Positions 1 to 64,000 of a stretch of 64,000 nucleotides of DNA are shown here, one piece after another. The position numbers and the translations under genes are program-made. Location of the stretch: contig CP053915.1 of assembly GCA_021496925.1 (NCBI GenBank), positions 2,537,260 through 2,601,259 of the forward strand, read 5' to 3'. This DNA is from Acidovorax sp. YS12. GTDB taxonomy: Bacteria; Pseudomonadota; Gammaproteobacteria; Burkholderiales; Burkholderiaceae_C. Within the stretch, counting starts at the first letter, position 1; each line of letters begins with the position of its first letter. A model generated the notes under the pieces. It made no database searches, had not been told where the DNA came from, and saw only the letters and a program-made list of their open reading frames with translations.

Positions 1-16
1 AGCGCTGACCGCTACC

Positions 17-2518
17 TTGCGCAGCCTTGCGGAGCTTCAACCGCCCTATGCACCCTCTTCCATCACCGTGCTGGGCGGCCCAGAACCTGCGGCACAGGAG
101 AAACTGCCGCAGTTGCGCTGGGTAGCGGTCGAAACGCTGGATGCCGTCCTCCCACTCGTGCAAATGGAGTCATGTGGCTGGATATTGGTGGTGGATGCGG
201 GCGATTGCTTCACGCCATCGGGCCTGCTGATGGTGGCGCTGGAACTGGGTCATGCCCCGCAATGCCGCGCCGTCTATGCCGATGCGCTGGTGCGCACCGA
301 TACGGGCGAGCCTGCGGCGCTCATGCGCCCGGATTTCAACCTGGACATGCTGCTGTCCTGCCCCGCGAACATGGCGCGGCACTGGCTGTTCCGCCGCGAC
401 GTATTCCTCGAAGCAGGCGGGTTCGATGCTGCCTATGCGCAGGCGCCAGAATTCGCGCTGCTGCTGCGCTTGATCGAAACCGGCGGGCTTGACGGCCTGG
501 CCCACGTGCACGAGCCCCTGCTGACCATCGCCGCGCCGCCGATGGAAAACAACGCGCATGAACTGGCCGTACTGCAGCAGCATTTGCTGGCACGCGGCTA
601 CGACAACGCCACGGTCGATGCCGCCCTGCCGGGGCGCTACCGCATCCTCTATGGGCACCAGGCGCAGCCGCTGATATCCATCATCATCCCCACCAGGGAC
701 CAATTCGCCCTGCTGGAGCGCTGCGTCAGCTCACTGCTGGAAAAGACCACCTATCCGCATTACGAGATCCTGCTGGTGGACAACGGCAGCACCGACCCGG
801 CCGCCTGCGCATGGCTCGACGGGCTGGCCGCGCTGGGCGAGGCGCGCATCCGCGTGCTGCGCTATCCGGAGGGGTTCAACTACGCCGCCATGAACAACCT
901 GGGCGCACGCGAGGCGCGCGGCGACTACCTGGTGCTGCTGAACAACGACACCGCCATCGTGCAGGGCGATTGGCTCGACGCGCTGCTCAACCATGCGCAG
1001 CGCCCCGAGGTGGGCGTGGTAGGCGCCAAGCTGCTCTACCCCAGCGGCCAGGTGCAGCACGCCGGGCTGCTGCTGGGGCTGCACGGCATGGCGGGCTACC
1101 CGTTCTCCGGGGCCGAGGCCGACGCACCGGGCTACATGCACCGGCTGGAGATCGACCAGAACTACAGCGCCGTGAGCGCCGCCTGCCTGATGGTGCGCCG
1201 GGCGCTCTACGACGAGCTGGGCGGCATGGATGCCGAAGCGTTCCCGCTGATCTGCGGCGACATGGATCTGTGCCTGCGCACACGCGCGGCGGGCTACCTG
1301 ACAGTGTGGACGCCGCACGCCGTGCTGCTGCACGAAAAGGGCGCCACCCTGCCCGCCGTGCCGCCCGAGGCCTTCGCACAGCAGCGCGAGCGCGCGCAAG
1401 ATGCGATGTACCGCCGCTGGCTGCCCGCGCTGGCACATGACCCGGCCTACAACCGCAACCTGTCGCTGCAATCGACCGAGTTCGCCGTGGAGACCGACAC
1501 GCGCCTGAACTGGAACCCGCTGCCGTGGCGCCCGCTGCCGGTGGTGTTGGCGGTGAACGCTGACGCCTTCGGCTGCGGCCACTACCGCATCATCCACCCC
1601 GGCCAGGCCATGGCGCAGGCCGGGCTGGCCGACGTGCGCGTGAGCGAGTACCACTACGGCCCCGTGGAGATGGAGCGCCTGCGGCCCGACACCTGGGTAC
1701 TGCAGCGCCTGGTGAGCGACGCGCCGTTCGAGATGGTGCGCCGTACCGCGCCGTTCACCCAGGCGTTCAAGGTGGCCGAGCTGGACGACTACCTGCTCAA
1801 CCTGCCCATGAAGAACGGGCACCGCGGCCAGCTCCCGCAGGACATGCAGCGGGTGCTGCGGCGCTGGCTCGACCTGACGGACCGGCTGGTGGTCTCCACT
1901 GCCCCGCTGGCCGAAGCAATGGCCAAGCTGCACCGCGACATCCGCGTGGTGCCCAACCGGCTGCCGCCCGAGCGCTGGGGCCGCATCGCCAGCCTGCGCA
2001 GCCAGGGCCGCCGCCCGCGCGTGGGCTGGGCCGGTGGCGCGAGCCACCAGGGCGACCTGGAGCTGATCGCCGATGTGGTCAAAGCCCTGGCGGGGGAGGT
2101 GGAGTGGGTGTTCCTCGGCATGTGCCCCGCGCCCATGCGCCCGTACCTGCACGAGCACCACGCGCCCGTCGACATCGCGTCGTACCCGCACAAGCTCGCC
2201 AGCCTGAACCTCGACCTGGCCGTGGCCCCGCTGGAGCACAACCTGTTCAACGACTGCAAGAGCAACCTGAAGCTGCTGGAGTACGGCGCCTGCGGCTACC
2301 CCGTGGTGTGCAGCGACGTGGCCGCCTACCAAGGCAGCCTGCCCGTGACGCGCGTGAAGAACCGCTACAAGGACTGGGTGGACGCCATCCGCATGCACCT
2401 GGCCGACCTGGACGCCACGGCCGCCGCGGGCGACGCGCTGCGCGATGCGATACGGCGGGACTGGATGCTGGAAGGCGCGCATCTGGACGACTGGCTGCGC
2501 GCCTGGCTGCCCGGGTGA
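17..2518 (+). CDS. Large multidomain glycosyltransferase (central GT2 domain, C-terminal GT-B-like domain); may be 5'-partial
   Basis: GT2 signature 'ISIIIPTRDQFALLERCV...YEILLVDNGSTD' and DxD-like 'LLNNDT'. C-terminal 330 aa resemble group-1 glycosyltransferases. ORF starts 16 nt from the window edge. Confidence 0.6.
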   Translation: MRSLAELQPPYAPSSITVLGGPEPAAQEKLPQLRWVAVETLDAVLPLVQMESCGWILVVDAGDCFTPSGLLMVALELGHAPQCRAVYADALVRTDTGEPAALMRPDFNLDMLLSCPANMARHWLFRRDVFLEAGGFDAAYAQAPEFALLLRLIETGGLDGLAHVHEPLLTIAAPPMENNAHELAVLQQHLLARGYDNATVDAALPGRYRILYGHQAQPLISIIIPTRDQFALLERCVSSLLEKTTYPHYEILLVDNGSTDPAACAWLDGLAALGEARIRVLRYPEGFNYAAMNNLGAREARGDYLVLLNNDTAIVQGDWLDALLNHAQRPEVGVVGAKLLYPSGQVQHAGLLLGLHGMAGYPFSGAEADAPGYMHRLEIDQNYSAVSAACLMVRRALYDELGGMDAEAFPLICGDMDLCLRTRAAGYLTVWTPHAVLLHEKGATLPAVPPEAFAQQRERAQDAMYRRWLPALAHDPAYNRNLSLQSTEFAVETDTRLNWNPLPWRPLPVVLAVNADAFGCGHYRIIHPGQAMAQAGLADVRVSEYHYGPVEMERLRPDTWVLQRLVSDAPFEMVRRTAPFTQAFKVAELDDYLLNLPMKNGHRGQLPQDMQRVLRRWLDLTDRLVVSTAPLAEAMAKLHRDIRVVPNRLPPERWGRIASLRSQGRRPRVGWAGGASHQGDLELIADVVKALAGEVEWVFLGMCPAPMRPYLHEHHAPVDIASYPHKLASLNLDLAVAPLEHNLFNDCKSNLKLLEYGACGYPVVCSDVAAYQGSLPVTRVKNRYKDWVDAIRMHLADLDATAAAGDALRDAIRRDWMLEGAHLDDWLRAWLPG

Positions 2519-2545
2519 AACGCGCCACGCCCGTGCATCGGACAT

Positions 2546-2606
2546 CAAAAACCATAGCTGCCAGCGCTTGCCAGACAAGCGCTGGAGGCCCAAAAAGCTA
2601 TAAGTT
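2546..2606. repeat. REP-like nested palindromic element (ATAGCTGCCAGCGCTTG-N5-CAAGCGCTGG...AGCTAT)
   Basis: Inverted-repeat arms read directly; same arm sequence recurs at least 8 more times in the window. Confidence 0.6.
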
Positions 2607-2658
2607 CTCAAGCACTGGACGCCGCCAGCCGATACATTGATACGATTGCGCATCCCCG

Positions 2659-2695
2659 CCGTGCCCGGCGCCACTGGCTGGGCACGGTCTTTTTG
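2659..2695 (+). terminator. Rho-independent terminator-like hairpin after the glycosyltransferase gene
   Basis: CCGTGCCC-N13-GGGCACGG followed by TCTTTTT. Confidence 0.4.
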
Positions 2696-2727
2696 ACCGG
2701 CCCGCCCACGTCTCCTACTCCTCCGAC

Positions 2728-3588
2728 ATGTTCGTCCTCATTGGCTATGCCATCACTTTTGGGTGCGTTTTTGGCGTGTTCGTGGCCCACGGCGGCAACG
2801 TGCATGTGCTGCTGGAGGCGCTGCCGTTTGAAATGATCACCATCGGCGGCGCGGCCCTGGGGGCGCTCATCGTGAACAACCAGCCCAAGGTGCTCAAGGC
2901 CACGATGGCCGCCATTCCCGCGGCACTCAAGGGCAACAAGTACACCAAGGCGCGCTACATGGACCTGATGGCGCTGCTCTACGACATCCTGCAAAAGGCA
3001 CGCAAGGAAGGCCTGATGGCGATCGAGGGCGACGTGGAGAACCCCAAGGAATCGCCGCTTTTCACCAAGTACCCCGGGGTGGGCACGGACCACCACGTGG
3101 TCGAGTTCATGACCGACTACCTGCGCATGATGGTGTCGGGCAACCTCAACGCGCACGAGATCGAGTCGCTGATGGACAGCGAGATCGAGACCCACCACCA
3201 GGAGGCCCATGCCCCGGTGGCGGCGCTCACGCGCCTGGCGGGCGCGCTGCCCGCCTTCGGTATCGTGGCGGCGGTGCTGGGCGTGGTGAACACCATGGGC
3301 TCGGTGGGCCAGCCGCCCGCCGTGCTCGGCGGCATGATCGCCTCGGCACTGGTGGGCACGTTCCTGGGCATCTTGCTGGCGTATGGCCTGGTCGAGCCCA
3401 TCGCCGGCCTGCTGGAGCAGAAGGCCGAGGACGCCGCCAAGGAGTTCGAGTGCATCAAGTCCACCCTGCTCGCCAGCATGCAGGGCTACAACCCGGCCAC
3501 GGCCATCGAGTTCGGGCGCAAGGTGCTGTTCTCCACCGACCGCCCCACCTTCATCGAGCTGGAAAGCCACGTGAAGGGCAAGAAGTAA
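2728..3588 (+). CDS. motA: Flagellar motor stator protein MotA
   Basis: 286 aa; MotA/TolQ/ExbB fold; C-terminal motif 'LVGTFLGILLAYGLVEPIA'. Immediately followed by motB. Confidence 0.9.
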   Translation: MFVLIGYAITFGCVFGVFVAHGGNVHVLLEALPFEMITIGGAALGALIVNNQPKVLKATMAAIPAALKGNKYTKARYMDLMALLYDILQKARKEGLMAIEGDVENPKESPLFTKYPGVGTDHHVVEFMTDYLRMMVSGNLNAHEIESLMDSEIETHHQEAHAPVAALTRLAGALPAFGIVAAVLGVVNTMGSVGQPPAVLGGMIASALVGTFLGILLAYGLVEPIAGLLEQKAEDAAKEFECIKSTLLASMQGYNPATAIEFGRKVLFSTDRPTFIELESHVKGKK

Positions 3589-3621
3589 GCCCGCGCCCCA
3601 AGCCCGCCACCACGCAACGCC

Positions 3622-4557
3622 ATGGCAGAAAAGAAGCTCCAGCCCATCATCATCAAGCGCGTCAAGAAAACCGCGCATGCCGCGCATGGCGGGGCCTGGA
3701 AGATCGCCTACGCCGACTTCGTCACTGCGATGATGGCCTTCTTCCTGCTCATGTGGCTGCTGGGCTCCACGGCCAAGGGCGACCTGCAGGGCATCGCGGC
3801 CTACTTCGCCTCGCCGCTCAAGGTGGCGATGGCCGGCGGCGACGGCGCGGGCAACAGTTCCAGCGTGATCCCCGGCGGCGGCACGGATCTGTCCAAGGTG
3901 CACGGCCAGGTGCGCCGCTCCGACTCCCCGGACGACACCAACCGCCGCATGGACCTGAGTTCGCGCGCCGAACGCGCGCGCCAGGACGCGGCGCGCATCC
4001 GCGCGCTGCACGCCAAGATCGACGCGATGATCACGGAGAACGCCAAGCTCAACGAGTACCGCTCGCAGATCCGCATCGACGTGACGCCCGACGGCCTGCA
4101 GATCCAGATCGTCGACGACCAGAACCGTCCCATGTTCGACAGCGGCAGCGCCCTGGTGAAACCCTACATGCGCGACATCCTGGGCGCCATCGGTTCGGCC
4201 CTGGGCGGGGTGGAAAACCGCGTGAGCCTGGCCGGCCACACCGACGCCACGCCCTACGGCAACGGCGAGCGCGGCTACAGCAACTGGGAGCTTTCTGCCG
4301 ACCGGGCCAATGCCTCGCGCCGCGAGCTGGTGGCCGCCGGCATGCCCGACGCCAAGCTGGCCCGCGTAGTGGGCCTGGCCGCCAGCGACCCGCTGGAGCC
4401 CACCAACCCGCGCGCGGCCATCAACCGGCGCATTACCATCACCATCCTGACCCGGGAGGCCGAGGAACGCCTGCTGGGCAAACAGCCCCGCGAAGTCCCG
4501 ATTGAACAATTGCTTCCTGAAAAGCAGGACAATCCCTCACCGGGTAAGCAGCCGTAA
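3622..4557 (+). CDS. motB: Flagellar motor protein MotB (OmpA-like peptidoglycan-binding domain)
   Basis: N-terminal TM '[20 protein letters not shown]'; C-terminal OmpA-like '[36 protein letters not shown]'. Confidence 0.9.
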
Positions 4558-4622
4558 CCACTTGTCACAACGGCCGCGCCCATGAGACCATTGACCATAA
4601 ATACCGACCGAAAGGGTCCCAC

Positions 4623-5006
4623 GTGGCAGACCTTCGTTTCTTGATCGTTGACGACTTCTCGACCATGCGGCGCATCGTCCGCAACCTGCTGAAGGAAAGC
4701 GGCTTCGCCGATGCCGACGAGGCAGAGGATGGCGTCGCCGCCTTGCAGAAACTGCGCAATGGCAAATTTGATTTCGTGGTAACGGACATCAACATGCCGA
4801 ACATGAATGGCTTCCAGCTGCTGGCCGAGATCAAGGGAGACGAGAAGCTCAAGCACCTTCCCGTGCTGATGGTCACGGCCGAGGCGCGCAAGGAAGACAT
4901 CGTGGCGGCCGCGCAGGGCGGTGCCGCCGGCTACATCGTCAAGCCCTTCACCAAGGCCACGCTGGAGGAGAAGGTGACCTTGATCCTCAAGAAGATGGGG
5001 CTATGA
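4623..5006 (+). CDS. cheY: Chemotaxis response regulator CheY (GTG start)
   Basis: Near-colinear with E. coli CheY ('[20 protein letters not shown]...[10 protein letters not shown]...VKPFT'). Confidence 0.9.
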
Positions 5007-5010
5007 AACC

Positions 5011-5652
5011 ATGGACACCCCGGAAACACCGTCGAACAGCGCACCCGACGTACACCAGAAAATCGGCCTCCTGACGCGCCAGCTGCACGACGCGCTCAAC
5101 CAGTTGGGTTACGCCGACAAGCTGCGCGGCAGCGCGGGGGAGCTGCCAGATGCGCAGAACCGCCTGTCCTACATCGCCCGCCTGACGGGCGAGGCGGCGG
5201 AAAAGGTGCTGGGGCGCGTGGAACAGGCCAAGACCCAGCACGAGTACATCGCGGCCGAGACCAAGCGCGTGCTCGATGCGCTGGTGAAAGATCCCGTCGC
5301 CACCGTGGCCAAGGGCGAGATCTACAACCATCTGGTGGACATGGAACGCGTGACCAAGGAGGCCGACGAGCACCTTACCGAGATCATGATGGCGCAGGAT
5401 TTCCACGATCTGACCGGCCAGGTGATCGCGCGCGTGGTGACCCTTGCCTCGACGATCGAGCAGCAGCTGGTGCAGCTGCTGGTGCAGACCGCGCCCGCCA
5501 GCGCCCTGCCGGCGGCCGCTCCGGCACCGGCGGCGCCTGCAGTGCAAGAGCGCCCGCACCTGCCCGGCCCCGTGGTGGACCCCGAAAATACCCCGGATGT
5601 GGTCACCGACCAGTCACAAGTGGACGATCTGCTCGCCAGTCTGGGTTTTTAA
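5011..5652 (+). CDS. cheZ: CheY-P phosphatase CheZ
   Basis: 213 aa; CheZ-like helical protein with catalytic region 'ETKRVLDAL...IMMAQDFHDLTGQVI'. Directly after cheY. Confidence 0.85.
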   Translation: MDTPETPSNSAPDVHQKIGLLTRQLHDALNQLGYADKLRGSAGELPDAQNRLSYIARLTGEAAEKVLGRVEQAKTQHEYIAAETKRVLDALVKDPVATVAKGEIYNHLVDMERVTKEADEHLTEIMMAQDFHDLTGQVIARVVTLASTIEQQLVQLLVQTAPASALPAAAPAPAAPAVQERPHLPGPVVDPENTPDVVTDQSQVDDLLASLGF

Positions 5653-5675
5653 CCGCGCGCCAAGCCGCCTGCCAA

Positions 5676-5720
5676 GGCCGAATAGCACCCCTTCGGGGGC
5701 GCTATTCGGCCTTTAGTTTT
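5676..5720 (+). terminator. Rho-independent terminator after cheZ
   Basis: GGCCGAATAGC-ACCCCTTCGGGGGC-GCTATTCGGCC followed by TTTAGTTTT. Confidence 0.55.
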
Positions 5721-5765
5721 GGCACTGCCTCACGACAATGGCACGACCCTTAGTGTCGTGCCCCC

Positions 5766-6941
5766 ATGGACTCCAGCCAAGACAAGAACCTACCAGCCAC
5801 CGGACGCAAGCTGCAAAAAGCCCGCGATGACGGCCAGGCTGCACGTTCGCGCGACCTCTCGCATCTGGCCATCCTGGGCGTCGGTGCCGCCGCCATGGCG
5901 GTGCTGGCCCGCCCCCTGGTCGATCACCTGCAATTCGCGTTGGGGCAACAGCTGCGCTTCAACGCCGAGACGGTGCAGGGCCCGCATTTCATGCTCCTTC
6001 GCCTGCAGGACATGGTGCTGACGGGCCTGGGCGCCAGCCTGCTTTTCGCGCTGCTGACCTGCTTCGCCACGGTGGCCAGCGCCATCGCCGCAGGCGGCTG
6101 GATCTACAGCTTCAAGCCCATCGCCCCCCAATTCAACCGGCTCAACCCCCTCCAGGGCTTTGCCAACCTGTTTTCCAAGCAGCAACTGGTCAACGTGGCC
6201 AAGATGCTGTTCATGACGACGGTGCTCACCTTCGTCGCCTGGAAGTATTTCAGCAACGGCATCGAGCAGGTGGTGATCGTGGCGCTGCAGCCCTCCAAGC
6301 TGGCCATCAGCCACGTGGCCCACTGGCTCATGATGGGCATGGCTCTGCTGCTGCTGGTCGTTTTCCTGGTGGCCCTGATCGATGTGCCGCTGCAGGCCAT
6401 CCTGTTCAAGTCGCGCCTGAAGATGTCGCACGAGGAAGTCAAGAACGAGCACAAGGAAGCGGAAGGCAACCCGCAGATCAAGGGCAAGATCCGCCAGAAG
6501 CAGCGCGAGATCGCCGACCGCGCCAGCGTGAACGCCGTCCCCAAGGCCGACTTCGTGGTCATGAACCCGACCCACTACGCCGTGGCGCTGCGCTACGACG
6601 ACCAGACCATGAACGCGCCGCAGGTGATTTCCAAGGGGACCGACCTGGTCGCCTTCAAGATCCGCGACCTGGCCAACAGCCACCAGATCCCCGTGCTGCA
6701 GTCCCCGATGCTGGCGCGTGCGCTGTACGCACACGCCGAGCTGGACCAGCCCATCCCCGCGCAGCTGTATGCCGCCGTGGCCCAGGTGCTGGCCTACGTG
6801 TACCGCCTCAAGGCCGCCCTGCGCGGCGAAGGGCGCATGCCCGAGGCCCTGGCGGAGCCCTTCGTTCCGCCCGAACTGGACCCGCACCACTCCGCCGCCC
6901 GTACCCAGGCACCCCGGACGCCTGAAGGAAGCGCCGCATGA
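5766..6941 (+). CDS. flhB: Flagellar export apparatus protein FlhB
   Basis: 391 aa; autocleavage motif NPTH ('VVMNPTHYAV'). Confidence 0.9.
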   Translation: MDSSQDKNLPATGRKLQKARDDGQAARSRDLSHLAILGVGAAAMAVLARPLVDHLQFALGQQLRFNAETVQGPHFMLLRLQDMVLTGLGASLLFALLTCFATVASAIAAGGWIYSFKPIAPQFNRLNPLQGFANLFSKQQLVNVAKMLFMTTVLTFVAWKYFSNGIEQVVIVALQPSKLAISHVAHWLMMGMALLLLVVFLVALIDVPLQAILFKSRLKMSHEEVKNEHKEAEGNPQIKGKIRQKQREIADRASVNAVPKADFVVMNPTHYAVALRYDDQTMNAPQVISKGTDLVAFKIRDLANSHQIPVLQSPMLARALYAHAELDQPIPAQLYAAVAQVLAYVYRLKAALRGEGRMPEALAEPFVPPELDPHHSAARTQAPRTPEGSAA

Positions 6942-9034
6942 ACACCTCTCTGACCGCATTGCGCCAGTGGACCAGCAGCAACGGTGCCATGGTCCAGGGC
7001 CTGTCCGCCCCGCTGCTCGTGGTGGCCATCCTGGCACTCATGGTGCTGCCCATCCCGGCCTGGCTGCTCGATACCTTCTTCACCCTCAACATCGCCGTGG
7101 CGCTGATGGTGATGATGGTGGCCGCGTACATGATCCGGCCGCTGGATTTCGCCGCCTTCCCCTCGGTGCTGCTGCTGACTACGCTGATGCGCCTGTCGCT
7201 CAACGTCGCCTCCACCCGCGTGGTGCTGCTGGAAGGCCACACCGGCCCGGGCGCGGCCGGCGCGGTGATCGAGGCCTTCGGCCACTTCCTGATCGGCGGC
7301 AACTTCGCGGTCGGCCTGATCGTGTTCGCCATCCTCGTGGTCATCAACTTCGTCGTGGTGACCAAGGGCGCCGAGCGTATCGCCGAAGTGTCGGCGCGCT
7401 TCACCCTGGACGCCATGCCCGGCAAGCAGATGGCGGTGGACGCCGACCTCAACGCCGGCCTCATCAACGAGGACGAAGCCAAGCGCCGCCGCGCCGAGGT
7501 GCAGGAAGAAGCCGCCTTCTTCGGCTCCATGGACGGCGCCAGCAAGTTCGTGCGCGGCGACGCCGTTGCCGGCATCCTGATCCTGCTCATCAACATCGTC
7601 GGCGGCTTCGCCATCGGCATGGCGCAGCACGGCCTGTCAGCCAGCGAAGCCGCCAACAGCTACATCCTGCTGGCGGTCGGCGACGCGCTGGTGGCGCAGA
7701 TCCCCGGCCTGCTGATCTCCGTGGCTGCCGCCATGGTGATCTCGCGCGTGGGCAAGGAGCAGGACATGGGCGGCCAGATCGTGCGCCAGCTCTTCATGTC
7801 GCCGCGCGTGCTGGGCGTCACGGCCGGCATCCTGGTCCTGCTGGGCCTGATCCCCGGCATGCCGCACGTGGTGTTTCTCGCCATGGGCAGCCTGTTCGGC
7901 TACGGCGCCTGGCTGCTGGTACAGCGTGAGAAGCAGGCCGCAGCCACGGCCGCAGCCGCGACCGAAGCCCCTCCCGCCCCGGCGAGCGACGGCGAAGCCA
8001 GCTGGGACGATCTGCAGCCCATCGACCTGCTGGGCCTGGAGCTGGGCTACCGCCTGATCGCGCTGGTGGACAAGAGCCGCCAAGGCGACCTGCTCACGCG
8101 CATCAAGGGCGTGCGGCGCAAGTTCGCGCAGGAGGTGGGCTTCCTGCCGCCCGCCGTGCACGTGCGCGACAACCTCGAACTCAAGCCCAGCGCGTACCGC
8201 ATCACGCTGCGCGGCGTGGTCGTGGGCGAGGGCGAGGCCTTCCCCGGCATGTTCCTGGCCATCAACCCCGGCGGCATCAGCACGCCGCTGATCGGCACGC
8301 CCACCACCGACCCGGCGTTCGGCCTGCCCGCGCACTGGATCGACGGCGCGCAGCGCGAAGCGGCGCAAATGGCCGGTTTCACGGTCGTTGATTCCGAGAC
8401 CGTGATGGCCACCCATTTGTCACACTTGATGCAAGTGCACGCCGCCAAGCTCCTGTCGCGCACCGAGACGCAGCAACTCGTGGAGCACGTGGCAAGGCTG
8501 GCACCCAAGCTCATCGAAGAGGTGGTACCGAAGATGGTCTCGATCACGACCTTCCAGAAGGTGCTGCAGCTTCTGCTGGAGGAATCCGTGCATATCCGCG
8601 ACATCCGCACCATCATCGAAACACTGGCCGAGCACGCCACCGCCACGCAGGATCCGGTGGAGCTGGCGCGCCGCGTGCGCATCGCGCTGTCGCCCGCCAT
8701 CGTCCAGCAGATCTACGGGCCCACGCGCGAACTCAGCGTGATCGCCATCGAGCCCGGCTTGGAGCGCCTGCTGGTGCAAGCCCTGGGCAATGCCGCCAAC
8801 GGCCCCTCGCTCGACCCTGGCGTGGCCGACATGCTCACGCAAAAAGCTGCCGAAGTCGCCCTGCACCAGGAGGAAATGGGCATGCCCGCCTGCCTGCTCG
8901 TGCCCGACGCCATCCGGGGCGCCATTTCCCGCCTGGTGCGCCGCGTCGCGCCCCGGCTGCAGGTACTCGCGCACAGCGAGATCCCTGAAACCCACACCAT
9001 CCGCATCGGCCCGATTCTCAAAGGTGCAGCATGA
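6938..9034 (+). CDS. flhA: Flagellar export apparatus protein FlhA
   Basis: 698 aa; FHIPEP family; start overlaps flhB stop (ATGA). Confidence 0.92.
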   Translation: MNTSLTALRQWTSSNGAMVQGLSAPLLVVAILALMVLPIPAWLLDTFFTLNIAVALMVMMVAAYMIRPLDFAAFPSVLLLTTLMRLSLNVASTRVVLLEGHTGPGAAGAVIEAFGHFLIGGNFAVGLIVFAILVVINFVVVTKGAERIAEVSARFTLDAMPGKQMAVDADLNAGLINEDEAKRRRAEVQEEAAFFGSMDGASKFVRGDAVAGILILLINIVGGFAIGMAQHGLSASEAANSYILLAVGDALVAQIPGLLISVAAAMVISRVGKEQDMGGQIVRQLFMSPRVLGVTAGILVLLGLIPGMPHVVFLAMGSLFGYGAWLLVQREKQAAATAAAATEAPPAPASDGEASWDDLQPIDLLGLELGYRLIALVDKSRQGDLLTRIKGVRRKFAQEVGFLPPAVHVRDNLELKPSAYRITLRGVVVGEGEAFPGMFLAINPGGISTPLIGTPTTDPAFGLPAHWIDGAQREAAQMAGFTVVDSETVMATHLSHLMQVHAAKLLSRTETQQLVEHVARLAPKLIEEVVPKMVSITTFQKVLQLLLEESVHIRDIRTIIETLAEHATATQDPVELARRVRIALSPAIVQQIYGPTRELSVIAIEPGLERLLVQALGNAANGPSLDPGVADMLTQKAAEVALHQEEMGMPACLLVPDAIRGAISRLVRRVAPRLQVLAHSEIPETHTIRIGPILKGAA

Positions 9035-10659
9035 ACATCAAACGCTTCCACGCCGCCACCTCGCGTGAGGCCCTGGCCAAGGCCCGCATGGCCTTCGGCG
9101 ACGGCACCTTGATCCTGTCCAACCGCGCCACCGCCAACGGCGTGGAGGTCGTGGCCACCGCCGAGGACACGCTGCACGCGCTCGACCAGGACAGCGCCCC
9201 CTCCGCACGGCCCGCGCTGCAGTCCATGCAGCCCAGCGAAGAACCGCGCCGCGCCGCGCCCGCGCCGAGCGCGCGGCCCGCCCCCGCGCCCACCCCTGCG
9301 CCCGCGCGCCGCAGCGTCGAGGCCGACACCGAACAGCTGGCCATGAGCACCCTGTCGTTCCAGGACTACGTACGCGAACGCATGCTGCGCCGCCGCCACG
9401 AGGCCATGCACGGCGCCCCCCCGGCCGCGAAGGCCGAGCCCGCCATGCCGGAACGCCTGCCCACCTTCGCCGAGCGCGCGCGCGACTCCCAGCCCGAACA
9501 CACGCGCGGCTTCACGCCCGAGCCGCAGCCGCGTGCGCGCGAGTTCGCGCCCGAGCGCCCGAGCGCGCGCGAGCCCGAATTCATCGCCCGCGAGCCCCAG
9601 CGAGCCCCAGCGCCCGTGCATGAACCGCGCCCCGCGCCCGCCGCGCCGGTGGTGGCGCGCCACAATCCGCTGCGCAGCATTCCGATGGACCTGCCCGAGG
9701 AGCCGCGCCGCCGCGCCGAGCCCGCCATCAGCCAGCAAGGGCTGATGAACGAGCTGCAGGCCATGAAGGAGCTGATCGAGGACCGCTTCAACACCCTGTC
9801 CTGGCTGGGCCAGGCGCGGCAGGACCCGATCCAGTCGAACCTGATGCTCAAGCTGATCCGCGCGGGCTACTCCCCGGCGCTGTCGCGCGCCATCCTGGAG
9901 CGCCTGCCTGAAGACCTTTCCGCCGCCGACGCCGTGCGCTGGCTCATGGAAGTGCTGGAGCGCAACCTCAAGACCGACGCACGCATGGAGCCGCTGTACG
10001 AGGAAGGCGGCATCTTCGCCCTGGTCGGCGCCACGGGCGTGGGCAAGACCACCACCACGGCCAAGCTCGCCGCGATGTGCGCGCGCCAGTACGGCCCGGG
10101 CAGCGTCGGCCTGATCACGCTCGACACCTACCGCGTGGGCGCGCACGAGCAGTTGCGCAGCTTCGGTCGCATGCTCGGCGTGGTGGCCCACCTGGCGCAC
10201 GACCGCGCCGCGCTGCAGGACCTGCTGGGCCTGCTGGTGGGCAAGAAGATGGTGCTGATCGACACCACCGGCGTGGCCCCGCGCGACCCGCGCAAGCGCG
10301 AGATGGAAGAAGTGCTCGACCTGCCCGGCGTGCAGCGCCTGCTGGTGCTGAACGCCGGCTGCCACGGCGATACGCTGGACGACGTGCTCGACGCCTTCAA
10401 GACCAGCGGCGCGCCGCAGCAAGCCATCCTCTCGAAAATCGACGAGGCCGTGAAGCTTGGCCCCGCCATGGACGCGCTGATCCGCCACCAGACGCTGCTG
10501 CGCGGCGTGACCAACGGCCAGCGCGTGCCCGAAGACTGGGAAGCCGCCAACGCGCACCAGCTCATCCAGCAGTCCATGCGCGCGCCGGCCAAGTCGGCGT
10601 TCGACCCCAAGGCCATGGAACTGAACTTCTTCTTCTCGCCCGGGCCGCAGCATGCTTGA
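9031..10659 (+). CDS. flhF: Flagellar SRP-type GTPase FlhF with long Pro/Ala-rich N-terminal linker
   Basis: P-loop 'GATGVGKTTTTAKLAA', 'DTYRVGA', 'LIDTTG'. Residues ~50-230 are low complexity and include a 10-nt tandem duplication. Confidence 0.85.
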   Translation: MNIKRFHAATSREALAKARMAFGDGTLILSNRATANGVEVVATAEDTLHALDQDSAPSARPALQSMQPSEEPRRAAPAPSARPAPAPTPAPARRSVEADTEQLAMSTLSFQDYVRERMLRRRHEAMHGAPPAAKAEPAMPERLPTFAERARDSQPEHTRGFTPEPQPRAREFAPERPSAREPEFIAREPQRAPAPVHEPRPAPAAPVVARHNPLRSIPMDLPEEPRRRAEPAISQQGLMNELQAMKELIEDRFNTLSWLGQARQDPIQSNLMLKLIRAGYSPALSRAILERLPEDLSAADAVRWLMEVLERNLKTDARMEPLYEEGGIFALVGATGVGKTTTTAKLAAMCARQYGPGSVGLITLDTYRVGAHEQLRSFGRMLGVVAHLAHDRAALQDLLGLLVGKKMVLIDTTGVAPRDPRKREMEEVLDLPGVQRLLVLNAGCHGDTLDDVLDAFKTSGAPQQAILSKIDEAVKLGPAMDALIRHQTLLRGVTNGQRVPEDWEAANAHQLIQQSMRAPAKSAFDPKAMELNFFFSPGPQHA

Positions 10660-11425
10660 ACGCGGCATGCACCAGGGCATGGGCCTGCTGCACCGCGCCC
10701 CGGCCGAGGCACTGCGCTTCGCCGCCGTCGGCAGCGCGCCGGATGCGCTCGGCCTGCAGGTGCTGTGGCAGCTGTGCGAACAGTTGCAGCGCCTGGGCTA
10801 CCCGACCATCGTGCTCGATGGCTGCGCCGTGGAAAGCCCGCACGCCCCCGGCCTGGAACAACTGCTGGAGCAGGACGGCTGGAGCGCCCCCCCCAGCCCC
10901 CTGCACGGCGACAGCGCCTGCGTAGCCGTGCTGCCCGCTGCCCGCGGCCTGTTGCGCCTGCCGGACGCCGCACCCCTAGCGCCGCTGCACCCCTTGTTCC
11001 GCGCCTACGCACTGGTGCTGCTGCACGCCCCCGTGCACCAGCTGGCGCAGCTGCTGCCGCACGCCAGCGTGCCGCTGATCCTGACCGCGCCCGGCACCAC
11101 GGGCACACAGCAGGCCTACCGCCACATCAAGCAGCTGGCGGTGCAGGCCGGCCTGGGCAGCCAGGTGTGCGCCCTGGTGCGCGGCGACGGCCCGGCGCAG
11201 CAGCGCCAGGCGCGCACGCAGATCGCCACGCTGCAGCGCTGCGCGGCCGACTACCTCGGCTTGGCGCAGCAGGGGCTGGTGGTGGACGCGGATAATCCCC
11301 AGGATCTGCAGCGCATGGCCTTGCAACTGCTGGAGAACGCGGGCACCATCGACGAAACGGTGGCCATGCCGCCGCTGTATGCCAGTCTTGCACCGGCCAC
11401 CGCACCCTTCGTCCGGAGCCACTGA
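10652..11425 (+). CDS. flhG: FlhG/FleN (MinD-family) homolog lacking the Walker A P-loop (degenerate)
   Basis: Sits at the flhG position. Alignable to FleN ('LILTAPGTTGTQQAYRHIKQL' vs 'LLVVCDEPTSITDAYALIKLL'), but the P-loop GGKGGVGKT is replaced by 'VGSAPDALGL'. Confidence 0.6.
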   Translation: MLERGMHQGMGLLHRAPAEALRFAAVGSAPDALGLQVLWQLCEQLQRLGYPTIVLDGCAVESPHAPGLEQLLEQDGWSAPPSPLHGDSACVAVLPAARGLLRLPDAAPLAPLHPLFRAYALVLLHAPVHQLAQLLPHASVPLILTAPGTTGTQQAYRHIKQLAVQAGLGSQVCALVRGDGPAQQRQARTQIATLQRCAADYLGLAQQGLVVDADNPQDLQRMALQLLENAGTIDETVAMPPLYASLAPATAPFVRSH

Positions 11426-11428
11426 CTC

Positions 11429-12145
11429 GTGATGTACACCGCCAAAGGCCAGCTCGACCGCGATGCCCTGCTGCGCCAGCATGTACCGCTGGTGCGGCGC
11501 ATTGCGCACCACATGATCGCCAAGCTGCCGCCCAACGTGGAGCTCGACGATCTGATCCAGGTCGGCATGATCGGCCTGGCCGAGGCGCTGTCGCGCTACG
11601 AGGCGGCGCAGGGCGTGCAGTTCGAAACCTTCGCCACCCAGCGCATCCGCGGCGCCATGCTCGACGAGCTGCGCGACAGCGACTGGATGAGCCGCAGCTC
11701 GCGCAAGAGCCAGAAGGACATCGAGCAGGCGCTGCACCGCGTCGAGCAGCGGCTCGGGCGCAGCCCGCTGGAATCCGAGATCGCCGCCGAGCTGGGCATG
11801 AGCCTGGAGGACTACCAGAGCCTGCTGGGCAAGGTGCGCGGCACCCAGCTTGTCTACCTCGAAGACATGCACCATGACGATGGCGACGAGGGCTTTCTCG
11901 ACCGCCACGTGGCCGACGCAGGCGCCGACCCGCTGGCTATGCTGCGCGACCAGCGCCTGCGCGACGCGCTGGTGCGTGCCATCCAGGCCCTGCCCGAGCG
12001 CGAGCAGCACATCATGGGCATGTACTACGAGCACGACATGAACCTGAAAGAGATCGCCGCCGTGCTCGGCGTGACCGAATCGCGCGTGTGCCAGCTGCAC
12101 AGCCAGGCCGTCGCCCGCCTGCGCACCAAGATGCGGGCGCATTGA
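11429..12145 (+). CDS. fliA: Flagellar sigma factor sigma-28 (FliA)
   Basis: 238 aa; sigma-70 regions 2 and 4 ('ELDDLIQVGMIGLAEA', 'LKEIAAVLGVTESRVCQLH'). Confidence 0.9.
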   Translation: MMYTAKGQLDRDALLRQHVPLVRRIAHHMIAKLPPNVELDDLIQVGMIGLAEALSRYEAAQGVQFETFATQRIRGAMLDELRDSDWMSRSSRKSQKDIEQALHRVEQRLGRSPLESEIAAELGMSLEDYQSLLGKVRGTQLVYLEDMHHDDGDEGFLDRHVADAGADPLAMLRDQRLRDALVRAIQALPEREQHIMGMYYEHDMNLKEIAAVLGVTESRVCQLHSQAVARLRTKMRAH

Positions 12146-12314
12146 GAGAACACCCCCCTGAGCCGCTGCGCGGCTTCCCCCCGCTCTCGCCACGCTGCGC
12201 GTGGCGGGCAGGGGGACGACGCCAGCGCGGCGGGGCGGCCCTTGCGCGGCGTCTGCTGGCCCAAGGCTGCGCCAGTTGCATAGACTGCGCTCCGAACTAA
12301 GCCGAATACAAGGG

Positions 12315-12362
12315 AAAATCGCTCTAGCGCTTATGTAGCAAGCGCTGGAAGCTATGTTTTTG
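12315..12362. repeat. REP-like palindromic element (CTAGCGCTT-N-AAGCGCTGGAAGCTAT)
   Basis: Member of the AGCGCTTG-core repeat family, in the fliA/flgN convergent spacer. Confidence 0.5.
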
Positions 12363-12369
12363 GGAGCAA

Positions 12370-12717
12370 TCAGCCGGCTGCGCGGTAGATGCGCGCGGCG
12401 CTGCCCTTGGGGCTGCCGTAGGTGGAAGGCTCGACCGGGGGCAGTACGGTGGCGGCCTGGCGGTCGGCCAGCGCGGCCACGCGCGCCAACTGGTCGCGCA
12501 CCAGGGCCAGGCGCGTGCCCAGGGCCTGGATGCGCTGCACGCTCGCGGCGTCGATGGCCTGCGTGCCCTGGCGCTGGACCAGCTGTGCCAGCGCGGCGGC
12601 GGCGTCACGCAGCAAGCCGCTGCACTGCTCCAGCTTCACGGGGTCGGCCGCCAGCAGGGCGTCGGAAGCGGCCTGTACTTTTTCTTCGGCACCGGCGAGG
12701 ATGGCTTGCAAGGTCAT
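12370..12717 (-). CDS. flgN: FlgN-family flagellar chaperone (putative)
   Basis: 115-aa helical protein immediately downstream of flgM; the assignment rests on position only. Confidence 0.55.
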   Translation of the reverse strand: MTLQAILAGAEEKVQAASDALLAADPVKLEQCSGLLRDAAAALAQLVQRQGTQAIDAASVQRIQALGTRLALVRDQLARVAALADRQAATVLPPVEPSTYGSPKGSAARIYRAAG

Positions 12718-12784
12718 CGCGGTGCCTGCTCAGGAGAGGGAGAGGAGAAGGGGGAAAGAACCGGGGAGGAGAAAGCGGGCGCTC

Positions 12785-13111
12785 TCAGTTGTGCACGCGC
12801 GCGAACACTTCCTGGGCGTTGGCCAGCATCTTGTCGGCAATGGCTTCGGCATTGACCTTGAACGTGCCGTTCTGGATGGCCTCGCGCATGGCCTTGACCT
12901 TGTTGGCGTCGAAGTCGCCCTGGGTGCGGCTGGCGGAGTCGAGGCTGCGCGTCGCGTTCGAGAACGTGACCGGCGCACCGCTGCTCGTTGCCACGGTGCT
13001 TTGGGCAACGGCTTGCGCCGCAGGCGCGGCGGCCTTGGCCTGCTGCTTGGCAGGCTGCGACAGCGCATTGGCGATTTCCGGGTGCTGACCTATCTTCATG
13101 GTTCTCTCCAT
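12785..13111 (-). CDS. flgM: Anti-sigma-28 factor FlgM
   Basis: 108 aa; C-terminal 'FDANKVKAMREAIQNGTFKVNAEAIADKML' matches the FlgM sigma-28-binding region. Confidence 0.8.
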   Translation of the reverse strand: MERTMKIGQHPEIANALSQPAKQQAKAAAPAAQAVAQSTVATSSGAPVTFSNATRSLDSASRTQGDFDANKVKAMREAIQNGTFKVNAEAIADKMLANAQEVFARVHN

Positions 13112-13142
13112 CGCCTCCAGTGGACAGGAGGCTGCGTGTCCA

Positions 13143-13170
13143 TGTTTTCGGCGGCTCGTTCCCAGACTTT
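13143..13170 (-). promoter_or_regulatory. Candidate sigma-28 (FliA) promoter for flgMN
   Basis: Minus strand reads TAAAGTCT-N11-GCCGAAAA; consensus is TAAAGTTT-N11-GCCGATAA. Lies 30-60 nt upstream of the flgM start. Confidence 0.4.
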
Positions 13171-13197
13171 AGGTTTTTCTGGAACTTTTTTTGCCGT

Positions 13198-13947
13198 TCA
13201 CAGCGCCACTTCCACGGCGCCATCCTCGGACACGGTGCCGCTGATGATACGGCCGTTGTCCATGCGCACGCGCACCGCCTGGCCCGCGGCCCCGGAGCTC
13301 AGCGCCTGCCCTGCGGACGTGATGACATAGCCCGCGCCCTGCGCCACCACACGCACCTGGGCGCCAGCGCGGAACAGCTCGGGCGGACGCACCATCGACT
13401 GGCGCAGCGCCTGGCCCGCCAGCAGCTGGCGCGATGCCACCTGCCCGACCCAGGACTCCTGGTTCGCCAGGACCGCGGCGCTTTCAGCCGCCCAGTCCAC
13501 CTCGTCCTGCACGGCGTCGGCGGCCGTCAGCACCTTGCCGGAGGGCACGTTGCCCGCCAGCACCCAGGCGGGGCCCCAGGCCTTGATGGTCACGGGCAGG
13601 AAGACGTTCCACTGCACCTGGCCTTCGACGCAGCGCAGCCCCAGGCGCGTGCGCCCCCACAGGCGCGACCCGGCGGGCAGGTAGGGTTCGACGCGCGCGC
13701 ACGGCGCCAGGCGCAGGCGCGGATCGAGCGAGCCCACCGCCACTTCCATGCGCAGCGCCGATCCGCCCGCCTGCGCGCGCTGCAGCGCGTCGTCGAGCCA
13801 GCGCTGCGTCATCGGGCCGATGCCGGCCAGCGCATCGCCCGGCATGGGCGCCGGTACTTGTGCGAAGGCGCCCAGGGCCACACCCAGCGCCATGCCGGGC
13901 AGCGCGCGGCGCAGCCAGGTCCAAGGTGAAGAAAGAGTGGAAGTCAT
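13198..13947 (-). CDS. flgA: Flagellar P-ring assembly chaperone FlgA
   Basis: 249 aa with signal peptide; SAF/FlgA domain; divergent from flgB. Confidence 0.85.
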   Translation of the reverse strand: MTSTLSSPWTWLRRALPGMALGVALGAFAQVPAPMPGDALAGIGPMTQRWLDDALQRAQAGGSALRMEVAVGSLDPRLRLAPCARVEPYLPAGSRLWGRTRLGLRCVEGQVQWNVFLPVTIKAWGPAWVLAGNVPSGKVLTAADAVQDEVDWAAESAAVLANQESWVGQVASRQLLAGQALRQSMVRPPELFRAGAQVRVVAQGAGYVITSAGQALSSGAAGQAVRVRMDNGRIISGTVSEDGAVEVAL

Positions 13948-14125
13948 GAGCGCCTCCTGCAGCGCAGGGCCAATTCAACGCATGCACTGTAGGCCCGGCT
14001 GCCCGGCGGCCATGCCGGGAATTGCGCACCCAAACCCGGCTTCTTCGGGCTTTAGAAAACAGGGCGCATTTCCATAATCGCTGCACGACCCGAAGCCCCC
14101 CGGCATTTCCCCACCAGAGGCCCCC

Positions 14126-14551
14126 ATGCTCGACAAGATGACGCAACGGCTGGATTTCCACGGCAACGCGCTGATGCTGCGCGCCGAGCGCCAGCGCGTC
14201 ATCGCCAGCAACATCGCCAACGCCGACACCCCGGGCTACGTGGCGCGCGACTTCCAGTTCGCCGACGCCCTGCGCGCCGCCACGGATGGCGGCGCCGCGC
14301 TGGTGCAGCAGAAGCTGGGCACCGACGGCACCAGCCACGCGGGGCACATTCCGCTGCCCGCGGCGCGTACCGGCGAACAGCCCGGCGCCCTGGGCTACGC
14401 GGTGCAGACGCAGCCCAGCCTGGACAAGAACACCGTGGACATGGACCGCGAGCGCGCCAACTTCGTGGACAACGCCGTGCGCTACGAGGCCACGCTGCGC
14501 TTCATCAACGGCAACGCCAAGACCATGCTCAGCGCCATCCAGGGCCAGTAA
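14126..14551 (+). CDS. flgB: Flagellar proximal rod protein FlgB
   Basis: 'RQRVIASNIANADTPGY' rod N-terminal motif. Confidence 0.9.
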   Translation: MLDKMTQRLDFHGNALMLRAERQRVIASNIANADTPGYVARDFQFADALRAATDGGAALVQQKLGTDGTSHAGHIPLPAARTGEQPGALGYAVQTQPSLDKNTVDMDRERANFVDNAVRYEATLRFINGNAKTMLSAIQGQ

Positions 14552-14570
14552 GAGAAAGCGAGCCTTCGCC

Positions 14571-14975
14571 ATGTCGATGTTTTCCATCTTCAACGTCTCC
14601 GGCAGCGCCATCAGCGCCCAGTCGCAACGCCTGAACGTGGTGGCCAGCAACCTGGCCAACGTGGATGCCGTGGCCGGCCCCGACGGCCAGGCCTACAAGG
14701 CACGCCAGGTGGTGTTCCAGACCACGCCCATGGGCTCGGACGCCGCCGCCGGGGTGCGCGTGCGCAGCATCGAGGAAAGCCAGGTGCCGGGGCGGCGCGT
14801 GTTCGACCCCAGCCACCCTTCGGCCGACGGCGAGGGCTACGTCAACCATTCCAACGTGAACGCGGTGGAGGAGATGGTCAACATGATCTCGGCCTCGCGC
14901 TCCTACCAGAACAACGTCGAGGTCATGAACACGGCCAAGACGCTGCTGCTCAAAACCCTGCAGATGGGGCAATAA
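14571..14975 (+). CDS. flgC: Flagellar proximal rod protein FlgC
   Basis: 135 aa, colinear with E. coli FlgC. Start set at an internal ATG of the longer track ORF, with an RBS. Confidence 0.9.
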   Translation: MSMFSIFNVSGSAISAQSQRLNVVASNLANVDAVAGPDGQAYKARQVVFQTTPMGSDAAAGVRVRSIEESQVPGRRVFDPSHPSADGEGYVNHSNVNAVEEMVNMISASRSYQNNVEVMNTAKTLLLKTLQMGQ

Positions 14976-14978
14976 GCC

Positions 14979-15647
14979 ATGTTCATCACCCCCATCGACA
15001 CCAGCGCGCTCGACGCGGGCGCCGCCACCACGGCCACCAAGGGCAACTCGACGACGGATCCGAACGCGGCGCAGGACCGCTTCCTGAAGCTGCTCGTGGC
15101 GCAGCTCAACAACCAGGATCCGATGAACCCGATGGACAACGCCCAGATGACCTCGCAGATGGCGCAGATCAACACGGTGACGGGCATCCAGCAGCTCAAC
15201 CTGACCATGCAGAGCATGACCGAGCAGTTCGCTGCCATGCAGACGCTGCAGGGCACGATGATGATCGGCCGCTCCGTGCTGGCCGAAGGCAACAAGCTGG
15301 CCGTGGACGAAAAGGGCAGCGGCAAGGGCTATTTCGTGCTGGGCAACACGGCCACCTCGACCAAGATCGAGGTCCTCAGCCCCAGCGGCCAGGTGGTGGA
15401 CACGGTGGACCTGGGCGCGCAGGAAAAAGGCCGCCACGACTTCACCTGGGACACGAGCAAGTACACCGCCGGCGACCCGAGCACGCTGCGCTTTCGCGTG
15501 GTGGCCGCGAACAAGGACGGCGCGGTGGACAGCTCCACGCTCATGCAGTCGAAGGTAGTGGGCACGGGCTGGGACAACGGCTCGCTCACGCTGACGCTGG
15601 AAAACGGCGACACCATCCCCTACAGCCTGTTCCGCAACATCGTCTGA
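14979..15647 (+). CDS. flgD: Flagellar hook capping/assembly protein FlgD
   Basis: 'FLKLLVAQLNNQDPMNPMDNAQMTSQMAQ' FlgD N-terminal motif. Confidence 0.9.
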   Translation: MFITPIDTSALDAGAATTATKGNSTTDPNAAQDRFLKLLVAQLNNQDPMNPMDNAQMTSQMAQINTVTGIQQLNLTMQSMTEQFAAMQTLQGTMMIGRSVLAEGNKLAVDEKGSGKGYFVLGNTATSTKIEVLSPSGQVVDTVDLGAQEKGRHDFTWDTSKYTAGDPSTLRFRVVAANKDGAVDSSTLMQSKVVGTGWDNGSLTLTLENGDTIPYSLFRNIV

Positions 15648-15678
15648 GCGCGGCACACCCTCTTTCAAGGAGCAAACC

Positions 15679-16926
15679 ATGGGTTTTCAACAAGGTCTCT
15701 CGGGCCTGAACGCCGCCAGCAAGAACCTGGACGTGATCGGCCACAACATCGCCAACTCCGGCACGGTGGGCTTCAAGGCGTCGCGCACCGAGTTCGACGA
15801 AATGGTGGCCTCGGCCATCGGCTCGGCCAACGGCACCAACGGCGGCATCGGCGTGAGCGTGGGCGCCATCGCACAGCAGTTCACGCAGGGCAACATCTCC
15901 GTGACCGGCAACAACCTGGACGTGGCCATCAACGGCAACGGCTTCTTCCAGATCCAGCAGAACGACGGCACCATGGCCTACACGCGCGCCGGCAATTTCA
16001 AGCTCGACAAGGCCGGCAACGTCATCACCAACGCCGGCGGCAAGGTGATGGGCTACCCGGTCGACCCGGCCACGGGCAAGCCCACCGCCGGCTCGCCGCG
16101 GCCGCTGGTGTTCCCCACCGGCGCGCCGATCCCGGCCAAGCAGACCGAGAAGGCCAAGGTCACGTTCAACCTGGACGCGCGCGCCGTCGAGGCCGCCACC
16201 GCCACGCCGCCCACGCCGCGCGCCACCTACGGCACCTCGATCACCGTCTACGACAGCCAGGGCGTGCCCAACACCGTGAGCCTGTACTTCGAGAAAACGG
16301 CCAACCCCAACGAGTGGAGCGTGTACAACCAGCTGGACGACCCGACCGCGACGCCGCCCGTGGTGGCCACGCCGGTCGGCACCATCACCTTCGACGGCAA
16401 CGGCAAGATCACCAGCGGCTCCACCCTGACGCTGAACATCGCCACGGCGCCGGCCAACCCCAACAGCCCGACGCCAGGCCCCACTTTCCCGGTGGAGTTC
16501 GACTTCAGCGACTCGACCCAGTACGGCACCAAGTGGGCCGTTTCCGAGTCCACGCAGGACGGCTACACCGCCGGCCAGCTCACCGGCATCAACATCGGCA
16601 CCGACGGCACCATCCTGACGCGCTACTCGAACGGCGTGACGCGCCCCGAAGGCGTGGTGTCGCTGGCCACGTTCCGCAACACGCAGGGCCTGTCGGACAT
16701 CGGCAACAACCTCTGGGTGGAAACCTTCGAGTCGGGCCAGCCCACCGTCGGCCAGCCGACCAACGGCGCCTTCGGCCAGCTGCGCTCCGGCGCGCTGGAA
16801 GACTCGAACGTGGACCTGACGGCCGAGCTGGTGAACATGATGACCGCGCAGCGCGCCTACCAGGCCAACGCGCAGACCATCAAGACCCAGGACCAGATCA
16901 TGTCCACCCTGGTGAACCTGCGCTGA
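15679..16926 (+). CDS. flgE: Flagellar hook protein FlgE
   Basis: 415 aa; conserved rod/hook N-terminus 'GLSGLNAASKNLDVIGHNIANSGTVGFK' and C-terminus. Confidence 0.9.
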   Translation: MGFQQGLSGLNAASKNLDVIGHNIANSGTVGFKASRTEFDEMVASAIGSANGTNGGIGVSVGAIAQQFTQGNISVTGNNLDVAINGNGFFQIQQNDGTMAYTRAGNFKLDKAGNVITNAGGKVMGYPVDPATGKPTAGSPRPLVFPTGAPIPAKQTEKAKVTFNLDARAVEAATATPPTPRATYGTSITVYDSQGVPNTVSLYFEKTANPNEWSVYNQLDDPTATPPVVATPVGTITFDGNGKITSGSTLTLNIATAPANPNSPTPGPTFPVEFDFSDSTQYGTKWAVSESTQDGYTAGQLTGINIGTDGTILTRYSNGVTRPEGVVSLATFRNTQGLSDIGNNLWVETFESGQPTVGQPTNGAFGQLRSGALEDSNVDLTAELVNMMTAQRAYQANAQTIKTQDQIMSTLVNLR

Positions 16927-16951
16927 CGCGCGCTGAACCCGAGGCCACGCC

Positions 16952-17692
16952 ATGGACCGCATCATCTACACCTCCATGACCGGCGCCAGCGCCGCCGCGC
17001 ACCGGCAGGCGGTGCTGTCCAACAACCTGGCCAACGTCTCCACCAACGGCTTCCGCGCCGAGATGTCCACCTTCCGCTCCGTGCCCATGCAGGGCGACGG
17101 CGCGACCACCCGGGTGTTCGCGCTGGAGGCCACGTCGGGCCATGTGCAGACCCCCGGCCCGGTGCAGCGCACGGGCCGCAACCTGGACGCCATGGCCACG
17201 GGCAACGCCTGGTTCGCCGTGCAGGGCCTGGACGGCACCGAGGCCTACACGCGCGCGGGCTCGCTCCAGGTCACGCAGGCGGGCCAGCTGGTGACCAGCA
17301 CCGGGCTGCCCGTGCTGTCCGACGGCGGCGCGCCCATCGACGTGCCGCCCGGCGCCGAGATCACGCTCGGCGCCGACGGCACCATCACCGCCCAGACGGC
17401 GGGCCAGCCCCCGGCGCCGGTGGGCCGCATCAAGCTGGCCACGCCGGGCCTGGACGACCCGCTGCAGCGCGGCGACGACGGGCTGTTCCGCGCCGCCTCG
17501 GGCAATCCGCTGGCGCAGGACCCGAACGCCACGCTGCTGTCCGGCGCGCTGGAGGGCTCGAACGTCAACGCCGTCGAGTCCATGGTCGGCATGATCGCCG
17601 CCGCGCGCCAGTTCGAGCAGCAGATGCGCCTGCTGCAAACCGCCGAATCCAGCGACAAGAGCGCCGCCCAGCTGCTCAGCATCAACGGCTGA
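16952..17692 (+). CDS. flgF: Flagellar proximal rod protein FlgF
   Basis: 246 aa; rod family. Confidence 0.9.
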
Positions 17693-17712
17693 CGCGGCCG
17701 AAGGAGAACACC

Positions 17713-18495
17713 ATGATCAATTCCCTGTGGATCGCCAAGACCGGCATGACCGCCCAGCAGACCCAGCTGGACGTGATCTCGCACAACCTCGCCAACGTCT
17801 CGACCAACGGCTTCAAGCGCAACAACGCCGTGTTCGAGGACCTGATCTACCAGAACCTGCGCCAGGTCGGCTCGCAGACCACCGAGCAGAACCAACTGCC
17901 CACCGGCCTGCACCTGGGCCTGGGCGTGCGCACGGTGGCCACCAGCCGCACCTTCACCCAGGGCAGCCTGCAGCAGTCGAACAACAGCCTGGACGTGGCC
18001 ATCAACGGCAACGGTTTCTTCGAGGTCAACCTGCCCGACGGCACCATCGGCTACACGCGCGACGGCTCGTTCCAGGTCGATGCGCAGGGGCGCCTGGTCA
18101 CCTCCAGCGGCCTGCCGGTGGCCAACGGCATCACCATCCCGGCCAACGCCACCAAGGTCAGCATCAGCGCCGACGGCGTGGTGTCGGCCACCGTGCCCGG
18201 CAACGCCCAGCCGCAGCAGGTGGGCAACCTGGCCATGTCCACCTTCATCAACGCCGCCGGGCTGGAGCCCGTGGGGCAGAACATGTACAAGGAATCGGCC
18301 GCCTCCGGCCAGCCGCAGCAGGGCACGCCGGGCACCAACGGCCTGGGCTACATCAAGCAGGGTTTCCTGGAGGCATCGAACGTCAACGTGGTGGAGGAGC
18401 TGGTCAGCATGATCCAGACCCAGCGCGCCTACGAGATGAACTCCAAGGCCATCTCGACCAGCGACCAGATGCTGGCCAAGCTCTCCCAGCTGTGA
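17713..18495 (+). CDS. flgG: Flagellar distal rod protein FlgG
   Basis: 260 aa; highly conserved FlgG. Confidence 0.92.
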
Positions 18496-18503
18496 GGTTC
18501 GCC

Positions 18504-19202
18504 ATGAGCACCGCCCTGCGCCTCGCCCTGCCCGCCCTGGTGGCGGCCCTGGCGGCCCTCGCCACCGGCTGCGCCAGCATGAACCCGCCGCCGCCCGTGG
18601 ACGTGCTGCCCACCGCGCCGCCGCCGCTGTCCGCCATGCCGCAGCAGCACACGGCCGCCCCGCCCACGGGCAGCCTGTTCCACGCGGCGCGCTACCGCCC
18701 CGCGCTCGAAGACCCGCGCGCACGCCTGGTGGGCGACGTGGTCACCATCCGCATCAGCGAGCAGACCTCGGCCACGCAGAACTCGACCTCCAACGTCAGC
18801 CGCAACCCCAAGGTCAGCGGCAGCATCACCGCCCTGCCCTTCGTCGGCGGCAACCTGGCCGACAAGACGGCCATCGGCGCCGAATACTCCAACGCCTTCG
18901 AGGGCGGCGGCAAGACGCAAAGCACCAACACCTTCACCAGCAACATCACCGCCATCGTCAGCGAGGTGCTGCCCAACGGCCACCTGGTCATCGCTGGCGA
19001 GAAGCAGGTCGGCGTGAACCGCAGCGTGGACGTGCTGCGCTTTTCCGGCACCATCGACCCGCGCCGCATCGCCCCCGGCAACATCATCGACTCGCAGTAC
19101 GTGGCCAACGTGCGCGTGGTCTCGCGCGGCCTGGGCGAGCAGGCCGAGGCCCAGGCCATGGGCTGGCTCGGGCGCTTCTTCAACAGCGTCACGCCGTTCT
19201 GA
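18504..19202 (+). CDS. flgH: Flagellar L-ring lipoprotein FlgH
   Basis: Lipobox 'LATGCASM'. Start is an internal ATG of the 491-aa track ORF. No flgI follows. Confidence 0.88.
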   Translation: MSTALRLALPALVAALAALATGCASMNPPPPVDVLPTAPPPLSAMPQQHTAAPPTGSLFHAARYRPALEDPRARLVGDVVTIRISEQTSATQNSTSNVSRNPKVSGSITALPFVGGNLADKTAIGAEYSNAFEGGGKTQSTNTFTSNITAIVSEVLPNGHLVIAGEKQVGVNRSVDVLRFSGTIDPRRIAPGNIIDSQYVANVRVVSRGLGEQAEAQAMGWLGRFFNSVTPF

Positions 19203-19214
19203 CCCGCTCCTTTC

Positions 19215-19303
19215 TTGATAGCTGGCAGCGCTTGCTGCACAAGGATTTCAGCAACAAAAGCACCTGAAAACCTTGTACGACAAGCGCTAGCCGCTATCAA
19301 AAA
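19215..19303. repeat. REP-like palindromic element, long-spacer variant
   Basis: GATAGCTGGCAGCGCTTG-N46-CAAGCGCTAGCCGCTATC with an inner inverted repeat. Confidence 0.55.
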
Positions 19304-19337
19304 TGATTCCCCGTGGCCAATGGGACAATGCGCCCCC

Positions 19338-20381
19338 ATGACCGCCACCCTCGACACCCTCACGATCACCCGCCCCGACGACTGGCACCTGCACGTGCGC
19401 GACGGCGCGCCCCTGGCCACCGTGGTGCCGCACACGGCCGCGCAGTTCGGCCGCGCCATCATCATGCCCAACCTGCGCCCGCCCGTGACCACGGCCGCGC
19501 AGGCGCTCGACTACAAGCAGCGCATCCTCGCCGCCGTGCCTGCGGGCGTGGCGTTCGAGCCGCTGATGACGCTGTACCTCACCGACAACCTGGCGCCCGC
19601 GGAAATCGCCCGGGCCCGGGACGCGGGCGTGGTCGCGGCCAAGCTCTACCCCGCCGGCGCCACCACCAACAGCGACGCGGGCGTGACCGACCTGCGCAAG
19701 ATCCACAAGACGCTCGAAGCCATGCAGCAGGCCGGCATGCTGCTGCTGGTGCACGGCGAGGTGACCAGCCCCGACATCGACCTGTTCGACCGCGAGGCCG
19801 TGTTCATCGAGCAGCAGCTCATCCCGCTGCGCCGCGACTTCCCCGGCCTCAAGATCGTCTTCGAGCACATCACCACCCGCGAAGCCGCGCAGTACGTGGC
19901 CGAGGCCGGCCCCTGCACCGCCGCCACCATCACCGCGCACCACCTGCTGTACAACCGCAACGCCCTCTTCACCGGCGGCATCCGCCCGCACTGGTACTGC
20001 CTGCCGGTGCTCAAGCGCGAGGTGCACCGCCAGGCGCTGGTGCAGGCCGCCACCAGCGGCAGCGCGAAATTCTTCCTCGGCACCGACAGCGCGCCGCACC
20101 CCGCGCACCTCAAGGAACACGCCACGGGCTGCGCCGGCTGCTACACCGCGCACGCCGCCATGGAGCTGTACGCCGAGGCCTTCGACAACGCCGGCGCGCT
20201 CGACAAGCTCGAAGCCTTCGCCAGCTTCCACGGCCCGGCCTTCTACGGCCTGCCGCGCAACCAGGGCACCATCACCCTGCGCCGCGAAAGCTGGACGCCG
20301 CCCGAGCGCTTCGCCTTCGGCGAGGCCGAGCTCAAGCCCCTGCGCGCGGGCGAAGCGCTGCCGTGGCGCCTGGTGGACTGA
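19338..20381 (+). CDS. pyrC: Dihydroorotase (homodimeric type)
   Basis: '[12 protein letters not shown]', '[12 protein letters not shown]', 'LGTDSAPH' are colinear with E. coli PyrC. Confidence 0.9.
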
Positions 20382-21727
20382 TGCCCGCTGCGCTCCCCTC
20401 GGCACCAAACACGGCCCGCAATATGGCCGTGTTCATTGACGCAGACAACTTGTGCGACCCAACGGCACTCGATCATGTCCTGACTGATCTGCGCCAGCGT
20501 GCCGAGCGGGTGCTATACAAGCGCGCCTACGGACGGGCAGAGAGCCTGAAAGCCATCGAATCCGTACTCTGGCGCCATGGCGTGCGCCCCGTCGCCAACA
20601 TGATCGTTAACAAGGTGACAACCGACAGTGCCCTTGTCATCGATGCGGTTGAAGCGGTGTGCACCAACACGATTGATGCCGTTGCCATTTGCTCTGGCGA
20701 CGCAGACTTCGTTCCGCTGGCCACCTGGTTGCGCGAAAAGGGCTGCCAAGTATGGTGTTTCAGCTTGGCCGACCGGATTTTTGCGAATCCAGAGAGCTTC
20801 TACGATGACGTGGTGCTGATGGAGCTAGTGGATTTGCCCCCGCCAAGTTCAACGGCTGCGCCAGCCACGCCCCCTGCGGTTCCTCCTGCCAATCCAACGC
20901 TGACAGATGCAGTGCAGCAGGTTTTGACAGCCTTTCCTGCCTTGCGCGACGGGCAGCCACAGCACCTGAACCACGTGGTAGCAGCTTTACGTCAACAGGG
21001 TGTCCTGGGCAAATCGGACAAAACGGTTGCATGGTTTCGCCAGCATGCAAAAGCATTCCGCCTATCGCCCGATGTGGCCCCGAACCAGATTTGCTATGCC
21101 CCTCCGTCGAAGACTGCGCCGCCGATGACCGGCGCTTCTGCTGCCTTGTGCCAGAACACACAGGTGATGGCTCTTTTGCGGCAAGCCGTGCAGGCCACCC
21201 AGGACGCTCAGGGCTGGGCCCTCGTTAGCGCCATGCGCACGCACCTGGGAGACAAGACAGTCTTCGATACCCGCGCCCATGGCTTCGCCACGCTGACCAA
21301 ACTGCTCGCAGCCACAGGAGCATTCGAGCTTCGCGGCACGGGGACACCCCAGGTTGCAGTGCGCGTGACCGCTGCAGCTCTGCCTGTGCCTGCTTCTGTG
21401 ACTGCGCCAGTTGTGATTACATGGCCTTGTATATCCGGCAGGCGCGTAGCCCCGCCCCTGCCTGCGCCGTTACATGCGCTGCGCGCCGCCTTGCTACAAC
21501 TTGCCACGCAACGTGTGCAGCGCGAAGACGTATTCAAGGCTGTGCCTGAATTGGTTTTTGGCGCTCCCTGTGCTCTCCATTCAGTGGCGGGACGCCTGCG
21601 CGAGCATGGGCTGCTCGGGCCATCGCAATCAGCCCTGCGCATTCTGGAACGCTATCCGCAGTCGTTTGAGGTCAACCTTCGCCACTATCCACAGAGCGTG
21701 CGCCATATCAGCTCCGTCGCAGCCTGA
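20381..21727 (+). CDS. NYN-domain (PIN-like RNase) protein with three OST-HTH/LOTUS domains; GC is lower than surroundings
   Basis: 'MAVFIDADNL...AICSGDADFVPL' LabA/NYN motifs followed by three ~70-aa LOTUS-like repeats. GC ~55% by eye. Start overlaps pyrC stop; alternative start at 20423. Confidence 0.7.
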   Translation: MPAALPSAPNTARNMAVFIDADNLCDPTALDHVLTDLRQRAERVLYKRAYGRAESLKAIESVLWRHGVRPVANMIVNKVTTDSALVIDAVEAVCTNTIDAVAICSGDADFVPLATWLREKGCQVWCFSLADRIFANPESFYDDVVLMELVDLPPPSSTAAPATPPAVPPANPTLTDAVQQVLTAFPALRDGQPQHLNHVVAALRQQGVLGKSDKTVAWFRQHAKAFRLSPDVAPNQICYAPPSKTAPPMTGASAALCQNTQVMALLRQAVQATQDAQGWALVSAMRTHLGDKTVFDTRAHGFATLTKLLAATGAFELRGTGTPQVAVRVTAAALPVPASVTAPVVITWPCISGRRVAPPLPAPLHALRAALLQLATQRVQREDVFKAVPELVFGAPCALHSVAGRLREHGLLGPSQSALRILERYPQSFEVNLRHYPQSVRHISSVAA

Positions 21728-21730
21728 AAC

Positions 21731-22507
21731 ATGCCTGCCTCTATCCCTAGCATCGACTGGCAGCCCCCCTGGCTCCAAGGCCTGCCGCGCGTGTCCATGT
21801 CACCGGATCTGGCACGGGTGCACCAGGCGCTGAACGCCGCCGGCCCGTGCCCGGTGCGCTTCGTGCCGCAAGACGCCCTGCCCCCGGGCATGGCCTACGA
21901 GCAGTTCATCCACGCCACCGGCCAGGTGCCCACGCGCGACAACCTGCACGACTTCTTCAACGGCCTCGTCTGGCTGCGCTTCCCGCAGGCCAAGCGGCGC
22001 CTGAACCAGCTGCACGCCCAGGCCATCGCGGCGCAGGGCGTGGGCGCCACGCGCGGGCCGCTGCGCGATGCGGCCACGCTGCTCGACGAAAACGGCGCCC
22101 TGCTGCTGGCGCCCGAGGCGCTGTGGCAGGCGCTGCGCGCGCGCCAATGGCGCCGGCTGTTCGTGGAGCTGCGCCCGCTGTGGCGCCAGGCGCGGCTGGC
22201 GGTGTTCGGCCACGCGCTGCTGGAGCAGCTGGTTCACCCGCGAAAACCGCTCACAGCCCATGTGTACCAAGCGCGAACAGCTCCCGATTCGGTAGCAGAC
22301 CTGGACGCCTGGCTGGCCGCCGACCTCGACGCCGCACACCTGGCGGCCAAGCCCTTCACGCCGCTGCCGGTGCTGGGCGTGCCCGGCTGGTGGCCGGAGA
22401 ACGAGAACTTTTCCTTCTATGATGACTCCCTCGTTTTCCGCAGCGCCCGGCCGAACCCCAAGAACCACACAACAGGCCCCGTCCCCGCTGCCCGCCGCGG
22501 CGCTTGA
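21731..22507 (+). CDS. DUF3025-like conserved hypothetical protein
   Basis: 258 aa; family assignment from memory of the conserved motifs. Confidence 0.45.
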   Translation: MPASIPSIDWQPPWLQGLPRVSMSPDLARVHQALNAAGPCPVRFVPQDALPPGMAYEQFIHATGQVPTRDNLHDFFNGLVWLRFPQAKRRLNQLHAQAIAAQGVGATRGPLRDAATLLDENGALLLAPEALWQALRARQWRRLFVELRPLWRQARLAVFGHALLEQLVHPRKPLTAHVYQARTAPDSVADLDAWLAADLDAAHLAAKPFTPLPVLGVPGWWPENENFSFYDDSLVFRSARPNPKNHTTGPVPAARRGA

Positions 22508-22594
22508 AGCGCGGCGCTCCCGCCCCCATCTGATCCATCCAGTGCCCGCTGCCCGCGCGGCGGCTCTTTTGCATTCCCTTGCGGAGTCCCTTCG

Positions 22595-23473
22595 ATGAAA
22601 CGTATTGCTCTGTTCGTACTCACCAACCTCGCCGTGGTCGTGGTGCTGGGTATCGTCGCCAACCTGCTGGGCGTGAACCGCTACCTCACGGCCAACGGCC
22701 TGAACCTGGGCGCGCTGCTCGGCTTCGCCCTGGTGATGGGCTTCGGCGGCGCCATCATCTCGCTGCTCATCAGCAAGCCCATGGCCAAGTGGAGCGCGGG
22801 CGTGCAGATCATCGACGGCTCGGGCTCGCCCGACGAGCGCTGGATCGTCGAGACCGTACGCGGCTTCGCGCAGAAGGCCGGCATCGGCATGCCCGAGGTC
22901 GGCATCTTCCAGGGCGACCCCAACGCCTTCGCCACCGGGGCGTTCAAGAACTCGGCGCTGGTCGCCGTCTCCACCGGCCTGCTGCAGAACATGACGCGCG
23001 AGGAGGTCGAGGCCGTGATCGGCCACGAGGTGGCGCACATCGCCAACGGCGACATGGTCACCATGACGCTGATCCAGGGCGTGATGAACACCTTCGTGGT
23101 GTTCCTGTCGCGCGTCATCGGCTACGCGGTGGACAGCTTCCTGCGCAAGAACGACGAAAACAGCTCCGGCCCCGGCATCGGCTACATGGTCACCACCATC
23201 GTGCTCGACATCGTGCTGGGCTTCCTGGCCGCCATCATCGTGGCCTGGTTCTCGCGCCAGCGCGAGTTCCGCGCCGACGCCGGCGCCGCCCAGCTCATGG
23301 GCCGCCGCCAGCCCATGATCAACGCCCTGGCGCGCCTGGGCGGGGTGCACGCGGGCGAGCTGCCCAAGAGCATGGCCGCCATGGGCATCGCCGGCGGCAT
23401 CGGCCAGCTGTTCTCCACCCACCCGCCGATAGAACAACGCATCGCGGCTCTGCAGAACGCGCAGCAGGGCTGA
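22595..23473 (+). CDS. htpX: Membrane zinc metalloprotease HtpX (M48)
   Basis: '[10 protein letters not shown]' zincin motif, 4 TM segments, ~290 aa. Confidence 0.9.
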
Positions 23474-23490
23474 CATCGCACCATGGACAC

Positions 23491-23527
23491 GCCGCCAGCG
23501 GGCCACGCACCCCTGGCGGCTTTTTCT
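23491..23527 (+). terminator. Rho-independent terminator after htpX
   Basis: GCCGCCAG-N14-CTGGCGGC followed by TTTTTCTT. Confidence 0.5.
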
Positions 23528-23635
23528 TGCCCGGGGGGCCTGGCCTCCGCTTTACCCCGGCTTTACGCCGCGCGGTCAACAGCCCTGGCGGTGGCGCGTT
23601 GAACAGACAGGCCAACGCCATACAAGGAGTGCTCC

Positions 23636-24118
23636 ATGCCCGCCATCGCCTCTGTGCCCGCCCGCCTCGGCCGCCACCTGCTGGGTGCCGGACTGCTGGG
23701 CGGCGCCTTGCTGCTGGCCGGCTGCGCCGTGGGGCCCATGGTTCCGGTCTATCCGGGCGACGCGGCCATGGTGGCGCAGCCGTACACCACGTATGAAACC
23801 TACGGCACCTATGGCACGTACGCGCCCTACGGTTACAGCTATAGCGTGCAGCCGGTCTACCCGGCGGTGGTTCCGCCTCCCGTGGTCTGGATCGGTGGCA
23901 CCTGGCGCAGCCGCCCGGACTACCGCCGCCCGCCCGGCCCGCCGCCGCATTGGGGCGGCCGTCCCGGCCCCGGCCCCGGCCCCGGCCCTGGTCCCGGCCC
24001 GGGCTGGCACAGGCCCCCACAGGGTGGACCTGGCCCGGGGCGCGGGCCCGGCCATGCCGGGCCGCCGCCTCCGGGCGACAGGCCATCGCTACCCGGCAGC
24101 CGGGGCGGCGGGCGTTGA
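23636..24118 (+). CDS. Lipoprotein with Tyr/Gly-rich region and a (GPGP)n low-complexity tract
   Basis: Lipobox 'LLAGCAV'. Perfect GPGPGPGPGPGPG is encoded by a ccccggc-type tandem repeat near 23950-24010. Confidence 0.5.
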   Translation: MPAIASVPARLGRHLLGAGLLGGALLLAGCAVGPMVPVYPGDAAMVAQPYTTYETYGTYGTYAPYGYSYSVQPVYPAVVPPPVVWIGGTWRSRPDYRRPPGPPPHWGGRPGPGPGPGPGPGPGWHRPPQGGPGPGRGPGHAGPPPPGDRPSLPGSRGGGR

Positions 24119-24132
24119 ACGGCCGCTCTCCA

Positions 24133-24180
24133 TTTGATAGCTGCCAGCGCTTGACCAGCAAGGGCCAGAGGCCCTTTTGG
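24133..24180. repeat. REP-like element, half-site variant (GATAGCTGCCAGCGCTTG plus GGGCCAGAGGCCC hairpin)
   Basis: Left arm identical to the family consensus; right arm replaced by a short GC hairpin. Confidence 0.45.
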
Positions 24181-24187
24181 CTCGAAA

Positions 24188-25894
24188 TTACAGCAGGCTG
24201 CGCGCCACGGCCTCGCCGACCTTGATGCCATCGACACCGGCCGAGAGAATGCCGCCCGCGTAGCCCGCGCCCTCGCCCGCGGGGAACAGCCCGCGCGTGT
24301 TGGGGCTTTGCAGGCTGTCGTCGCGGTCGATGCGCAGGGGGGCCGAGGTGCGCGTCTCCACGCCGGTCAGCACCGCGTCGGGCATGTCATAGCCCCGGAT
24401 CTTGCGGCCGAAGGCGGGCAGGGCCTCGCGCATGGCCTCGATGGCGTAGCCCGGCAGCGCGGGCGCCAGGTCGCCCAGGGCCACGCCCGGCTTGTAGGAA
24501 GGCTGCACCGTGCCGAACTGGCGCGAGGCCCGGCCCGCCAGGAAATCCCCCACCAGTTGGCCCGGCGCGCTGTAGTCGCTGCCGCCCAGCACGTAGGCGT
24601 TGGATTCCAATTGGCGCTGCAGCACGATGCCGGCCAGCGGGTGGAACGCGCCCGGGGGCAGCGCCTCCACACCGTGGGTGGCGCCCAGGGCGGCCTCGAA
24701 GGCAGCCGGGTCGTGCGGGTAGTCCTCCGGGCCGATGCCCACGACCATGCCGGCGTTGGCGTTGCGCTCGGCGCGCGAATACTGGCTCATGCCGTTGGTG
24801 ACCACACGGCCCGGCTCGCTGGTGGCGGCCACCACCGTCCCGCCCGGGCACATGCAGAAGCTGTAGACCGAGCGGCCGTTGGCGGCATGGTGCACGAGCT
24901 TGTAGTCGGCCGCGCCCAGCAGCGGATGGCCCGCGTGGCGGCCCCAGCGCGCACGGTCGATCACGCCTTGCGGGTGCTCGATGCGAAAGCCCACCGAGAA
25001 GGGCTTGGCCTGCATCTGCACGCCGCGCGCGTGCAGCATGGCGAAGGCATCGCGGGCGCTGTGCCCCACGGCCAGCACCACCTGCGCGGCGGCGAGTTCG
25101 TAGCCCTGGCCCGTGGCCAGGTCCTGCACCTGCAGGCCGCGCACCTGGCGGCCTGCCGGGCCATCGGCCAGCAGCAGGTCGGTCACGCGCTGCTCGAAGC
25201 GCACCTCGCCGCCCAGCGCGATGATCTGCGCGCGCAGGTTCTCCACCATCTTCACCAGGCGGAAGGTGCCGATGTGCGGGTGCGCCTCGTACAGGATCTC
25301 GGGCGGCGCGCCGGCATCGACGAACTCCTGCAGCACCTTGCGGCCCAGGTGGCGCGGGTCCTTGATCTGGCTGTAGAGCTTGCCGTCGGAGAACGTGCCG
25401 GCCCCGCCTTCGCCGAACTGCACGTTGCTCTCCGGGTGGAGCTGGCGCTTGCGCCACAGGCCCCAGGTGTCCCGGGTGCGCTCGCGCACCGGCTTGCCGC
25501 GCTCCAGCACGATGGGCCGGAAACCCATCTGCGCCAGCACCAGCGCCGCAAAGATGCCGCAGGGGCCGAAGCCCACCACCACGGGGCGCTGCGCCAGCGT
25601 GGCCGGCGCCCGGCCCACCGGCCGCCAGGCCATGTCGGGCGTGGGCTGGATGTGGACATTGCCCGCATGCCGCGCCAGCAGGGCGGCCTCCTGGGCCGGG
25701 TCGGCCAGGGTGGCATCGACGATGTACACCGCCAGCAGCTCGGCCTTGCGCGCATCGAAGCTGCGCTTGAATACGTGGATGTGCGCGATGGCCTCGGGCG
25801 CAATGCCCAGGGCCTGTGCCGCCGCGGCGTGCAGCGCGGCATCGGGCGATTGCGCTGCGGCGAGCGGCAGCTTGATTTCGGAGAGGCGGATCAT
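24188..25894 (-). CDS. FAD/NAD(P)-binding oxidoreductase (COG2509-type FAD-dependent protein)
   Basis: 568 aa; Rossmann 'VVVGFGPCGIFAALVLAQMG'; colinear with the uncharacterised FAD-dependent dehydrogenase family. Confidence 0.7.
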   Translation of the reverse strand: MIRLSEIKLPLAAAQSPDAALHAAAAQALGIAPEAIAHIHVFKRSFDARKAELLAVYIVDATLADPAQEAALLARHAGNVHIQPTPDMAWRPVGRAPATLAQRPVVVGFGPCGIFAALVLAQMGFRPIVLERGKPVRERTRDTWGLWRKRQLHPESNVQFGEGGAGTFSDGKLYSQIKDPRHLGRKVLQEFVDAGAPPEILYEAHPHIGTFRLVKMVENLRAQIIALGGEVRFEQRVTDLLLADGPAGRQVRGLQVQDLATGQGYELAAAQVVLAVGHSARDAFAMLHARGVQMQAKPFSVGFRIEHPQGVIDRARWGRHAGHPLLGAADYKLVHHAANGRSVYSFCMCPGGTVVAATSEPGRVVTNGMSQYSRAERNANAGMVVGIGPEDYPHDPAAFEAALGATHGVEALPPGAFHPLAGIVLQRQLESNAYVLGGSDYSAPGQLVGDFLAGRASRQFGTVQPSYKPGVALGDLAPALPGYAIEAMREALPAFGRKIRGYDMPDAVLTGVETRTSAPLRIDRDDSLQSPNTRGLFPAGEGAGYAGGILSAGVDGIKVGEAVARSLL

Positions 25895-25963
25895 GGCTTG
25901 CGGGCCCGTGTCGATCGGGCGGTCGGCAAAAAAGGGAGCGTGATGATAAGGCCGCGGCGCCCG

Positions 25964-26464
25964 CTAGCCACGCACCACCAGCTGCAGCCCTTCCAGGTCC
26001 AGCCCGGCCTGCCGGGCCGCCGCCAGCAGGCGTGCGTGCAGCACCGCATCCACCACCACGGCGCACTCGCCGGTGCCGGCCCGCTCGAAGCGCACCAGCG
26101 CCGACGCCGCGCCACCGCCGCGCACGAAATACAGCGCCGTTTTGCCGCGCGCGACCGCCATGGAGAACAGCAGGCCATGCTCGCAGAGCTCGCGCATGAT
26201 GCGGAAGACGCTGCTGAAGGAGACGCGGATGCCGCGCTGGAGCACCGACTGGAACGCATCATGGGCCGTCACCCCATCCGTCCCCGCAGCCACGACCGCC
26301 TGGTGCACGCCAACGCGCGCCATGGTCGGGCGAAGGCCCGCGGCGCGCAGGCGTTCGAGGGTGCTGGCCTGTGCGGCGAAGGGGTCGTCGGACACGGGTG
26401 TGGGCGCGGCCCAGCAAGGCATGGGTGCCATGGCAGATGGATCGGTGCGTGGCGGATAGATCAA
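25964..26464 (-). CDS. Fur-family-like transcriptional regulator lacking canonical metal-binding His/Cys cluster; start uncertain
   Basis: N-terminal winged helix is Fur-like ('LRAAGLRPTMARVGVHQAV...VSFSSVFRIMRELCEHGLL'). C-terminal half has no HHDH/CxxC motifs. Confidence 0.5.
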   Translation of the reverse strand: MIYPPRTDPSAMAPMPCWAAPTPVSDDPFAAQASTLERLRAAGLRPTMARVGVHQAVVAAGTDGVTAHDAFQSVLQRGIRVSFSSVFRIMRELCEHGLLFSMAVARGKTALYFVRGGGAASALVRFERAGTGECAVVVDAVLHARLLAAARQAGLDLEGLQLVVRG

Positions 26465-26472
26465 CGCAAAAA

Positions 26473-26490
26473 TAGTACCACCAAGTACTA
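26473..26490. promoter_or_regulatory. Inverted repeat TAGTAC-N6-GTACTA in AT-rich divergent promoter region (candidate operator)
   Basis: Perfect 6-bp arms. The region is locally AT-rich (by eye, far below the genomic GC) between the Fur-like gene and the beta-helix protein gene. Confidence 0.3.
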
Positions 26491-26583
26491 CTTCTCCAGA
26501 ATTTTTGAGGATGCTTTACGCTGCATGAAAGCGCTTTTCCATGCAATCTCCGCGGAAAAAATCGTTCCTCTTGCAACCCGAAA

Positions 26584-26605
26584 AGTAGTTGTTTGAATGA
26601 CTACT
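26584..26605. promoter_or_regulatory. Inverted repeat AGTAGT-N10-ACTACT (second candidate operator)
   Basis: Perfect 6-bp arms in the same divergent region. Confidence 0.25.
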
Positions 26606-26917
26606 CCGCGCAGCCGCCGGGCGCACACAGGCGCATGGCCCCCCGCTTGAGTGCGGAAACGGCGGGCGGCTACCATCGGCGCCTGATCCTCTCGCCCGCC
26701 ATGCAACGTCCCGCCTTCGTCCACGCCACCCTGGCCGCGCACCGCCCGCGGGGCCGGTGCGCGGTACGCTGGCTGCACAAGCCGATTGCACATTCCTCGG
26801 CCCGGCGATCCCCCTCCCTCTGATTCGCGCAGTTTCATGCATCGCCGGGCCCCACATCCGGCGCGGTGGTGGCCGCCTGCCTGCCCGGCAGCGGCCTGGC
26901 ATGGAAAGGTGCAGGCA

Positions 26918-27775
26918 ATGGAATTCACCAAGCGTTTCTTGCGGGCCAAGAGCCCTTGTGCGGATGGTTTCCGCTGGTTCTCGCGCAACGTGCAGGACGG
27001 TGCCGGCTACCAGCAGGCGCTGGACACCCTGGTGGCCGCCGGGCGCGTCGACGACGCCTGCTGGCTGCTCGACCAGTTCGGCCCCACCAACGAGGTGCTG
27101 ACGCTCGACGCGCTCGATGCCGAGGCCCTGGTGTTCGCCGGCACGCTGGTGGTGCGCGGCGCCATCGCGGCCGACCGGCTGCGCGTGGGCCGCTCGCTGC
27201 GCGCCGGCGCAGGCCTGCGCATCGACGGCGCGCTGGGTGTGGGCGAAGACCTGCGCGTGGACGGCGCCCTGGCCTGCCGTGGCGCGCTGCAGGTGGGGGG
27301 CGACGTGCGCTGTGCCTGGGGCATCGAGGTGCATGGCGCCTTCGAGGGCGGCGGCGATGCGCGCGCCGCCTGGGACCTGCTGTGCCACGGCCCGTTGACC
27401 CTGGCGGGCCACGCCCTGGTGGGGCAGGACCTGCTGGTGCAGGCCGACACGGCCTGCGGCAAGGGCCTGCGCGTGGGCGGCCAGATCGACTGCACGGGCA
27501 ACCTGCGCGCCGGGCACGGCATCATCGCCGGGGGCGCCATCGCCGCCACGGGCCACATCGAGGCCGGCTGGGGCATCCGCGCGGCGCAGGACATCGCGGC
27601 CCAGGGCGCCATCAAGGCCGGCGAGAGCCTGGTGGCCGAGGGCCTGATCCGCGCAGGCGCAGGCTACGGCATCTACGCGGGGCTGAACGTGCAGCGCGAC
27701 GCCTGGGAGGCCAGCGCCCAGGTGCGCGCGCGCCAGCGCCCCGCCGAGCTGCTCAGCGGCTGCTGGGTGGCGTAG
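26918..27775 (+). CDS. Hypothetical protein with Gly-rich beta-helical (bactofilin/polymer-forming-like) repeats
   Basis: Internal ATG with AGGTG RBS. Repeating 'G.L.V.G.L' units across ~200 aa. The track ORF's N-terminal 44 aa look spurious. Confidence 0.45.
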   Translation: MEFTKRFLRAKSPCADGFRWFSRNVQDGAGYQQALDTLVAAGRVDDACWLLDQFGPTNEVLTLDALDAEALVFAGTLVVRGAIAADRLRVGRSLRAGAGLRIDGALGVGEDLRVDGALACRGALQVGGDVRCAWGIEVHGAFEGGGDARAAWDLLCHGPLTLAGHALVGQDLLVQADTACGKGLRVGGQIDCTGNLRAGHGIIAGGAIAATGHIEAGWGIRAAQDIAAQGAIKAGESLVAEGLIRAGAGYGIYAGLNVQRDAWEASAQVRARQRPAELLSGCWVA

Positions 27776-27799
27776 CCCCTCAGCCGGAAGCAGAAGCGA

Positions 27800-28717
27800 T
27801 CAGACGGGCAGGAAGCCCTCGACCGAAAGGTAGCGCTCGCCCGTGTCGTAGGCAAAACCCAGCACCTTGGCGCCAGCAGGCAGTTCGGGCAGCTTCTGGG
27901 CAATAGCGGCCAGCGTGGCGCCCGAGGAAATGCCCACCAGCAGCCCTTCTTCGCGTGCCGCGCGGCGCGCGTATTCGCGCGCGGGCTCGGCATCGACCTG
28001 GATCACGCCGTCAAGCAGGCTGGTGTCCAGGTTCTTGGGCACGAAGCCCGCGCCAATGCCCTGGATCGGGTGCGGCGCAGGCTGCCCGCCCGAGATCACG
28101 GGCGAGGCCGACGGCTCGACGGCGAACACCTTGAGCTGCGGAAACTTCGCCTTCAGCACCTTGGCCACGCCGCTCAGGTGGCCGCCCGTGCCCACGCCGG
28201 TAATGACGGCATCCAGGCCTTCGGGAAAGTCCGCCAGGATTTCCTGCGCCGTGGTGCGCTCGTGCACCGCGACGTTGGCCGGGTTCTCGAACTGCTGCGG
28301 AATCCAGGCGCCAGGCGTCTGCGCGGCCAGTTCCTCGGCGCGGGCGATGGCCCCCTTCATGCCCTTCTCCTTGGGCGTCAGGTCGAACGTGGCACCGTAG
28401 GCCAGCATCAGGCGGCGGCGCTCGATGCTCATGCTCTCGGGCATCACCAGGATGAGCTTGTAGCCCTTGACGGCGGCCACGAGGGCCAGGCCCACGCCGG
28501 TGTTGCCACTGGTCGGCTCAATGATGGTGCCGCCCGGCTGGAGCGCACCGGACTTCTCGGCGTCCTCCACCATCGACAGCGCGATGCGGTCCTTGATCGA
28601 GCCGCCGGGGTTGCTGCGCTCGGATTTGATCCACACGTTGGCGCCTGCGCCGAACAGGCGGTTGATGCGGACATGCGGCGTGTTGCCGATGGTTTGCAGG
28701 ATGTTGTCGGCTTTCAT
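27800..28717 (-). CDS. cysK: Cysteine synthase A (O-acetylserine sulfhydrylase)
   Basis: PLP lysine motif 'SIKDRIA', '[10 protein letters not shown]'; 305 aa. Confidence 0.9.
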
Positions 28718-28782
28718 GGCGGCTCCTTACAAAAGAGGGTTCAACGTGGGTGCATTCTGACCCACTTGTTCTGCGCACTTGG

Positions 28783-29895
28783 CTATTTGGATATACCGCC
28801 GGGCGGCTGAAGCGCGGGCGGTGTGCAAGGGCGCACCAGCACCTGCATGGCACGCTCCACGGGCGATATCTCCACGCGCACCGGCAGGCACCGTGCAATG
28901 GTCTGCGCATTCGTCTCCGCATGGGGCGTGACCGCGCTGCAGGTGTAGCGCGCGGCCTGCCCGCTGCGCCACACCGCCAGGGCCAGCGGCAGCATCCACT
29001 GGTCGGCCAGGTGCGGGCCCAGGGCCCCCTGGCTGCGCCAGTAGGCGCGCACGTCGTCGCAGAGGCGGCGCGCCACCTGCTCGGACGACAGGCTGCGCTC
29101 GCCCAGCTGGCAGAACACCTCGGTCACGTGGGCGTGCGCCAGGATGGCCAGCAGGGCATTGCCCGGGCCTTCGTTCTGCCGCGCCACGGGCTGGCGCAGC
29201 TGGCCGGCCTCGAACGTCCAGCCCATGCGCTGGCCCAGCGCCTGCAGCTCGCGCGCGGCCACGCCTTTGGCGATACCCGGCGCCAGCACCTCGCCCCAGG
29301 CGCTCGCCAGCGGGCCGCGCTCCAGCAGGTCGAACGGCGCCAGCGGCTGCGCTGCAGGCGTGATGCGCGCCACCACCTCCCCGCCCCCGGCGGGAAAGAA
29401 GCCGCGGCGCTGCAACTGCAGGTCCAGCCCCGCGCCCAGGCGCCGCACCAGCGGTGCGAAGGCACGGTCGAGAAAGTCGAACGGCGGTGCCATGGGGTTG
29501 TGGGTGCCGCCGGCCAACTGCACTTCGCTCGCGCCATCGGCCAGCAGCAGCGCCGGCAGCACGGTCTGCAGCACCAGCATGCAGCTGCCGGCCGTGGCGA
29601 CCTGGAAGCGGTAGCGGCCCGCCCGCACCAAGCCCGGCGTGAACTGCAGCGCCTGCGCGCCCAGCGCCGCGCCTTCGGCCCGGCCATGGCACACCGCCTC
29701 GGCGGCCTGCACGCAGGCCAGATGCTGGCGCATCAGCCCCGGCTTGGGCCGCCCGGCACGAATGCGCGTGATGTGCAGCGGCTGCCCGGTGGCCAGCGAA
29801 AGGGCCAGGCCCGTGCGCAGGATCTGGCCGCCGCCTTCACCGGCGGCGCCATCAAGGGTGATGGGCGGCTGTTCTCCTGGTTCTTTGTTATGCAT
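28783..29895 (-). CDS. rtcA: RNA 3'-terminal phosphate cyclase RtcA
   Basis: Colinear with E. coli RtcA ('LDGAAGEGGGQILRTGLALS', catalytic His-containing 'RQHLACV', 'ATAGSCMLVLQTVLPAL'). Confidence 0.9.
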   Translation of the reverse strand: MHNKEPGEQPPITLDGAAGEGGGQILRTGLALSLATGQPLHITRIRAGRPKPGLMRQHLACVQAAEAVCHGRAEGAALGAQALQFTPGLVRAGRYRFQVATAGSCMLVLQTVLPALLLADGASEVQLAGGTHNPMAPPFDFLDRAFAPLVRRLGAGLDLQLQRRGFFPAGGGEVVARITPAAQPLAPFDLLERGPLASAWGEVLAPGIAKGVAARELQALGQRMGWTFEAGQLRQPVARQNEGPGNALLAILAHAHVTEVFCQLGERSLSSEQVARRLCDDVRAYWRSQGALGPHLADQWMLPLALAVWRSGQAARYTCSAVTPHAETNAQTIARCLPVRVEISPVERAMQVLVRPCTPPALQPPGGISK

Positions 29896-29896
29896 A

Positions 29897-29947
29897 AAAA
29901 GTGCCTCCAGCGCTTGTCCATGAAGCGCTGACAGCTATCAAAATGGT
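29897..29947. repeat. REP-like palindromic element inside the rtcB-rtcA intergenic spacer
   Basis: CCAGCGCTTG-TCCATG-AAGCGCTG-ACAGCTATCAAAA; family member. Confidence 0.55.
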
Positions 29948-29967
29948 AGTTATCCAGGCACGGGGCA

Positions 29968-31188
29968 TCACCCCTTCACGCACACCACCTGCTTGAGCGT
30001 GTAGACCACTTCCACCAGGTCCTGCTGCGCGGCCATGACGGCGTCGATGTCCTTGTAGGCCATCGGAATCTCGTCGATCACGTCGGCATCCTTGCGGCAT
30101 TCCACGCCCTCGGTGGCGGCGATCTGGTCGGCCACGGTGAACAGCTTCTTGGCCTTGGTGCGGCTCATGGCGCGGCCCGCGCCGTGGCTGCAGCTGTTGA
30201 AGCTCTCGGGGTGGCCCTTGCCGCGCACGATGAAGCTCTTGGCACCCATGCTGCCGGGAATGATGCCCAGCTGGCCCTGCGCGGCGCTCACCGCGCCCTT
30301 GCGGGTCACGAACACCTCCTGCCCGAAATGCGTCTCGCGCTGCACGTAGTTGTGGTGGCAGTTCACCGCTTCCACGTGTGTCTCGAACGGCTTGGCGACA
30401 CACAAGCGCAGAGCGTTGATGACGCGCGTCATCATCACCTCGCGGTTGGCGGCGGCGAACTTCTGCGCCCAGCCCACGGCCTTGACGTAGTCGCCGAAGT
30501 AGCGCGCGCCTTCCTCGAAGTAGGCCAGGTCCTTGTCGGGCAGGTTGCGCTGGTGCAATTCCGCGTCCTTCTTCGCCAGTTCGATGAAGTGCGTGCCGAT
30601 GGCGTTGCCCACGCCGCGCGAGCCGGAGTGCAGCATGATCCACACGGCCTGGTGCTCATCCAGGCACACCTCGATGAAGTGGTTGCCGGTGCCCAGCGTG
30701 CCCAGGTGCTTGTAGTTGTTGGTGTTCTTGATGCGCGGATGCGCTTCGCAGATTTCCTCGAACTCCTGCACCAGCGCGGCCCAGGCGTGGTCGGTTTCGG
30801 CGGGCGGGGTTTCCCAGCTTCCCTTGTCGCGGCCATAGCGCTTGGGCGTCAGGCCCACGGGCACGGCGCGCTCGATGACGGCGCGCACGCCCGAGAGGTT
30901 GTCGGGCAGGTCGCTGGCGGTGAGCGTGGTCTTGCAGGCCATCATTCCGCAGCCCAGATCCACGCCGACCGCCGCCGGGATGATGGCCTTCAGCGTGGGC
31001 ACGACGGAGCCGATGGTGGCGCCGATGCCCAGGTGTACGTCGGGCATCACCGCCACGTGCTTGAAAACGATGGGCAGGCGGGCGATGTTGTGCAGTTGCT
31101 TGCGTGCGTCTTCCTCCACGGGCACGCCGTGGGTCCACATCTTGACGGGGACGCCGCTGGGGACTTCGTATTGCTGGTAGTTGGTCAT
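29968..31188 (-). CDS. rtcB: RNA-splicing ligase RtcB
   Basis: 407 aa from internal ATG (MTNYQQYEV...) with RBS; >50% identical-looking to E. coli RtcB across the full length ('HNYV', 'CSHGAGR', 'VKG' C-terminus). Confidence 0.92.
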   Translation of the reverse strand: MTNYQQYEVPSGVPVKMWTHGVPVEEDARKQLHNIARLPIVFKHVAVMPDVHLGIGATIGSVVPTLKAIIPAAVGVDLGCGMMACKTTLTASDLPDNLSGVRAVIERAVPVGLTPKRYGRDKGSWETPPAETDHAWAALVQEFEEICEAHPRIKNTNNYKHLGTLGTGNHFIEVCLDEHQAVWIMLHSGSRGVGNAIGTHFIELAKKDAELHQRNLPDKDLAYFEEGARYFGDYVKAVGWAQKFAAANREVMMTRVINALRLCVAKPFETHVEAVNCHHNYVQRETHFGQEVFVTRKGAVSAAQGQLGIIPGSMGAKSFIVRGKGHPESFNSCSHGAGRAMSRTKAKKLFTVADQIAATEGVECRKDADVIDEIPMAYKDIDAVMAAQQDLVEVVYTLKQVVCVKG

Positions 31189-31211
31189 TTTTGTTTCCTG
31201 TCTCTCGTTGC

Positions 31212-31409
31212 TCATGCAGCCGCCATGACATCGAAGGCGGCGGCGATGCGGTCGGTCAGCGGGTGGTATGTTTTGCCGCATTTGCGGCAGGCGGGGCGCC
31301 AATCGCAGGGGATTCCTTTATCGATCAGCTTCAACAGCTTGTCCGCCCATGCGGCTTTGGCTTGCGGATCGGTCACCGCAGCGTTCAATGGCGTGTCTTT
31401 CTTTTTCAT
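31212..31409 (-). CDS. Small (65 aa) Cys-rich, putative zinc-ribbon protein co-oriented 23 nt upstream of rtcB
   Basis: 'CDWRPACRKCGKTYH' (C-x5-C-x2-C-x4-H). Lys-rich N-terminus. Tight spacing between the SPFH gene and rtcB. Confidence 0.4.
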   Translation of the reverse strand: MKKKDTPLNAAVTDPQAKAAWADKLLKLIDKGIPCDWRPACRKCGKTYHPLTDRIAAAFDVMAAA

Positions 31410-31427
31410 TGTTGTTTCCTCTTTCTT

Positions 31428-32573
31428 TCAACGCATCTTCACGAGGCCGTTCAGCACCTGGTCCAGCCCGCCAAAGACGGAGATCTTGTCGATGCGCTCG
31501 GCCACGCGCTCCAGCGTTTCCAGTTCCTTCATGCGCAGGGCGACGGGGTTGTCCTCCATCACCTTGGCGGTGTTGAGCAGCGAGCGCGTGGCGGCGGTTT
31601 CCTCGCGGCGGCGGATCACGTTGGCCTGGGCCTGCTTCTCGGCCTGCACCACCTGGGCCAGGATGGCCTTCATGTCCCCGGGCAGCACGATGTCCTTCAC
31701 GCCCACGCTTTCCAGTTGCAGGCCGTAGGGCTGCAGCTTGGCGGCCATGTGCGCGGTCACGACGTCGTCGATCACCGTCTTGTTCTCCAGCAGCTCGTCC
31801 AGCGTGCGCGTACCCACGGCCGCGCGCAGCGCAAATTGCAGTTCGCGGTACAGGTGCTCCACGGGCTTTTGCAACTGACCGAAGGCGCGCAGCACGTCGG
31901 TGTAGCGCCAGGTGGCGCTCAGGTTCAGGCGCAGGGCCACCTTGTCGCGGGTCATGATGTCCTGGCCCGAGACTTCGACGGCCTGCAGGCGCAGGTCCAC
32001 CAGCTCCACGGCGATGACACGGCCGTATTTCCAGAAGGCATAGCTGCCAGCGGCCAGCAGGCGGTCCACCTTGCCGTCGATGGCGAGCAGCGCGCACTGG
32101 CCGTCGGGCACCTGCACTTGCAGCACGCCGTTCAGGCCCGCCACGGGGCGCTGGCGCAGTTGGGTTTGCGCCAGGCGCGCGGTCAGGCCGGCGGGCAGCT
32201 CGGCACTGGCGCGCAGGTCGATGACCTGCACGGCCACATCGACCAGACCCTTCCAATACAGGCGGCGGGTGCCGGGCGGCAGGATTTCGACCAGCACGCC
32301 GTTCTCGCTGCGCAGGCCCGCTTCGTGTTCGGCCAGGTTCACGGCGATGAACTCGGCGGCCACCACGGCAGGCTCGCGCGCCATCAGGTATTCGGCCAGG
32401 CCGTGGGTGAAGGCGGGCTGCTCCAGCGCGAAGGTCTCCACGCGCAATTTGTCGAGGCCCGCGAACAGCCAGTGCGTGCCGCTGTGCAGAACCCGGTCGA
32501 AATCGCCGTTGCGAAGCAGCAAGGCGCGTTCGTTCTTCTTGACGGTGATGCGTTGGAGGGTGTTGTTCAGCAT
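31428..32573 (-). CDS. SPFH/band-7 (stomatin/flotillin-like) family protein, apparently soluble
   Basis: C-terminal half is classic SPFH ('QDIMTRDKVALRLN...VGVKDIVLPGDMKAILAQVVQAEKQAQANVIRRREE'). N-terminus is also SPFH-like. No obvious TM segment. Confidence 0.75.
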   Translation of the reverse strand: MLNNTLQRITVKKNERALLLRNGDFDRVLHSGTHWLFAGLDKLRVETFALEQPAFTHGLAEYLMAREPAVVAAEFIAVNLAEHEAGLRSENGVLVEILPPGTRRLYWKGLVDVAVQVIDLRASAELPAGLTARLAQTQLRQRPVAGLNGVLQVQVPDGQCALLAIDGKVDRLLAAGSYAFWKYGRVIAVELVDLRLQAVEVSGQDIMTRDKVALRLNLSATWRYTDVLRAFGQLQKPVEHLYRELQFALRAAVGTRTLDELLENKTVIDDVVTAHMAAKLQPYGLQLESVGVKDIVLPGDMKAILAQVVQAEKQAQANVIRRREETAATRSLLNTAKVMEDNPVALRMKELETLERVAERIDKISVFGGLDQVLNGLVKMR

Positions 32574-32803
32574 TTTTCTCTTCCTTCTTCTCTGTCGTCA
32601 CAGGGTGCCGTTACAGCGGCGGCGGGGAGCCAGGGGACGCGGCCTCGGGCCGTGCAGTGCGCCGGGGTGTGGCTGGCTGCGGGCGCGGGCTGCGCCGGGT
32701 GCTGGCGCAAACCGCCGCCGGCTGACGGGGTGCAGGCTTGGGCTTGCGCCTTGGCCCGTGCCCCGCGTTCGGCGGTTCTTTCAACAACCGGCCTTGCGGC
32801 CGG

Positions 32804-32877
32804 ATCAATGGACGGGATTCGAACCCGCGACAGATCTCTTATGAGGAGATTGCTCTACCAAACTGAGCTACCAGTGG
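32804..32877 (-). tRNA. tRNA-Met(CAT)-like element with two acceptor-stem mismatches (pseudo-tRNA or tRNA-mimic ncRNA)
   Basis: Minus strand reads CCACTGG-TA-GCTC-AGTTTGGTA-GAGC-A-ATCTC-CTCATAA-GAGAT-CTGTC-GCGGG-TTCGAAT-CCCGT-CCATTGA-T. D, anticodon and T arms are perfect; 1-72 and 4-69 are unpaired; no encoded CCA. A GC hairpin (CCGGCCGCAAGGCCGG) follows. Confidence 0.5.
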
Positions 32878-32935
32878 CGGCACGCCTGGAGTCGAACCAG
32901 ACACGCCCTTGCGGGTTGGTCACCACGACCGTGCC
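32875..32935 (-). ncRNA. tRNA-like minihelix (acceptor stem plus T-arm plus CCA, no D/anticodon arms), fused head-to-tail to the tRNA-Met-like element
   Basis: GGCACGG...TCTGG-TTCGACT-CCAGG-CGTGCC-G-CCA. The encoded CCA overlaps the 5' end of the downstream tRNA-like element. Confidence 0.35.
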
Positions 32936-33074
32936 AGTACCCGGCGCTTGCGGCGTGCGGCATGCAGGGAATCGACAAGGCGCGAAGGCCCCGGACTCCC
33001 GGCACCGGCAGGGCGGACATGCGTCCAAACCCTGGCCTGTGAGCGTTCGGCGCTTGCGTCGGGTACCTTGTCTA

Positions 33075-33091
33075 TTGCCAGATGCGTGCCA
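33075..33091 (-). promoter_or_regulatory. Candidate sigma-54 promoter (TGGCACG-N4-TGGCA) reading toward the tRNA-like leader, SPFH, rtcB and rtcA
   Basis: Minus strand TGGCACGCATCTGGCA; -24 GG and -12 GC are correctly spaced. RtcR is a sigma-54 activator. Confidence 0.45.
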
Positions 33092-33211
33092 GCCTGGGTG
33101 GAATTGCGCTAACCATTTGCCACCAAAGGGGAAAACCGGATTCATCGGTCATCGGTGCGATTGCTGATTGCCAGTATTGCTAGACTGTTGGCTAGTTATC
33201 TAGCTGAAAAC

Positions 33212-34834
33212 ATGCACAAGAAAAAAGTGGTCATCGGCTTCCTCGGCACGCAGCTCGACTCGGGCCGGGGCGCGGGCCGCTGGCAAAAGTGGCGGCCTAC
33301 CGTCTCGCTGGTGCAGCACCCGGACATGGTGATCGACCGGCTGGAACTGCTCTACACAACCCCGCACAAGGATCTGGCCGCGCTGGTGCGCGCCGACATC
33401 GCCACCACCTCGCCCGAGACTTCGGTCAACCTCGTGGAGATGCCCACCGCCGATCCGTGGGACTTCGGCGAGGTCTATGCGCGCCTGTTCGACTGGGCGC
33501 AGGCCTACCGCTTCGACCCGGAGCGCGAGGACTACTGGACGCACATCACCACCGGAACGCACGTGGCGCAGATCTGCCTGTTCCTGCTGGTCGAGTCGCG
33601 CCGCATTCCGGGGGTGCTGGTGCAAACCTCTCCCCCGAAGCGCCAGCGCAGCGGCGCGCCGGGCACCTACACGCTGATCGACCTGGACCTGTCGCGCTAC
33701 GACGTGATCGCCCAGCGCTTCGGCGCCGAGCAGCGCGACGCGGTGCAGTTCCTCAAGAGCGGCATCGCCACGCGCAACGCGCGCTTCAACGCGCTGATCG
33801 ACGAGGTGGAGCGCGTGGCAGTGCGCTCGCGCGCGCCCATCCTGTTCACCGGGCCCACGGGCGCGGGCAAATCGCACCTGGCGCGGCGCATGTACGCGTT
33901 GAAGAAGGCGCGCCACCAGGTGCAAGGCCCGTTCGTCGAAGTGAACTGCGCCACCTTGCGCGGCGATGGCGCGGCCTCCACCCTGTTCGGCCACAAGAAG
34001 GGCGCCTTCACCGGCGCGGCCGCAGACCGGCCGGGCCTGCTGCGCGCCGCGCACCAGGGCGTGCTGTTTCTCGACGAAATCGGCGAGCTGGGCCTGGACG
34101 AGCAGGCCATGCTGCTCAAGGCCGTGGAGGAAAAGCGCTTCTACCCCCTGGGCAGCGACCGGGAGGTGGAAAGCGACTTCCAGCTGGTGGCCGGCACCAA
34201 CCGCGACCTGCGGGCCGAGGTGGCGGCGGGGCGCTTCCGCGAAGACCTGTTCGCGCGCATCAACCTCTGGAGCTACGTGCTGCCCGGCCTGGCGCAGCGG
34301 CCCGAAGACATCGCCCCCAACGTGGACCACCTGCTGGCGCAGGCGGGCCATGCGCTGGGCCGCGGCGTGCGCTTTTCCAGCGAGGCACGGGCGGCGTACC
34401 TGCGCTACGCCCAGTCGCCCGAGGCGCCGTGGGCGGGCAACTTCCGCGACCTGTCGGCCAGCGTGACGCGCCTGGCCACGCTGGCGGACAACGGGCGCAT
34501 CGGCCTGCCCTTGGTGGACGCGGAGCTGCAGCGGCTGCGCTGGCAATGGGAGCGGCTCGGGAACGCGCCGGCAATGGACGCGCAGGCCGGCGGCGTCGAT
34601 CTGGCGGCCTTGCTGGGCGGCGAGGCACTGCAGTCCATCGACCTGTTCGACCAATTGCAGTTGCGCGCGGTGCTGCAGGTGTGCCAGCGCGCGCGCACCC
34701 TGTCGGAAGCGGGGCGGATGCTGTTCCAGGCCTCGCGCGGGCAGCGCAGCGTGGTCAACGATGCCGACCGGCTGCGCAAATACCTGGCACGGTTCGGGCT
34801 GACGTGGGACCGGGTGCGCGAAGCTCTGGGATAA
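33212..34834 (+). CDS. rtcR: Sigma-54-dependent transcriptional activator RtcR (N-terminal CARF domain, AAA+ domain, HTH)
   Basis: N-terminus 'KKVVIGFLGTQLD' resembles E. coli RtcR. Walker A 'GPTGAGKS'; sigma54-interaction motif present. Confidence 0.9.
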   Translation: MHKKKVVIGFLGTQLDSGRGAGRWQKWRPTVSLVQHPDMVIDRLELLYTTPHKDLAALVRADIATTSPETSVNLVEMPTADPWDFGEVYARLFDWAQAYRFDPEREDYWTHITTGTHVAQICLFLLVESRRIPGVLVQTSPPKRQRSGAPGTYTLIDLDLSRYDVIAQRFGAEQRDAVQFLKSGIATRNARFNALIDEVERVAVRSRAPILFTGPTGAGKSHLARRMYALKKARHQVQGPFVEVNCATLRGDGAASTLFGHKKGAFTGAAADRPGLLRAAHQGVLFLDEIGELGLDEQAMLLKAVEEKRFYPLGSDREVESDFQLVAGTNRDLRAEVAAGRFREDLFARINLWSYVLPGLAQRPEDIAPNVDHLLAQAGHALGRGVRFSSEARAAYLRYAQSPEAPWAGNFRDLSASVTRLATLADNGRIGLPLVDAELQRLRWQWERLGNAPAMDAQAGGVDLAALLGGEALQSIDLFDQLQLRAVLQVCQRARTLSEAGRMLFQASRGQRSVVNDADRLRKYLARFGLTWDRVREALG

Positions 34835-34842
34835 TCGCCCCC

Positions 34843-35182
34843 GTGAAGCACGCCAGACCGCCGCTGGTGCTAGTGCCGAAAGGCCGCACTGGAGGAATGT
34901 CCGGACTGCACAGGACAGCGTAGCAGCTAACGGCTGCCCACCGTGAGGTGAGGATCAGAGCAACAGAGACGAGTCCCGGGGGAGTGCCGCAAGGTAGACC
35001 ACTGGGGGTGAAACGGGCAATCTCTACGCGCAGCAACACCAAGTAGGCCAGCGTTGACGTGGTTCCGCGGAGCTGGCGGGTAGGTGGCACCGAGCCGTGG
35101 TGGCGACACCCGGCCCAGAGTAATGGCGGTCACGTGCGGGCAACCGCATGCACAGAATCCGGCTTATCGGCGCGCTTCACAC
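34843..35182 (+). ncRNA. rnpB: RNase P RNA (bacterial type A), 8 nt downstream of the rtcR stop
   Basis: P4 strands 'GGAGGAATGTCCGGAC' and 'CACAGAATCCGGCTTATCGG'. P1 pairing GTGAAGCACGCC / GGCGCGCTTCAC. 'GGTGAAACGGG' and 'GAGTAATGGCGGTCACG' are conserved modules. Confidence 0.85.
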
Positions 35183-35237
35183 TTTTCATTCAAAACGGCC
35201 TCCAGCCCTTACTGGGAAAGCGCCAGCAGCTCTTCTT

Positions 35238-36407
35238 TCAGGAGCAACCGGGCACCTGCCCGGCACGCAGCGCACGCGCGCGCCCGGCGGTGTCGGGGTG
35301 GCTGCTCAGCAGCGACCAGACGGGGTGCGCCTCGTCCTGCCCGGGCTCCGTGGCCTTGCCGGGCTGCGGGTCCTTGCCGCCCGAACGCGCGTCCTGCGCC
35401 ATGGCCAGCAGCAGGTCGCCCATGGGCGCGGTGGGCAGCGCGGCGCGGCGCATCAGCCCCAGCGCGAAGCAATCGGCCTCGCGCTCGTGCGCGCGGCTGT
35501 ACGACATGGCGGTGAGCAGCGCGCTGCCCGAGGCCAGCAGGCCCGAGACATCGCCCAGCGCCAGCTCCAGCCCCATCTGCAGCACGCCCTGCTGCACCAG
35601 CATGCGCGTGGTATGGCGGTAGGCCACGTGGCCGATCTCGTGCGCCAGCACGCCCGCCAGCGCCTCGTCGCCCAGCCCCTGGCGCGCGGCCACCTGCACG
35701 ATTTCGTCGGTCAGCACCACCGTGCCGCCTGGCAAGGCGAAGGCATTGGCGCCCATGCCGCGGCGGAACTGCAGCGACCACTGCGGCGCATAGCCGGGGT
35801 AGCGCTGCAGCGCGGGCACCGTGGCCATGGCCCGGGTCAGCCCCTGGAAGCGCGCGCGCAGGGCCTCCTGCCGCGCACGCGGCAGTTGGCTGGGCTTGAG
35901 CATGCCGTCGTCCATTTGCGCCAGGCCCTGGTCGGCCAGCGCCGTTTCCCAGCCCAGCGGCACCCAGCGCGCGAGCTGCGTCGCCAGCCAGGGCGTGCCG
36001 TAGCGGTAGAACAGCGCCAGGCCCAGCACGCCGGCCAGCAGCATGGCCAGGAAGATGCCCCAGCGCGTCTGCATGCGCTGCGCCAGGCGCGGCCGGTCGC
36101 CCGCGGCGGCCAGGGCGCTGTGCCATGCGGCCACAGCGTCGATCTCCAGGCTGCCATGGGCGTGCAGGTCGACCACCACGCGCTGCTGCGGGCGGCGGGC
36201 GCTCCAGGCCTCGGGCCAGCCCACCGCGCGCCAGGGCAGGTGCAGCGCCTCGCCCCCCGGGGCCGCGACCGGGTGCACGCTCAGCGACGGCCCGCCGGGC
36301 GCCGGGTGCAGCCCCACGAGCACGGCGCGCGCCTGGCTGCTGCGCCCGTCGAACCAGCGCGCGGGCACCAGCGCGGCGGGGGCCGGAGTGTCGCCGGGGG
36401 CGAGCAT
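35238..36407 (-). CDS. M48-family zinc metallopeptidase (HEIGH), one TM segment
   Basis: 'LAHEIGHVAYRH' plus downstream Glu ligand. Start ATG overlaps the upstream gene's stop (TGATG). Confidence 0.8.
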   Translation of the reverse strand: MLAPGDTPAPAALVPARWFDGRSSQARAVLVGLHPAPGGPSLSVHPVAAPGGEALHLPWRAVGWPEAWSARRPQQRVVVDLHAHGSLEIDAVAAWHSALAAAGDRPRLAQRMQTRWGIFLAMLLAGVLGLALFYRYGTPWLATQLARWVPLGWETALADQGLAQMDDGMLKPSQLPRARQEALRARFQGLTRAMATVPALQRYPGYAPQWSLQFRRGMGANAFALPGGTVVLTDEIVQVAARQGLGDEALAGVLAHEIGHVAYRHTTRMLVQQGVLQMGLELALGDVSGLLASGSALLTAMSYSRAHEREADCFALGLMRRAALPTAPMGDLLLAMAQDARSGGKDPQPGKATEPGQDEAHPVWSLLSSHPDTAGRARALRAGQVPGCS

Positions 36408-37654
36408 CAGACGATCAGCTCCAGCCCCGCGGCGTCGGCCAGCGCGTCGCCGATGCCGCCGGTCTGCTGGCGCGCCAGCGTGCCGGCCACCTGGTCCACC
36501 CCGCCCTTGATGTGCAGGGTGACCGATTCCAGCTTCATGCGGTACTCGCTCACCACGGCGAACGGGCGGAACAGCCCCAGCGTGACCAGGGTGAGCAGCA
36601 TGTTGCGCAGGCGCAGCAGCACGTAGCGCCCCACGCGCAGATCGCATTTGAAGCGCGCGATGCGGCTCACGCCGATGTTGTTCCAGGTCAGGCGGAACAG
36701 CGCGGCCTCCCGGTAGGCGCGCGCGGGCGCCGTGGCCAGGAAGAGCACGAACAGCAGCGCCACGAAGGCGGCGATCAGGAACAGCACCATGCCCATCCCG
36801 GGCTGCCCCTGGCCCAGCGCCTTGACCATGGCGAACGAGCCGCCCACCAGCCCCGCCAGCAGCAGCGACAGCACCAGGATCGACACCAGGAACACCCCCA
36901 CCGTGGCCAGCCAGAGCCGGACGAAGTCCATGTACGCCGGCTTCCAGCGCCCCGGTTCGGTGCCCAGGCTGGCACGCAGCACCAACAGGCTGCGGTAGTT
37001 GAAGTCGATGCGGATCAGGCACAGCACCGTGAGCACCAGCCCCAGCAGCACCAGCGCCACCATGGGGGCACCGACCTGCGGCAGCTTGCGGCCCGCCGCG
37101 GCGCCCTCCAGCGGCGCGGGCGCCAGCGCCTGCAGCCCGAAGAACACGGCCAGCCACACCAGCGCCAGCGCGAACACGGGCCAACTGGCGCGGTAGACCT
37201 CGCGCCAATCGGCCGTGAACTGCAGCCGCAGGCCGCGCCAGCGCGTGTTGCCCAGGCGAAAGCGCATGGCGCTGCTCCAGATCAGCGGCGCCAGCGCCGC
37301 CCCGGCCAGGATGAACAGCCCCACGGCCACGTCCTGCCCGGTGCTGGCCGCCAGCTTGTAGGCCAGCGTGAGCAGCACCACCACCAGAAAGCCCACCACC
37401 ATGCGCCGCTGCTGCGCCGTGAACTCCAGCGGGCTGCCCGCCACCAGCGTGTGGCCAAAGAAATACTGCGCCGTGCGCCGCCGCGCCCAGGGGGTGTAGA
37501 AGCCCAGCGTGACGATGGTGAGCAGCACGTTGACGATCCACACGCGCAGGAACTCGGCCCCGCTGCCGGTGAAGCGCATGGGGTGCGGCTCGATGTCTTG
37601 CGATGCGAACGAAGCGTGCATCCGGGCAGCGCCGGGCGGTGCGGGACGTGGCAT
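36407..37654 (-). CDS. DUF898/YjgN-family polytopic membrane protein, translationally coupled to the M48 peptidase
   Basis: 'FxFxGSGAEFLRVWIVNVLLTIVTLGFYTPWA' is the hallmark DUF898 N-terminus. Start has a strong GGAGGA RBS. Confidence 0.75.
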   Translation of the reverse strand: MPRPAPPGAARMHASFASQDIEPHPMRFTGSGAEFLRVWIVNVLLTIVTLGFYTPWARRRTAQYFFGHTLVAGSPLEFTAQQRRMVVGFLVVVLLTLAYKLAASTGQDVAVGLFILAGAALAPLIWSSAMRFRLGNTRWRGLRLQFTADWREVYRASWPVFALALVWLAVFFGLQALAPAPLEGAAAGRKLPQVGAPMVALVLLGLVLTVLCLIRIDFNYRSLLVLRASLGTEPGRWKPAYMDFVRLWLATVGVFLVSILVLSLLLAGLVGGSFAMVKALGQGQPGMGMVLFLIAAFVALLFVLFLATAPARAYREAALFRLTWNNIGVSRIARFKCDLRVGRYVLLRLRNMLLTLVTLGLFRPFAVVSEYRMKLESVTLHIKGGVDQVAGTLARQQTGGIGDALADAAGLELIV

Positions 37655-37737
37655 GGGTTTTTCCTCCCTCTGCGGCTTGCGTGGCCGTGGTGTGTCGTAA
37701 TGGCTTGGCGCGCAGTGTAGCCGGGCGCCGTTTCTGC

Positions 37738-37790
37738 ACAAAAAGGCTGCCAGCGCCCATCCATCAAGCGCCAGCAGCTCTTTTTTCAGG
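37738..37790. repeat. REP-like element variant (GCTGCCAGCGC...CAAGCGCCAGCAGC flanked by AAAAAG/CTTTTTT)
   Basis: Shares arms with the copy at 50697-50757; a half copy lies at 35215-35250. Confidence 0.45.
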
Positions 37791-37802
37791 AGCATGCAAG
37801 GT

Positions 37803-38519
37803 CTAGAACCGCTCCCACGGGTGCGCGTAGCGCCATTGCCCCGCCGGCAGTTTGGCCAGCGGCAGGCGGCCGATGCGGATGCGCTGCAGCGCCGTCAGCG
37901 CCAGCCCCACGGCGGCGCACATGGCGCCCACCTGGCCGGGGTGCACGCCCTTGAGCGCGAAGCGCAGGCGGCGCTCGCTCTGCCAGCTCACCTTGGTGGG
38001 CGGCAGCATCTGCCCGTCCAGGGCCAGGCCATGGCACAGGCGCTGCAGACCGTTGGGGGCGATGCTGCCCACCACCTCGGCCAGGCATTCGTGCTCCAGC
38101 GTGGCGGTGCCTTCGGCGAAGTAGCGCGCCACGCGCCGGTCCTGCGTGTAGACCACCAGGCCGCCGGCTTCGGCGGGCAGCGGCGCCACGCATTCGAGCT
38201 GGCGAAAATGCCGCTGCAGCACACGCACCGGCGGGCCGCCGGACGCATGCCGGTGCGCGGGGGCCAGCAGCGCCAGCGCGCCCTCGGCGTCCAGGCCTGC
38301 GGGCTTGTGCAGCAGCAGCGTGACGGGCGGAAGCTCCTGCGCCCGCGCGCCCGGCGCCAGGGCGACCTGCTGGCCCGGCGCCACGCGCGCGCCGGGGGCT
38401 TCGACCACCGCGCCATCGACCTGCACCCAGCCGCCCTCGATGTACAGCTCGGCCTCGCGGCGCGAGCACGGCAGTTGCGCCGCCAGGCGCTTGGCCAAAC
38501 GCTCGCCTGTGTCAGTCAT
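37803..38519 (-). CDS. rRNA pseudouridine synthase (RsuA/RluF family; S4 domain plus catalytic domain)
   Basis: 238 aa; 'LLHKPAGL' catalytic Asp-region equivalent and S4-like N-terminus. Overlaps the upstream gene by 8 nt. Confidence 0.75.
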   Translation of the reverse strand: MTDTGERLAKRLAAQLPCSRREAELYIEGGWVQVDGAVVEAPGARVAPGQQVALAPGARAQELPPVTLLLHKPAGLDAEGALALLAPAHRHASGGPPVRVLQRHFRQLECVAPLPAEAGGLVVYTQDRRVARYFAEGTATLEHECLAEVVGSIAPNGLQRLCHGLALDGQMLPPTKVSWQSERRLRFALKGVHPGQVGAMCAAVGLALTALQRIRIGRLPLAKLPAGQWRYAHPWERF

Positions 38520-40176
38520 TGCCGGGCTCCAGCATGCGGATGCGCTCCACGTGCGCCAGCAGCGAGCGCTGCGCCACCGGCCACAGGCGCGGCGGCACGT
38601 CGGCGTAGGCGTGCTCGACCCACTGCTCCACCGTGCCCTCGGGCAGCGCCTGCATGGCGGCGATGACCCTGGCCTCGCGCGCCAGGCGGTGGGCCTTGAG
38701 CTGCGCGATGGTGGCGCGTGCCGTGCCCAGCACGTAGCCGTGCGCGGGCAGGATGAATTCGACGCCGTGCGCGGCGCACAGCGCGTCGAGCCGGTCGAGC
38801 GCGTCCAGGTAATCCGCCATATTGCCGTCGGGCGGGTCGATCACCGTGGTGCTGCCGTTGAGGATGTGGTCGCCCGAGAACAGCAGCGCATCCTCGACCA
38901 GCAGCAGGCACAGGTGGTTGGCCGCGTGGCCGGGCGTGTGCACCACCTGCAGGGTATGGGTGATTTCACCCTCCAGGCCTTTGCCAGCAAGCGTGAGCAG
39001 CTCCCCATCTTGTAGCGCCCGCTCGGGCGTGAACTGGGCCGCGGCGCGCGCCGTGGGGGCCGAGGGCAGGCCCAGGATAGGCGGCGCGGCGCGCCCAGCC
39101 TGCACGCACAACTGCTGCAGTGGCCAGGCGCCGGGCGAGTGGTCGGCGTGCGAGTGCGTGCACACGATCATGCGGATGTCGCCGCCCGCGGCGCGCCACA
39201 GGCGCTGCAGGTGCTCCAGGTCCTCGGGGCCGGGGTCGATGGCGATGTAGCCCGTGGCCGGGTCGCCCACCAGATAGCTGTTGGTGCCGGGGCCGGTCAT
39301 CACGCCCGGGTTGGGGGCGGTGAGGCGCTGCAGGTTCTTGCGCAGCGCCACGGAGCGCTCGCTCTGCCACTCCAGCGGGTGCACGATCTGCCCGTCGGGG
39401 CAGACCATGGCCAGCTCGCCGAACTCGGGCTCGTGCTCCATGTGGCGCGATTCCTTGCCGTGGCGCAGCCCGGCGCGCGGGCAGCTCACCCACAGCGGCG
39501 CCTCGCCCGCCACGGCGGCCAGCAGCGCGCCGGTGTGGGCGTAGGCCGCCAGGCGCTCCAGCGTGCGGATGGTGGGGTAGATCATGAAGAACTGCCCGGC
39601 GGCGTGGCGCGCCAGCGCATCGGCCGGGCGCACCCACACGGGCTCGAACTGCTCGGCCTCGTCGGCCACGGGCTCCTGGCCGGGCGGCATGCGCGCCACC
39701 AGGAAGGGCACGGCGAAGCGCTTGGGCAGGTCGCGGTCGGCCGTCCAGTGCGCCAGCAGGTACACGGCGTCGGCCGCCAGGCGCAGGCCGCGCGCCGCCA
39801 CCTGCGCGGCGAAGGGGCCGCGGCGGTCGAGCGCGGCGATGTCGGCCGCGCCGGCCCAGCGGCCATCGGCATGGCGCGCCAGCAGGATGCCCAGTTCCTC
39901 GAAGCTCTCGCGGATGGCGGCGATGGCCTCGGTCAGGTGCCGCTCGCCCTGCGCCGGGCGGCGGTCGGCCAGGGCGTGGGCGGCGCTGTCCTGCGCGTCG
40001 ATGCCGCCGCCGGGGAACACGTAGGCGCCGGGGGCGAAGCTGGCCTGGGCGCTGCGGCGCGTCATCAGCACTTCGAGCGCGCCGTCGGCCCCATCGCGCA
40101 GCAGCAGCACGGTGGCGGCCTCGAGCGGCCGGGCGGGCTGGCGCGCGGGGTGCAGGTATTGGTTGGTACGGGCCAT
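38512..40176 (-). CDS. NUDIX hydrolase fused to an MBL-fold metallo-hydrolase
   Basis: N-terminal Nudix box 'GGGIDAQDSAAHALADRRPAQGERHLTEAIAAIRESFEELG'. C-terminal 'CTHSHADH' MBL motif. The two halves are continuous in frame. Confidence 0.7.
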   Translation of the reverse strand: MARTNQYLHPARQPARPLEAATVLLLRDGADGALEVLMTRRSAQASFAPGAYVFPGGGIDAQDSAAHALADRRPAQGERHLTEAIAAIRESFEELGILLARHADGRWAGAADIAALDRRGPFAAQVAARGLRLAADAVYLLAHWTADRDLPKRFAVPFLVARMPPGQEPVADEAEQFEPVWVRPADALARHAAGQFFMIYPTIRTLERLAAYAHTGALLAAVAGEAPLWVSCPRAGLRHGKESRHMEHEPEFGELAMVCPDGQIVHPLEWQSERSVALRKNLQRLTAPNPGVMTGPGTNSYLVGDPATGYIAIDPGPEDLEHLQRLWRAAGGDIRMIVCTHSHADHSPGAWPLQQLCVQAGRAAPPILGLPSAPTARAAAQFTPERALQDGELLTLAGKGLEGEITHTLQVVHTPGHAANHLCLLLVEDALLFSGDHILNGSTTVIDPPDGNMADYLDALDRLDALCAAHGVEFILPAHGYVLGTARATIAQLKAHRLAREARVIAAMQALPEGTVEQWVEHAYADVPPRLWPVAQRSLLAHVERIRMLEPGND

Positions 40177-40184
40177 GGCGCGTC

Positions 40185-40580
40185 TCACTTTCCGGATCGG
40201 GCGGTCAGCACCACCACCAGGGCGCTGGCCAGGTAGAAGGCCTGCAGCTCCAGCGCCCAGCCGCCCGAGCGGTTCAGCGCCAGCCAGTCGCCCTGGTGTA
40301 CCAGCACCAGCGCCACGACCATGTTGACCACGACCACGGCGGCGGCGGGCACCACCCAGAAGCCGACCAGCAGCATCAGCGGCGCCACCACCTCGCCCAG
40401 GTACACCGCGTAGGCCAGGAAGCCGGGCAGGCCGCGCTGCACCAGCAGGCCCTCGATCCACCCCACGCCGTAGCGGATCTTGGCCCAGCCGTGCAACAGC
40501 AGCAGCAGCAGCAGCGCCAGCGTGGTGCGCAGCAGCAGCGCGCCCAGGTGGGGGTGGTGGAAATGGCTCCAGAACTTCAC
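40185..40580 (-). CDS. DoxX-family membrane protein (GTG start)
   Basis: 'HPHLGALLLRTTLALLLL...HGWAKI' DoxX signature; GAGGAAA RBS. Confidence 0.7.
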   Translation of the reverse strand: MKFWSHFHHPHLGALLLRTTLALLLLLLLHGWAKIRYGVGWIEGLLVQRGLPGFLAYAVYLGEVVAPLMLLVGFWVVPAAAVVVVNMVVALVLVHQGDWLALNRSGGWALELQAFYLASALVVVLTARSGK

Positions 40581-40659
40581 GGGGTTTCCTCGGGTGACGC
40601 CGACCAGGGGCGAAGGCGGCACGATAAACCATTCTCTGCGCGGATAATGGGCGCCCATC

Positions 40660-41550
40660 ATGCAGATCCGTTTCACCAAGATGCAGGGCGCGGGCAACGA
40701 CTTCATCGTGCTCGACGAAACCCAGGGCCGCCTGGGCCTGTCGCCCGCGCAGTACCGCTTTCTGGCGGACCGCCACTTCGGCGTCGGCGCCGACCAGATC
40801 CTGAGCGTGCGCGCCCCCGCCCCACAGGCCGCGGCCGAGGGCATCGACTTCGAGTACGTGATCCACAACGCCGACGGCGGCGAGGTGGAGCAGTGCGGCA
40901 ACGGCGCGCGCTGCTTCGCGCGCTTCGTGCACGACCAGGGGCTGACCGGCAAGGACAGCATCCGCGTGCAGACCCGCGCCGGCGTGATCGCCCCGCGCCT
41001 CACGGCCGACGGGCGCGTGACCGTGGACATGGGGCTGCCGCGCTTCGCGCCGCAGCAGTTGCCGTTCGACGCCAGCGGCCTCACGCCCACGCCCCAGCAC
41101 CAAGGGGAAAAATGGCCTCTAACGCTTGATGGGATTGCGCCAAAAGCTCATGTTTCGATAGCAATCGCCTCCATGGGCAACCCGCACGCCGTGCTGCTGG
41201 TGGACGACGTGGACACGGCGCCCGTGGCCGCCTGGGGGCCGCTGATCGAGCGCCACGCGCGCTTCCCGGCGCGGGTGAACGCGGGCTTCCTGCAAATCGT
41301 CGACCGCGCGCAGGTGCGCCTGCGCGTGTACGAGCGCGGCGCCGGCGAAACGCTGGCCTGCGGCACCGGCGCCTGCGCCGCCGTGGTCTCGGGCATCCGC
41401 CTGGGGCTGCTGGACGGCCTGGTGGACGTGCACACGCGCGGCGGGCGCCTGTCCATCGCCTGGGCCGGCGGCGCCAGCGACCCCGTTTTTCTCACCGGCC
41501 CCGCCACCACCGTGTTCGAGGGCCAGATCGAACTCCCCGACCTGCTATGA
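40660..41550 (+). CDS. dapF: Diaminopimelate epimerase
   Basis: '[10 protein letters not shown]', catalytic 'CGNGARC' and 'ACGTGACA'. Confidence 0.92.
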
Positions 41551-42245
41551 CTTCCACGACTTCTTCCGCACCGCTGCCGCCGCTGTCCGAAGCCGACATC
41601 GCCGAGTACCTCATCAACACGCCGGAGTTCTTCCAGCGCCATGCCGAGGTGCTGGGCAGCATCACCATCGCCAGCCCGCACGGCGCGCGCGCCGTGAGCC
41701 TGCACGAACGCCAGACCGAGCTGCTGCGCGAAAAGATCAAGGGGCTGGAACTGCGCGTGATGGACATGGTGCGCCACGGCAACGAGAACGCCGCCATCGC
41801 GCAGAAGATCCACGAATGGGCCTGCACGCTGGCGCGCGCCATCGACCCGGCCGACCTGCCCCAGGTGGCGGCGGACGGCATCCAGGCGCGCTTCGACGTG
41901 CCCCAGGCCGCGCTGCGCGTGTGGGGCGTGGCACCGCAGCACCAGGGCGCGGCGTTCGCCTCGGGCGTGAGCGAGGACACGCGCGCCTTCGCCACCTCGC
42001 TGACCATGCCGTTCTGCGGCCCCAACCTCGGCTTCGAGGCCACGGCCTGGCTGCCGCAGCCGGAGGTGGTGCAATCGATGGCGCTGCTGCCGCTGCGCGA
42101 GGGCACCATCGACAGCACCACCCCGGCCTTCGGCCTGCTGGTACTGGGCTCGCCCGACCCGCAGCGCTTCGATGCCACCATGGGCACCGAATTCCTCTCG
42201 CGCATGGCCGAACTGGCGAGCGCGGCGCTGGCGCGGCTGCGCTGA
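41547..42245 (+). CDS. DUF484-family (GAF-like) protein typically found downstream of dapF
   Basis: Overlaps dapF stop; conserved dapF-DUF484 arrangement (xerC absent here). Confidence 0.7.
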
Positions 42246-42263
42246 CTCACCCGCCCCTCAAAC

Positions 42264-42295
42264 AAACAGGGCGCCCATGGCGCCCTGTTTTTTTG
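42264..42295. terminator. Bidirectional rho-independent terminator between convergent DUF484 gene and gltL
   Basis: AAACAGGGCGCC-CATG-GGCGCCCTGTTT followed by TTTTTT. Confidence 0.55.
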
Positions 42296-42304
42296 CACCG
42301 CAGC

Positions 42305-43042
<738 letters not shown>

Positions 43043-43068
43043 GGTTGAAATTCCTCATTCACACGCCA

Positions 43069-43740
43069 TCAGCGGATGATGGCGATCTTCTTGTGCAGGC
43101 GCTTGACGCTCCACGACAGCGCGTAGCACATCACGAAATACAGCACGGCGGCCGCCAGGTAGGCTTCGATGGGACGGCCGAAGTTCTTGCCCGCCACCTC
43201 GAAGCCCTTGAGCATGTCGTAGGCACCGATGGCGTAGACCAGCGAGGTGTCCTGGAACAGGATGATGGTCTGCGTCAGCAGCACCGGCAGCATGTTGCGG
43301 AAGGCCTGGGGCAGGATCACCAGCTTCATGTTCTGCCCGTAGGTCATGCCCAGCGCCTGCCCGGCGAACACCTGGCCGCGCGGGATCGACTGGATGCCGG
43401 CGCGCATGATTTCGCTGAAGTAGGCGGCCTCGAAGGCGACGAAGGTGATGACGGCGGAGCTTTCCGCGCCGATGGGGCGGCCGATGATCAGGGGCACCAG
43501 CAGGAAGAACCACAGGATCACCATCACCAGCGGGATGGAGCGCATGCCGTTGACGTAGATGGTGGCGGGCACCACGAGCCACTTCTTGCCCGACAGGCGC
43601 ATCAGCGCCAGCAGCGTGCCGAAGAACACGCCGCCCAGCGTGGCGACGATGGTCAGCAGCACGCTGAAGGTGAGGCCCTTCAGCACGAAGTTGCTGATGA
43701 GGTCCCAGTTGTAGAACGAGAAATCGATATTGAGGTTCAT
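43069..43740 (-). CDS. gltK: Amino-acid ABC transporter permease
   Basis: His/Glu/Gln/Arg/opine-family permease; EAA-like loop. Confidence 0.8.
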   Translation of the reverse strand: MNLNIDFSFYNWDLISNFVLKGLTFSVLLTIVATLGGVFFGTLLALMRLSGKKWLVVPATIYVNGMRSIPLVMVILWFFLLVPLIIGRPIGAESSAVITFVAFEAAYFSEIMRAGIQSIPRGQVFAGQALGMTYGQNMKLVILPQAFRNMLPVLLTQTIILFQDTSLVYAIGAYDMLKGFEVAGKNFGRPIEAYLAAAVLYFVMCYALSWSVKRLHKKIAIIR

Positions 43741-43741
43741 G

Positions 43742-44494
43742 TCAGTGCCCCCCGCCGCCTGCGGCGATCAGGCCAGGTACGCGCGAGCGCTTCTCGATGA
43801 ACGCCATGACGCGGTTGATGGCGAAGGCCGAGACCACGTACAGGCCCGTGACGGCCAGGTACACCTCGACGCCGCGCGCCGTTTCCTCCTGCGCCTGCAT
43901 GGCGAACATGGTCAGCTCGGCCACCGACACAGCGAAGGCCACCGACGAGTTCTTGAACACGTTCATGGTCTCGCTGGTGAGCGGCGGAATGATGATGCGG
44001 AACGCCATCGGCAGCAGCACGTAGCGGTAGTACTGGAACGTGGTGAAGCCCAGCGCCATGCCCGCGTAGCGCTGGCCGCGCGGCAGCGACTGGATGCCCG
44101 AGCGCACCTGCTCGGCGATGCGCGCCGAGGTGAAGAAGCCCAGGGCGAAGACCACCAGCACGAACCCCGGCAGCGACTTCATCGCCGGGAACATCGCAGG
44201 GATCACGTGGTACCACAGGAAGATGTGGACCAGCAGCGGAATATTGCGGAAAAACTCGACCCAGGCGTTGCCCAGGCGCACGGTCCACGGACGGCCCTCC
44301 AGCGTGCGCAGCGTGCCGATGACCGCGCCGACCACCAGGGCGATCAGCAGCGAAAGCAGCGAGACCGACACCGTCCAGCCCCAGGCCGACAGCATCCAGT
44401 CGAGGTAGGTGACATCGCCGTTCTTGCCGAAGCAGCTCGCGCCCACCTCTTGGGTAATGGTGTCCTGGCAGAACACCTGCCATTCCCAGCTCAT
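43742..44494 (-). CDS. gltJ: Amino-acid ABC transporter permease
   Basis: Paired permease; start overlaps neighbour. Confidence 0.8.
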   Translation of the reverse strand: MSWEWQVFCQDTITQEVGASCFGKNGDVTYLDWMLSAWGWTVSVSLLSLLIALVVGAVIGTLRTLEGRPWTVRLGNAWVEFFRNIPLLVHIFLWYHVIPAMFPAMKSLPGFVLVVFALGFFTSARIAEQVRSGIQSLPRGQRYAGMALGFTTFQYYRYVLLPMAFRIIIPPLTSETMNVFKNSSVAFAVSVAELTMFAMQAQEETARGVEVYLAVTGLYVVSAFAINRVMAFIEKRSRVPGLIAAGGGGH

Positions 44495-44588
44495 AGGAAC
44501 ATCCCTTCAATGACCCGCACACGGCGGGTGACAACAAAAAACGCCCCTCCAACCACGCGGCAGAAGGGGCGGAGCATGGAAACGCCGC

Positions 44589-45488
44589 TTACTTGACTTC
44601 GTAAGCCTCCATCGGCTTGTCGTTGGGGTGTGCCCAGGCTTCCTTGGTGGCGTCGGACAGCGGCAGGCCGATCTTCACGTTGGCCGGGGGAATCGGCTCC
44701 AGGAACCACTTGTCATACAGCTTGCCCAGGCTGCCATCGGCGATCTGGCGCTTGATGGAGTCGTCCACGGCCTTCTTGAAGGCCGGGTCGTCCTTGCGCA
44801 GCATGCAGGCGATGGGCTCGACCGACAGCACTTCGCCGACGATCTTGTAGTCGGCGGGGCTCTTGGACTTGGAGATGTTGGCGGCCAGGATGGAGCCGTC
44901 CATGATGAAGGCGTCGGCGCGGCCGGTCTCCAGCATCAGGAAGCTGTCGGCGTGGTCCTTGCCCATCACTTCCTTGAAGGTCAGGCCATCGGCGCGCTTG
45001 TTCTTGCGCAGCGTCTGCACCGAGGTCGTGCCCGTCGTGGTGACGATGGTCTTGCCGTTCAGGTCCTTGATGCCGGTGATGCCGGACTTGGCGTTCACGG
45101 CGATGCGCACTTCCTCCACGTAGGTGGTCACGGCAAAGGCCACTTCCTTCTGGCGGGCCGCGCTGTTGGTGGTGGAGCCGCACTCGATGTCCACCGTGCC
45201 GTTGGTCACCAGCGGGATGCGGTTCTGCGACGTCACGGGCTGGTACTTGATCTCCATCTTGGCCAGGCCCAGCTGCTTCTGGATGTCGGCCAGCACGCGC
45301 TCGCCCATCTCGGTATGGAAGCCGACGTACTTGCCATTGCCCAGGGTATAGCCCAGGCCCGAGGACTCGCGCACGCCCAGCGTGACCGCGCCCGAGGACT
45401 TGATCTTGGCCAGGGTGTCGTTGGCCTGGGCGAAGGCTGCGGTTGCGGCCAGCGCGGTGACGGCCACCGCCAGCAATTGCTTCTTCAT
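44589..45488 (-). CDS. gltI: Amino-acid (Glu/Asp-type) ABC transporter periplasmic binding protein
   Basis: Signal peptide plus SBP_bac_3 fold. Confidence 0.8.
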   Translation of the reverse strand: MKKQLLAVAVTALAATAAFAQANDTLAKIKSSGAVTLGVRESSGLGYTLGNGKYVGFHTEMGERVLADIQKQLGLAKMEIKYQPVTSQNRIPLVTNGTVDIECGSTTNSAARQKEVAFAVTTYVEEVRIAVNAKSGITGIKDLNGKTIVTTTGTTSVQTLRKNKRADGLTFKEVMGKDHADSFLMLETGRADAFIMDGSILAANISKSKSPADYKIVGEVLSVEPIACMLRKDDPAFKKAVDDSIKRQIADGSLGKLYDKWFLEPIPPANVKIGLPLSDATKEAWAHPNDKPMEAYEVK

Positions 45489-45593
45489 ACAAACTCCTTA
45501 TGGGTGAAGCGAAGGGAAGGTTGGGAGCGCGGGCCCGCGGTTCTTGGCCGCACGGTCCACGCCTATCGAAACGACAGGATAAGAGGTATAGCC

Positions 45594-46481
45594 CTAAAAG
45601 GGGACCTGATCCGTAGGGTATTTCCAGAAGTCCCGCAGCAAATAGCTTACCGGGAGATGCAACGCCCTGCCCTGCGGCGGGATGGGCTGCATGAACCACT
45701 TGTCATAGATGGCCAGGATCTCGCGGCTGGTGATCAGGCGGCGCATTTCCTCGTCCACGACTTGCTTGAAGGCAGCGTCCTGCCTGGGCAGCGCGATGGC
45801 CAGGGCCTCGGTGGTCAGGAAGCGGCCCTCGACCTTGAGCGCCTTGGGGTCGGGGCGGCTGGCCGCCAGGCTGTAGAGCAGCACGTCGTCCATGGCGAAA
45901 GCGTCGGCCTCGCCCTTCTCGACCATCTCCACGGCGCGGGCGTGGTCCGGCGCCTCCAGCAGCGTGAAGCCCATGAGACGCTCGCGGCCAGCCTTCTCGG
46001 CCACCTTGTAGGCCGTCGTTCCGCGCGTGGACACCAGCTTCTTGCCCGCCAGGTCTTCCATGCGCGTGACCTTGCTGGACGCCTTCATGAGCAGGCGCGT
46101 GCCGGTGATGAAATGGGGAATGGTGAACGCCACCTTCTCCCGGCGCTCGGCATTGTTGGTGGTGGAGCCGCACTCCAGGTCCGCCTTGCCCTGCTCGACC
46201 ATGGCCATGCGGTTTTCCGGCGTGACTTGCAGGAATGCGACGGCCATGTCCTTCATGCCGGTTTTCCTGCGCACGGCCTCGGCCAGCCGCAGGCACAGGT
46301 CGACGGCATAGCCCATTGGCTTGCCCTCGTGCACGTAGGAGAAAGGAACCGAGGACGCGCGGTGCGCCAGCACCAGCTTGCCCCCCGCCGCGACCCGGTC
46401 GAGCACGCCCTGCGCGCCAGCACCCGCGGTACAGCACAGCAGCGCGAAGCCCAATGCCATGCCCAAGTGCTGCTTCTTCAT
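45594..46481 (-). CDS. Second polar amino-acid ABC substrate-binding protein
   Basis: Internal ATG (MKKQHL...) with signal peptide; SBP_bac_3 fold. The track ORF's extra N-terminus is spurious. Confidence 0.75.
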   Translation of the reverse strand: MKKQHLGMALGFALLCCTAGAGAQGVLDRVAAGGKLVLAHRASSVPFSYVHEGKPMGYAVDLCLRLAEAVRRKTGMKDMAVAFLQVTPENRMAMVEQGKADLECGSTTNNAERREKVAFTIPHFITGTRLLMKASSKVTRMEDLAGKKLVSTRGTTAYKVAEKAGRERLMGFTLLEAPDHARAVEMVEKGEADAFAMDDVLLYSLAASRPDPKALKVEGRFLTTEALAIALPRQDAAFKQVVDEEMRRLITSREILAIYDKWFMQPIPPQGRALHLPVSYLLRDFWKYPTDQVPF

Positions 46482-46677
46482 GTGACGGCTCCGTACCGAG
46501 GTCCTGCTTGTAACAAAGGGTGGCGTCTTTTGGACGCATCCCAAGGGGGTGTGCTGCGCCGTGGCGGCCTGTACGGCGACCCTGCCGCGCAGCAAGGTTG
46601 CAGACTGTAAGAGCACACCCGGGCAAATGCCAATGCCGATTACAAAACAGGATTATGCAGAATTTTTATGTCCGTAT

Positions 46678-47619
46678 TTACCCTAGGCATGGGGCGCCAT
46701 GCGCCTGCAGGTGGGCCCAAAGGGCCTGGGCCGTGCCCTGGGGCACGTCCTTGCCCATGGGCCGCTCGCGGTAGGCGCGCACGTCCATCACCATCTGCAG
46801 CGGCTCCCGCAGCTCGGCGGGCGCGGCACCCACCAGCTTGCCCGCCGCCAGTTCCTTGCGCACGGCGCTCGACGGCAGGAAGGCGACGCCGTGGCCTTCC
46901 AGGGCCATGGCCTTGAGCCCCTCGGCCATGTCGGTCTCGTAGACCCGGTCGAGGTGGATCGGGATGCCCGACTGCTTGAGGATCAGGTCGGTCAAATGCC
47001 CCAGATAGGCCCCCGCCGCGTAACCCAGGTAGGGCAGCGGCAGCTGCGCTGCGCCAGGCAGGCGGTACAGCGGCTGGCCCTGTGCATCGGGCTTGGCATA
47101 GGGCGCCAGGGCCTCCTGCCCCAGGCTCACCATCTCATAGCGCTCCGCATCCAGCTGGATCGGCTGCGAGGGATGGTGGTAGGCGATCAGCAGGTCGCAG
47201 CCCCCCTCGACCAGGCGCATCACCGCATCGTGCACGTTCAGCGCGATCAGGCGGCTCTTGAACGGGCCGAACTGCGCGTGCAGCTCCGACACCCAGGCCG
47301 GGAAGAACGTGAACGCCAGCGTGTGCGGCACGGCGAAGGCCACCACGTCCTTGCCCGAACTGGTGTGCGCGCGCAGCATGGCGCGCGTGTTGTGCAGGCC
47401 CTGCAGCATCTCCAGGGCCTGGTCGTACAGCGTCTTGCCTGCGGGGGTGAGCCGCGTGGGGTAGGAGCTGCGATCGACCAGGTCGGTGCCGGCCCAGGCC
47501 TCCAGCGCCTGGATGCGGCGCGAGAACGCCGGCTGCGTCACATGGCGCAACTGCGCCGAGCGGCTGAAACTGCGCGTTTCCGCCAGGCTGACAAAGTCCT
47601 CTAACCACTTGGTTTCCAT
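46678..47619 (-). CDS. LysR-family transcriptional regulator
   Basis: HTH 'SFSRSAQLRHVTQPAFSRRIQALE'; divergent from the TRAP operon. Confidence 0.85.
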   Translation of the reverse strand: METKWLEDFVSLAETRSFSRSAQLRHVTQPAFSRRIQALEAWAGTDLVDRSSYPTRLTPAGKTLYDQALEMLQGLHNTRAMLRAHTSSGKDVVAFAVPHTLAFTFFPAWVSELHAQFGPFKSRLIALNVHDAVMRLVEGGCDLLIAYHHPSQPIQLDAERYEMVSLGQEALAPYAKPDAQGQPLYRLPGAAQLPLPYLGYAAGAYLGHLTDLILKQSGIPIHLDRVYETDMAEGLKAMALEGHGVAFLPSSAVRKELAAGKLVGAAPAELREPLQMVMDVRAYRERPMGKDVPQGTAQALWAHLQAHGAPCLG

Positions 47620-47804
47620 GCGCGGCATTATCCGCCCGGGACATGGCGGCACGGAAAAGCCACGGGCCTGCGCCCGCGCGGCCCGCGCCGCATAATCTGC
47701 AGCGCGGCGCCTACCCGGCGCCCTTCCCCGGCCCCAGGTGCAAAACGCTGCGGGGCAGCGAGATCCGCATTCGCCATGTTCGCCTTTTCCGACTCACTGC
47801 ACCC

Positions 47805-48347
47805 ATGTCCCCCACACCTCCCGCCGGGCCGCAAGACGACGCGCCCCGCCCTGACGAGCCGCGTTCGCTGCGCCTGGAAGACTGGCTCACCGTCATCGTG
47901 ATGGCGCTGCTGGCGCTGATCACCTTCGCCAACGTGATCGTGCGCTACTTCACCGACACCTCGTTCGCCTGGACCGAGGAGATTTCGGTGTTCCTGATGA
48001 TCGTGCTCGCGCTCGTCGCCGGCTCGGCCGCCGTGGCGCGCGACGTGCACATCCGCATCGAATGGTTCGCCGAGGGCGGCTCCGCGCGCCGCCGCCAGGC
48101 GCTGGCGCGCTTCGGCGCGCTCATGGTGGCGCTGCTGTTCGGCGTGATCGCCGTGCTCAGCGTGCGCGTGGTGTGGGACGACTTCCGCTTCGAGGAGACC
48201 TCGCCCGGCATCGGCGTGCCGCAGTGGTGGTACTCGGTGTGGCTGCCCGTGTTCTCGGCGCTCATCGCCTGGCGCGCCATCGGCCTGTTCATCCGCCGCG
48301 GCCGCCAGGCGCCGCCGGAAAACCACCACGGGGACTTCCAGGCATGA
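47805..48347 (+). CDS. dctQ: TRAP transporter small permease
   Basis: 180 aa, 4 TM; stop overlaps dctM start (ATGA). Confidence 0.8.
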   Translation: MSPTPPAGPQDDAPRPDEPRSLRLEDWLTVIVMALLALITFANVIVRYFTDTSFAWTEEISVFLMIVLALVAGSAAVARDVHIRIEWFAEGGSARRRQALARFGALMVALLFGVIAVLSVRVVWDDFRFEETSPGIGVPQWWYSVWLPVFSALIAWRAIGLFIRRGRQAPPENHHGDFQA

Positions 48348-49642
48348 TCGCCACCCTGCTGTTCGTGGCTTTCCTGGCCATGATGTTCGTGGGCGTGCCC
48401 ATCGGCGCGGCCCTGGGGCTGGCGGGCGCGGCCTGCATCGCGCTGGCCAACGCCGATGCGCAGTGGTTCGGCCTGCTGGCCGTGCCGCAGAACTTTTACG
48501 CCGGGCTGGGCAAGTACCCGCTGCTGGCCATCCCGATGTTCGTGCTCGTGGGCTCGATCTTCGACCGCTCGGGCGTGGCACTGCGGCTGGTGAACTTCGC
48601 CGTGTCCATCGTCGGGCGCGGCCCCGGCATGCTGCCGCTGGTGGCCATCACCGTGGCCATGTTCCTGGGCGGCATCTCGGGCTCGGGCCCGGCCAACGCG
48701 GCCGCCGTGGGCGGCGTGATGATCGCTGCCATGAGCCGCGCCGGCTACCCCGGCAGCTTCTCGGCCAGCGTGGTGGGCGCGGCGGCGGCCACCGACATCC
48801 TGATCCCGCCCTCGGTGGCGTTCATCATCTACTCGGTGCTGGTGCCCGGCGCCTCGGTGCCCGCGCTGTTCGCGGCCGGCATGGTGCCGGGCGTGCTCGC
48901 GGGCATCGCGCTGATCGTGCCCGCCGTGTGGATGGCGCGCCGGCACAAGATGGGCGCGCTGGAGGCCGACATGCCGCGCCCGCCGTTCTGGCAGAGCCTC
49001 AAGGAAGCCCTGTGGGGCCTGGCCGCGCCGGTGCTGATCCTGGGCGGCATGCGCGCGGGCTGGTTCACGCCCACCGAGGCCGCCGTGGTGGCAGTGTTCT
49101 ACGGCCTGTTCGTGGGCATGGCGGTCCACCGCACGATCAAGGTGCGCGACCTCTTCCCCATCCTGCGCGAGGCGGGCGAGCTGTCGGCCGTGATCCTCAT
49201 CGTGGTCTCGCTCGCGGGCATCTTCGCGTTCTCGCTGTCCACGCTGGGCGTGATCGACCCGGTGGCGAATGCCATCGTGCACTCGGGCCTGGGCGAATAC
49301 GGCGTGCTGGCGCTCTTGATTCTGCTGCTCATCACCGTGGGCATGTTCCTCGACGGCATCTCGATCTTCCTGATCTTCGTGCCGCTGCTGCTGCCCATCA
49401 TGCAGCACTACGGCTGGGACCCGGTGTGGTTCGGCGTGATCCTCACGCTGAAGGTGGCGCTGGGCCAGTTCACGCCGCCGCTGGCCGTGAACCTGATGGT
49501 GTCGTGCCGCATCGCCGGCGTGCGCATGGAGTCCACCGTGCGCTGGGTCGGCCCGATGCTGCTGGCCATGTTCCTGGTCATGGTGGCCGTGATCGCCTTC
49601 CCGCAACTCGCCCTGTGGCTGCCGGCCAAGCTGGGCTACTGA
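48344..49642 (+). CDS. dctM: TRAP transporter large permease
   Basis: 432 aa polytopic DctM family. Confidence 0.9.
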   Translation: MIATLLFVAFLAMMFVGVPIGAALGLAGAACIALANADAQWFGLLAVPQNFYAGLGKYPLLAIPMFVLVGSIFDRSGVALRLVNFAVSIVGRGPGMLPLVAITVAMFLGGISGSGPANAAAVGGVMIAAMSRAGYPGSFSASVVGAAAATDILIPPSVAFIIYSVLVPGASVPALFAAGMVPGVLAGIALIVPAVWMARRHKMGALEADMPRPPFWQSLKEALWGLAAPVLILGGMRAGWFTPTEAAVVAVFYGLFVGMAVHRTIKVRDLFPILREAGELSAVILIVVSLAGIFAFSLSTLGVIDPVANAIVHSGLGEYGVLALLILLLITVGMFLDGISIFLIFVPLLLPIMQHYGWDPVWFGVILTLKVALGQFTPPLAVNLMVSCRIAGVRMESTVRWVGPMLLAMFLVMVAVIAFPQLALWLPAKLGY

Positions 49643-49664
49643 TTTTTCCCAAGGAGACTGTCTG

Positions 49665-50696
49665 ATGAAACTGCGTACCTTCCTCGCCTCGGCCGTAGCC
49701 GCCGCCGCGGCACTCGCCTTCGCCACGCCCGCGCTGGCGCAGAACTACAAGAGCGAATACCGCATGTCGCTGGTGCTCGGCACGGCCTTCCCCTGGGGCA
49801 AGGGCGGCGAGATCTGGGCCGCCAAGGTCAAGGAAAAGACCCAGGGCCGCATCAACATCAAGCTCTACCCCGGCGTGTCGCTGATCCAGGGCGACCAGAC
49901 GCGCGAATTCAGCGCGCTGCGCCAGGGCGTGATCGACATGGCCGTGGGCTCGACCATCAACTGGTCGCCCCAGGTCAAGCAGCTCAACCTGTTCTCGCTG
50001 CCCTTCCTGTTCCCCGACTACGCCGCCGTGGACGCGGTGACGCAGGGCGAGGTCGGCAAGAGCCTCTTCGCCACGCTGGAGAAGGCCGGCGTGGTGCCGC
50101 TGGCCTGGGGCGAGAACGGCTACCGCGAGATCAGCAACTCCAAGCACGCCATCAAGAGCCCGGCCGACCTCAAGGGCCTGAAGATCCGCGTGGTGGGCTC
50201 GCCGCTGTTCCTCGACACCTTCACCGCCCTGGGCGCCAACCCCACGCAGATGAGCTGGGCCGACGCCCAGCCCGCCATGGCCAGCGGCGCCGTGGACGGC
50301 CAGGAGAACCCCATCTCGGTGTACCAGGCCGCCAAGCTGCACACCGTGGCGCAGAAGCACATCACCATGTGGGGCTACATGAACGACCCGCTGGTCTTCG
50401 TGGTGAACAAGGACATCTGGAACAGCTGGACGCCCGCCGACCGCGAGGCCGTGCGCCAGGCCGCCATCGAGGCCGGTAAGGAAGAAATCGCCATCGCGCG
50501 CAAGGGCATGGTCGAGGAAGGCAAGCCGCTGCTCAAGGAAATCGCCGCCCACGGCGTGACCATCACCCAGCTCAGCCCCGCCGAGCGCGAAGCCTTCGTC
50601 AAGGCCACGCGCCCGGTGCACGACAAGTGGAAGAACCAGATCGGCGCCGACCTGGTGCAGGCGGCCGAAAAGGCCATCGCCGCGCGCAAGCCGTAA
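49665..50696 (+). CDS. dctP: TRAP transporter substrate-binding protein
   Basis: Signal peptide plus DctP family (343 aa). Confidence 0.88.
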   Translation: MKLRTFLASAVAAAAALAFATPALAQNYKSEYRMSLVLGTAFPWGKGGEIWAAKVKEKTQGRINIKLYPGVSLIQGDQTREFSALRQGVIDMAVGSTINWSPQVKQLNLFSLPFLFPDYAAVDAVTQGEVGKSLFATLEKAGVVPLAWGENGYREISNSKHAIKSPADLKGLKIRVVGSPLFLDTFTALGANPTQMSWADAQPAMASGAVDGQENPISVYQAAKLHTVAQKHITMWGYMNDPLVFVVNKDIWNSWTPADREAVRQAAIEAGKEEIAIARKGMVEEGKPLLKEIAAHGVTITQLSPAEREAFVKATRPVHDKWKNQIGADLVQAAEKAIAARKP

Positions 50697-50757
50697 CGCT
50701 ATCAAAAAAAGAGCTTCTGGCGCTTGCCTGGCAAGCGCCAGAAGCTCTTTTTTATTC
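50697..50757. repeat. REP-like element, perfect 24-nt palindrome (AAAAAAGAGCTTCTGGCGCTTGCC / GGCAAGCGCCAGAAGCTCTTTTTT); likely also a bidirectional terminator
   Basis: Perfect inverted repeat flanked by A and T tracts, immediately after the dctP stop. Confidence 0.6.
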
Positions 50758-50882
50758 AAACTATTGGGCCCAGCGGCGCCCCTGCGCGCGCCGTGCCACG
50801 CGCGTAACTCCCACCCTGGCGGCCGGATGATCTGGGATAAATTGCCTGCGAGAACGTGTTCACGGGCTCTTCGAGGAGGGGC

Positions 50883-53570
50883 ATGCGACATTTCCTGCTC
50901 GCGGCGGCGCTGTGGCTGCTGGCGTGCCTTGCCGCGGTCATCGGCGCCGAAGCCTATGACCGCGATCGCGCGCGCCAGGCCGCGCTGAACGAACTGCAAG
51001 GCCAGCTCGACGCGCATGGCGCGCGCCTGCAGGCGCGCCTGGACGGCATCGCCCGGCACAACCGCGCGCTGGCACAGGCGCTGGCGCACGACGCCGGCAT
51101 GTCCCCCACCGCCCTGGAGGCCCTGGCGGCGCAGGCCGTGGCCGAGGAGCCGCTGCTCGCCAGCGTGCTGGTGTCGCGCCACGCCAAGGCGGTTTTCGTC
51201 TACCCGCAGCAGGGCAATGAAGCCATCGTCGGGCTGAACTACGACCTGCGGCCGGAGTTCATGGCCAGCTTCAAGCGCGCGAGCGAAACGCGCGCCACTG
51301 CCTTCGACGTGCCGGTGCGCCTGATCCAGACCGGCAAGGACGGCATCATCGCCCGCACCGCCGTGTTCGTGCACCTGCCCAGCAGCGGCGAGGACGTGCT
51401 CTGGGGCCACGTGTCCATGGGCGTGGACCTGGAGCGGCTGCTGCGCTCCGCCGGGTTCCTGGCGCCCCAGGCTGGCTTCGCCCTGGCCATCCGCAGCGCG
51501 CTGCCGCAGCAGCACGCCCGCCCGGTCTTCGGCGACCCCGCCGTGTTCCAGGGCCCGCACGCCCAGGCGCGCCTGGCGCTGAGCGACAGCACCTGGGACA
51601 TCGGCGCGGCGCCGCTGCACCCCGCCGCCTACCCGCCAGGCCGCGCCTGGGCGCTGCGCGCGGCCGGCCTGTGCCTGGCTCTGGCGCCCCTCCTCGCGCT
51701 CCTGGCGTGGCGGCTGCGCGGCGCGGCGCACCAATCCGCCACGGCCCCGGGGCCGCGCCGCTACGGGCTGCGCGCCGTGCTGCTGCTGGCCGTGCTGGTG
51801 CCCGTGCCGGTGATGGTGGGCCTGTCGGCCCTGCTGTCCTTCGAGGCGTCGACCCAGGCGGCGGACGAGCTGGAGCAGCGCCACGCCACCGAGATGGCGC
51901 TGCGCATCCACGACCGGGTCACGGCCTTCTTCGACATCCCGCGCCAGATGGTGATCTACAACGCCGAGCAGTTCCGCGCCGGCCTGCTGCGTACCGACCA
52001 GCCCCAGGCAGCGCTGCACAACTTCCTGCTGCAGATGCGGCGCCAGCCCCTGCTGACCTTCCTGTCCCTGGGCACCACGGAAGGCGATTACTACACCGCC
52101 AGCCGCCCGCCGCGCGGCGGCGACAAGGCGCTGAACGTAATGCGCTCGAGCAGCGCCACCGGGCACGCGCTGCACATCCAGCGCGTGGACGACGACTACC
52201 GTAGCAGCCCGCTCGCGTTCACCGGCAACCGCCATTTCGACGTGCGCGACCGGCCCTGGTTCCGGGCCGCGGTGACGGCCAACGCCATCTGCTGGTACCC
52301 GGCCTACCGCTACACCATCCAGGACGCCGAGGGCGTTTACGACGCCATGGGGATCGGCATGTCGGTGCCGCTGTACGACCAGGGCCGGCGCTTCGTCGGC
52401 GTGCTCGCGGCGGACGTGGCGCTGTCGCAGCTGAGCGAGCTGCTGCGCGAGCTCACGGCCAGCATCGGCGGCGTGGCCTTCCTCACCGAGGGCGACGGCG
52501 CGCTCCTGGCCAGCTCCGGCAGCGAGCCGGTGTACCACCTCGACGGCGAAACGGCGCGGCGCATCCAGGCCGACGCCAGCGAGAACCCCGCCATCCGCAG
52601 CGCCCAGGCCACGGTGCGCGCCAGCCAGGCCACCGAGGGCCGCCAGCGCATCACCGTGCAGGGCGAGCGCTACCTGACCAACTGGCAGACCATCCAGCTC
52701 CCCGATGGGCCAGCGCTGACCATCGTCGTCGGCCTGCCGGAGCGCCATTTCACCGGCCCGGCGCGGGACACGCTGCACACCACCGGCTACCTCACGCTGG
52801 CCTTCGGCCTGTTCGGCGTGCTGCTGGCCATGTGGGTGGCCCAGCGCCTCGCGCAGCCGCTGCTGTCCATCCACCAGTGGGCGCAGCGGCTGGCCCAGGG
52901 GCATTGGCAATCCCCGCCGCCCCTGCCCAGCGCGGTGCGCGAGGTCGCCGACCTGTCGCTGGCCCTGGGCGACATGGCCGAGCACCTGCAGCGCAACACC
53001 CAGGAGCTGGAGCAGCGCGTGCACGAGCGCACCGCGGCCCTGGCCGAGGCCAACCGCCAGCTCGAAGCGCTGGCCGTGACCGACGGGCTCACCGGCATCG
53101 CCAACCGGCGGCACTTCGACAGCACGCTGGCGCTGGAGTGGGCGCGCGCGCAGCGCAGCCAGCAGCCGCTGGCGCTGCTGATGCTCGACGTGGACCTCTT
53201 CAAGGACTACAACGACCACTACGGCCACCAGGCGGGCGACGAGACCCTTAGGGCCATCGCGCAGGTCTTGCTGGAGACCACGCGCCGCGCGGGCGACCTG
53301 GCGGCGCGCTACGGCGGGGAGGAGTTCGCCGTCATCGCGGCCAACACCGGCGCGGCGGCGGCGCGCCAACTGGCCGAGTCGCTGCGCGCCGCCGTGCAGC
53401 ACCTGGCCATCGCGCACGCCCTGGCGCCGCAGGGCCACGTCACGGTGAGCATCGGGCTGGCCCTGCTGGCGCCGGGCCGGCCGGTGCCGGCCCAGACGCT
53501 GATCGGCCAGGCCGACGAGGCGCTGTACCGCGCCAAGACCCTGGGGCGCAACCGGGTGGAGCAGGCGTGA
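50883..53570 (+). CDS. Sensor diguanylate cyclase (periplasmic CHASE/Cache-like domains, TM, HAMP, GGDEF)
   Basis: 'RYGGEEFAVI' active GGEEF; GGAGG RBS 8 nt upstream of the ATG. Confidence 0.85.
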   Translation: MRHFLLAAALWLLACLAAVIGAEAYDRDRARQAALNELQGQLDAHGARLQARLDGIARHNRALAQALAHDAGMSPTALEALAAQAVAEEPLLASVLVSRHAKAVFVYPQQGNEAIVGLNYDLRPEFMASFKRASETRATAFDVPVRLIQTGKDGIIARTAVFVHLPSSGEDVLWGHVSMGVDLERLLRSAGFLAPQAGFALAIRSALPQQHARPVFGDPAVFQGPHAQARLALSDSTWDIGAAPLHPAAYPPGRAWALRAAGLCLALAPLLALLAWRLRGAAHQSATAPGPRRYGLRAVLLLAVLVPVPVMVGLSALLSFEASTQAADELEQRHATEMALRIHDRVTAFFDIPRQMVIYNAEQFRAGLLRTDQPQAALHNFLLQMRRQPLLTFLSLGTTEGDYYTASRPPRGGDKALNVMRSSSATGHALHIQRVDDDYRSSPLAFTGNRHFDVRDRPWFRAAVTANAICWYPAYRYTIQDAEGVYDAMGIGMSVPLYDQGRRFVGVLAADVALSQLSELLRELTASIGGVAFLTEGDGALLASSGSEPVYHLDGETARRIQADASENPAIRSAQATVRASQATEGRQRITVQGERYLTNWQTIQLPDGPALTIVVGLPERHFTGPARDTLHTTGYLTLAFGLFGVLLAMWVAQRLAQPLLSIHQWAQRLAQGHWQSPPPLPSAVREVADLSLALGDMAEHLQRNTQELEQRVHERTAALAEANRQLEALAVTDGLTGIANRRHFDSTLALEWARAQRSQQPLALLMLDVDLFKDYNDHYGHQAGDETLRAIAQVLLETTRRAGDLAARYGGEEFAVIAANTGAAAARQLAESLRAAVQHLAIAHALAPQGHVTVSIGLALLAPGRPVPAQTLIGQADEALYRAKTLGRNRVEQA

Positions 53571-53584
53571 CGGCCAATCACTCC

Positions 53585-53632
53585 TGAAAGCATAGCTGCC
53601 AGCGCTTTATGGATAAGGGCTAGAGCCCGTTT
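53585..53632. repeat. REP-like element, half-site variant (CATAGCTGCCAGCGCTTT plus GGGCTAGAGCCC hairpin)
   Basis: Same architecture as the copy at 24133-24180. Confidence 0.45.
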
Positions 53633-55452
53633 TCACCCGAATTCTGCTGCAGCGCCCACATGCGCGCATAGTGCCCGCCGGCCGCCAGCAGCGCGGCGTG
53701 CGTGCCGCGTTCGACGATGCGCCCGGCCTCCATGACCAGGATCTCGTGCGCATCCACCACGGTGGACAGGCGGTGCGCGATCACCAGCGTGGTCTTGCCC
53801 CGGGCCACCTGGCGCAGTTCGGCCTGGATGGCGCGTTCGTTGGCCGAGTCGAGCGCGCTCGTGGCTTCGTCGAAGATCAGGATGGGCGGGTTCTTGAGCA
53901 GCGTGCGCGCGATGGCCACGCGCTGCTTCTCGCCGCCCGAGAGCTTGAGGCCGCGCTCGCCCACCATGGTGTCGTAGCCCTTGGGCGTGGCGGCGATGAA
54001 GCCGTGGATGTGCGCCGCGCGCGCCGCCTGCTCCACCTCGGCCTGCGTGGCGTCGGGCCGGCCATAGGCGATGTTGTAGGCCACGGTGTCGTTGAACAGC
54101 ACCGTGTCCTGCGGCACGATGCCGATGGCGCGGCGCAGCGACTGCTGCGTCACGGCGCGGATGTCCTGCCCGGCGATGGTGATGCGGCCCTGCTGGATGT
54201 CGTAGAAGCGGAACAGCAGGCGGCTCAGCGTGCTCTTGCCCGCGCCCGAAGGGCCGACCACGGCCACCGTCCTGCCGGCCGGGATCTCGAAGCCCACGCC
54301 CTGCAGGATGGGGCGCCCGCTTTCGTAGGCGAAGTGCACGTCCTCGAAGCGCACGGCGGGCTGCTCCAGCCCGGCCAGGGCCACGGCGCCGGGCGCGTCG
54401 GCCACCTCGCGCTCCTTGTCCATGAGCACGAACATCTTTTCCAGGTCGGTCAGGCTCTGCTTGATCTGGCGGTAGATCACGCCCAGGAAGTTCAGCGGCA
54501 TGTAGAGCTGGATCATGAAGGCGTTGACCATGACCAGGTCGCCCAGCGTCATGCGGCCCTCGGCCACGCCCTGCGTGGCGCGCCAGAGCATGGCCACCAG
54601 GCCGATGGCGATGATGAGCTGCTGCCCGGCGTTGAGCAGCGACAGCGTGGTCTGGCTCTTGAGGCGCGCGGCGAACAGGCGCTGCAGGCTCTCGCCGTAG
54701 CGCCGGGCCTCGAAGGCCTCGTTGTTGAAGTACTTGACGGTCTCGTAGTTGAGCAGCGAGTCGATGGCCTTGGTGTTCGCGGCCGAGTCGAACTCGTTGA
54801 CGCGGCGGCGGTACTGGGTGCGCCATTCGGTCACGCTGACGGTGAAGGCGATGTACACGGCCAGCGCCGCCCCCGTGATGATGGCGAACCAGGCGTCGAA
54901 CTTCACCGCCAGGATGCCCAGCACCAGCGCCACCTCGATCAGCGTGGGCAGGATGCTGTAGAGCGCATAGGAGATCAGCGACTCGATGCCGCCCACGCCG
55001 CGCTCGATGTCGCGCGTCATGCCGCCGGTCTGGCGCTCCAGGTGAAAGCGCAGGCTCAGGCTGTGCAGGTGCTCGAACGCCGTCTGCGCGATGCTGCGCT
55101 CCACGCCGTGCGTGGCCTTGGCGAACACCAGCTCGCGCAGCTCGGTCAGCAGCGCGGTGGACAGGCGCAGCAGGCCGTAGGCCAGCAGCAGCCCCACCGG
55201 CACCACCAGCAGCGCGGTGCTGCCGCCGGGCGGCACGTCCATGGCGTCCACCAGGCGCTTGAGCAGCAGCGGCACGCCCACGTTGGCCATCTTGGCGCCG
55301 ACCATGAAGGCGATGGCCGCGGCGACGCGCCATTTGTACGTCCACAGATAGGGCAGCAGGCGCGCCAGCGTGGCGCCGTCGGAGCGCGGCGGCGCGGAGG
55401 ATGCAGGAGATGCGGGGTTTTGCGGGGGGGCGTGTTCGCCTTGGCGGCGCAT
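53620..55452 (-). CDS. ABC transporter permease/ATP-binding protein, Atm1/HMT1-like exporter
   Basis: 6-TM domain plus NBD with Walker A 'GPSGAGKST' and 'LSGGEKQR'. Confidence 0.85.
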
Positions 55453-55494
55453 GGGAGAGAATCCGGGAGATCAGCAAAACCAACGATTGTGCCC

Positions 55495-55911
55495 ATGTCC
55501 CAGCCCGCAGCGCGCCCCACGTCCGAATTGCCCGCCAACAAGGAGCTGGTGATGAAAGTCATTCCCATGCCCGCCGACACGAATGCCAACGGCGACATCT
55601 TCGGCGGCTGGGTGATGGCACAGGTCGATCTGGCCGGCGCGGTGCTGCCCGCGCGCGTGGTGCAGGGGCGCATGGCCACGGTAGCGGTGAAAGAGTTCGT
55701 CTTCAAGCAGCCCGTGCGCGTGGGCGACATCCTGTCGTTCTACTCCAGCGTGGTGCGCCTGGGCCGCACCTCGGTCACGGTGGACGTGGAGGTGTATGCC
55801 GAGCGCTTCGCCACCCAGGGCAGCTATGTGAAGGTGACGGAGGCGCTCCTGACCTACGTGGCCATCGACGCCAGCGGCAAGCCCCGGCCGATCCCGCCGC
55901 AGCAGGGGTAA
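55495..55911 (+). CDS. yciA: Acyl-CoA thioesterase, hotdog fold (YciA-like)
   Basis: 'MPADTNANGDIFGGWVMAQVDLAG' is nearly identical to the E. coli YciA core. Confidence 0.75.
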   Translation: MSQPAARPTSELPANKELVMKVIPMPADTNANGDIFGGWVMAQVDLAGAVLPARVVQGRMATVAVKEFVFKQPVRVGDILSFYSSVVRLGRTSVTVDVEVYAERFATQGSYVKVTEALLTYVAIDASGKPRPIPPQQG

Positions 55912-55942
55912 CTCAGGCCAGCACCGCCCCGGTGCGGCCGCC

Positions 55943-56446
55943 TCACGGGCGCACCGCCAGGGCCGCCGCAGCGTTGCCTGCGGAGATCTCGCCAGTGAGC
56001 TGGCCACCTTCCTCGATCACCACCTTGCCGTAGCGGATCTTGCCGCTGACCTTGCCGCCGCTGTGGATCACGAGCTTCTCGCGCACGGTGAGCGTGCCGT
56101 CGAACAGGCCATGGATCTCGGCCACGTCGATCTGGGCCGTGCCGTGGAAAGCGCCCTCCTTGGCGATCTGGATCACGCGCGAATCCATGGTCGCCTCGAC
56201 CGTGCCCTCGACCACCAGCGTGTCGCAGTCGGTGATCTCCACGCCCTTGAGCTTGATGTTGGGCCCCACCGTGAGCTTGCTGCCGCCGCTGTCGGCGTGG
56301 CCTGGCCTGGCCTGCGCCGCGGGCGCTGCCGGGCTGGCGGCGGCGCTGGTGCCCGTGGCACTGCCGCTGGACAGCGGCTGGGCGCTGGTGCGCATCAACG
56401 GCGATTCGGGTTCACGTTTGCCAAAGAAGGGGTTTTGCACGGCCAT
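55943..56446 (-). CDS. Bactofilin (polymer-forming cytoskeletal protein)
   Basis: DUF583 beta-helix 'VGPNIKLKGVEITDCDTLVVEGTVEATM...IRYGKVVIEEGGQLTGEIS'; Ala/Pro-rich tail. Confidence 0.75.
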   Translation of the reverse strand: MAVQNPFFGKREPESPLMRTSAQPLSSGSATGTSAAASPAAPAAQARPGHADSGGSKLTVGPNIKLKGVEITDCDTLVVEGTVEATMDSRVIQIAKEGAFHGTAQIDVAEIHGLFDGTLTVREKLVIHSGGKVSGKIRYGKVVIEEGGQLTGEISAGNAAAALAVRP

Positions 56447-56621
56447 CAGGACTCCTGGGTTCAACGGGAAAAAACCCATCGTAGAAGCCTTGATGCGTGA
56501 CAAATTCCAGCATCACGCAAGAGCCGTAAGCAAACCCTTCGTTTGTTGCCTGCACTTGCAGGTCTTGCACCGGCACACGCCAGCCGCCATCCTGTTGCAA
56601 CCACGGGGGCGGCGGCAGCCC

Positions 56622-57104
56622 TCAGGAGACGATGTAGGCGGCCGCGCCGGCCGAGAGCAACTGCCCGTCGGCCCCGAGGAACTCCATGCGCGTCGTGGCC
56701 ACGCGCGAACCCAGGCGCAGCACCTGCGCGCGCAGCTCGAAATGCTGGCCGATGGCCGGGCGCAGGTAGTCGATGCGCAGGTCGATGGTGCCGAGCTTGG
56801 CGAAGCGCAGCAGGCGCTGCAGTGGCGCTTCGTCCATGTGGCGGGCGCCAATGGCCGCCATCACGGCCAGGCCGCCCATGGCGTCGAGCCCGGCGCTGAT
56901 GACGCCGCCGTGCATGCGGTTGTAGGCGTAGTGGCCGATCAGGTCGGGGCGCATGTCGATGCGCGCCGTCACGCAATCGGGCGCCACGTCCTGCACCTTC
57001 AGGCCCAGCAACTGGTTGAAGACGATCTTCTCCTCGAAGATCGTGCGCACGCCCTCGATGAACTCGGGCTCGAAAGCGGCCGGAGCCGCGGTGGCCTTGC
57101 CCAT
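56622..57104 (-). CDS. PaaI/YbgC-type hotdog thioesterase
   Basis: 160 aa; 'HGGVISAGLD' hotdog motif. Confidence 0.7.
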   Translation of the reverse strand: MGKATAAPAAFEPEFIEGVRTIFEEKIVFNQLLGLKVQDVAPDCVTARIDMRPDLIGHYAYNRMHGGVISAGLDAMGGLAVMAAIGARHMDEAPLQRLLRFAKLGTIDLRIDYLRPAIGQHFELRAQVLRLGSRVATTRMEFLGADGQLLSAGAAAYIVS

Positions 57105-57105
57105 G

Positions 57106-57885
57106 TCAAACCTTGCTGAAATCGGGCGGGCGCTTTTCCATGAACGCGGTGAACGCCTCGCGCGCCGCGGGCTCGCGCAGCATGCGGCCGAAGCTCGCGC
57201 CCTCTTCCGCCATGCGTTCGAGCACCGGGGCCAGCAGGCCTTTCTTCATCAGCCGCTTGGTCTCGACCAGCGACGACAAGGGCTTGGCGGCCAGCTTCCG
57301 GGCCTGCGCCTGGGCCACGGCGTTGCACTCGGTCGGCGGCACCACGCGGTTGACCAGGCCCACCTCCAGCGCGGCCTCGGCCATGAAGGGCTCGCCCAGC
57401 AGCAGCGCCTCGGCGGCGCGGTGGTAGCCCAGCATCTGCGGCACCAGCAGGCTCGAAGCGGCCTCGGGGCACAGGCCCAGGTTCACGAAGGGCATGGAGA
57501 ACGCCGCGTTGTCGCCCGCATAGACCAAGTCGCAGTGGAACAGCATGGTGGTGCCGATGCCCACGGCCGGGCCGCACACGGCGGCCACGATGGGCTTGGA
57601 AAAGCCGGCCAGGGCGCGCAGGAAGCGGAACACGGGCGACTCCTGCGTGGCCGGCGGCGCGTTCAGGAAGTCGCCGATGTCGTTGCCGGCGCTGAAGATG
57701 GCGGGGTCGCCCTGGAACACCACCACGCGGGTGGCGGCGTCGGCCTCGGCCTGGGCGAGCGCCTCGGCCAGGGTGGTGTACATGGCCTGCGTCAGCGAGT
57801 TTTTCTTCCCGGCGCGGTTGAGGGTGATGGTGCAGACACCGGCTTCGGTGTGGATCAGGATGTCCTGGGTCGTGGCTTCGCTCAT
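57106..57885 (-). CDS. Enoyl-CoA hydratase/isomerase
   Basis: Crotonase fold 'FSAGNDIGDF', 'AAVCGPAVGIGTTML'. Confidence 0.85.
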   Translation of the reverse strand: MSEATTQDILIHTEAGVCTITLNRAGKKNSLTQAMYTTLAEALAQAEADAATRVVVFQGDPAIFSAGNDIGDFLNAPPATQESPVFRFLRALAGFSKPIVAAVCGPAVGIGTTMLFHCDLVYAGDNAAFSMPFVNLGLCPEAASSLLVPQMLGYHRAAEALLLGEPFMAEAALEVGLVNRVVPPTECNAVAQAQARKLAAKPLSSLVETKRLMKKGLLAPVLERMAEEGASFGRMLREPAAREAFTAFMEKRPPDFSKV

Positions 57886-57907
57886 GGCGTGCAATCTCCT
57901 TGGGGGG

Positions 57908-58747
57908 TCACTCTTTGTAATAGACGATCTGGTGGCTGGTGGCGAGCAGCGTGCCCGCCTCGTTCCACAGCTGGGCGCTGTGGTCGAAGAAGCCGTGGCG
58001 GAATTCCTGGGCGCGCGCCTGCCCCAGCAGGTAGCCTTCGCCCGTGGCGGCGAGCTGGGCGCGGCTCGCATGGAAGTAGATGGTGATCGACACCGTGCCG
58101 GCCGGCACCATCTGCGCGCGGCGCAGCCACACGCGCGGGAAGAAGATGTCGGCCATGGCCGCGAGGGCGCAGAAGTCCAGCGCCCGCGCGGGCGCATCGC
58201 GCATCCACAGCCGCGTCAGGCTGGAGTCGCCGCTGCCGTCCCACTGCGTGGGCAGGCTGCCTTCGACCAGCCGCATCTCGTAGCGCCGCAGCCATTCGGA
58301 GCCGAAGAAGGCCTCGGCCTGCGGGCACTGCGCGGGCGCGGGCACCGGCGGCAGGGGCTGGTCGCTGGCGCTCCAGGTGTCGCGGCGCGTGGCGGTCACG
58401 GCGGTGGCAGTAGTGGTCACGACCGGCTGGCCGTCGGCTCCGGCCTGGGAAATGGCCAGGGTCCAGTGCTGCGTGGAACGGTTGGTGCGCACCGGCACGG
58501 CCTGCAGCGTGAAGGGCCCGGCCTCCAGCGCGCCGGCATAGTTCACGGTGAGCGACAGCGGCTCGCCCAGGCAGTCGGGGTGCTGCAGCACGGCCTGCAG
58601 CAGCGTGGCGGCGGTGACGCCGCCAAAGGGCCCGACCATGTTCCAGTAGGCCGGGCTGGTCTGGCCCGCGTACTGGCCGGGCGCGGACGACGCGAGCGCC
58701 AGCGCCGCGTCCAGGGGGTGGGATTGGGAAGTGCTCATGGCGCGCAA
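57908..58747 (-). CDS. Acyl-CoA thioesterase II-like (TesB family, double hotdog)
   Basis: 279 aa; two hotdog halves. Confidence 0.7.
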   Translation of the reverse strand: MRAMSTSQSHPLDAALALASSAPGQYAGQTSPAYWNMVGPFGGVTAATLLQAVLQHPDCLGEPLSLTVNYAGALEAGPFTLQAVPVRTNRSTQHWTLAISQAGADGQPVVTTTATAVTATRRDTWSASDQPLPPVPAPAQCPQAEAFFGSEWLRRYEMRLVEGSLPTQWDGSGDSSLTRLWMRDAPARALDFCALAAMADIFFPRVWLRRAQMVPAGTVSITIYFHASRAQLAATGEGYLLGQARAQEFRHGFFDHSAQLWNEAGTLLATSHQIVYYKE

Positions 58748-58924
58748 GTGTGCCCGGAGTTGGCGGGCGCCGCCGTCGTCCCAGCGACTGCGCTGGCGTA
58801 TCGCCTGGTGCGGGGTTCCATGTCGGTCTCCTGGGTTCGGTGCCGCTCTGCGTCGGCTCGCATGGAAGAAGGCAGCCGCCCGCCCCCTGCACGGGGGACG
58901 GGCGGCAGGTGCGTCAAAGGTGCG

Positions 58925-60118
58925 TCAGACGCGCTCGAAAATGCCGGCAGCGCCCTGGCCCGTGCCCACGCACATGGTGACCATGCCGTACTTCAGGTTG
59001 TGGCGGCGCAGCGCATGCACCACCGTGGCAGCGCGGATGGCGCCGGTGGCGCCCAGCGGGTGGCCCAGGGCGATGGCGCCGCCCATGGGGTTGACCTTGG
59101 CCGGGTCCAGGCCCAGGGTGTTCACCACCGCCAGGGACTGGGCCGCGAAGGCCTCGTTCAGCTCGTACCAGCCGATGTCGTCGCTCTTCAGGCCGGCGTA
59201 GCGCAGCGCGGCGGGAATAGCCTCGATCGGACCGATGCCCATGATCTCGGGCGGCACGCCGCGCGCGGCGTAGCTCACGAAGCGCGCCAGCGGCGTCAGG
59301 CCGAACTGCTTGACGGCCTTCTCGCTCGCCAGGATCAGCGCGCCCGCGCCGTCGCTGGTCTGCGAGCTGTTGCCCGCCGTGACGCTGCCGCGCGCGGCGA
59401 ACACCGGACGCAGCTTGGCCAGCCCTTCCAGCGAGGTGTCGGGGCGCGGGCCTTCGTCCAGGTTCACGGTGCGCTTCTTTTCCACCACCGCGCCGGTGGC
59501 GAGGTTGGGGGTGCGCTCGACGATCTCGAACGGCGTGATCTCGTCGGTGAACTCGCCCGCCTGCTGGGCCTTGATGGCGCGCAGGTGTGATTCGAGTGCG
59601 AAGGCGTCCTGGGCCTCGCGCGTCACGCCCCACTGCTGCGCCACCTTCTCGGCCGTCAGGCCCATGCCGTAGGCGATGCCGACGTTCTCGTCGCGCGCGA
59701 ACACCTCGGGGTTGAACGAGGGCTTGTTGCCGCCCATGGGCACCAGGCTCATGGATTCGGCGCCGCCGGCGATCAGCACGTCTGCCTCGCCCACGCGGAT
59801 GCGGTCGGCCGCCATCTGGATGGCCGTCACGCCCGAGGCGCAGAAGCGGTTCACCGTCACGCCGCCCACGGGGTGGTCGAAGGCCAGGCCCATGGCGATG
59901 CGCGCCATGTTCATGCCCTGCTCGCCCTCGGGGAAGGAGCAGCCGATGATCGAGTCCTCGATGGCCTTGGGGTCCAGCGTGGGCACCTGGGCCATGGCGC
60001 CGCGGATGGCGGCCACCAGCAGGTCGTCGGGGCGGGTGTTGCGGAAGTAGCCGCGGCCCGAACGGCCGATGGGCAGGCGCGTGGCGGCAACGATGTAGGC
60101 GTCTTGCACTTGTTTCAT
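58925..60118 (-). CDS. fadA: Acetyl-CoA C-acyltransferase (3-ketoacyl-CoA thiolase)
   Basis: 'NRFCASGV' active Cys, 'GHPLGATG', 'CVGTGQG'. Confidence 0.9.
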   Translation of the reverse strand: MKQVQDAYIVAATRLPIGRSGRGYFRNTRPDDLLVAAIRGAMAQVPTLDPKAIEDSIIGCSFPEGEQGMNMARIAMGLAFDHPVGGVTVNRFCASGVTAIQMAADRIRVGEADVLIAGGAESMSLVPMGGNKPSFNPEVFARDENVGIAYGMGLTAEKVAQQWGVTREAQDAFALESHLRAIKAQQAGEFTDEITPFEIVERTPNLATGAVVEKKRTVNLDEGPRPDTSLEGLAKLRPVFAARGSVTAGNSSQTSDGAGALILASEKAVKQFGLTPLARFVSYAARGVPPEIMGIGPIEAIPAALRYAGLKSDDIGWYELNEAFAAQSLAVVNTLGLDPAKVNPMGGAIALGHPLGATGAIRAATVVHALRRHNLKYGMVTMCVGTGQGAAGIFERV

Positions 60119-60143
60119 GGTGAGTGTCCTTCTCAATTTTCCA

Positions 60144-60157
60144 AAGCGCTTAAGCGC
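60144..60157. promoter_or_regulatory. Perfect 14-nt palindrome AGCGCTTAAGCGCT in the fadB-like/thiolase spacer, followed by a strong GC hairpin (60225-60275)
   Basis: Read directly. Shares the AGCGCTT core with the REP-like family. Could be an operator or an intra-operon RNA structure. Confidence 0.25.
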
Positions 60158-60298
60158 TGCTCCTGGCGCATGCAACTAGCGCACGCCAAGCCAGCAGACG
60201 CCGTGGAGCTGGCTTTGCCAGGCCACCGGCGGCGTCCCCCTTCCCGCGCGTAGCGCGAGAGAAGGGGGAAGGCGCGAAGCGACTCAGGGGGATGGTCA

Positions 60299-62701
60299 TT
60301 AGTTCCGCACCGGCTTGCCGGTGTTCAGCATGCCCAGGATGCGCTCGTGCGTCTTGGGCTGGGCGATGAGGTGGCAGAACACCTTGCGCTCCAGCGTGAG
60401 CAGGTATTCCTCGCTCACCAGGGCGCCCGCGTCCACGTCGCCGCCGCAGACCACGTCGCCGATCATGCTGGCGATCTTGAAGTCGTAGGCGCTGATGAAG
60501 CCGCCGTCGCGCATGTTGACCAGCTGGGCCTTGATGGTGGCCAGGCCGCTGCGGCCCGCCACGGGGAACAGGCGCTTGAGCGGGGCGCGCCAGCCGCCAG
60601 CGGCCATGGCCTTGGCTTCGTTGATGGCGACGAACAGCACCTCGTCCTTGTGCGGCACGATGATGTCGGAATCCAGCAGGTAGCCGAGCTTGCGCGACTC
60701 GATGGCGCTGGTGCCCACCTTGGCCATGGCGGCGCCGGTGAAGCCTTCGGTCAGGAAGGGCAGCAGATCGCGGCTGGTACTCTTGGCCATGTTCTCGGCC
60801 GCGCGGCGGGCGATGTAGGTCAGGCCGCCGGCGCCGGGCACCAGGCCCACGCCCACTTCCACCAGGCCGATGTAGCTTTCCATGTGGGCCACACGGCGCG
60901 CCGAGTACACGGCCAGCTCGCAGCCGCCGCCCAGCGCCATGCCATGGATGGCAGCGACCACCGGCACCTGCGCGTAGCGGATGCGCATCATCAGGTTCTG
61001 CAGCTCCTGCTCCACGCTCTCGATGGCGTCGGCGCCGCCCACCACGAAGGCGGGCATGGTGGCTTCCAGGTCGGCGCCCACCGAGAACGGCGCGTCGCCC
61101 GACCAGATGACCATGCCCTGGTACGCGGCCTCGGCCAGCTCGACGGCTTCCACCAGCCCTTCCATCACTTCGGGGCTGATGGCGTGCATCTTGTTCTTGA
61201 TGCTGGCGATCAGCACCTGGCCGTCCAGCGTCCAGGTGCGCAGCGCGCGCGATTCGGCAATGGTGGTGCCGGCCGTCTGCCAGTCGGGCAGGCTGGCCTC
61301 GCCCAGCAGCTTCTCGGGGAACAGCTGGCGCTGGTACACGGGCAGCACGCGGCGCGGCACGAACTTGCCCAGCGCAGGGCTCCACGAACCTTCGGCCGTG
61401 TGCACGCCGCCGGCCTGGGCCACCGGGCCCTCGAACACCCATTGAGGCAGCGGCGCCTTGCACAGCGCTTTGCCCGCGTCGATGTCCTCCTGCACCATGC
61501 GGGCGACTTCGAGCCAGCCGGCTTCCTGCCACAGCTCGAACGGGCCCTGCTTCATGCCGAAGCCCCAGCGCATGGCCTGGTCCACGTCGCGCGCGCTGTC
61601 GGCGATGGCCTCCAGGTGCAGCGCGGCGTAGTGGAAGCTGTTGCGCAAAATGGCCCACAGGAACTGGCCCGGCGCGCCTTCGGCATTGCGCAGCAGTTGC
61701 AGGCGCTCGGCGGCGGGGCGCTTGAGCATGCGCGCGTACACGTCGTCGGCCTTCTGGCCGGCGGGCACGTATTCCTCGCTCTCCAGCTCGAAGCGCAGGA
61801 TGTCGCGGCCCACCTTCTTGAAGAAGCCGGCCTTGGTCTTCTGGCCGAGGTTGCCCAGTTCGATCAGCTTCTGGAGCACGGCGGGCGTGCCGAAGCTGCC
61901 GTAGAACGGGTCGGTCTCCAGGCTCAGGTTGTCCTGCAGCGTCTTGATGACATGGGCCATGGTGTCCAGGCCCACCACGTCGGCGGTGCGGAAGGTGCCC
62001 GAGGACGCACGGCCGAGCTTCTTGCCCGTCAGGTCATCGACCACGTCGTAGCTCAGGCCGAAGTTCTCCACTTCCTTCATCGTGGACAGCATGCCGGCGA
62101 TGCCGATGCGGTTGGCGATGAAGTTGGGCGTGTCCTTGGCACGCACCACGCCCTTGCCCAGGCCGCTGGTGACGAAGGCTTCCAATTGGTCGAGCACCAC
62201 GGGCTCGGTCGTCGGGGTGGGAATCAGCTCCACCAGCGGCATGTAGCGCGGCGGGTTGAAGAAGTGGATGCCGCAAAAGCGCGGCTTGATGGCCTCGGGC
62301 AGCGCCTCGCTCAGCTTGGTGATCGACAGGCCCGAGGTGTTGCTCGCCACGATGGCGTGCTTGGCCACGAACGGAGCGATCTTGGTGTACAGGTCGAGCT
62401 TCCAGTCCATGCGCTCGGCGATGGCCTCGATCACCAGGTCGCACTCCTTCAGCAGCTTCAGGTGCTCCTCGTAGTTCGCGGCCTGGATCAGGTCGGCGTC
62501 CTCGGCCACGCCGATGGGCGAGGGCTTGAGCTTCTTCAGGTTGGCGATGGCGCGCTCGGCGATGCCGCTCTTGGGGCCTTCCTTGGCGGGAAGGTCGAAC
62601 AGCACCACGGGCACCTTCACGTTGACGAGGTGGGCCGCGATCTGCGCGCCCATCACGCCCGCGCCGAGAACGGCGACTTTTTTCACATTGAATCGGGACA
62701 T
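60299..62701 (-). CDS. Bifunctional 3-hydroxyacyl-CoA dehydrogenase / enoyl-CoA hydratase (FadN/FadJ-like; dehydrogenase at N-terminus)
   Basis: 'VAVLGAGVMGAQIA' NAD Rossmann at N-terminus; crotonase domain C-terminal; 800 aa. Confidence 0.88.
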   Translation of the reverse strand: MSRFNVKKVAVLGAGVMGAQIAAHLVNVKVPVVLFDLPAKEGPKSGIAERAIANLKKLKPSPIGVAEDADLIQAANYEEHLKLLKECDLVIEAIAERMDWKLDLYTKIAPFVAKHAIVASNTSGLSITKLSEALPEAIKPRFCGIHFFNPPRYMPLVELIPTPTTEPVVLDQLEAFVTSGLGKGVVRAKDTPNFIANRIGIAGMLSTMKEVENFGLSYDVVDDLTGKKLGRASSGTFRTADVVGLDTMAHVIKTLQDNLSLETDPFYGSFGTPAVLQKLIELGNLGQKTKAGFFKKVGRDILRFELESEEYVPAGQKADDVYARMLKRPAAERLQLLRNAEGAPGQFLWAILRNSFHYAALHLEAIADSARDVDQAMRWGFGMKQGPFELWQEAGWLEVARMVQEDIDAGKALCKAPLPQWVFEGPVAQAGGVHTAEGSWSPALGKFVPRRVLPVYQRQLFPEKLLGEASLPDWQTAGTTIAESRALRTWTLDGQVLIASIKNKMHAISPEVMEGLVEAVELAEAAYQGMVIWSGDAPFSVGADLEATMPAFVVGGADAIESVEQELQNLMMRIRYAQVPVVAAIHGMALGGGCELAVYSARRVAHMESYIGLVEVGVGLVPGAGGLTYIARRAAENMAKSTSRDLLPFLTEGFTGAAMAKVGTSAIESRKLGYLLDSDIIVPHKDEVLFVAINEAKAMAAGGWRAPLKRLFPVAGRSGLATIKAQLVNMRDGGFISAYDFKIASMIGDVVCGGDVDAGALVSEEYLLTLERKVFCHLIAQPKTHERILGMLNTGKPVRN

Positions 62702-62734
62702 GGTTGTCTTTGAATCCGGGGATGAATGAGGGGG

Positions 62735-63169
62735 TTACTCCACGCGCTGCCAGGTCTGCGTGCGGCCGAACGGACCGATGGAGCCGCGCACTTCAAGCTT
62801 CTTGCCGCCCTCGATGGGGGTCAGGCGCAGGGTGTAGAACTTGCCGTTCTCGGGGTCGAGGATCTTGCCGTCCTCCCACACGTCCTTGCCCTCGGCCTTC
62901 TTCGCGTCCTTGATGATGCGCAGGCCCACCATGGGCTGGTCCTTCAGCTCATCGCGACATTCGGTGCACTTGGCGGCGGGGTCTGCACCCTTGCGCAGCA
63001 GTTTGTCGATGCGCCCCTCGAGCACGCCGCCGTTGTCGCCGATGCGCACCTCCGACTTGGGCTCGTTGGTCTTTTCGTCGAAGCTGCGCCACAACCCGAC
63101 CGGGGTCATCTGGGCCAGGGCGGGTGCCGTGATTGCTACCAAAGCGATAGCTGCTAGCGCTTGTCTCAT
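62735..63169 (-). CDS. DUF2147-like secreted protein
   Basis: Signal peptide 'MRQALAAIALVAITAPALAQ'; 144 aa. Start coordinate is good to about 1 nt: frame taken from the track, ATG located by eye. Confidence 0.55.
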   Translation of the reverse strand: MRQALAAIALVAITAPALAQMTPVGLWRSFDEKTNEPKSEVRIGDNGGVLEGRIDKLLRKGADPAAKCTECRDELKDQPMVGLRIIKDAKKAEGKDVWEDGKILDPENGKFYTLRLTPIEGGKKLEVRGSIGPFGRTQTWQRVE

Positions 63170-63237
63170 AAGGTCTCCATGGCAAAAAGGCTGTTTTCTG
63201 GCGGGAGCGGCCGCGCCCCCGCCACACACCGCGCCGG

Positions 63238-64000
63238 TCAGGCCAGGGCGGCGTCGGTGTCCATCAGCACCTTGCAGCCGGCGCGGGCCGTGCGCATCAG
63301 CGTCTGGACTTCGGGGAACAGCTTGGCGAAGTAGAAGCGCGCCGTCTGCAGCTTGGCGGTATAGAACGGGTCGGTGCTGCCGGCGGCGATGGCGCGCAGC
63401 GCCACCTGGGCCATGCGGGCGAACAGGTAGCCAAACACCAGGTGGCCGGCCACGCGCAGGTAATCGACGGCGGCGGCGCCCACTTCGTCGGGGTTCTGCA
63501 TGCCCTTGAAGCCGATCTCGGTGGTGAACTTGGTCATCTGGTCGCCCAGGATGGCGATGGGGTTGATGAACTCGGCCATCTTCTCGTTCACGCCCTCTTC
63601 CTGCACCAGCTGGCCGATCAGCTTGCCCAGCTTCTTCAGCGTGGCGCCGTTGTTGCCCAGCACCTTGCGGCCCAGTAGGTCGAGCGACTGCACGGTGTTC
63701 GTGCCTTCGTAGATCATGTTGATGCGGTTGTCCCGCACATACTGCTCCATGCCCCATTCCTTGATGAAGCCATGGCCGCCGAAGACCTGCATGCAGGCGT
63801 TGGTGGAGATGTGGCCGTTGTCGGTGATGAAGGCCTTGACGATCGGGGTCAGCAGCGCCACCAGCTCGTCGCACTCGGCGCGCACCTTCTCGTCGGGGTG
63901 ATGGTGCGACTTGTCCAGCAGCAGCGTGCAGTAGATCTGCAGCGCGCGCGCGCCTTCGGCGTAGGCCTTGGCGGTGAGCAGCATCTTGCGCACGTCGGGG
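63238..64000 (-). CDS. Acyl-CoA dehydrogenase, C-terminal portion (5'-partial; continues beyond the window)
   Basis: ACAD C-terminal domain 'YEGTNTVQSLDLLGRKV'. Confidence 0.85.
   Translation of the reverse strand, partial: PDVRKMLLTAKAYAEGARALQIYCTLLLDKSHHHPDEKVRAECDELVALLTPIVKAFITDNGHISTNACMQVFGGHGFIKEWGMEQYVRDNRINMIYEGTNTVQSLDLLGRKVLGNNGATLKKLGKLIGQLVQEEGVNEKMAEFINPIAILGDQMTKFTTEIGFKGMQNPDEVGAAAVDYLRVAGHLVFGYLFARMAQVALRAIAAGSTDPFYTAKLQTARFYFAKLFPEVQTLMRTARAGCKVLMDTDAALA

What the first reader, a model, noticed from the sequence alone, without database searches (positions are those of the whole stretch)
10652..11425. FlhG/FleN homolog without a Walker A P-loop, paired with an intact FlhF
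The gene at the flhG position still aligns to FleN/MinD (switch regions, C-terminal helix), but the deviant Walker A GGKGGVGKT is replaced by VGSAPDALGL and the protein is shortened to 257 aa. FlhG ATPase activity normally antagonises FlhF and sets flagellar number and placement. An ATP-binding-dead FlhG implies a re-wired FlhF/FlhG control circuit (e.g. a constitutive monomer or pseudo-ATPase) in this lineage.
Basis: partly seen in the sequence, partly recalled or inferred. Interest (0 to 1): 0.55.

Follow-up and report, generated by a model that had tools for sequence, protein, structure and literature searches.

The report
FlhG that lost its ATPase
The gene after flhF is a true descendant of the flagellar-number regulator FlhG that has lost its whole ATP-binding machinery and membrane anchor but kept the short N-terminal motif that switches off FlhF, and milder versions of the same decay occur across the sampled Betaproteobacteria.

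Summary
ORF 10652-11425 (257 aa) lies between an intact flhF and fliA and has no Walker A in any frame. It is a real gene (dN/dS 0.07).

Direct searches (Pfam, NCBIfam, PDB sequences) find nothing. Homology to FlhG is nonetheless solid:
- Profile-profile E is 5e-13 against P-loop-shaped betaproteobacterial FlhGs.
- Synteny and the 8-nt overlap with flhF are conserved.
- The N-terminal motif is HQGMGLL here and a literal DQAxGLR in divergent family members.

Also lost are the catalytic switch-I Asp, the Walker B Asp, the adenine Asn and the C-terminal membrane-targeting helix.

This is not special to one lineage. Among 78 betaproteobacterial flhF-downstream proteins, only 4 keep GK[ST] and 77 lack the catalytic Asp. 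The P-loop was erased at least about 7 times, yet DQAxGLR is nearly universal.

Best reading: a nucleotide-free, soluble FlhG that still stimulates the FlhF GTPase. I found no report of this. It is a new variant of a known kind. A second canonical flhG elsewhere in the genome could not be excluded.

The parts
9031..10659 (+). flhF, a complete SRP-type GTPase and the presumed partner
   Evidence: Pfam SRP54 and NCBIfam TIGR03499 above cut-off. Matches solved FlhF 8r9r at E 3e-44 with G1 GATGVGKTT, G2 DTYR, G3 DTTG and G4 SKIDE aligned.
10652..10659 (+). 8-nt overlap (ATGCTTGA) between the ORF's start and the flhF stop; probable translational coupling
   Evidence: Sequence. The same -7 offset occurs in 53 of 76 betaproteobacterial loci, in both P-loop-bearing and P-loop-less forms.
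10652..11425 (+). P-loop-less FlhG ortholog (257 aa), a pseudo-ATPase
10670..10690 (+). Enhancer-helix remnant HQGMGLL (residues 7-13), counterpart of FlhG's DQAxxLR; Q8 and L12 retained
   Evidence: Q8 and L12 are invariant in A1. The motif [H/N/D]-Q-[G/A]-x-[G/S]-L is in 233 of 247 family members, and divergent members carry a literal DQAAGLR. It aligns to DQAxGLRR in all other betaproteobacterial FlhGs.
10727..10756 (+). Former Walker A position: VGSAPDALGL (residues 26-35); a 4-residue loop SAPD lies between strand 1 and helix 1
   Evidence: Aligned to SGKKGIGKT (Nitrosomonas) and GGKGGVGKT (FleN). DSSP of the model: strand 22-27, helix 32-47.
10808..10828 (+). Former switch I: IVLDGCA (residues 53-59). 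D56 is kept; the catalytic second Asp position is Cys58
   Evidence: FleN LLDADLG aligns to Nitrosomonas LIDENPC, and the MAFFT columns extend this to the window. The family invariants D56, E61, P66, G67 and L68 show the loop was remodelled but is constrained.
10931..10948 (+). LPAARG strand-turn (residues 94-99), a motif shared with P-loop-bearing FlhGs
   Evidence: VLPAARG in the window against VLPAARA/ILPAARA in Propionivibrio, Dechloromonas and Gallionella, and IVPAASG in FleN.
11009..11029 (+). Former Walker B strand: ALVLLHA (residues 120-126); the Asp is replaced by His125
   Evidence: Aligned to DVVLVDTAMG. The Walker B Asp is present in 44 of 78 sequences and absent in the Comamonadaceae, Sphaerotilaceae and Ralstonia forms.
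11102..11131 (+). Helix GTQQAYRHIK (residues 151-160), counterpart of FlhG's S-I-T-D-A-Y-A-L-I-K helix after switch II
   Evidence: The AY...K pattern is conserved in all groups. Y156 is invariant and K160 nearly invariant in A1.
11297..11347 (+). Family-specific conserved C-terminal helix PQDLQRMALQLLENAGT (residues 216-232)
   Evidence: Q220, A223, L224 and E228 are invariant. Modelled as helix 216-228 at high pLDDT. QD[LIV]QRLALQLLE recurs across the family. No counterpart in canonical FlhG.
11414..11422 (+). Conserved extreme C-terminus R-S-H; replaces the amphipathic membrane-targeting sequence
   Evidence: 200 of 240 family members end in His, 166 in SH and 115 in RSH. An MTS-like hExFhQQLh motif is found only in 12 of 21 P-loop-shaped FlhGs and in none of the others.
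11429..12145 (+). fliA (sigma-28), the downstream neighbour that completes the flhF-flhG-fliA synteny
   Evidence: NCBIfam FliA at 299 bits against a cut-off of 201. Same order in Alicycliphilus, Ralstonia and B. glumae.

Best explanation
The ORF is the positional and evolutionary ortholog of FlhG/FleN. It has been stripped of the whole nucleotide switch: the deviant Walker A, the catalytic switch-I Asp, the Walker B Asp and the adenine-contacting Asn. It has also lost the C-terminal membrane-targeting helix. It keeps the MinD-like fold as a scaffold and keeps the N-terminal enhancer helix with its co-catalytic glutamine.

The most likely mechanism is as follows. The protein is made in fixed proportion to FlhF through the overlapping start and stop codons. 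It stays soluble and nucleotide-free. It uses Gln8 in the flexible N-terminus to stimulate GTP hydrolysis in the FlhF dimer, which returns FlhF to its inactive monomer and so limits flagellar initiation. The ATP-dependent dimerisation, membrane cycling and ATP-dimer-dependent partner binding of canonical FlhG are gone. A newly conserved C-terminal helix (PQDLQRLALQLLENAGT) and an R-S-H tail probably supply a lineage-specific interaction or turnover signal in their place.

Shown here: orthology, loss of every ATPase and MTS motif, purifying selection, and conservation of the Gln. Inferred: that FlhF-GTPase stimulation persists, that the protein is a soluble monomer, and what the new C-terminal elements do. 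Confidence that it is an FlhG-derived pseudo-ATPase is about 0.9; the figure given is for the whole mechanism.
For: Identity:
- hhalign of the family against 22 P-loop-shaped betaproteobacterial FlhGs gives 97.9%, E 4.9e-13, over 215 co-linear columns starting at the enhancer motif. A Sphaerotilaceae bridge gives E 6e-14 and 6e-19.
- The reference set is anchored to FleN 5j1j at E 2.4e-47.
- flhF-X-fliA synteny and the 8-nt overlap are conserved.

Loss of the switch: motif table; no hidden P-loop; MinD model scores decay smoothly from 6e-26 to nothing along the series.

Functional gene: dN/dS 0.072; 403 cluster representatives.

FlhF arm retained:
- Q and L of the motif are invariant in 233 and 232 of 233 members.
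- A literal DQAxGLR occurs in divergent members and in nearly all other betaproteobacterial FlhGs whatever their P-loop state.
- The Gln is the co-catalytic residue (PMC12826062).
- In V. alginolyticus, Q9A abolishes FlhF stimulation while the ATP-binding mutant K31A retains it (10.1101/2022.03.19.484964).
- FlhF itself is intact.

The MTS is lost along with the ATPase, which is coherent because membrane binding depends on the ATP dimer.
Against: - In the window's own protein the motif is degraded to H-Q-G-M-G-L-L. The Asp and Arg of DQAxxLR are gone, so activity on FlhF is not assured.
- The same Vibrio study found the motif dispensable for number control once protein levels were equalised, and found ATP binding to be the important arm there. 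That is the reverse of what is conserved here, so the logic of the circuit may differ in ways I cannot see.
- No biochemical data exist for any betaproteobacterial FlhG.
- The N-terminus is modelled with pLDDT below 50. That is expected for a flexible helix but is uninformative.
- A second canonical FlhG elsewhere in the genome cannot be excluded. Only 64 kb is visible.
Confidence: 0.6

Rival explanations
1. Neofunctionalised scaffold. The protein descends from FlhG but no longer acts on FlhF. The fold has been re-used as an adaptor for another flagellar partner (C-ring protein, FliA, or a polar landmark) through the new C-terminal helix and RSH tail. The N-terminal Q/L conservation would then serve that new role, or protein stability.
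For: The strongest family-specific conservation lies in the C-terminal helix and tail, not in the N-terminus. In the window's lineage the motif has lost D and R. In Vibrio, N-terminal mutations mainly changed FlhG protein level. The remodelled switch-I loop has its own invariants D56, E61 and PGL.
Against: Q and L of the motif are essentially invariant over 233 sequences, and the motif is canonical in the older branches of the same family. The gene stays start/stop-overlapped with flhF. No alternative partner is indicated by any data.
Confidence: 0.2
2. Accessory paralog. A canonical ATP-binding FlhG exists elsewhere in the genome and does the classical job, and this protein is an extra regulator.
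For: Only 64 kb of the genome is visible. Every genome is expected to carry a MinD (established knowledge), so P-loop MinD-type proteins are present in the cell.
Against: No KGGxGK[ST] in any frame of the window. In 76 betaproteobacterial loci, a single enhancer-motif-bearing gene occupies the flhG slot. The graded series shows in-place decay of that gene, not duplication. Surveys find FlhG immediately downstream of flhF (PMC7064773).
Confidence: 0.08
3. Cryptic nucleotide binding. The protein still binds ATP or another nucleotide through a non-canonical pocket and still cycles.
For: The fold is retained with high confidence. The region around the former pocket carries family-specific invariant residues. 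K-to-R P-loop variants (KGGVGR) are a recognised ATPase subfamily in NCBIfam, so some intermediates may still bind nucleotide.
Against: In this protein all four nucleotide-contacting elements are gone at once. The strand1-helix1 loop is 4 residues (S-A-P-D), with a Pro and an acidic residue where the phosphates would sit. The MTS that reads out the ATP dimer is also gone.
Confidence: 0.05
4. Decaying relic. The ORF is a functionless remnant on its way to deletion.
For: Two sampled genomes have lost the gene altogether (L016, nested inside Comamonadaceae, and L081). One has a 119-144 aa mini-version (L048).
Against: dN/dS 0.072, GC3 0.90, 25 invariant residues among 40 diverse members, and 403 cluster representatives with full-length ORFs.
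Confidence: 0.02

Closest known systems
FlhG / FleN / YlxH (MinD-type ATPase that controls flagellar number; structures 4RZ2, 4RZ3, 5J1J, 8P53)
   Different: No Walker A, no catalytic switch-I Asp, no Walker B Asp, no adenine Asn, and no C-terminal amphipathic membrane-targeting helix. About 30-40 residues shorter. New conserved C-terminal helix and R-S-H end. Not recognised by any Pfam or NCBIfam model.
Engineered ATP-binding-dead FlhG (V. alginolyticus K31A/K36Q; 10.1101/2022.03.19.484964)
   Same: Cannot bind ATP yet has the enhancer motif. K31A still stimulates the FlhF GTPase in vitro, which is the activity proposed here.
   Different: The laboratory mutants lose polar localisation and give hyperflagellated cells, so in Vibrio the state is a loss of function. 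Here the equivalent state is fixed and under purifying selection, implying a circuit that no longer needs the ATP arm.
Betaproteobacterial proteins already annotated FlhG/FleN/'MinD/ParA family' (Burkholderia glumae WP_012734297; Ralstonia solanacearum APC66906)
   Same: Same locus and same enhancer motif, and also without a functional Walker A (GGPVGVGCT in Burkholderia; no P-loop in Ralstonia). They are intermediate stages of the same decay.
   Different: They remain detectable by MinD/CbiA models (E 2e-6 to 1e-14). Burkholderia keeps the Walker B Asp and the Asn. The window's family has lost these too and is annotated only as 'hypothetical protein'.
MinD (cell-division site selection)
   Different: MinD has no N-terminal enhancer helix, sits with minC/minE, and is an active ATPase with an MTS. 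None of these apply here.

Membership tests
FlhG/FleN (flagellar MinD-type ATPase) | Encoded immediately downstream of flhF in the flagellar cluster | tested here: met
   flhF 9031-10659, ORF 10652-11425, fliA 11429-12145. Same order in Alicycliphilus, Ralstonia, B. glumae and 76 further loci.
FlhG/FleN (flagellar MinD-type ATPase) | MinD-like SIMIBI fold | tested here: met
FlhG/FleN (flagellar MinD-type ATPase) | Detectable sequence homology to FlhG | tested here: met
   Only by profile-profile comparison: hhalign 97.9%, E 4.9e-13. Direct Pfam, NCBIfam and PDB searches are negative.
FlhG/FleN (flagellar MinD-type ATPase) | N-terminal enhancer helix with the co-catalytic Gln of DQAxxLR | tested here: met
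   Q8 and L12 are present and invariant in the family. Divergent members carry DQAAGLR.
FlhG/FleN (flagellar MinD-type ATPase) | Full DQAxxLR consensus (Asp and Arg as well) | tested here: not met
   The window has HQGMGLL. Within the family the -1 position is H 157, N 29, D 27, and the +5 position is mostly H, R, Q or L.
FlhG/FleN (flagellar MinD-type ATPase) | Deviant Walker A (x-K-G-G-x-G-K-[ST]) with signature and P-loop lysines | tested here: not met
   VGSAPDALGL at the aligned columns. No P-loop in any frame.
FlhG/FleN (flagellar MinD-type ATPase) | Catalytic switch-I Asp (second Asp of DxD; Vibrio D60) | tested here: not met
   The window has D56-G-C58. The position is Asp in only 1 of 78 betaproteobacterial sequences.
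FlhG/FleN (flagellar MinD-type ATPase) | Walker B Asp and adenine-contacting Asn | tested here: not met
   ALVLLHA and VCALVRG in the window, against DVVLVD and LVN[KR]V in the references.
FlhG/FleN (flagellar MinD-type ATPase) | C-terminal amphipathic membrane-targeting sequence | tested here: not met
   No hExFhQQLh-type helix. The C-terminus is disordered in the model and ends in RSH.
FlhG/FleN (flagellar MinD-type ATPase) | ATP-dependent dimerisation, ATPase activity, stimulation of FlhF GTPase | not testable with these tools
   Needs biochemistry. See the decisive next steps.
MinD (division-site ATPase) | minCDE context, Walker A, MTS, no N-terminal extension | tested here: not met
   Flagellar context. 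All ATPase and MTS motifs are absent. An N-terminal Q motif is present.

The most novel reading that the evidence does not exclude
In much of the Betaproteobacteria, the two-nucleotide FlhF(GTP)/FlhG(ATP) switch has been reduced to a one-nucleotide switch. FlhG would survive only as a nucleotide-free, GAP-like cofactor whose dose is tied to FlhF by translational coupling. The loss would have begun with the catalytic Asp in a common ancestor, followed by repeated independent erasure of the P-loop and MTS. In Comamonadaceae a newly evolved C-terminal helix plus R-S-H tail would replace ATP/membrane cycling as the means of localising or turning over the protein. These lineages would then be natural separation-of-function alleles showing which FlhG activities really need ATP.
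Probability: 0.4. Interest if true: 0.8.

Novelty: new variant of a known kind. Interest (0 to 1): 0.64.

Why it matters
Current reviews describe FlhF/FlhG as a conserved switch built from a GTPase and an ATPase. ATP-dependent dimerisation and membrane binding are treated as central to how flagellar number is set (PMC12826062).

The polar flagellates sampled here include Burkholderia, Ralstonia, Herbaspirillum, Acidovorax and methylotrophs. Their FlhG lacks the catalytic Asp, usually lacks the P-loop Lys, and often lacks the whole P-loop and the membrane helix. It still preserves the Gln motif that acts on FlhF. If that pattern reflects function, the ATP arm is dispensable for at least one major solution to flagellar counting.

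That yields natural separation-of-function variants for a long-standing question: which FlhG functions need ATP, and which need only the enhancer helix. It also flags a large family of Comamonadaceae 'hypothetical proteins' with no Pfam or NCBIfam model that should be annotated as FlhG-derived. Finally, it is a caution for genome surveys that count 'an FlhG ortholog downstream of flhF' as evidence of an intact ATPase switch.

Tried and rejected
- Direct family and structure-sequence searches of the ORF and of its 40-member profile (Pfam, NCBIfam, PDB phmmer and hmmsearch) gave nothing MinD-like. The best hits were a phage portal protein (E 0.011) and a corrinoid protein (E 1.5), which I judged to be chance.
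- hhalign of the family against the single Ralstonia sequence was non-significant. Alignments of intermediates were needed.
- A frameshift or alternative start restoring a P-loop was rejected.
- A pseudogene reading was rejected on dN/dS.
- The sigma-54 activator at 33155-34834 was considered as a possible FleQ. It is RtcR, next to rtcBA. The window therefore says nothing about the master regulator, and my idea that P-loop loss tracks FlhDC rather than FleQ control remains untested. FlhDC control is documented only for B. glumae.
- My first regex classification of P-loops misassigned many sequences and was replaced by alignment-column extraction. In that table, 14 of the 18 'K' counts at the P-loop Lys column are Oxalobacteraceae 'DDKGA', which has no glycine-rich loop.
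- The listing of cluster members on the ten most divergent family members returned only unnamed metagenome proteins, so it gave no taxonomy.
- Literature searches for FlhG combined with Acidovorax, Burkholderia, Ralstonia, pseudo-ATPase or degenerate Walker found no prior description. Subscription-only papers are not covered.
Full report
**1. What is in the sequence**

ORF 10652-11425 (+) encodes 257 aa. Its ATG overlaps the stop codon of flhF (9031-10659) by 8 nt (ATGCTTGA), and fliA begins at 11429. The surrounding block is motAB-cheYZ-flhB-flhA-flhF-ORF-fliA, then flgN?-flgM-flgA on the opposite strand, then flgB to flgJ. The same order is found in Alicycliphilus denitrificans.

Translating all frames of 10500-11500 shows no alternative frame or start with a P-loop. 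A six-frame scan of the whole 64-kb window finds no MinD-type deviant Walker A (KGGxGK[ST]) anywhere. The only GxxxxGK[ST] hits are FlhF, RtcR, two ABC-type ATPases and one in a 42-aa spurious ORF.

The ORF is a real, constrained gene:
- In-frame GC3 is 0.90 in a 68.8% GC window.
- Against a 94%-identical homolog from a public read-set assembly there are 61 synonymous and 15 non-synonymous differences, giving dN/dS 0.072.

**2. Ordinary searches fail**

Pfam and NCBIfam give no hit at all for the ORF, even at E<=10. phmmer and a 40-sequence profile against all PDB sequences give nothing MinD-like.

Homologs are plentiful but anonymous. There are 149 clusters at 90% identity. All the named ones are from Comamonadaceae (Acidovorax, Paracidovorax, Alicycliphilus, Melaminivora), all are 'hypothetical protein', and none has a Pfam domain. 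An exhaustive profile search of 1.84 billion representatives finds 403 family members at E<=1e-3 and 233 at E<=1e-10.

**3. It is nevertheless FlhG-derived**

Five independent lines agree.

(b) Synteny. The flhF-X-fliA order is conserved, and the 8-nt start/stop overlap occurs in 53 of 76 betaproteobacterial loci whether or not the downstream gene has a P-loop.

(c) The N-terminal motif. FlhG differs from MinD by an N-terminal 'enhancer helix' carrying DQAxxLR, whose Gln is co-catalytic for the FlhF GTPase (PMC12826062). The window has H-Q-G-M-G-L-L at residues 7-13. In the family, [H/N/D]-Q-[G/A]-x-[G/S]-L is present in 233 of 247 members of at least 200 aa, with Q in 233 of 233 and L in 232 of 233. 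The exceptions are mostly N-terminally truncated fragments. The more divergent members carry a literal DQAAGLR, DQGAGLR or DQANGLRR.

(d) Profile-profile homology through intermediates:

| Comparison | Probability | E-value | Extent |
|---|---|---|---|
| Family vs 22 P-loop-shaped betaproteobacterial FlhGs | 97.9% | 4.9e-13 | 215 co-linear columns from the enhancer motif onward |
| Family vs the Sphaerotilaceae form | 98.2% | 6e-14 | 220 columns |
| Sphaerotilaceae form vs P-loop-shaped FlhGs | 99.1% | 6e-19 | 203 columns |

The reference set is bona fide FlhG. Its Nitrosomonas member matches P. aeruginosa FleN (5j1j) at E 2.4e-47 over the full length including the membrane-targeting helix, and matches Geobacillus FlhG at 5.6e-24.

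(e) Shared short motifs. The VLPAARG turn and the ...AY...K helix after switch II are common to the window's protein and to P-loop-bearing FlhGs.

**4. What has been lost**

Column-by-column comparison with Nitrosomonas FlhG and FleN:

| Element | Reference | Window |
|---|---|---|
| Walker A | SGKKGIGKT / GGKGGVGKT | SAPDALGLQ; the strand1-helix1 loop is only S-A-P-D in the model |
| Switch I | L-L-D-A-D in FleN | V-L-D-G-C |
| Walker B | DVVLVD | ALVLLH |
| Adenine Asn | LVN[KR]V | ALVRG |
| C-terminal amphipathic MTS | IEHFMQRLI / LEFFVERLV | absent |

The second switch-I Asp is the catalytic residue. It is D60 in Vibrio, and the cryo-EM FleN sequences read A at this position.

In place of the MTS, the family has its own highly conserved helix, PQDLQRLALQLLENAGT (Q220, A223, L224 and E228 invariant). 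A disordered linker follows, and the end is conserved: 200 of 240 members finish in His, 166 in SH and 115 in RSH. So 'the P-loop is missing' understates it. Every element of the nucleotide switch and its membrane read-out is gone.

**5. It is not a peculiarity of one lineage**

Searching plasmid records with FlhF turned up the Ralstonia solanacearum megaplasmid. There the gene between flhF and fliA is annotated 'flagellar synthesis regulator FleN', 'flhG' or 'MinD/ParA family protein'. It has a perfect DQADGLRRL but also no P-loop (VIAGEEQVDD) and no Pfam hit. Burkholderia glumae FlhG has DQAEGLRRL followed by GGPVGVGCTS, with both lysines replaced.

I then spent the one genome scan on a divergent FlhF alignment. 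It returned 80 flhF loci spanning Comamonadaceae, Sphaerotilaceae, Oxalobacteraceae, Burkholderiaceae, Methylophilaceae, Rhodocyclales, Nitrosomonas, Gallionella and Nitrotoga. After extracting and aligning the downstream gene, the picture among 78 proteins is:

- **Enhancer motif.** DQAxGLRR[LMI] is present in essentially all and drifts only inside the window's family.
- **P-loop Lys.** GK[ST] survives in 4 (Nitrosomonas, Propionivibrio and two MAGs).
- **Lys replaced, loop shape kept.** The Lys is replaced by R, Q, A, T, H, C, S or N in a still P-loop-shaped loop in the other Nitrosomonadales/Rhodocyclales-like sequences and in Burkholderia, Paraburkholderia and Caballeronia.
- **P-loop erased.** This applies to Oxalobacteraceae, Methylophilaceae, Ralstonia, Limnobacter, Sphaerotilaceae and Comamonadaceae.
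- **Catalytic switch-I Asp.** It is present in 1 of 78, and that sequence has no P-loop.
- **Other motifs.** The Walker B Asp is kept in 44 of 78 and the Asn in 24 of 78.
- **MTS.** An MTS-like helix occurs only in 12 of 21 P-loop-shaped sequences and nowhere else.

NCBIfam MinD scores fall smoothly along the series:

| Protein | MinD E-value |
|---|---|
| Nitrosomonas | 6e-26 |
| Dechloromonas | 1.5e-21 |
| Paraburkholderia | 1.4e-14 |
| Duganella | 6.6e-12 |
| Ralstonia | 4e-6 |
| Paucibacter | none |
| Window | none |

On a neighbour-joining tree of FlhF NG domains, P-loop erasure needs at least 7 changes and loss of GK[ST] at least 3. That tree has no support values and is midpoint-rooted, so the counts are indicative only. 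The window groups with Alicycliphilus, Simplicispira and Acidovorax. Two genomes have lost the gene altogether (L016, nested within Comamonadaceae, and L081), and one has a 119-144 aa mini-version that keeps the enhancer motif and the AY...K helix (L048).

The sample consists of the 80 loci most similar to the window's FlhF. It shows breadth but does not give unbiased frequencies.

**6. Mechanism**

What selection preserved is the enhancer-helix Gln, the scaffold fold, the AY...K helix and the coupling to flhF. What it discarded is ATP binding, ATP hydrolysis, and the membrane helix that reads out the ATP dimer.

Published biochemistry makes the obvious reading plausible. In V. alginolyticus, Q9A abolishes stimulation of the FlhF GTPase, whereas the ATP-binding mutant K31A stimulates FlhF like wild type (10.1101/2022.03.19.484964). 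The window's FlhF is a complete GTPase.

I therefore propose a nucleotide-free, soluble FlhG. It would be produced in proportion to FlhF and would act as a GAP-like cofactor returning FlhF-GTP dimers to the inactive state.

Steps shown: orthology, motif loss, selection, and conservation of the Gln. Steps inferred: retained GTPase stimulation, monomeric soluble state, and the role of the new C-terminal helix and RSH tail (a partner-binding or turnover signal; unexplained).

Two caveats apply. The window's own motif has lost the Asp and Arg. And in Vibrio the motif was dispensable for number control while ATP binding was required. That is the opposite dependence, which is what makes these lineages interesting, but it also means the circuit logic may differ in unknown ways.

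**7. Comparison with what is known, and novelty**

The protein works like, and descends from, FlhG. It fails the features that define FlhG as a MinD-type ATPase: Walker A, catalytic Asp, Walker B and MTS were all tested and not met. I therefore file it as an FlhG-derived pseudo-ATPase rather than as a member of the ATPase family.

The closest laboratory analogue is the K31A/K36Q class of Vibrio mutants. The closest natural relatives are the Burkholderia and Ralstonia proteins already annotated FlhG/FleN, whose degenerate P-loops appear to have gone unremarked.

The literature I could search does not describe this:
[quoted passage not shown] - The B. glumae work shows only that flhBAFG-fliA is an FlhDC-dependent operon and that FlhF controls placement.
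- Targeted searches found no description. Subscription-only literature is not covered, so prior mention in an alignment figure cannot be excluded.

**8. Limits**

The master regulator (FlhDC or FleQ) is not in the window. The sigma-54 activator at 33155 is RtcR. My conjecture that ATPase decay follows loss of a FleQ partner is therefore untested. No coordinates of the model were available for pocket analysis beyond secondary structure.

**9. Verdict**

This is a new variant of a known kind. Interest is 0.64. It revises a textbook description for a large group of polar flagellates and offers natural separation-of-function variants, but the mechanism is inferred, not shown.

Noticed in passing
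L016:5968-6000 and L081:6048-6292: In an uncultured Comamonadaceae-like MAG (L016) and in Viridibacterium curvum (L081), fliA follows flhF directly (gaps of about 24 and 224 nt) with no flhG-like gene. The gene can evidently be lost altogether while flhF is kept.
   Followed up: partly
L048:5933-6367: Rhodocyclaceae UBA2271 has a 119-144 aa 'mini-FlhG'. DQADGLRRL is joined almost directly to the AY..IK helix and the C-terminal half, so the region from the P-loop to Walker B is deleted.
   Followed up: no
window 11414-11422; family members P0001-P0265: The extreme C-terminus of the family is conserved: His is the last residue in 200 of 240 members, and 'RSH' ends 115. No explanation so far. It could be a docking or degradation signal.
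   Followed up: partly
L032, L044, L046, L055, L057, L064 (Oxalobacteraceae), P-loop columns: Oxalobacteraceae keep a Lys exactly at the P-loop Lys column (SATPQDDKGA), although the glycine-rich loop has been replaced by acidic residues.
   Followed up: no
P0122 and P0202, residues 31-34: Two members of the window's family have GGKT or SGKT exactly where the Walker A GKT would sit, just before helix 1. That is 2 of 265, so either a relic or a coincidence.
   Followed up: no
L029, L051, L068, L082, L085 and L063: Many Rhodocyclales and Gallionella FlhGs have GVGR[ST] in place of GVGK[ST]. NCBIfam has a 'KGGVGR-motif variant AAA ATPase' model (NF047398) that weakly matches them, so this Arg variant may be a recognised and possibly nucleotide-binding state.
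   Followed up: no
window 28783-34834: An RNA-repair module sits 7 kb beyond the flagellar block: rtcA (28783-29895, -), rtcB (29968-31302, -), an SPFH/Band-7 gene (31428-32573, -), and the sigma-54 activator RtcR divergently transcribed (33155-34834, +).
   Followed up: partly
window 12370-12717 (-): A 115-aa ORF between fliA and flgM has high GC3 and no Pfam hit. From its position it could be an FlgN-like chaperone. Alicycliphilus has an unannotated 112-aa gene at the same place.
   Followed up: no
window 17-2518 (+): An 833-aa family-2 glycosyltransferase lies immediately upstream of motA. In Alicycliphilus the corresponding neighbours are a 1669-aa multi-domain glycosyltransferase and a CMP-sugar transferase-like gene, which suggests flagellin glycosylation.
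   Followed up: no
L009 (NZ_CACSJA010000036.1): A record titled 'Pantoea sp. 18069' carries a Comamonadaceae-type flhF (62% identical to the window's) and the P-loop-less family member. It groups with Acidovorax bellezanensis in the FlhF tree. The record is probably mislabelled or from a contaminant.
   Followed up: partly
L058:2420-3454: The flhG of a MAG labelled Dechloromonas aromatica has long poly-Asn insertions (NNNNNNNNNNNNN) and an Asn/Lys-rich tail, unlike its relatives. This may be a mis-binned low-GC contig or a low-complexity expansion.
   Followed up: no
window 50856-53570 (+): A 904-aa CHASE-dCache-HAMP-GGDEF diguanylate cyclase lies next to a TRAP transporter (48062-50696). It may bear on c-di-GMP control of motility, but nothing links it to the flagellar block.
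   Followed up: no

Follow-up and report, generated by a model that had tools for sequence, protein, structure and literature searches.

An accessory NYN-LOTUS gene with non-host codon usage between pyrC and DUF3025 in Acidovorax sp. YS12: a candidate MARF1-like RNase

Between the dihydroorotase gene pyrC and a DUF3025 gene of Acidovorax sp. YS12 lies a reading frame of low GC content, for which a nuclease domain combined with three LOTUS domains and a horizontal origin had been proposed in an initial annotation. What does this gene encode, how would it be expressed, and does its composition betray foreign DNA? The locus was analysed within the window, i.e., the whole stretch of 64,000 nucleotides under study, and among related loci. 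The gene and its immediate neighbours are arranged as follows:

19338..20381, + strand, pyrC (dihydroorotase; TIGR00856, 4.2e-135), upstream gene of the operon, with ATG 19338 as the probable start
20379..20383, + strand, TGATG junction of the pyrC stop and the NYN start, which have one base (A) in common
20381..21727, + strand, NYN-LOTUS gene of the 'type A' lineage (448 aa)
21731..22507, + strand, DUF3025 gene (PF11227, 1.1e-77), 3 nt past the NYN stop
22546..22573, + strand, terminator-like GC hairpin with a T-run, past DUF3025

The annotated reading frame of 448 codons (20381-21727, + strand) is indeed present, and an identical 448-aa product was obtained from independent gene callers on three metagenome contigs. 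Its ATG at 20381 takes its A from the stop codon of pyrC (TGATG), in agreement with the overlap claimed for the two genes. Overlaps of the ATGA, TGATG, or TAATG type occur in most of 22 type-A loci from Comamonadaceae/Burkholderiales, which had been fetched by means of NYN type-A peptide patterns. Judged from the sequence, translational coupling of the NYN gene to pyrC via TGATG is likely. A start at the downstream ATG 20423 (M15) was rejected because this residue is Leu in 10/22 orthologues, so that this ATG is not a conserved start. The homology of pyrC begins at residue 49 of its longest ORF, and a 347-aa pyrC product was called on contig L027, of which the NYN domain and the DUF3025 protein are 100 % and pyrC is 99.7 % identical to those of the window. 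A sigma-70 promoter scan revealed no promoter-like site between pyrC, NYN, and DUF3025, and no terminator-like site was present there either; the hairpin at 22546..22573 is probably the end of a pyrC-NYN-DUF3025 transcription unit. An Rfam search over 18000-24500 gave a single sub-threshold chance match and nothing else. In the literature, DUF3025 appears only in a list, as a neutral gene (B. cenocepacia BarSeq). Core genes (pyrC, htpX, flagellar genes) make up the wider surroundings of the NYN gene.

The 448-aa product can be divided as follows:

20423..20830, + strand, NYN/LabA-like PIN-fold nuclease domain (residues 15-150; PF01936, 1.7e-19)
20831..20899, + strand, disordered, Pro/Ala-rich linker (residues 151-173; pLDDT <50 over 130-171)
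20900..21097, + strand, module 1 (residues 174-239), a divergent LOTUS-like winged helix of the 'M1 type'
21131..21367, + strand, module 2 (residues 251-329), a canonical OST-HTH/LOTUS domain (PF12872, 3.9e-7)
21413..21706, + strand, W..RR..PL..LH.LR motif and a helix, then module 3 (residues 362-442), a LOTUS-like winged helix of the M1 type

Residues 15-129 match PF01936 (COG1432 cluster, LabA-like) with 71.2 bits against a cut-off of 24.2. A single-sequence phmmer search of the PDB yielded nothing useful; the family profile of the NYN domain matched 2qip at 3.1e-5. With the AF2 model, Foldseek retrieved 2qip and the MARF1 NYN structures 6fdl and 5yaa (probability 1.0, E 2e-4 to 2e-3), with target-normalised TM scores of 0.57-0.65. 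Residues D20, D22, N23, D82, D88, S105, D107, and D109 are invariant among 70 homologues and also across five NYN types. They fall in DxDN, TD, D, and SxDxDF elements, which in the model lie where beta-1 ends, where helix 3 starts, and where beta-4 ends. The catalytic residues D178, D246, and D272 of MARF1, together with S270, are located at the same positions (PMC6217404), the aspartates being matched by secondary-structure position only. For the fourth aspartate of MARF1, with which beta-2 ends, no counterpart is evident in the NYN family of the window. The acidic metal-binding signature of the predicted nuclease is intact. Bacterial members of the COG1432 NYN cluster are without an assay according to PMC5499597.

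The proposed architecture of an NYN domain with three LOTUS domains holds in Pfam terms for the NYN domain (PF01936) and module 2 (PF12872); modules 1 and 3 are LOTUS-like and are missed by Pfam. Module 2 scores 30.3 bits against PF12872 in isolation and 25.9 bits in the whole protein (cut-off 23.8), and is 49 % identical to the OST-HTH domain of the canonical Ramlibacter NYN-LOTUS protein. Modules 1 and 3 as isolated segments gave no PF12872 match at E <= 10, and 0/30 M1-type modules match this family at E <= 1. Aligned with hhalign, modules 1 and 3 recognise each other strongly (98.4 %, E 6.6e-15). The same method gave no signal between modules 1 and 2, the sole link running via 'module 2B' of orthologues at 74 % probability. 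A profile of M1 modules retrieved no LOTUS protein from the PDB sequences. In structural comparison, LOTUS domains come out narrowly ahead as the probable nearest solved folds of modules 1 and 3, and the LOTUS crystal structure 5yad is among the top structural matches. The M1 subfamily comprises 232 clusters, nearly all on NYN proteins, to which Pfam is blind. Modules 1 and 3 are members of a divergent NYN-associated subfamily, recognised through structure and profile comparison only. The W..RR..PL..LH.LR motif is kept among homologues, and the region of motif and module 3 is modelled with a pLDDT of about 87-91; the length of the linker varies among homologues.

Proteins of this general design are known. 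The bacterial 'MARF1-like' NYN-OST-HTH proteins, as they are described in PMC5499597 (citing Anantharaman et al. 2010) and PMC7498356, share with the window protein an N-terminal PF01936 domain that a linker joins to a minimal LOTUS domain. In the canonical form there is one such module, whereas the window protein has three, two of them outside Pfam, and the NYN domains of the two are only 36 % identical. Eukaryotic MARF1 (Limkain b1) likewise combines an NYN endoribonuclease with tandem minimal LOTUS domains, and its cleavage depends on conserved aspartates and on the LOTUS repeats (PMC6217404, PMC6294520). The window protein, however, is only 16-19 % identical to MARF1 in structural alignments, carries three modules instead of eight, and is without RRMs and decapping-complex partners. 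Unlike eukaryotic MARF1, it is encoded in a bacterial operon, and its RNase role is a prediction from sequence and model. VPA0982 (PDB 2qip, the best match in both the profile and the Foldseek searches) and cyanobacterial LabA belong to the same NYN family but are single-domain proteins without the LOTUS modules of the window protein. Nothing evident in the window gene corresponds to the role in circadian feedback for which LabA is cited in PMC5499597.

The drop in GC content seen in the initial annotation is real, although it is shallower than the estimate of about 55 % given there: the NYN gene has 61.0 % GC overall and falls to 57.5 % in its lowest 400-nt window, compared with 72.0 % for pyrC and 71.4 % for DUF3025. 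It is the lowest-GC stretch of 1344 bp in the 64 kb, with 0.08 % of such windows equally low. Codon usage confirms the anomaly. The GC3 of the gene is 0.647 versus 0.926 ± 0.030 in 33 reference genes (z = -9.3), and rare codons make up 31.5 % of it versus a median of 4.6 %. The GC3 of the type-A gene is lower than that of pyrC in 22/22 type-A loci. In a second GC3 comparison, the sole locus without the deficit carries an NYN gene of the canonical type, not type A. Even in a host of 52 % GC (locus L012), the type-A GC3 of 0.35 lies under the host value of 0.58. By contrast, NYN genes of the canonical NYN-OST-HTH type that occupy the same slot have a host-like GC3 (0.80-0.99), and on this ground the idea that the slot itself lowers GC3, through a local effect of mutation or transcription, was rejected. 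Position-specific conservation of rare codons was not found, as one column only reaches 70 % A/T-ending codons and relatedness is a confounder of the excess variance. Since the A/T-ending codons are diffuse along the gene, an embedded nucleotide-level element is unsupported; codons of this non-position-specific kind are compatible with either relaxed selection or expression tuning. Strongly non-host codon usage is a trait of the type-A lineage, wherever it is found.

All NYN-ascertained loci adjoin pyrC (22/22), from which the gene could be taken for a uniformly present, ancestral core gene; this reading is an ascertainment artefact, because NYN type-A peptide patterns had served to retrieve these loci, and it was overturned by a sample ascertained through DUF3025. 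Among the 69 informative loci of that sample, on which the occupancy counts are based, pyrC directly abuts DUF3025 in 53, and an NYN gene, of one of four deeply diverged types, is present in 16. The relatives therefore do not all carry the gene at a GC content matching their own, since it is absent from 53/69 loci. In NYN-less relatives, the DUF3025 gene overlaps the end of pyrC at the empty-site junctions. The slot is also empty on a contig with a DUF3025 protein named Acidovorax soli by NCBI. In a tree of pyrC and DUF3025, the slot states are patchy, and close relatives differ in NYN type or carry none. The canonical NYN-OST-HTH form is present in the same slot in Ramlibacter terrae. The NYN gene is accessory rather than core, and its slot is empty in most of the sampled relatives.

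An ancestral operon gene, inherited vertically and repeatedly deleted, with the types as old tandem paralogues that were differentially lost and the low GC3 as the result of very low expression, would explain why all NYN-ascertained loci share the slot and why the start/stop overlap is conserved. The tandem A+B NYN pairs in Variovorax, Xenophilus, and Xylophilus, the decaying or deletion remnant of an NYN gene in the slot of L047, and the diffuse, non-position-specific AT3 point in the same direction. So does divergence: the type-A NYN domain has a mean identity of 79.6 % versus 82.2 % for pyrC, and being as diverged between genera as pyrC implies long residence. At about 80 %, the NYN domain is conserved as strongly as pyrC, which would be out of the ordinary for an accessory gene in free exchange. 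The distances, however, correlate poorly between NYN-A and pyrC (rho 0.22; 0.52 in the DUF3025 versus pyrC control), and the rank orders of identity reverse: between the Xenophilus and Ottowia-like loci, NYN is 87 % and pyrC 76-78 % identical, whereas between UBA9957 and Simplicispira metamorpha these values are 72 % and 90 %. NYN proteins of the Ramlibacter type are 92-93 % identical between loci of which pyrC is only 76-79 % identical. Sister loci differ in slot state, the NYN proteins are mosaics of modules, and a GC3 of 0.65 is far beyond the range of the 33 other genes. Purely vertical descent with deletion is, on balance, unlikely. Patchy occupancy, differing types, and poor tracking of pyrC support accessory status with horizontal exchange.

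We consider it fairly probable that the gene encodes an accessory MARF1-like, stand-alone RNase that is expressed from the pyrC operon. An N-terminal, metal-dependent NYN endonuclease (LabA/PIN-fold) would be tethered through flexible linkers to three LOTUS-type modules. By analogy, these modules may bind single-stranded and G-rich/G-quadruplex RNA and deliver it to the nuclease. We infer the RNase activity, the RNA specificity, and the coupling of the window protein. In MARF1, cleavage requires the LOTUS repeats (PMC6217404). Of the two bacterial LOTUS domains assayed, one bound G4 RNA and the other did not (PMC7498356). For NYN-OST-HTH, a role as a stand-alone RNA-degradation system has been predicted (PMC5499597). 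The protein would be made through read-through from pyrC and translational coupling. The cassette would persist by vertical descent, loss through deletion, and exchange among Comamonadaceae, the latter possibly via recombination in the conserved flanks. The rare codons may limit how much of a potentially harmful RNase is made, which is a post-hoc explanation.

A more far-reaching proposal is that the pyrC-DUF3025 site is a long-maintained, Comamonadaceae-wide polymorphic slot, in which alternative NYN-LOTUS cassettes (at least five diverged types, or empty) are kept under balancing or frequency-dependent selection. Each cassette would be a single-gene module of RNA-targeting immunity or abortive infection, relying on the housekeeping operon for its transcription and translation, and its rare codons would throttle a toxic RNase; this seems quite improbable. 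Very doubtful, too, is a role as a single-gene module, in a core-genome hotspot, for RNA-targeting defence, abortive infection, or toxin-like action. Such a module could account for the presence, absence, and several allelic types of the slot across close relatives, and a toxic product would be in keeping with the rare codons. In L002, a gene for a GajA/AriA/NsnB-like ATPase lies immediately upstream of NYN, its stop overlapping the NYN start, and plasmids commonly carry relatives of the NYN family. The MARF1-like NYN gene HEC-09 is located inside Hachiman loci (bioRxiv 10.1101/2024.01.29.577857) and resembles the window gene in being a single gene with an HTH module, a MARF1-like NYN domain, and a variable context. 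HEC-09, however, has the HTH first and the NYN domain second, the reverse of the window protein, and its defence-island context contrasts with the housekeeping operon, amid core genes, in which the window gene is embedded and to which it is likely to be coupled. HEC-09 gave no protection against the phages tried in the reported tests. For the window gene, PADLOC-DB 2.0 gave no significant match but one partial NYN match (PDLC01154, 17.3 bits, E 5.7e-4). No partner, antitoxin, or sensor gene accompanies it, its neighbours being pyrC, DUF3025, and htpX, and strong purifying selection acts on the NYN domain, which keeps about 80 % identity between genera. Another cargo of the slot is LtrA, which is unrelated to defence.

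Recent import of foreign, lower-GC DNA as a small islet inserted between pyrC and DUF3025 is highly unlikely: the window's lowest-GC segment with its aberrant codons, the lack of the gene in many relatives, including the A. soli-named contig, and the frequency of distant NYN genes on plasmids (208 records; a few in phages) would suit it, but type A was found in Comamonadaceae only, always in this slot (22/22, NYN-ascertained), has by its divergence resided there long, and shows its GC3 deficit in every host, even that of 52 % GC, which is not the pattern of an un-ameliorated import. No donor of type A was found outside the Comamonadaceae. Hallmarks of mobility are lacking as well, with no tRNA in the 10 kb upstream or downstream of the NYN gene, no integrase-type neighbour, and flanking repeats at chance level only. 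Nor was a close plasmid or phage copy found, the best matches being 31-41 % identical and covering the NYN domain alone. Of the horizontal acquisition initially suggested, accessory status with exchange is thus supported (53/69 empty sites, rho 0.22), and recent foreign import is not.

In conclusion, with an accessory MARF1-like RNase as the preferred reading, the window protein is a moderately unusual member of an already known protein type. Bacterial NYN-LOTUS ('MARF1-like') proteins are widespread and were predicted to be stand-alone RNA-degradation systems 15 years ago. The M1 type adds a newly defined LOTUS-like subfamily that is missed by current domain libraries. The codon-usage deficit of type A in every host is a warning against taking low GC3 for recent foreign origin. 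The pyrC-DUF3025 slot, within a housekeeping operon of two genes, offers a tractable natural experiment, as closely related culturable bacteria (Acidovorax, Variovorax, Ramlibacter) either leave it empty or carry one or two cassettes there, of several types. Because the slot states vary among close relatives, the phenotypes of gain and loss, the RNA targets, and translational coupling can be compared directly.

The 448-aa NYN–LOTUS protein is encoded between the dihydroorotase gene pyrC (TIGR00856, 4e-135) and a DUF3025 gene that begins 3 nt past its stop codon (PF11227, 1e-77). No promoter-like or terminator-like site was found inside this tightly packed pyrC-NYN-DUF3025 operon, and a terminator-like hairpin follows it:

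20381-21727, + strand: NYN–LOTUS ORF, 448 aa
22546-22573: terminator-like hairpin, 3' of the DUF3025 gene

Both the placement of the ORF and the overlap of its start with the pyrC stop, as proposed in the initial annotation, were borne out, the junction reading TGATG with one base common to the stop codon and the ATG. The same product was called by independent gene callers directly 3' of pyrC on three metagenome contigs, in which the NYN domain and the DUF3025 protein are identical to those of the window and pyrC is 98.8-100% identical. The DUF3025 protein also matches that of Acidovorax sp. YS12 at 100% identity. An ATGA, TGATG or TAATG overlap is kept in most of 22 loci fetched with peptide patterns of type A, the NYN lineage of the window gene. 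As this overlap is kept and the internal Met15 is replaced by Leu in 10 of the 22 orthologues, the overlapping ATG is the conserved start and Met15 was ruled out. Because the overlap is conserved, we infer that the NYN protein would be synthesized by translational coupling to pyrC. Genes 5' of the operon vary: flgF, flgG and flgH of the flagellar basal body (16952-19202, + strand) end immediately 5' of pyrC with no flgI next, while an ABC transporter takes their place in Ramlibacter and in a contig whose DUF3025 protein is named Acidovorax soli by NCBI, so that the conserved block begins at pyrC. Just 3' of htpX lies an ORF of 160 aa (23636-24118, + strand) without Pfam match, rich in Pro, Gly and Tyr, with an N-terminal hydrophobic stretch and the sequence YGTYGTYAPYGYSY followed by GPGPGPGP runs.

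The nuclease domain was recognized by Pfam (NYN, PF01936, 1.7e-19, residues 15-129) and forms a Rossmann-like fold (residues 12-130) in an AlphaFold2 model of the whole protein built from 70 homologues (mean pLDDT 77.5). VPA0982 (2qip) and the NYN crystal structures of the eukaryotic endoribonuclease MARF1 (6fdl, 5yaa) match the whole model with a Foldseek probability of 1.0, and 2qip was also matched by sequence using a profile of the five NYN types described below (3e-5). D20, D22, N23, D82, D88, S105, D107 and D109 are invariant in the 70 homologues and in all five types; in the model they fall where beta-1 ends, where helix 3 begins and where beta-4 ends. The catalytic residues D178, D246 and D272 of MARF1, together with S270, occupy the same three positions (PMC6217404), and the acidic residues of the window protein probably correspond to them, as judged from secondary-structure position rather than superposition. 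Residues 128-150 (20762-20830), SLADRIFANPESFYDDVVLMELV, are near-invariant in type-A homologues yet have a pLDDT <50; this segment may fold only upon dimerisation or upon binding of a substrate or partner.

Three separate helix/beta-hairpin modules follow (residues 174-239, 251-329 and 362-442; pLDDT ~85-90 each), joined to one another and to the nuclease domain by disordered linkers. The proposal of an NYN domain with three OST-HTH/LOTUS modules was essentially right, albeit that Pfam finds only one OST-HTH, in module 2 (residues 261-324). Modules 1 and 3 have no Pfam match, nor did any of 30 members of their family (M1 type) at E <= 1. Comparison by hhalign shows homology between the two (98.4%, E 6.6e-15) and with the second module in other orthologues (99.7%), and their link to canonical OST-HTH is borderline (74%). 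Modelled on its own (pLDDT 86.5), module 1 gave no significant Foldseek match, only winged helices, and since they stand out little from generic winged helices, modules 1 and 3 are termed LOTUS-like and are not assigned to the family. Searched against 1.84 billion representatives, the M1-type profile retrieved only 232 clusters; in nearly all clusters checked the module is C-terminal on an NYN protein. P0377, the sole exception seen, carries it as an N-terminal fusion to a PF22549 (ARPP-2) domain. In a Paracidovorax-type protein (L029:3097-3996; weak match to PF07382, HC2) and in the second NYN paralogue (type B) of a Variovorax locus (L014:5827-6693), the NYN domain is connected to a single M1-type module by a long linker that is Lys/Ala/Pro-rich and histone-H1-like, which suggests an additional nucleic-acid-binding segment in both types.

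MARF1 NYN is an Mg2+/Mn2+-dependent ssRNA endonuclease requiring its LOTUS repeats (PMC6217404, PMC6294520). Binding to G-rich and G4 RNA is a property of minimal LOTUS domains, among them one of the two bacterial domains assayed (PMC7498356), and a stand-alone role in RNA degradation has been predicted for the NYN-OST-HTH architecture in bacteria (PMC5499597). The analysis shows the fold, active-site signature and module architecture of the window protein, which is predicted to be a variant of the bacterial MARF1-like NYN-LOTUS RNases; by analogy with characterised relatives, its LOTUS modules would recruit RNA for cleavage by the NYN domain. It is set apart from the known bacterial proteins by having three modules, of which two belong to a LOTUS-like subfamily not described before, and its gene by a polymorphic slot between pyrC and DUF3025 and a lineage-wide deficit in codon usage.

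The 22 type-A-pattern loci, a sample biased towards carriers, come from Comamonadaceae/Burkholderiales (Acidovorax, Simplicispira, Melaminivora, Variovorax, Xylophilus, Xenophilus, Ottowia and Hylemonella). All have pyrC directly upstream of the NYN gene and 18 have DUF3025 downstream, three of the other four ending shortly past the NYN gene. A second sample, 80 metagenome loci ascertained via DUF3025, gave a different result; its junction is readable in 69. The slot is empty in 53 of these, pyrC abutting DUF3025, and 16 carry an NYN gene: two of type A, seven of the canonical Ramlibacter type, five of the Paracidovorax type and two of the Polaromonas type. Presence of the gene among relatives, a check that had been suggested, is thus variable. 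Types other than A also occur in Ramlibacter terrae, a Polaromonas and a Paracidovorax genome, and type A is accompanied by a second paralogue in Variovorax, Xenophilus and Xylophilus. At loci of these other types, identity to the window is only 29-47% for the NYN domain, against 72-91% for pyrC. Inspected empty junctions (L039, L043, L051, L059, L064, L112:3501-3516 and others) often have the DUF3025 start codon within the pyrC 3' end, with overlaps of a few to 16 nt (16 nt in the Acidovorax soli contig); pyrC and DUF3025 are thus tightly coupled as a pair throughout Comamonadaceae, which hints at a functional link.

Slot states are interleaved in an NJ tree of pyrC and DUF3025, sister loci differing, and several further findings indicate exchange and decay. 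Within type A, NYN and pyrC distances correlate poorly (Spearman 0.22, against 0.52 for the control, DUF3025 vs pyrC), and identity rank orders reverse in type A and the canonical type. At one locus (L047:3661-4000) a canonical NYN-LOTUS remnant of ~340 nt, 'RIALLIDADNSPASKIEAILG*' followed by an OST-HTH-like piece, lies between the pyrC stop and the DUF3025 start; internal deletion seems to be eroding this cassette. The slot proteins are module mosaics: the window protein shares 49% identity with the canonical type in the OST-HTH of module 2 and 36% in the NYN domain, type-A orthologues have one to three modules, and P0287, likewise encoded 3' of pyrC, combines a canonical NYN domain with an OST-HTH and an M3-type module. 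No tRNA was found within 10 kb on either side of the NYN gene, flanking repeats were at chance level, and no close plasmid or phage copy was detected, distant matches being NYN-only (31-41% identical).

A role as a defence or toxin module is improbable. Hints for it are that the slot itself is polymorphic, and that in one MAG (L002:3202-5010) a 602-aa AAA_15/AAA_21 ATPase separates pyrC from the type-A NYN gene and overlaps the NYN start with its stop; its best PADLOC matches are NsnB (7e-22), AriA (2e-21) and GajA (2e-14), and the arrangement resembles an ATPase-plus-nuclease defence pair. A MARF1-like NYN candidate, HEC-09, also exists in Hachiman loci, but was non-protective when tested (bioRxiv 10.1101/2024.01.29.577857). 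Against such a role, PADLOC gave only a 17-bit partial NYN match, the neighbours are core genes and no partner gene is present. In an Ottowia MAG (L019:5942-7192, - strand) the gene for an LtrA-family membrane protein (PF06772, 3.5e-93) lies on the opposite strand between NYN and DUF3025, so that the slot can hold unrelated cargo, which here is not defence-related.

The NYN gene has 61.0% GC (pyrC 72.0%, DUF3025 71.4%) and is the lowest-GC 1344-bp stretch in the window. The dip noted initially is genuine, although the ~55% given was too deep, the 400-nt-window minimum being 57.5%. The signal is at synonymous sites: GC3 is 0.647 vs 0.926 ± 0.030 for 33 reference genes (z = -9.3), and codons rare in the reference set make up 31.5% (vs a median of 4.6%; maximum, 13%). 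At each of the 22 type-A loci the GC3 of the NYN domain is below that of pyrC, even in a 52%-GC host (L012; 0.35 vs 0.58), and three type-A metagenome loci have the same deficit. GC3 is host-like (0.80-0.99) where the slot holds a canonical-type gene, and the deficit is a property of the type-A lineage, not of slot or host. A/T-ending codons are spread diffusely along type-A genes and not fixed at particular positions. Conservation of the type-A NYN domain is close to that of pyrC (mean pairwise identity 79.6% vs 82.2%). The pattern as a whole does not match an un-ameliorated recent import. Of the proposed horizontal acquisition, what stands is that the gene is probably accessory, undergoing exchange and loss inside a single bacterial family, and not a recent foreign import. 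The data fit an accessory lineage of long residence in which a different pressure acts on synonymous sites. Codon selection could be weak at a low level of expression, or poor translation could be favoured for an RNase that is potentially harmful.

Follow-up and report, generated by a model that had tools for sequence, protein, structure and literature searches.

A Band-7/tRNA-like RNA/RtcB operon in Acidovorax sp. YS12 with a putative deletion relic in its accessory slot

We analysed a window of 64,000 nucleotides from Acidovorax sp. YS12 (contig CP053915.1, positions 2,537,260 to 2,601,259 of the forward strand; coordinates below are counted from the first letter of the window). It contains an RNA-repair operon whose order, after a candidate sigma54 promoter, is a structured leader of about 460 nt, a gene for an SPFH/Band-7 protein, a variable accessory slot occupied by a 65-aa ORF, rtcB, and rtcA, with the activator gene rtcR encoded divergently (Table 1). 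RtcR is recognized by the NCBIfam model RNA_repair_RtcR (822 bits, cutoff 650) and by the Pfam families RtcR and Sigma54_activat. Its start at 33212 is the likely one; the mechanical ORF opens at 33155, and in the near-identical locus L001 the rtcR gene call is 540 aa long. The SPFH gene and the 65-aa ORF are separated by 18 nt (31410-31427), and the 65-aa ORF and rtcB by 23 nt (31189-31211). The RlaP nucleotidyltransferase gene carried by relatives is absent from this lineage. An earlier annotation made from the letters alone (here called the sequence-only reading) had placed the SPFH gene and the small ORF within an RtcR/sigma54-controlled rtc operon and had pointed to their tight spacing. 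The Pfam and NCBIfam assignments of RtcB, RtcA and RtcR, the sigma54 match upstream and the coordinates all bear this out.

Table 1. Features of the rtc locus, in order of position in the window
Feature	Position	Strand	Basis or distinguishing elements
rtcA, RNA 3'-phosphate cyclase, 370 aa	28783..29895	-	NCBIfam equivalog 377 bits (cutoff 352)
rtcB, RNA ligase, 406 aa	29968..31188	-	Pfam RtcB 426 bits
65-aa ORF, putative in-frame internal-deletion relic	31212..31409	-	alignment to 264-aa helical-repeat family
Soluble SPFH/Band-7 ('slipin') protein, 381 aa	31428..32573	-	Pfam Band_7
Structured 3' leader domain	32602..32776	-	closing helix GCCG...CGGC, invariant motif CUGUAACGGCACC
GC-rich hairpin CCGGCC-GCAA-GGCCGG, directly 3' of tRNA-like RNA	32788..32803	-	sequence
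tRNA-like RNA, Band-7-associated ('b7a-tRNA') kind	32802..32877	-	ARAGORN, Rfam, covariance model R1
Degenerate first tRNA-like module	32878..32936	-	acceptor-like stem GGCACG/CGUGCC, T-arm CUGGUUCGACUCCAG
5' leader domain, two covarying stems	32937..33064	-	RNAalifold; invariant motifs CCGGTGC and ATGCCGC
Candidate sigma54-type -24/-12 promoter element TGGCACGcatcTGGCA	33076..33091	-	regex consensus match
rtcR, sigma54-dependent activator with CARF-like RtcR domain	33212..34834	+	divergent from operon

The sigma54 element TGGCACGcatcTGGCA is a candidate promoter recognized by its consensus match. The regex scan places about 194 nt between it and the tRNA-like gene that follows, and matching elements are found 168-214 nt upstream of that gene in 15 other rtcR-bearing loci. 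Among loci that have no rtcR the sole match is in L078, 239 nt upstream of the tRNA-like gene.

The protein encoded by the first gene of the operon matches the Band_7 family (PF01145) over residues 154-325 with 107.1 bits (E 1.4e-30; curated cutoff 23.6). An AF2 model, built on a shallow alignment of 35 sequences with at least 78% identity and of low confidence in its C-terminal 50 residues, predicts three tandem beta modules (about residues 3-50, 72-122 and 146-195), after which come an alpha/beta core resembling that of stomatin (196-295) and, towards the C-terminus, long helices (298-363). Both the alpha/beta fold and the long helices of SPFH proteins are therefore present in the model; in other SPFH proteins the C-terminal helices drive assembly of rings or cages. 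We found no N-terminal membrane anchor, either as a trans-membrane (TM) helix or as a hairpin. The highest mean Kyte-Doolittle hydropathy over 19 residues is 1.24 and no TM helix is thus predicted, in agreement with the sequence-only reading, which had described an SPFH protein without a TM segment. According to the model, the anchor is replaced by two extra copies of the protein's own N-terminal beta module, so that the protein should be cytosolic. The gene is under strong purifying selection (pN/pS 0.05), and the family is large, with 594 clusters at 50% identity among matches of E<1e-30. No homologue was found in the phage collection, and SPFH matches labelled as 'plasmid' turned out to be chromids or mislabelled chromosomes.

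Genomic neighborhoods tie the SPFH gene to rtcB. Of the 74 SPFH loci that could be assessed, 61 encode RtcB downstream on the same strand, 59 of them at no more than 1.5 kb, and rtcR is divergent upstream in 50 of 73. This arrangement spans Betaproteobacteria to Bacillota and is also kept in Photobacterium (39% identity) and in Subdoligranulum, a member of Bacillota (34% identity); synteny of the SPFH gene with rtcB, rtcR and the tRNA-like RNA persists across phyla while protein identity falls from 89% to 34%. The linkage of the SPFH gene to rtcB, for which the sequence-only reading had proposed a neighborhood analysis, therefore extends far beyond this strain. The pair with the small protein, about which the same proposal had asked, does not recur in this way, the 65-aa ORF being confined to near-identical strains. 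In some loci (Citrobacter, E. coli) the SPFH gene occurs with a nucleotidyltransferase gene and without RtcB, which indicates that the SPFH/RNA module is not strictly an RtcB cofactor; the Citrobacter SPFH gene is accompanied by rtcR.

Upstream of the SPFH gene the operon has an RNA part, a tRNA-like gene and structured leader domains, that the sequence-only reading had overlooked. Positions 32877-32802 fold into a cloverleaf with a CAU anticodon in a canonical 7-nt CUCAUAA loop. ARAGORN calls this element tRNA-Met, and it scores 53.5 bits with the Rfam tRNA model (gathering 29) and 77.9 bits with a purpose-built covariance model, R1. In 76 of 80 loci homologues precede the SPFH gene at a distance of 204-529 nt (median 256 nt). 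The cloverleaf covaries, with 90.6% of cells paired compared to 75% in shuffles and with compensatory changes in all five pairs of the anticodon stem. Across the family the anticodon loop is freely variable, the 'anticodons' of positional homologues reading Met, Thr, Ile, Arg, Val, Lys, Leu, Ser, Asn, Phe, Cys, Ala, and Stop, and some of these homologues have loops of 2 or 4 nt. The outer three acceptor pairs of the family are only 44% paired; in the window the acceptor stem has mismatches at 1:72 and 4:69, and CCA is not encoded, the next bases being UCCG and not NCCA. The RNA therefore has neither the paired 7-bp acceptor with CCA nor the conserved anticodon of canonical tRNA-Met, and what is found instead, a gene for a tRNA-like ncRNA beside a Band-7 gene, is the mark of a b7a-tRNA system. 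In Ideonella a tRNA-like RNA is located between the SPFH gene and rtcB. We considered the small-ORF region of the window as a second tRNA-like RNA of this kind and rejected it: R1 gives one match in the window, and the T-arm motif is absent.

The evidence for structure in the leader is comparative; the minimum free energy fold of the whole leader is not significant alone (z = -1.67). In the 5' leader domain, whose 5' end is estimated from the position of the promoter, RNAalifold predicts 24 pairs from 14 loci, 15 of them with compensatory changes. The degenerate first tRNA-like module has weak Rfam matches, both below gathering, to a mascRNA-like family (18 bits) and to part of YrlA (RF02553; 26 bits, far below the gathering score of 69). 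Its T-arm hairpin is conserved in 14 loci, and tandem tRNA-likes are present in Pseudomonas and Photobacterium loci. The GC-rich hairpin that follows the tRNA-like RNA has no U-tract, and a terminator scan found no terminator there; equivalent hairpins lie 3' of the tRNA-like RNA in most loci. For the 3' leader domain 44 pairs are predicted, 26 with compensatory changes, and 93% of cells are paired; shuffles reach 79%, and with slid partners the value falls to 29-48%. A covariance model built on a trimmed alignment of this domain, R2, detects it in 35 sources with a single match per locus; 15 of these sources are outside the seed. At E<0.01, R2 leaves the leaders of Pseudomonas, Burkholderia and Rhodocyclales undetected; a diverged version (GCAGUACCCGCCGG...) is found there. 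The covarying domains that flank the tRNA-like modules match no family in Rfam.

The 65-aa basic ORF with a C-x5-C-x2-C-x4-H motif described in the sequence-only reading does exist (pI 9.4; C35-x5-C41-x2-C44-x4-H49). It belongs to no Pfam or NCBIfam family, its sole match being a sub-threshold one to ADK_lid, and a k-mer-indexed search of 5.8 billion proteins returned two homologues, both from near-identical strains. Its ancestry emerged only when the ORFs of the accessory slot were compared across syntenic loci. In Comamonadaceae/Burkholderiales the position between the SPFH gene and rtcB is occupied by a family annotated as 'hypothetical protein' (P0303; P0284 from Acidovorax delafieldii), which is 260-285 aa long and has invariant residues C32, C35, C36, H57, H94 and R102 in P0303 numbering. 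The N-terminus MKKKDTPLNAAV of the ORF matches MKKQQTPLDAAV of the parent in the protein alignment, and hhalign relates the ORF to the parent family with a probability of 95.7% (E 9.5e-9) and 60% identity to P0303 residues 209-264. Parent residues 1-12 are thus joined to residues of about 212-264, with 12 N-terminal and 53 C-terminal residues kept. The DNA alignment with L090, a locus of identical synteny, contains a single gap of about 597 nt; the deletion amounts to 199 codons, is in frame, and takes with it every invariant residue of the full-length family. With both termini homologous and the gene slot shared, the alignments identify the ORF as the leftover of a 264-aa helical-repeat accessory gene. 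The model of the 264-aa parent is all-helical, and the segment equivalent to the C-terminus of the ORF is predicted to be a loop followed by a helix.

The ORF differs from its neighbors in composition and variation. GC3 is 0.71, compared to 0.89-0.92 in four neighboring genes, and pN/pS, which rests on 9 substitutions only, is 1.06, compared to 0.05-0.22 in neighboring genes (Fisher p = 0.002). A 47-aa allele has lost a further 18 codons. The relic is probably still translated because the parental ribosome-binding site (RBS), start, and stop are kept, and most likely it is functionless in its own right; keeping a remnant in frame may simply spare rtcB from polar effects. Three alleles keep the ORF open, and neither deletion shifts the frame, which leaves some room for a residual function.

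Operons of this type have been predicted before. According to Wang et al. (bioRxiv 10.1101/312249), Band-7 proteins and 'b7a-tRNA' were proposed as RtcB partners by Burroughs & Aravind (NAR 2016). As presented in that citing paper, such systems share with the window a Band-7 gene by the RtcB gene (here adjoining it in one operon), a tRNA-like ncRNA, RtcR, and RtcA, as well as a proposed role as scaffold or cofactor for RNA ligation, and on this account the window operon belongs to the predicted type. It differs from them in the absence of RlaP and in having only a deletion relic in the accessory slot. In Pseudomonas aeruginosa the SPFH gene PA4582 / PA14_60630 (PaFlo8) lies in the rtc locus between rtcR and rtcB (PMC13086221, PMC8619066). 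The statement of the sequence-only reading that SPFH proteins are not established Rtc partners is superseded by the 2016 prediction, as cited by Wang et al., and by the PaFlo8 locus. Deletion of paFlo8 gave no phenotype in assays of growth, virulence, motility, biofilm and oxidative stress, a set that included no RNA-damage assay (PMC13086221). The Pseudomonas loci that we compared encode SPFH proteins 60-63% identical to that of the window in the same gene order, but they have two full tandem tRNA-likes and, in some, a zf_Tbcl gene in the slot. The rsr-yrlBA-rtcBA operon of Salmonella (Rsr/Ro60 with the Y RNAs YrlA/YrlB) is likewise under RtcR/sigma54 control and has a presumed scaffold protein and a tRNA-mimicking ncRNA between promoter and rtcB. 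Its protein, however, is of the TROVE/vWA kind and not SPFH. In the window the RNA forms part of the mRNA leader, in which we identified no Ro-binding stem.

Taking these observations together, we consider it likely that positions 28783-34834 constitute a Band-7/tRNA-like RNA/RtcB operon in which the SPFH protein and the RNA form a scaffold or decoy and the 65-aa ORF is a relic. RNA damage would activate RtcR and the leader would be transcribed; tRNA-processing enzymes would then release the tRNA-like part of the leader, and a soluble SPFH oligomer would bind it. The resulting ribonucleoprotein (RNP) could be a scaffold on which broken tRNA-like substrates are offered to RtcB/RtcA, or it could decoy anticodon nucleases, which is the job proposed for Rsr(Ro60)/YrlA in Salmonella; the decoy idea has been put forward for YrlA's tRNA-like domain (PMC7790460). 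We infer that acting with the tRNA-like RNA as a scaffold or decoy for RtcB, in the manner of Rsr/YrlA, is the most likely role of an SPFH oligomer. A bolder version seems to us tentative and rather doubtful: the leader of about 460 nt would be a multi-domain ncRNA (two tRNA-like modules and covarying 5' and 3' domains without a match in Rfam) that forms a closed, vault-like cytosolic RNP with the soluble SPFH protein and captures cleaved tRNAs for RtcB or decoys anticodon nucleases. The likeness to major vault protein (MVP) and the vault RNP is an analogy and not membership; the similarity of the SPFH protein to MVP is much weaker than to stomatin, and MVP is eukaryotic and has more repeats.

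Several other explanations have to be weighed against this scaffold or decoy operon. The tRNA-like element could be an ordinary working tRNA-Met gene beside the operon, as the ARAGORN call, the canonical loop and the Rfam score above gathering would suggest; its position inside the sigma54 leader and on the operon strand, the at least a dozen 'anticodons' and the odd loop sizes of homologues at the same position, the acceptor mismatches here and the poorly paired outer acceptor in the family, and the missing CCA make this highly improbable. The proposal of the sequence-only reading that the 65-aa ORF encodes a working mini-protein, zinc-ribbon-like and nucleic-acid-binding, which together with the SPFH scaffold localises or gates RtcB, is also very unlikely to hold. 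In its favor, the RBS is good and the spacing tight, and the ORF is basic, carries the Cys/His motif in a frame intact in three alleles, shares C-x2-C-x4-H with the closest full-length parents (P0302, P0303, P0306 and P0310), and occupies a slot that in other lineages, as in L054 and L057, holds a genuine Zn-binding treble-clef protein, zf_Tbcl (PF13451). However, a zinc ribbon has two Cys/His knuckles, usually CxxC...CxxC, that supply four ligands, and its metal ligands are conserved, and here a single CxxC (C41-x2-C44) is accompanied by C35 and H49. In the closest relative, a sister strain (P0001), Gly replaces two of the three cysteines, C35 and C44; the closest parents lack C35, and none of the cysteines occurs in parents of the L026 type. 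The ORF is not homologous to zf_Tbcl either: as a candidate fragment of that slot protein it gives no PF13451 match, and the six residues CRxCGK that it has in common with L044 and L061 do not exceed chance level (E 2 to 7). The absence of a Pfam or NCBIfam family, the two near-identical homologues, the pN/pS of about 1, the atypical GC3, and the descent from an all-alpha protein that lost 199 codons, and with them every invariant residue, point the same way. As to the idea that an SPFH scaffold localises or gates the ligase, the literature's leading hypothesis for the SPFH protein is indeed a scaffold or gating role; the zinc-ribbon partner finds no support.

Two further explanations concern the operon as a whole. 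If the position of the SPFH gene were incidental, the protein would be an ordinary membrane-microdomain SPFH protein, for example a protease regulator. Its NCBI name is the generic 'slipin family protein', its closest solved structures are membrane stomatins and HflK/C, and in the P. aeruginosa study PaFlo8 is counted among a set of SPFH-domain proteins described as membrane-associated factors (PMC13086221). Membrane SPFH cages (stomatin, HflK/C, QmcA, prohibitin, flotillin) nevertheless differ from the window protein, which has no TM, hairpin or other hydrophobic anchor, has no NfeD or FtsH gene adjacent as partner, and has instead two extra N-terminal beta modules and an RNA-repair context. 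Together with the deep synteny with rtcB, rtcR and the tRNA-like RNA, these differences make an incidental position extremely improbable. Alternatively, the SPFH protein and the leader could be mainly regulatory, the leader sensing damaged or uncharged tRNA or RtcB activity in cis and the SPFH protein exerting feedback on RtcR or on the operon's translation. The structured domains, conserved at the level of both sequence and structure, lie in the 5' UTR right ahead of the SPFH RBS; RtcA/RtcB and tRNA fragments are known to control RtcR (PMC9650030, PMC7790460); and Citrobacter has the SPFH gene with rtcR in the absence of RtcB. Yet the tRNA-like RNA and the 3' leader domain are also found in loci without rtcR or the sigma54 promoter, behind tRNA arrays, and some 30 nt separate the end of the motif CUGUAACGGCACC from the SPFH start codon, with no obvious masking of the RBS; we regard a mainly regulatory role as unlikely.

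Bacterial RtcB systems are poorly understood, and the window offers a clean, compact example of the Band-7 type. Its optional genes have decayed or been lost, which suggests a division between a core (SPFH protein, tRNA-like RNA, ligase, cyclase) and dispensable components (264-aa helical protein, RlaP). The locus also carries a caution for annotation: within a tightly spaced operon, a short, basic, Cys-bearing ORF can be what an in-frame deletion has left of a larger gene. The soluble SPFH protein with its predicted triplicated beta modules and the elaborate covarying leader RNA provide handles for biochemistry. If the bolder, vault-like version is true, the operon would encode a bacterial SPFH cage that acts on RNA and not on membranes, and its 3' leader domain would represent a new family of RNAs.

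The minus-strand gene order in the window is SPFH, 65-aa ORF, rtcB and rtcA, and the 18-nt and 23-nt spacers around the small ORF, like both ORFs themselves, are as the sequence-only reading described them.

Coordinates of the rtc operon and its leader in the window
Feature	Position	Strand	Basis
rtcR	upstream of operon, divergent	plus	Pfam RtcR/Sigma54_activat; NCBIfam equivalog
sigma54 -24/-12 element TGGCACGcatcTGGCA	33091-33076	minus	consensus match, ~194 nt 5' of tRNA-like RNA
5' leader domain	32937-33064	minus	covariation: 24 pairs, 15 compensatory
degenerate second tRNA-like module	32936-32878	minus	conserved T-arm; directly 5' of tRNA-like RNA
tRNA-like RNA	32877-32802	minus (operon strand)	ARAGORN + Rfam; between sigma54 element and SPFH start
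3' leader domain, multi-helix	32776-32602	minus	covariation, 20 Burkholderiales loci
SPFH ORF, 381 aa	32573-31428	minus	ORF; Pfam Band_7
small ORF, 65 aa	31409-31212	minus	ORF
rtcB	31188-29968	minus	Pfam RtcB
rtcA	29895-28783	minus	Pfam RTC; NCBIfam equivalog

The SPFH family comprises 594 clusters at 50% identity (E<1e-30), mostly full-length proteins of ~375-390 aa. With one genome taken per species, a profile-guided scan gave 80 loci with homologues of 55-89% identity. Of the 74 loci long enough to judge, 61 encode RtcB 3' of the SPFH gene in the same orientation (<=1.5 kb away in 59), and rtcR lies divergently upstream of the SPFH gene in 50 of 73. Photobacterium (39% identity) encodes rtcR, two tRNA-like RNAs, SPFH and RtcB in that order, and an RtcB-family gene lies directly 3' of the SPFH gene in Subdoligranulum (Bacillota; 34% identity). 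We conclude that the association between SPFH and rtcB is genuine and well conserved; because it persists across these genomes, the linkage is not incidental to this strain. The sequence-only reading treated SPFH proteins as not established among Rtc partners. The partnership had already been predicted in an operon class of Burroughs & Aravind (2016), as summarised by Wang et al. (bioRxiv 10.1101/312249), and the P. aeruginosa SPFH gene PaFlo8 is 'embedded within the rtc locus' in a 2026 survey, where assays of growth, virulence factors, motility, biofilm and oxidative stress revealed no effect of its deletion (PMC13086221). The window operon is another member of this class, which is known so far as a comparative-genomic prediction.

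In the Enterobacteriaceae loci L092 (Citrobacter freundii) and L095 (E. coli STEC639), the gene downstream of an SPFH homologue of 56% identity encodes a nucleotidyltransferase, and neither RtcB nor RtcA was found nearby. The Citrobacter locus retains rtcR, which is absent from the E. coli record, and its tRNA-like RNA is reduced to a T-arm hairpin. Such loci, which combine SPFH and a nucleotidyltransferase without RtcB, demonstrate that the SPFH/RNA module is not bound exclusively to the ligase. In Burkholderia pyrrocinia (L066:6001-7587) the SPFH match extends over 1587 nt vs ~1130, with the best tblastn segment starting from residue 22, which suggests an insertion or disruption.

The sequence-only reading overlooked a tRNA-like RNA in the operon leader. 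Equivalents are present 5' of the SPFH gene in 76 of the 80 loci, at a distance of 204-529 nt (median 256). The cloverleaf is strongly supported by covariation in a 48-sequence alignment, where 90.6% of cells are paired vs 75% in shuffles and 36-45% with slid partners, and all five anticodon-stem pairs (5/5) show compensatory changes. Matches to the sigma54 consensus occur 168-214 nt 5' of the tRNA-like RNA in 15 other loci with rtcR; the single match among rtcR-less loci (L078) is 239 nt upstream. Pseudomonas and Photobacterium carry two full tandem tRNA-like copies. In Ideonella a third tRNA-like T-arm element lies between the SPFH gene and rtcB (L009:5305-5392), and rtcR is cut to 189 aa (L009:2697-3266) beside HemolysinCabind genes.

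The ~230 nt that separate the tRNA-like RNA from the SPFH start are more than a plain spacer and are structured in 20 Burkholderiales loci. Its 3' leader domain has 44 predicted pairs, 26 of them with compensatory changes, and 93% of cells are paired vs 79% in shuffles (0/500 reach this value) and 29-48% with slid partners; two motifs, CCGCCGAACG and CUGUAACGGCACC, are invariant. A covariance model of this domain finds exactly one match per locus in 35 sources, 15 of them outside the seed, always at the same position, and other clades have a diverged version beyond its reach. No Rfam family matched the 5' or 3' domain, the two that flank the tRNA-like modules, and the 3' domain is a candidate new RNA motif.

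An RNase P RNA gene (Rfam RF00010, 201 bits; window 34845-35182, plus strand) adjoins the rtcR 3' end, and one lies in the same neighbourhood in locus L008. A tRNA-like leader would be expected to be processed by RNase P; the adjacency is probably just conserved local synteny. At window 38643-38728 (plus strand) ARAGORN called an 86-nt 'tRNA-Ala (CGC)', at which the Rfam tRNA model was silent at its gathering threshold; the call may be spurious, or the tRNA unusual.

Pfam Band_7 matches residues 154-325 of the SPFH protein (107 bits), which shares 100% identity with an Acidovorax sp. YS12 'slipin family protein'. The claim that it has no TM segment holds, as its top 19-residue hydropathy mean of 1.24 is too low for a membrane span. 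An AF2 model built from a shallow alignment (mean pLDDT 81.4) contains three five-stranded beta modules, an alpha/beta core and long C-terminal helices. The modules (~3-50, 72-122 and 146-195) are homologous repeats by profile comparison (probabilities 97.8-98.5%), and the third corresponds to where a Band_7 domain normally begins; therefore the family is stomatin-type, with two extra beta modules in place of the usual membrane anchor. Some members of 500-560 aa (P0123, P0126, P0130, P0132 and similar) are matched by the query in two stretches, consistent with additional N-terminal beta-module copies; repeat number therefore differs between members. Comparison with a sister strain at 99% identity gives a pN/pS of 0.05 for SPFH, indicating strong purifying selection.

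The 65-aa ORF has a different history. It encodes a basic product (pI 9.4) with the motif C35-x5-C41-x2-C44-x4-H49 that had been read as zinc-ribbon-like, and its third-position GC is 0.71 vs 0.89-0.92 in its neighbours. Among 5.8 billion proteins, its only homologues are 65-aa and 47-aa versions in near-identical strains. It also matches the C-terminus of 281-aa (Delftia) and 283-aa (Paracidovorax) proteins encoded between SPFH and rtcB. These belong to a family of 125 clusters (260-285 aa, every one annotated 'hypothetical') with members in Comamonadaceae and Burkholderiales only. Both ends of the closest parents (P0302, P0303, P0306, P0310) are matched (hhalign probability 95.7%, E 9.5e-9), MKKKDTPLNAAV aligning with MKKQQTPLDAAV at the N-terminus and DPQAKAAWADKLLKL...DWRPACRKCGKTYHPLTDRIAAAFDVMAAA with DPQVKAAWAHKLLKL...DWRPACAKCGQIHYPLTERIAAVFDAMAS at the C-terminus. 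Since the P0303 locus shares the window's synteny and its DNA aligns with a single gap of ~597 nt, these alignments identify the ORF as an in-frame 199-codon deletion allele of the parent gene. It retains the parental RBS, start and stop, and every invariant family residue is gone. Of its differences from the sister strain, 7 are non-synonymous, C35G, C44G and Y48P among them, and 2 are synonymous; pN/pS is 1.06 vs 0.05-0.22 for rtcR, SPFH, rtcB and rtcA (Fisher p = 0.002). The ORF is a decaying stump, and the zinc-ribbon interpretation is abandoned. The 47-aa allele has an additional in-frame 18-codon deletion. Relatives L090, L007 and L009 carry an RlaP (PF10127) nucleotidyltransferase gene between rtcB and rtcA where the window has only 72 nt (29896-29967), so RlaP was lost in its lineage. 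Together, the two deletions and the missing RlaP suggest that the accessory genes have undergone reductive evolution in this lineage.

The content of the SPFH-rtcB interval varies among genomes, and 27 loci hold merely 50-150 nt there. Elsewhere it codes for 246-283-aa proteins that hit neither Pfam nor NCBIfam, for a 165-aa protein, for a homologue of ClpP-like proteases (361 aa) or for a basic treble-clef protein of 120-160 aa. This last type matches Pfam zf_Tbcl (E 1e-11 to 1e-13) at L054:7177-7536 and L057:7149-7634, with similar ORFs in L035, L044, L046, L049, L055, L056, L060, L061, L071, L073, L081 and L084. It is a genuine recurrent small protein of these operons, predicted to bind Zn, and is unrelated to the 65-aa ORF.

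Three readings of the leader RNA were weighed. We rejected a decoding tRNA: the 'anticodon' is unconstrained between loci, with tetraloops in its place in Burkholderia and Pseudomonas; pairing of the three outer acceptor positions reaches just 44%; and in the window the acceptor stem carries two mismatches and the CCA is missing. A serious rival is that the leader acts as a regulatory cis-element; against it, loci without rtcR carry the same RNA modules behind tRNA arrays. We favor a trans-acting RNA, in which RtcR activation would produce the leader transcript, from which the tRNA-like RNA would be excised. The SPFH protein would oligomerise via its stomatin-like core and helices and bind this RNA, and the resulting RNP would aid RtcB and RtcA on cleaved tRNA-like substrates or decoy anticodon nucleases, the same helper and decoy roles that have been proposed for Rsr/YrlA.

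In loci without rtcR and a sigma54 promoter (L015-L025, L028, L036, L038, L047, L080, L083, L085, L087, L089; e.g. L036:1690-4717), arrays of up to 15 ordinary tRNA genes lie directly 5' of the tRNA-like RNA, SPFH and usually RtcB. Such a locus resembles an island that both supplies and repairs tRNAs, possibly as a defence against toxins that attack tRNA. The most interesting material lies beyond what the sequence-only reading described, in a multi-domain leader RNA and a soluble, beta-module-triplicated SPFH protein that could form a cytosolic RNP.
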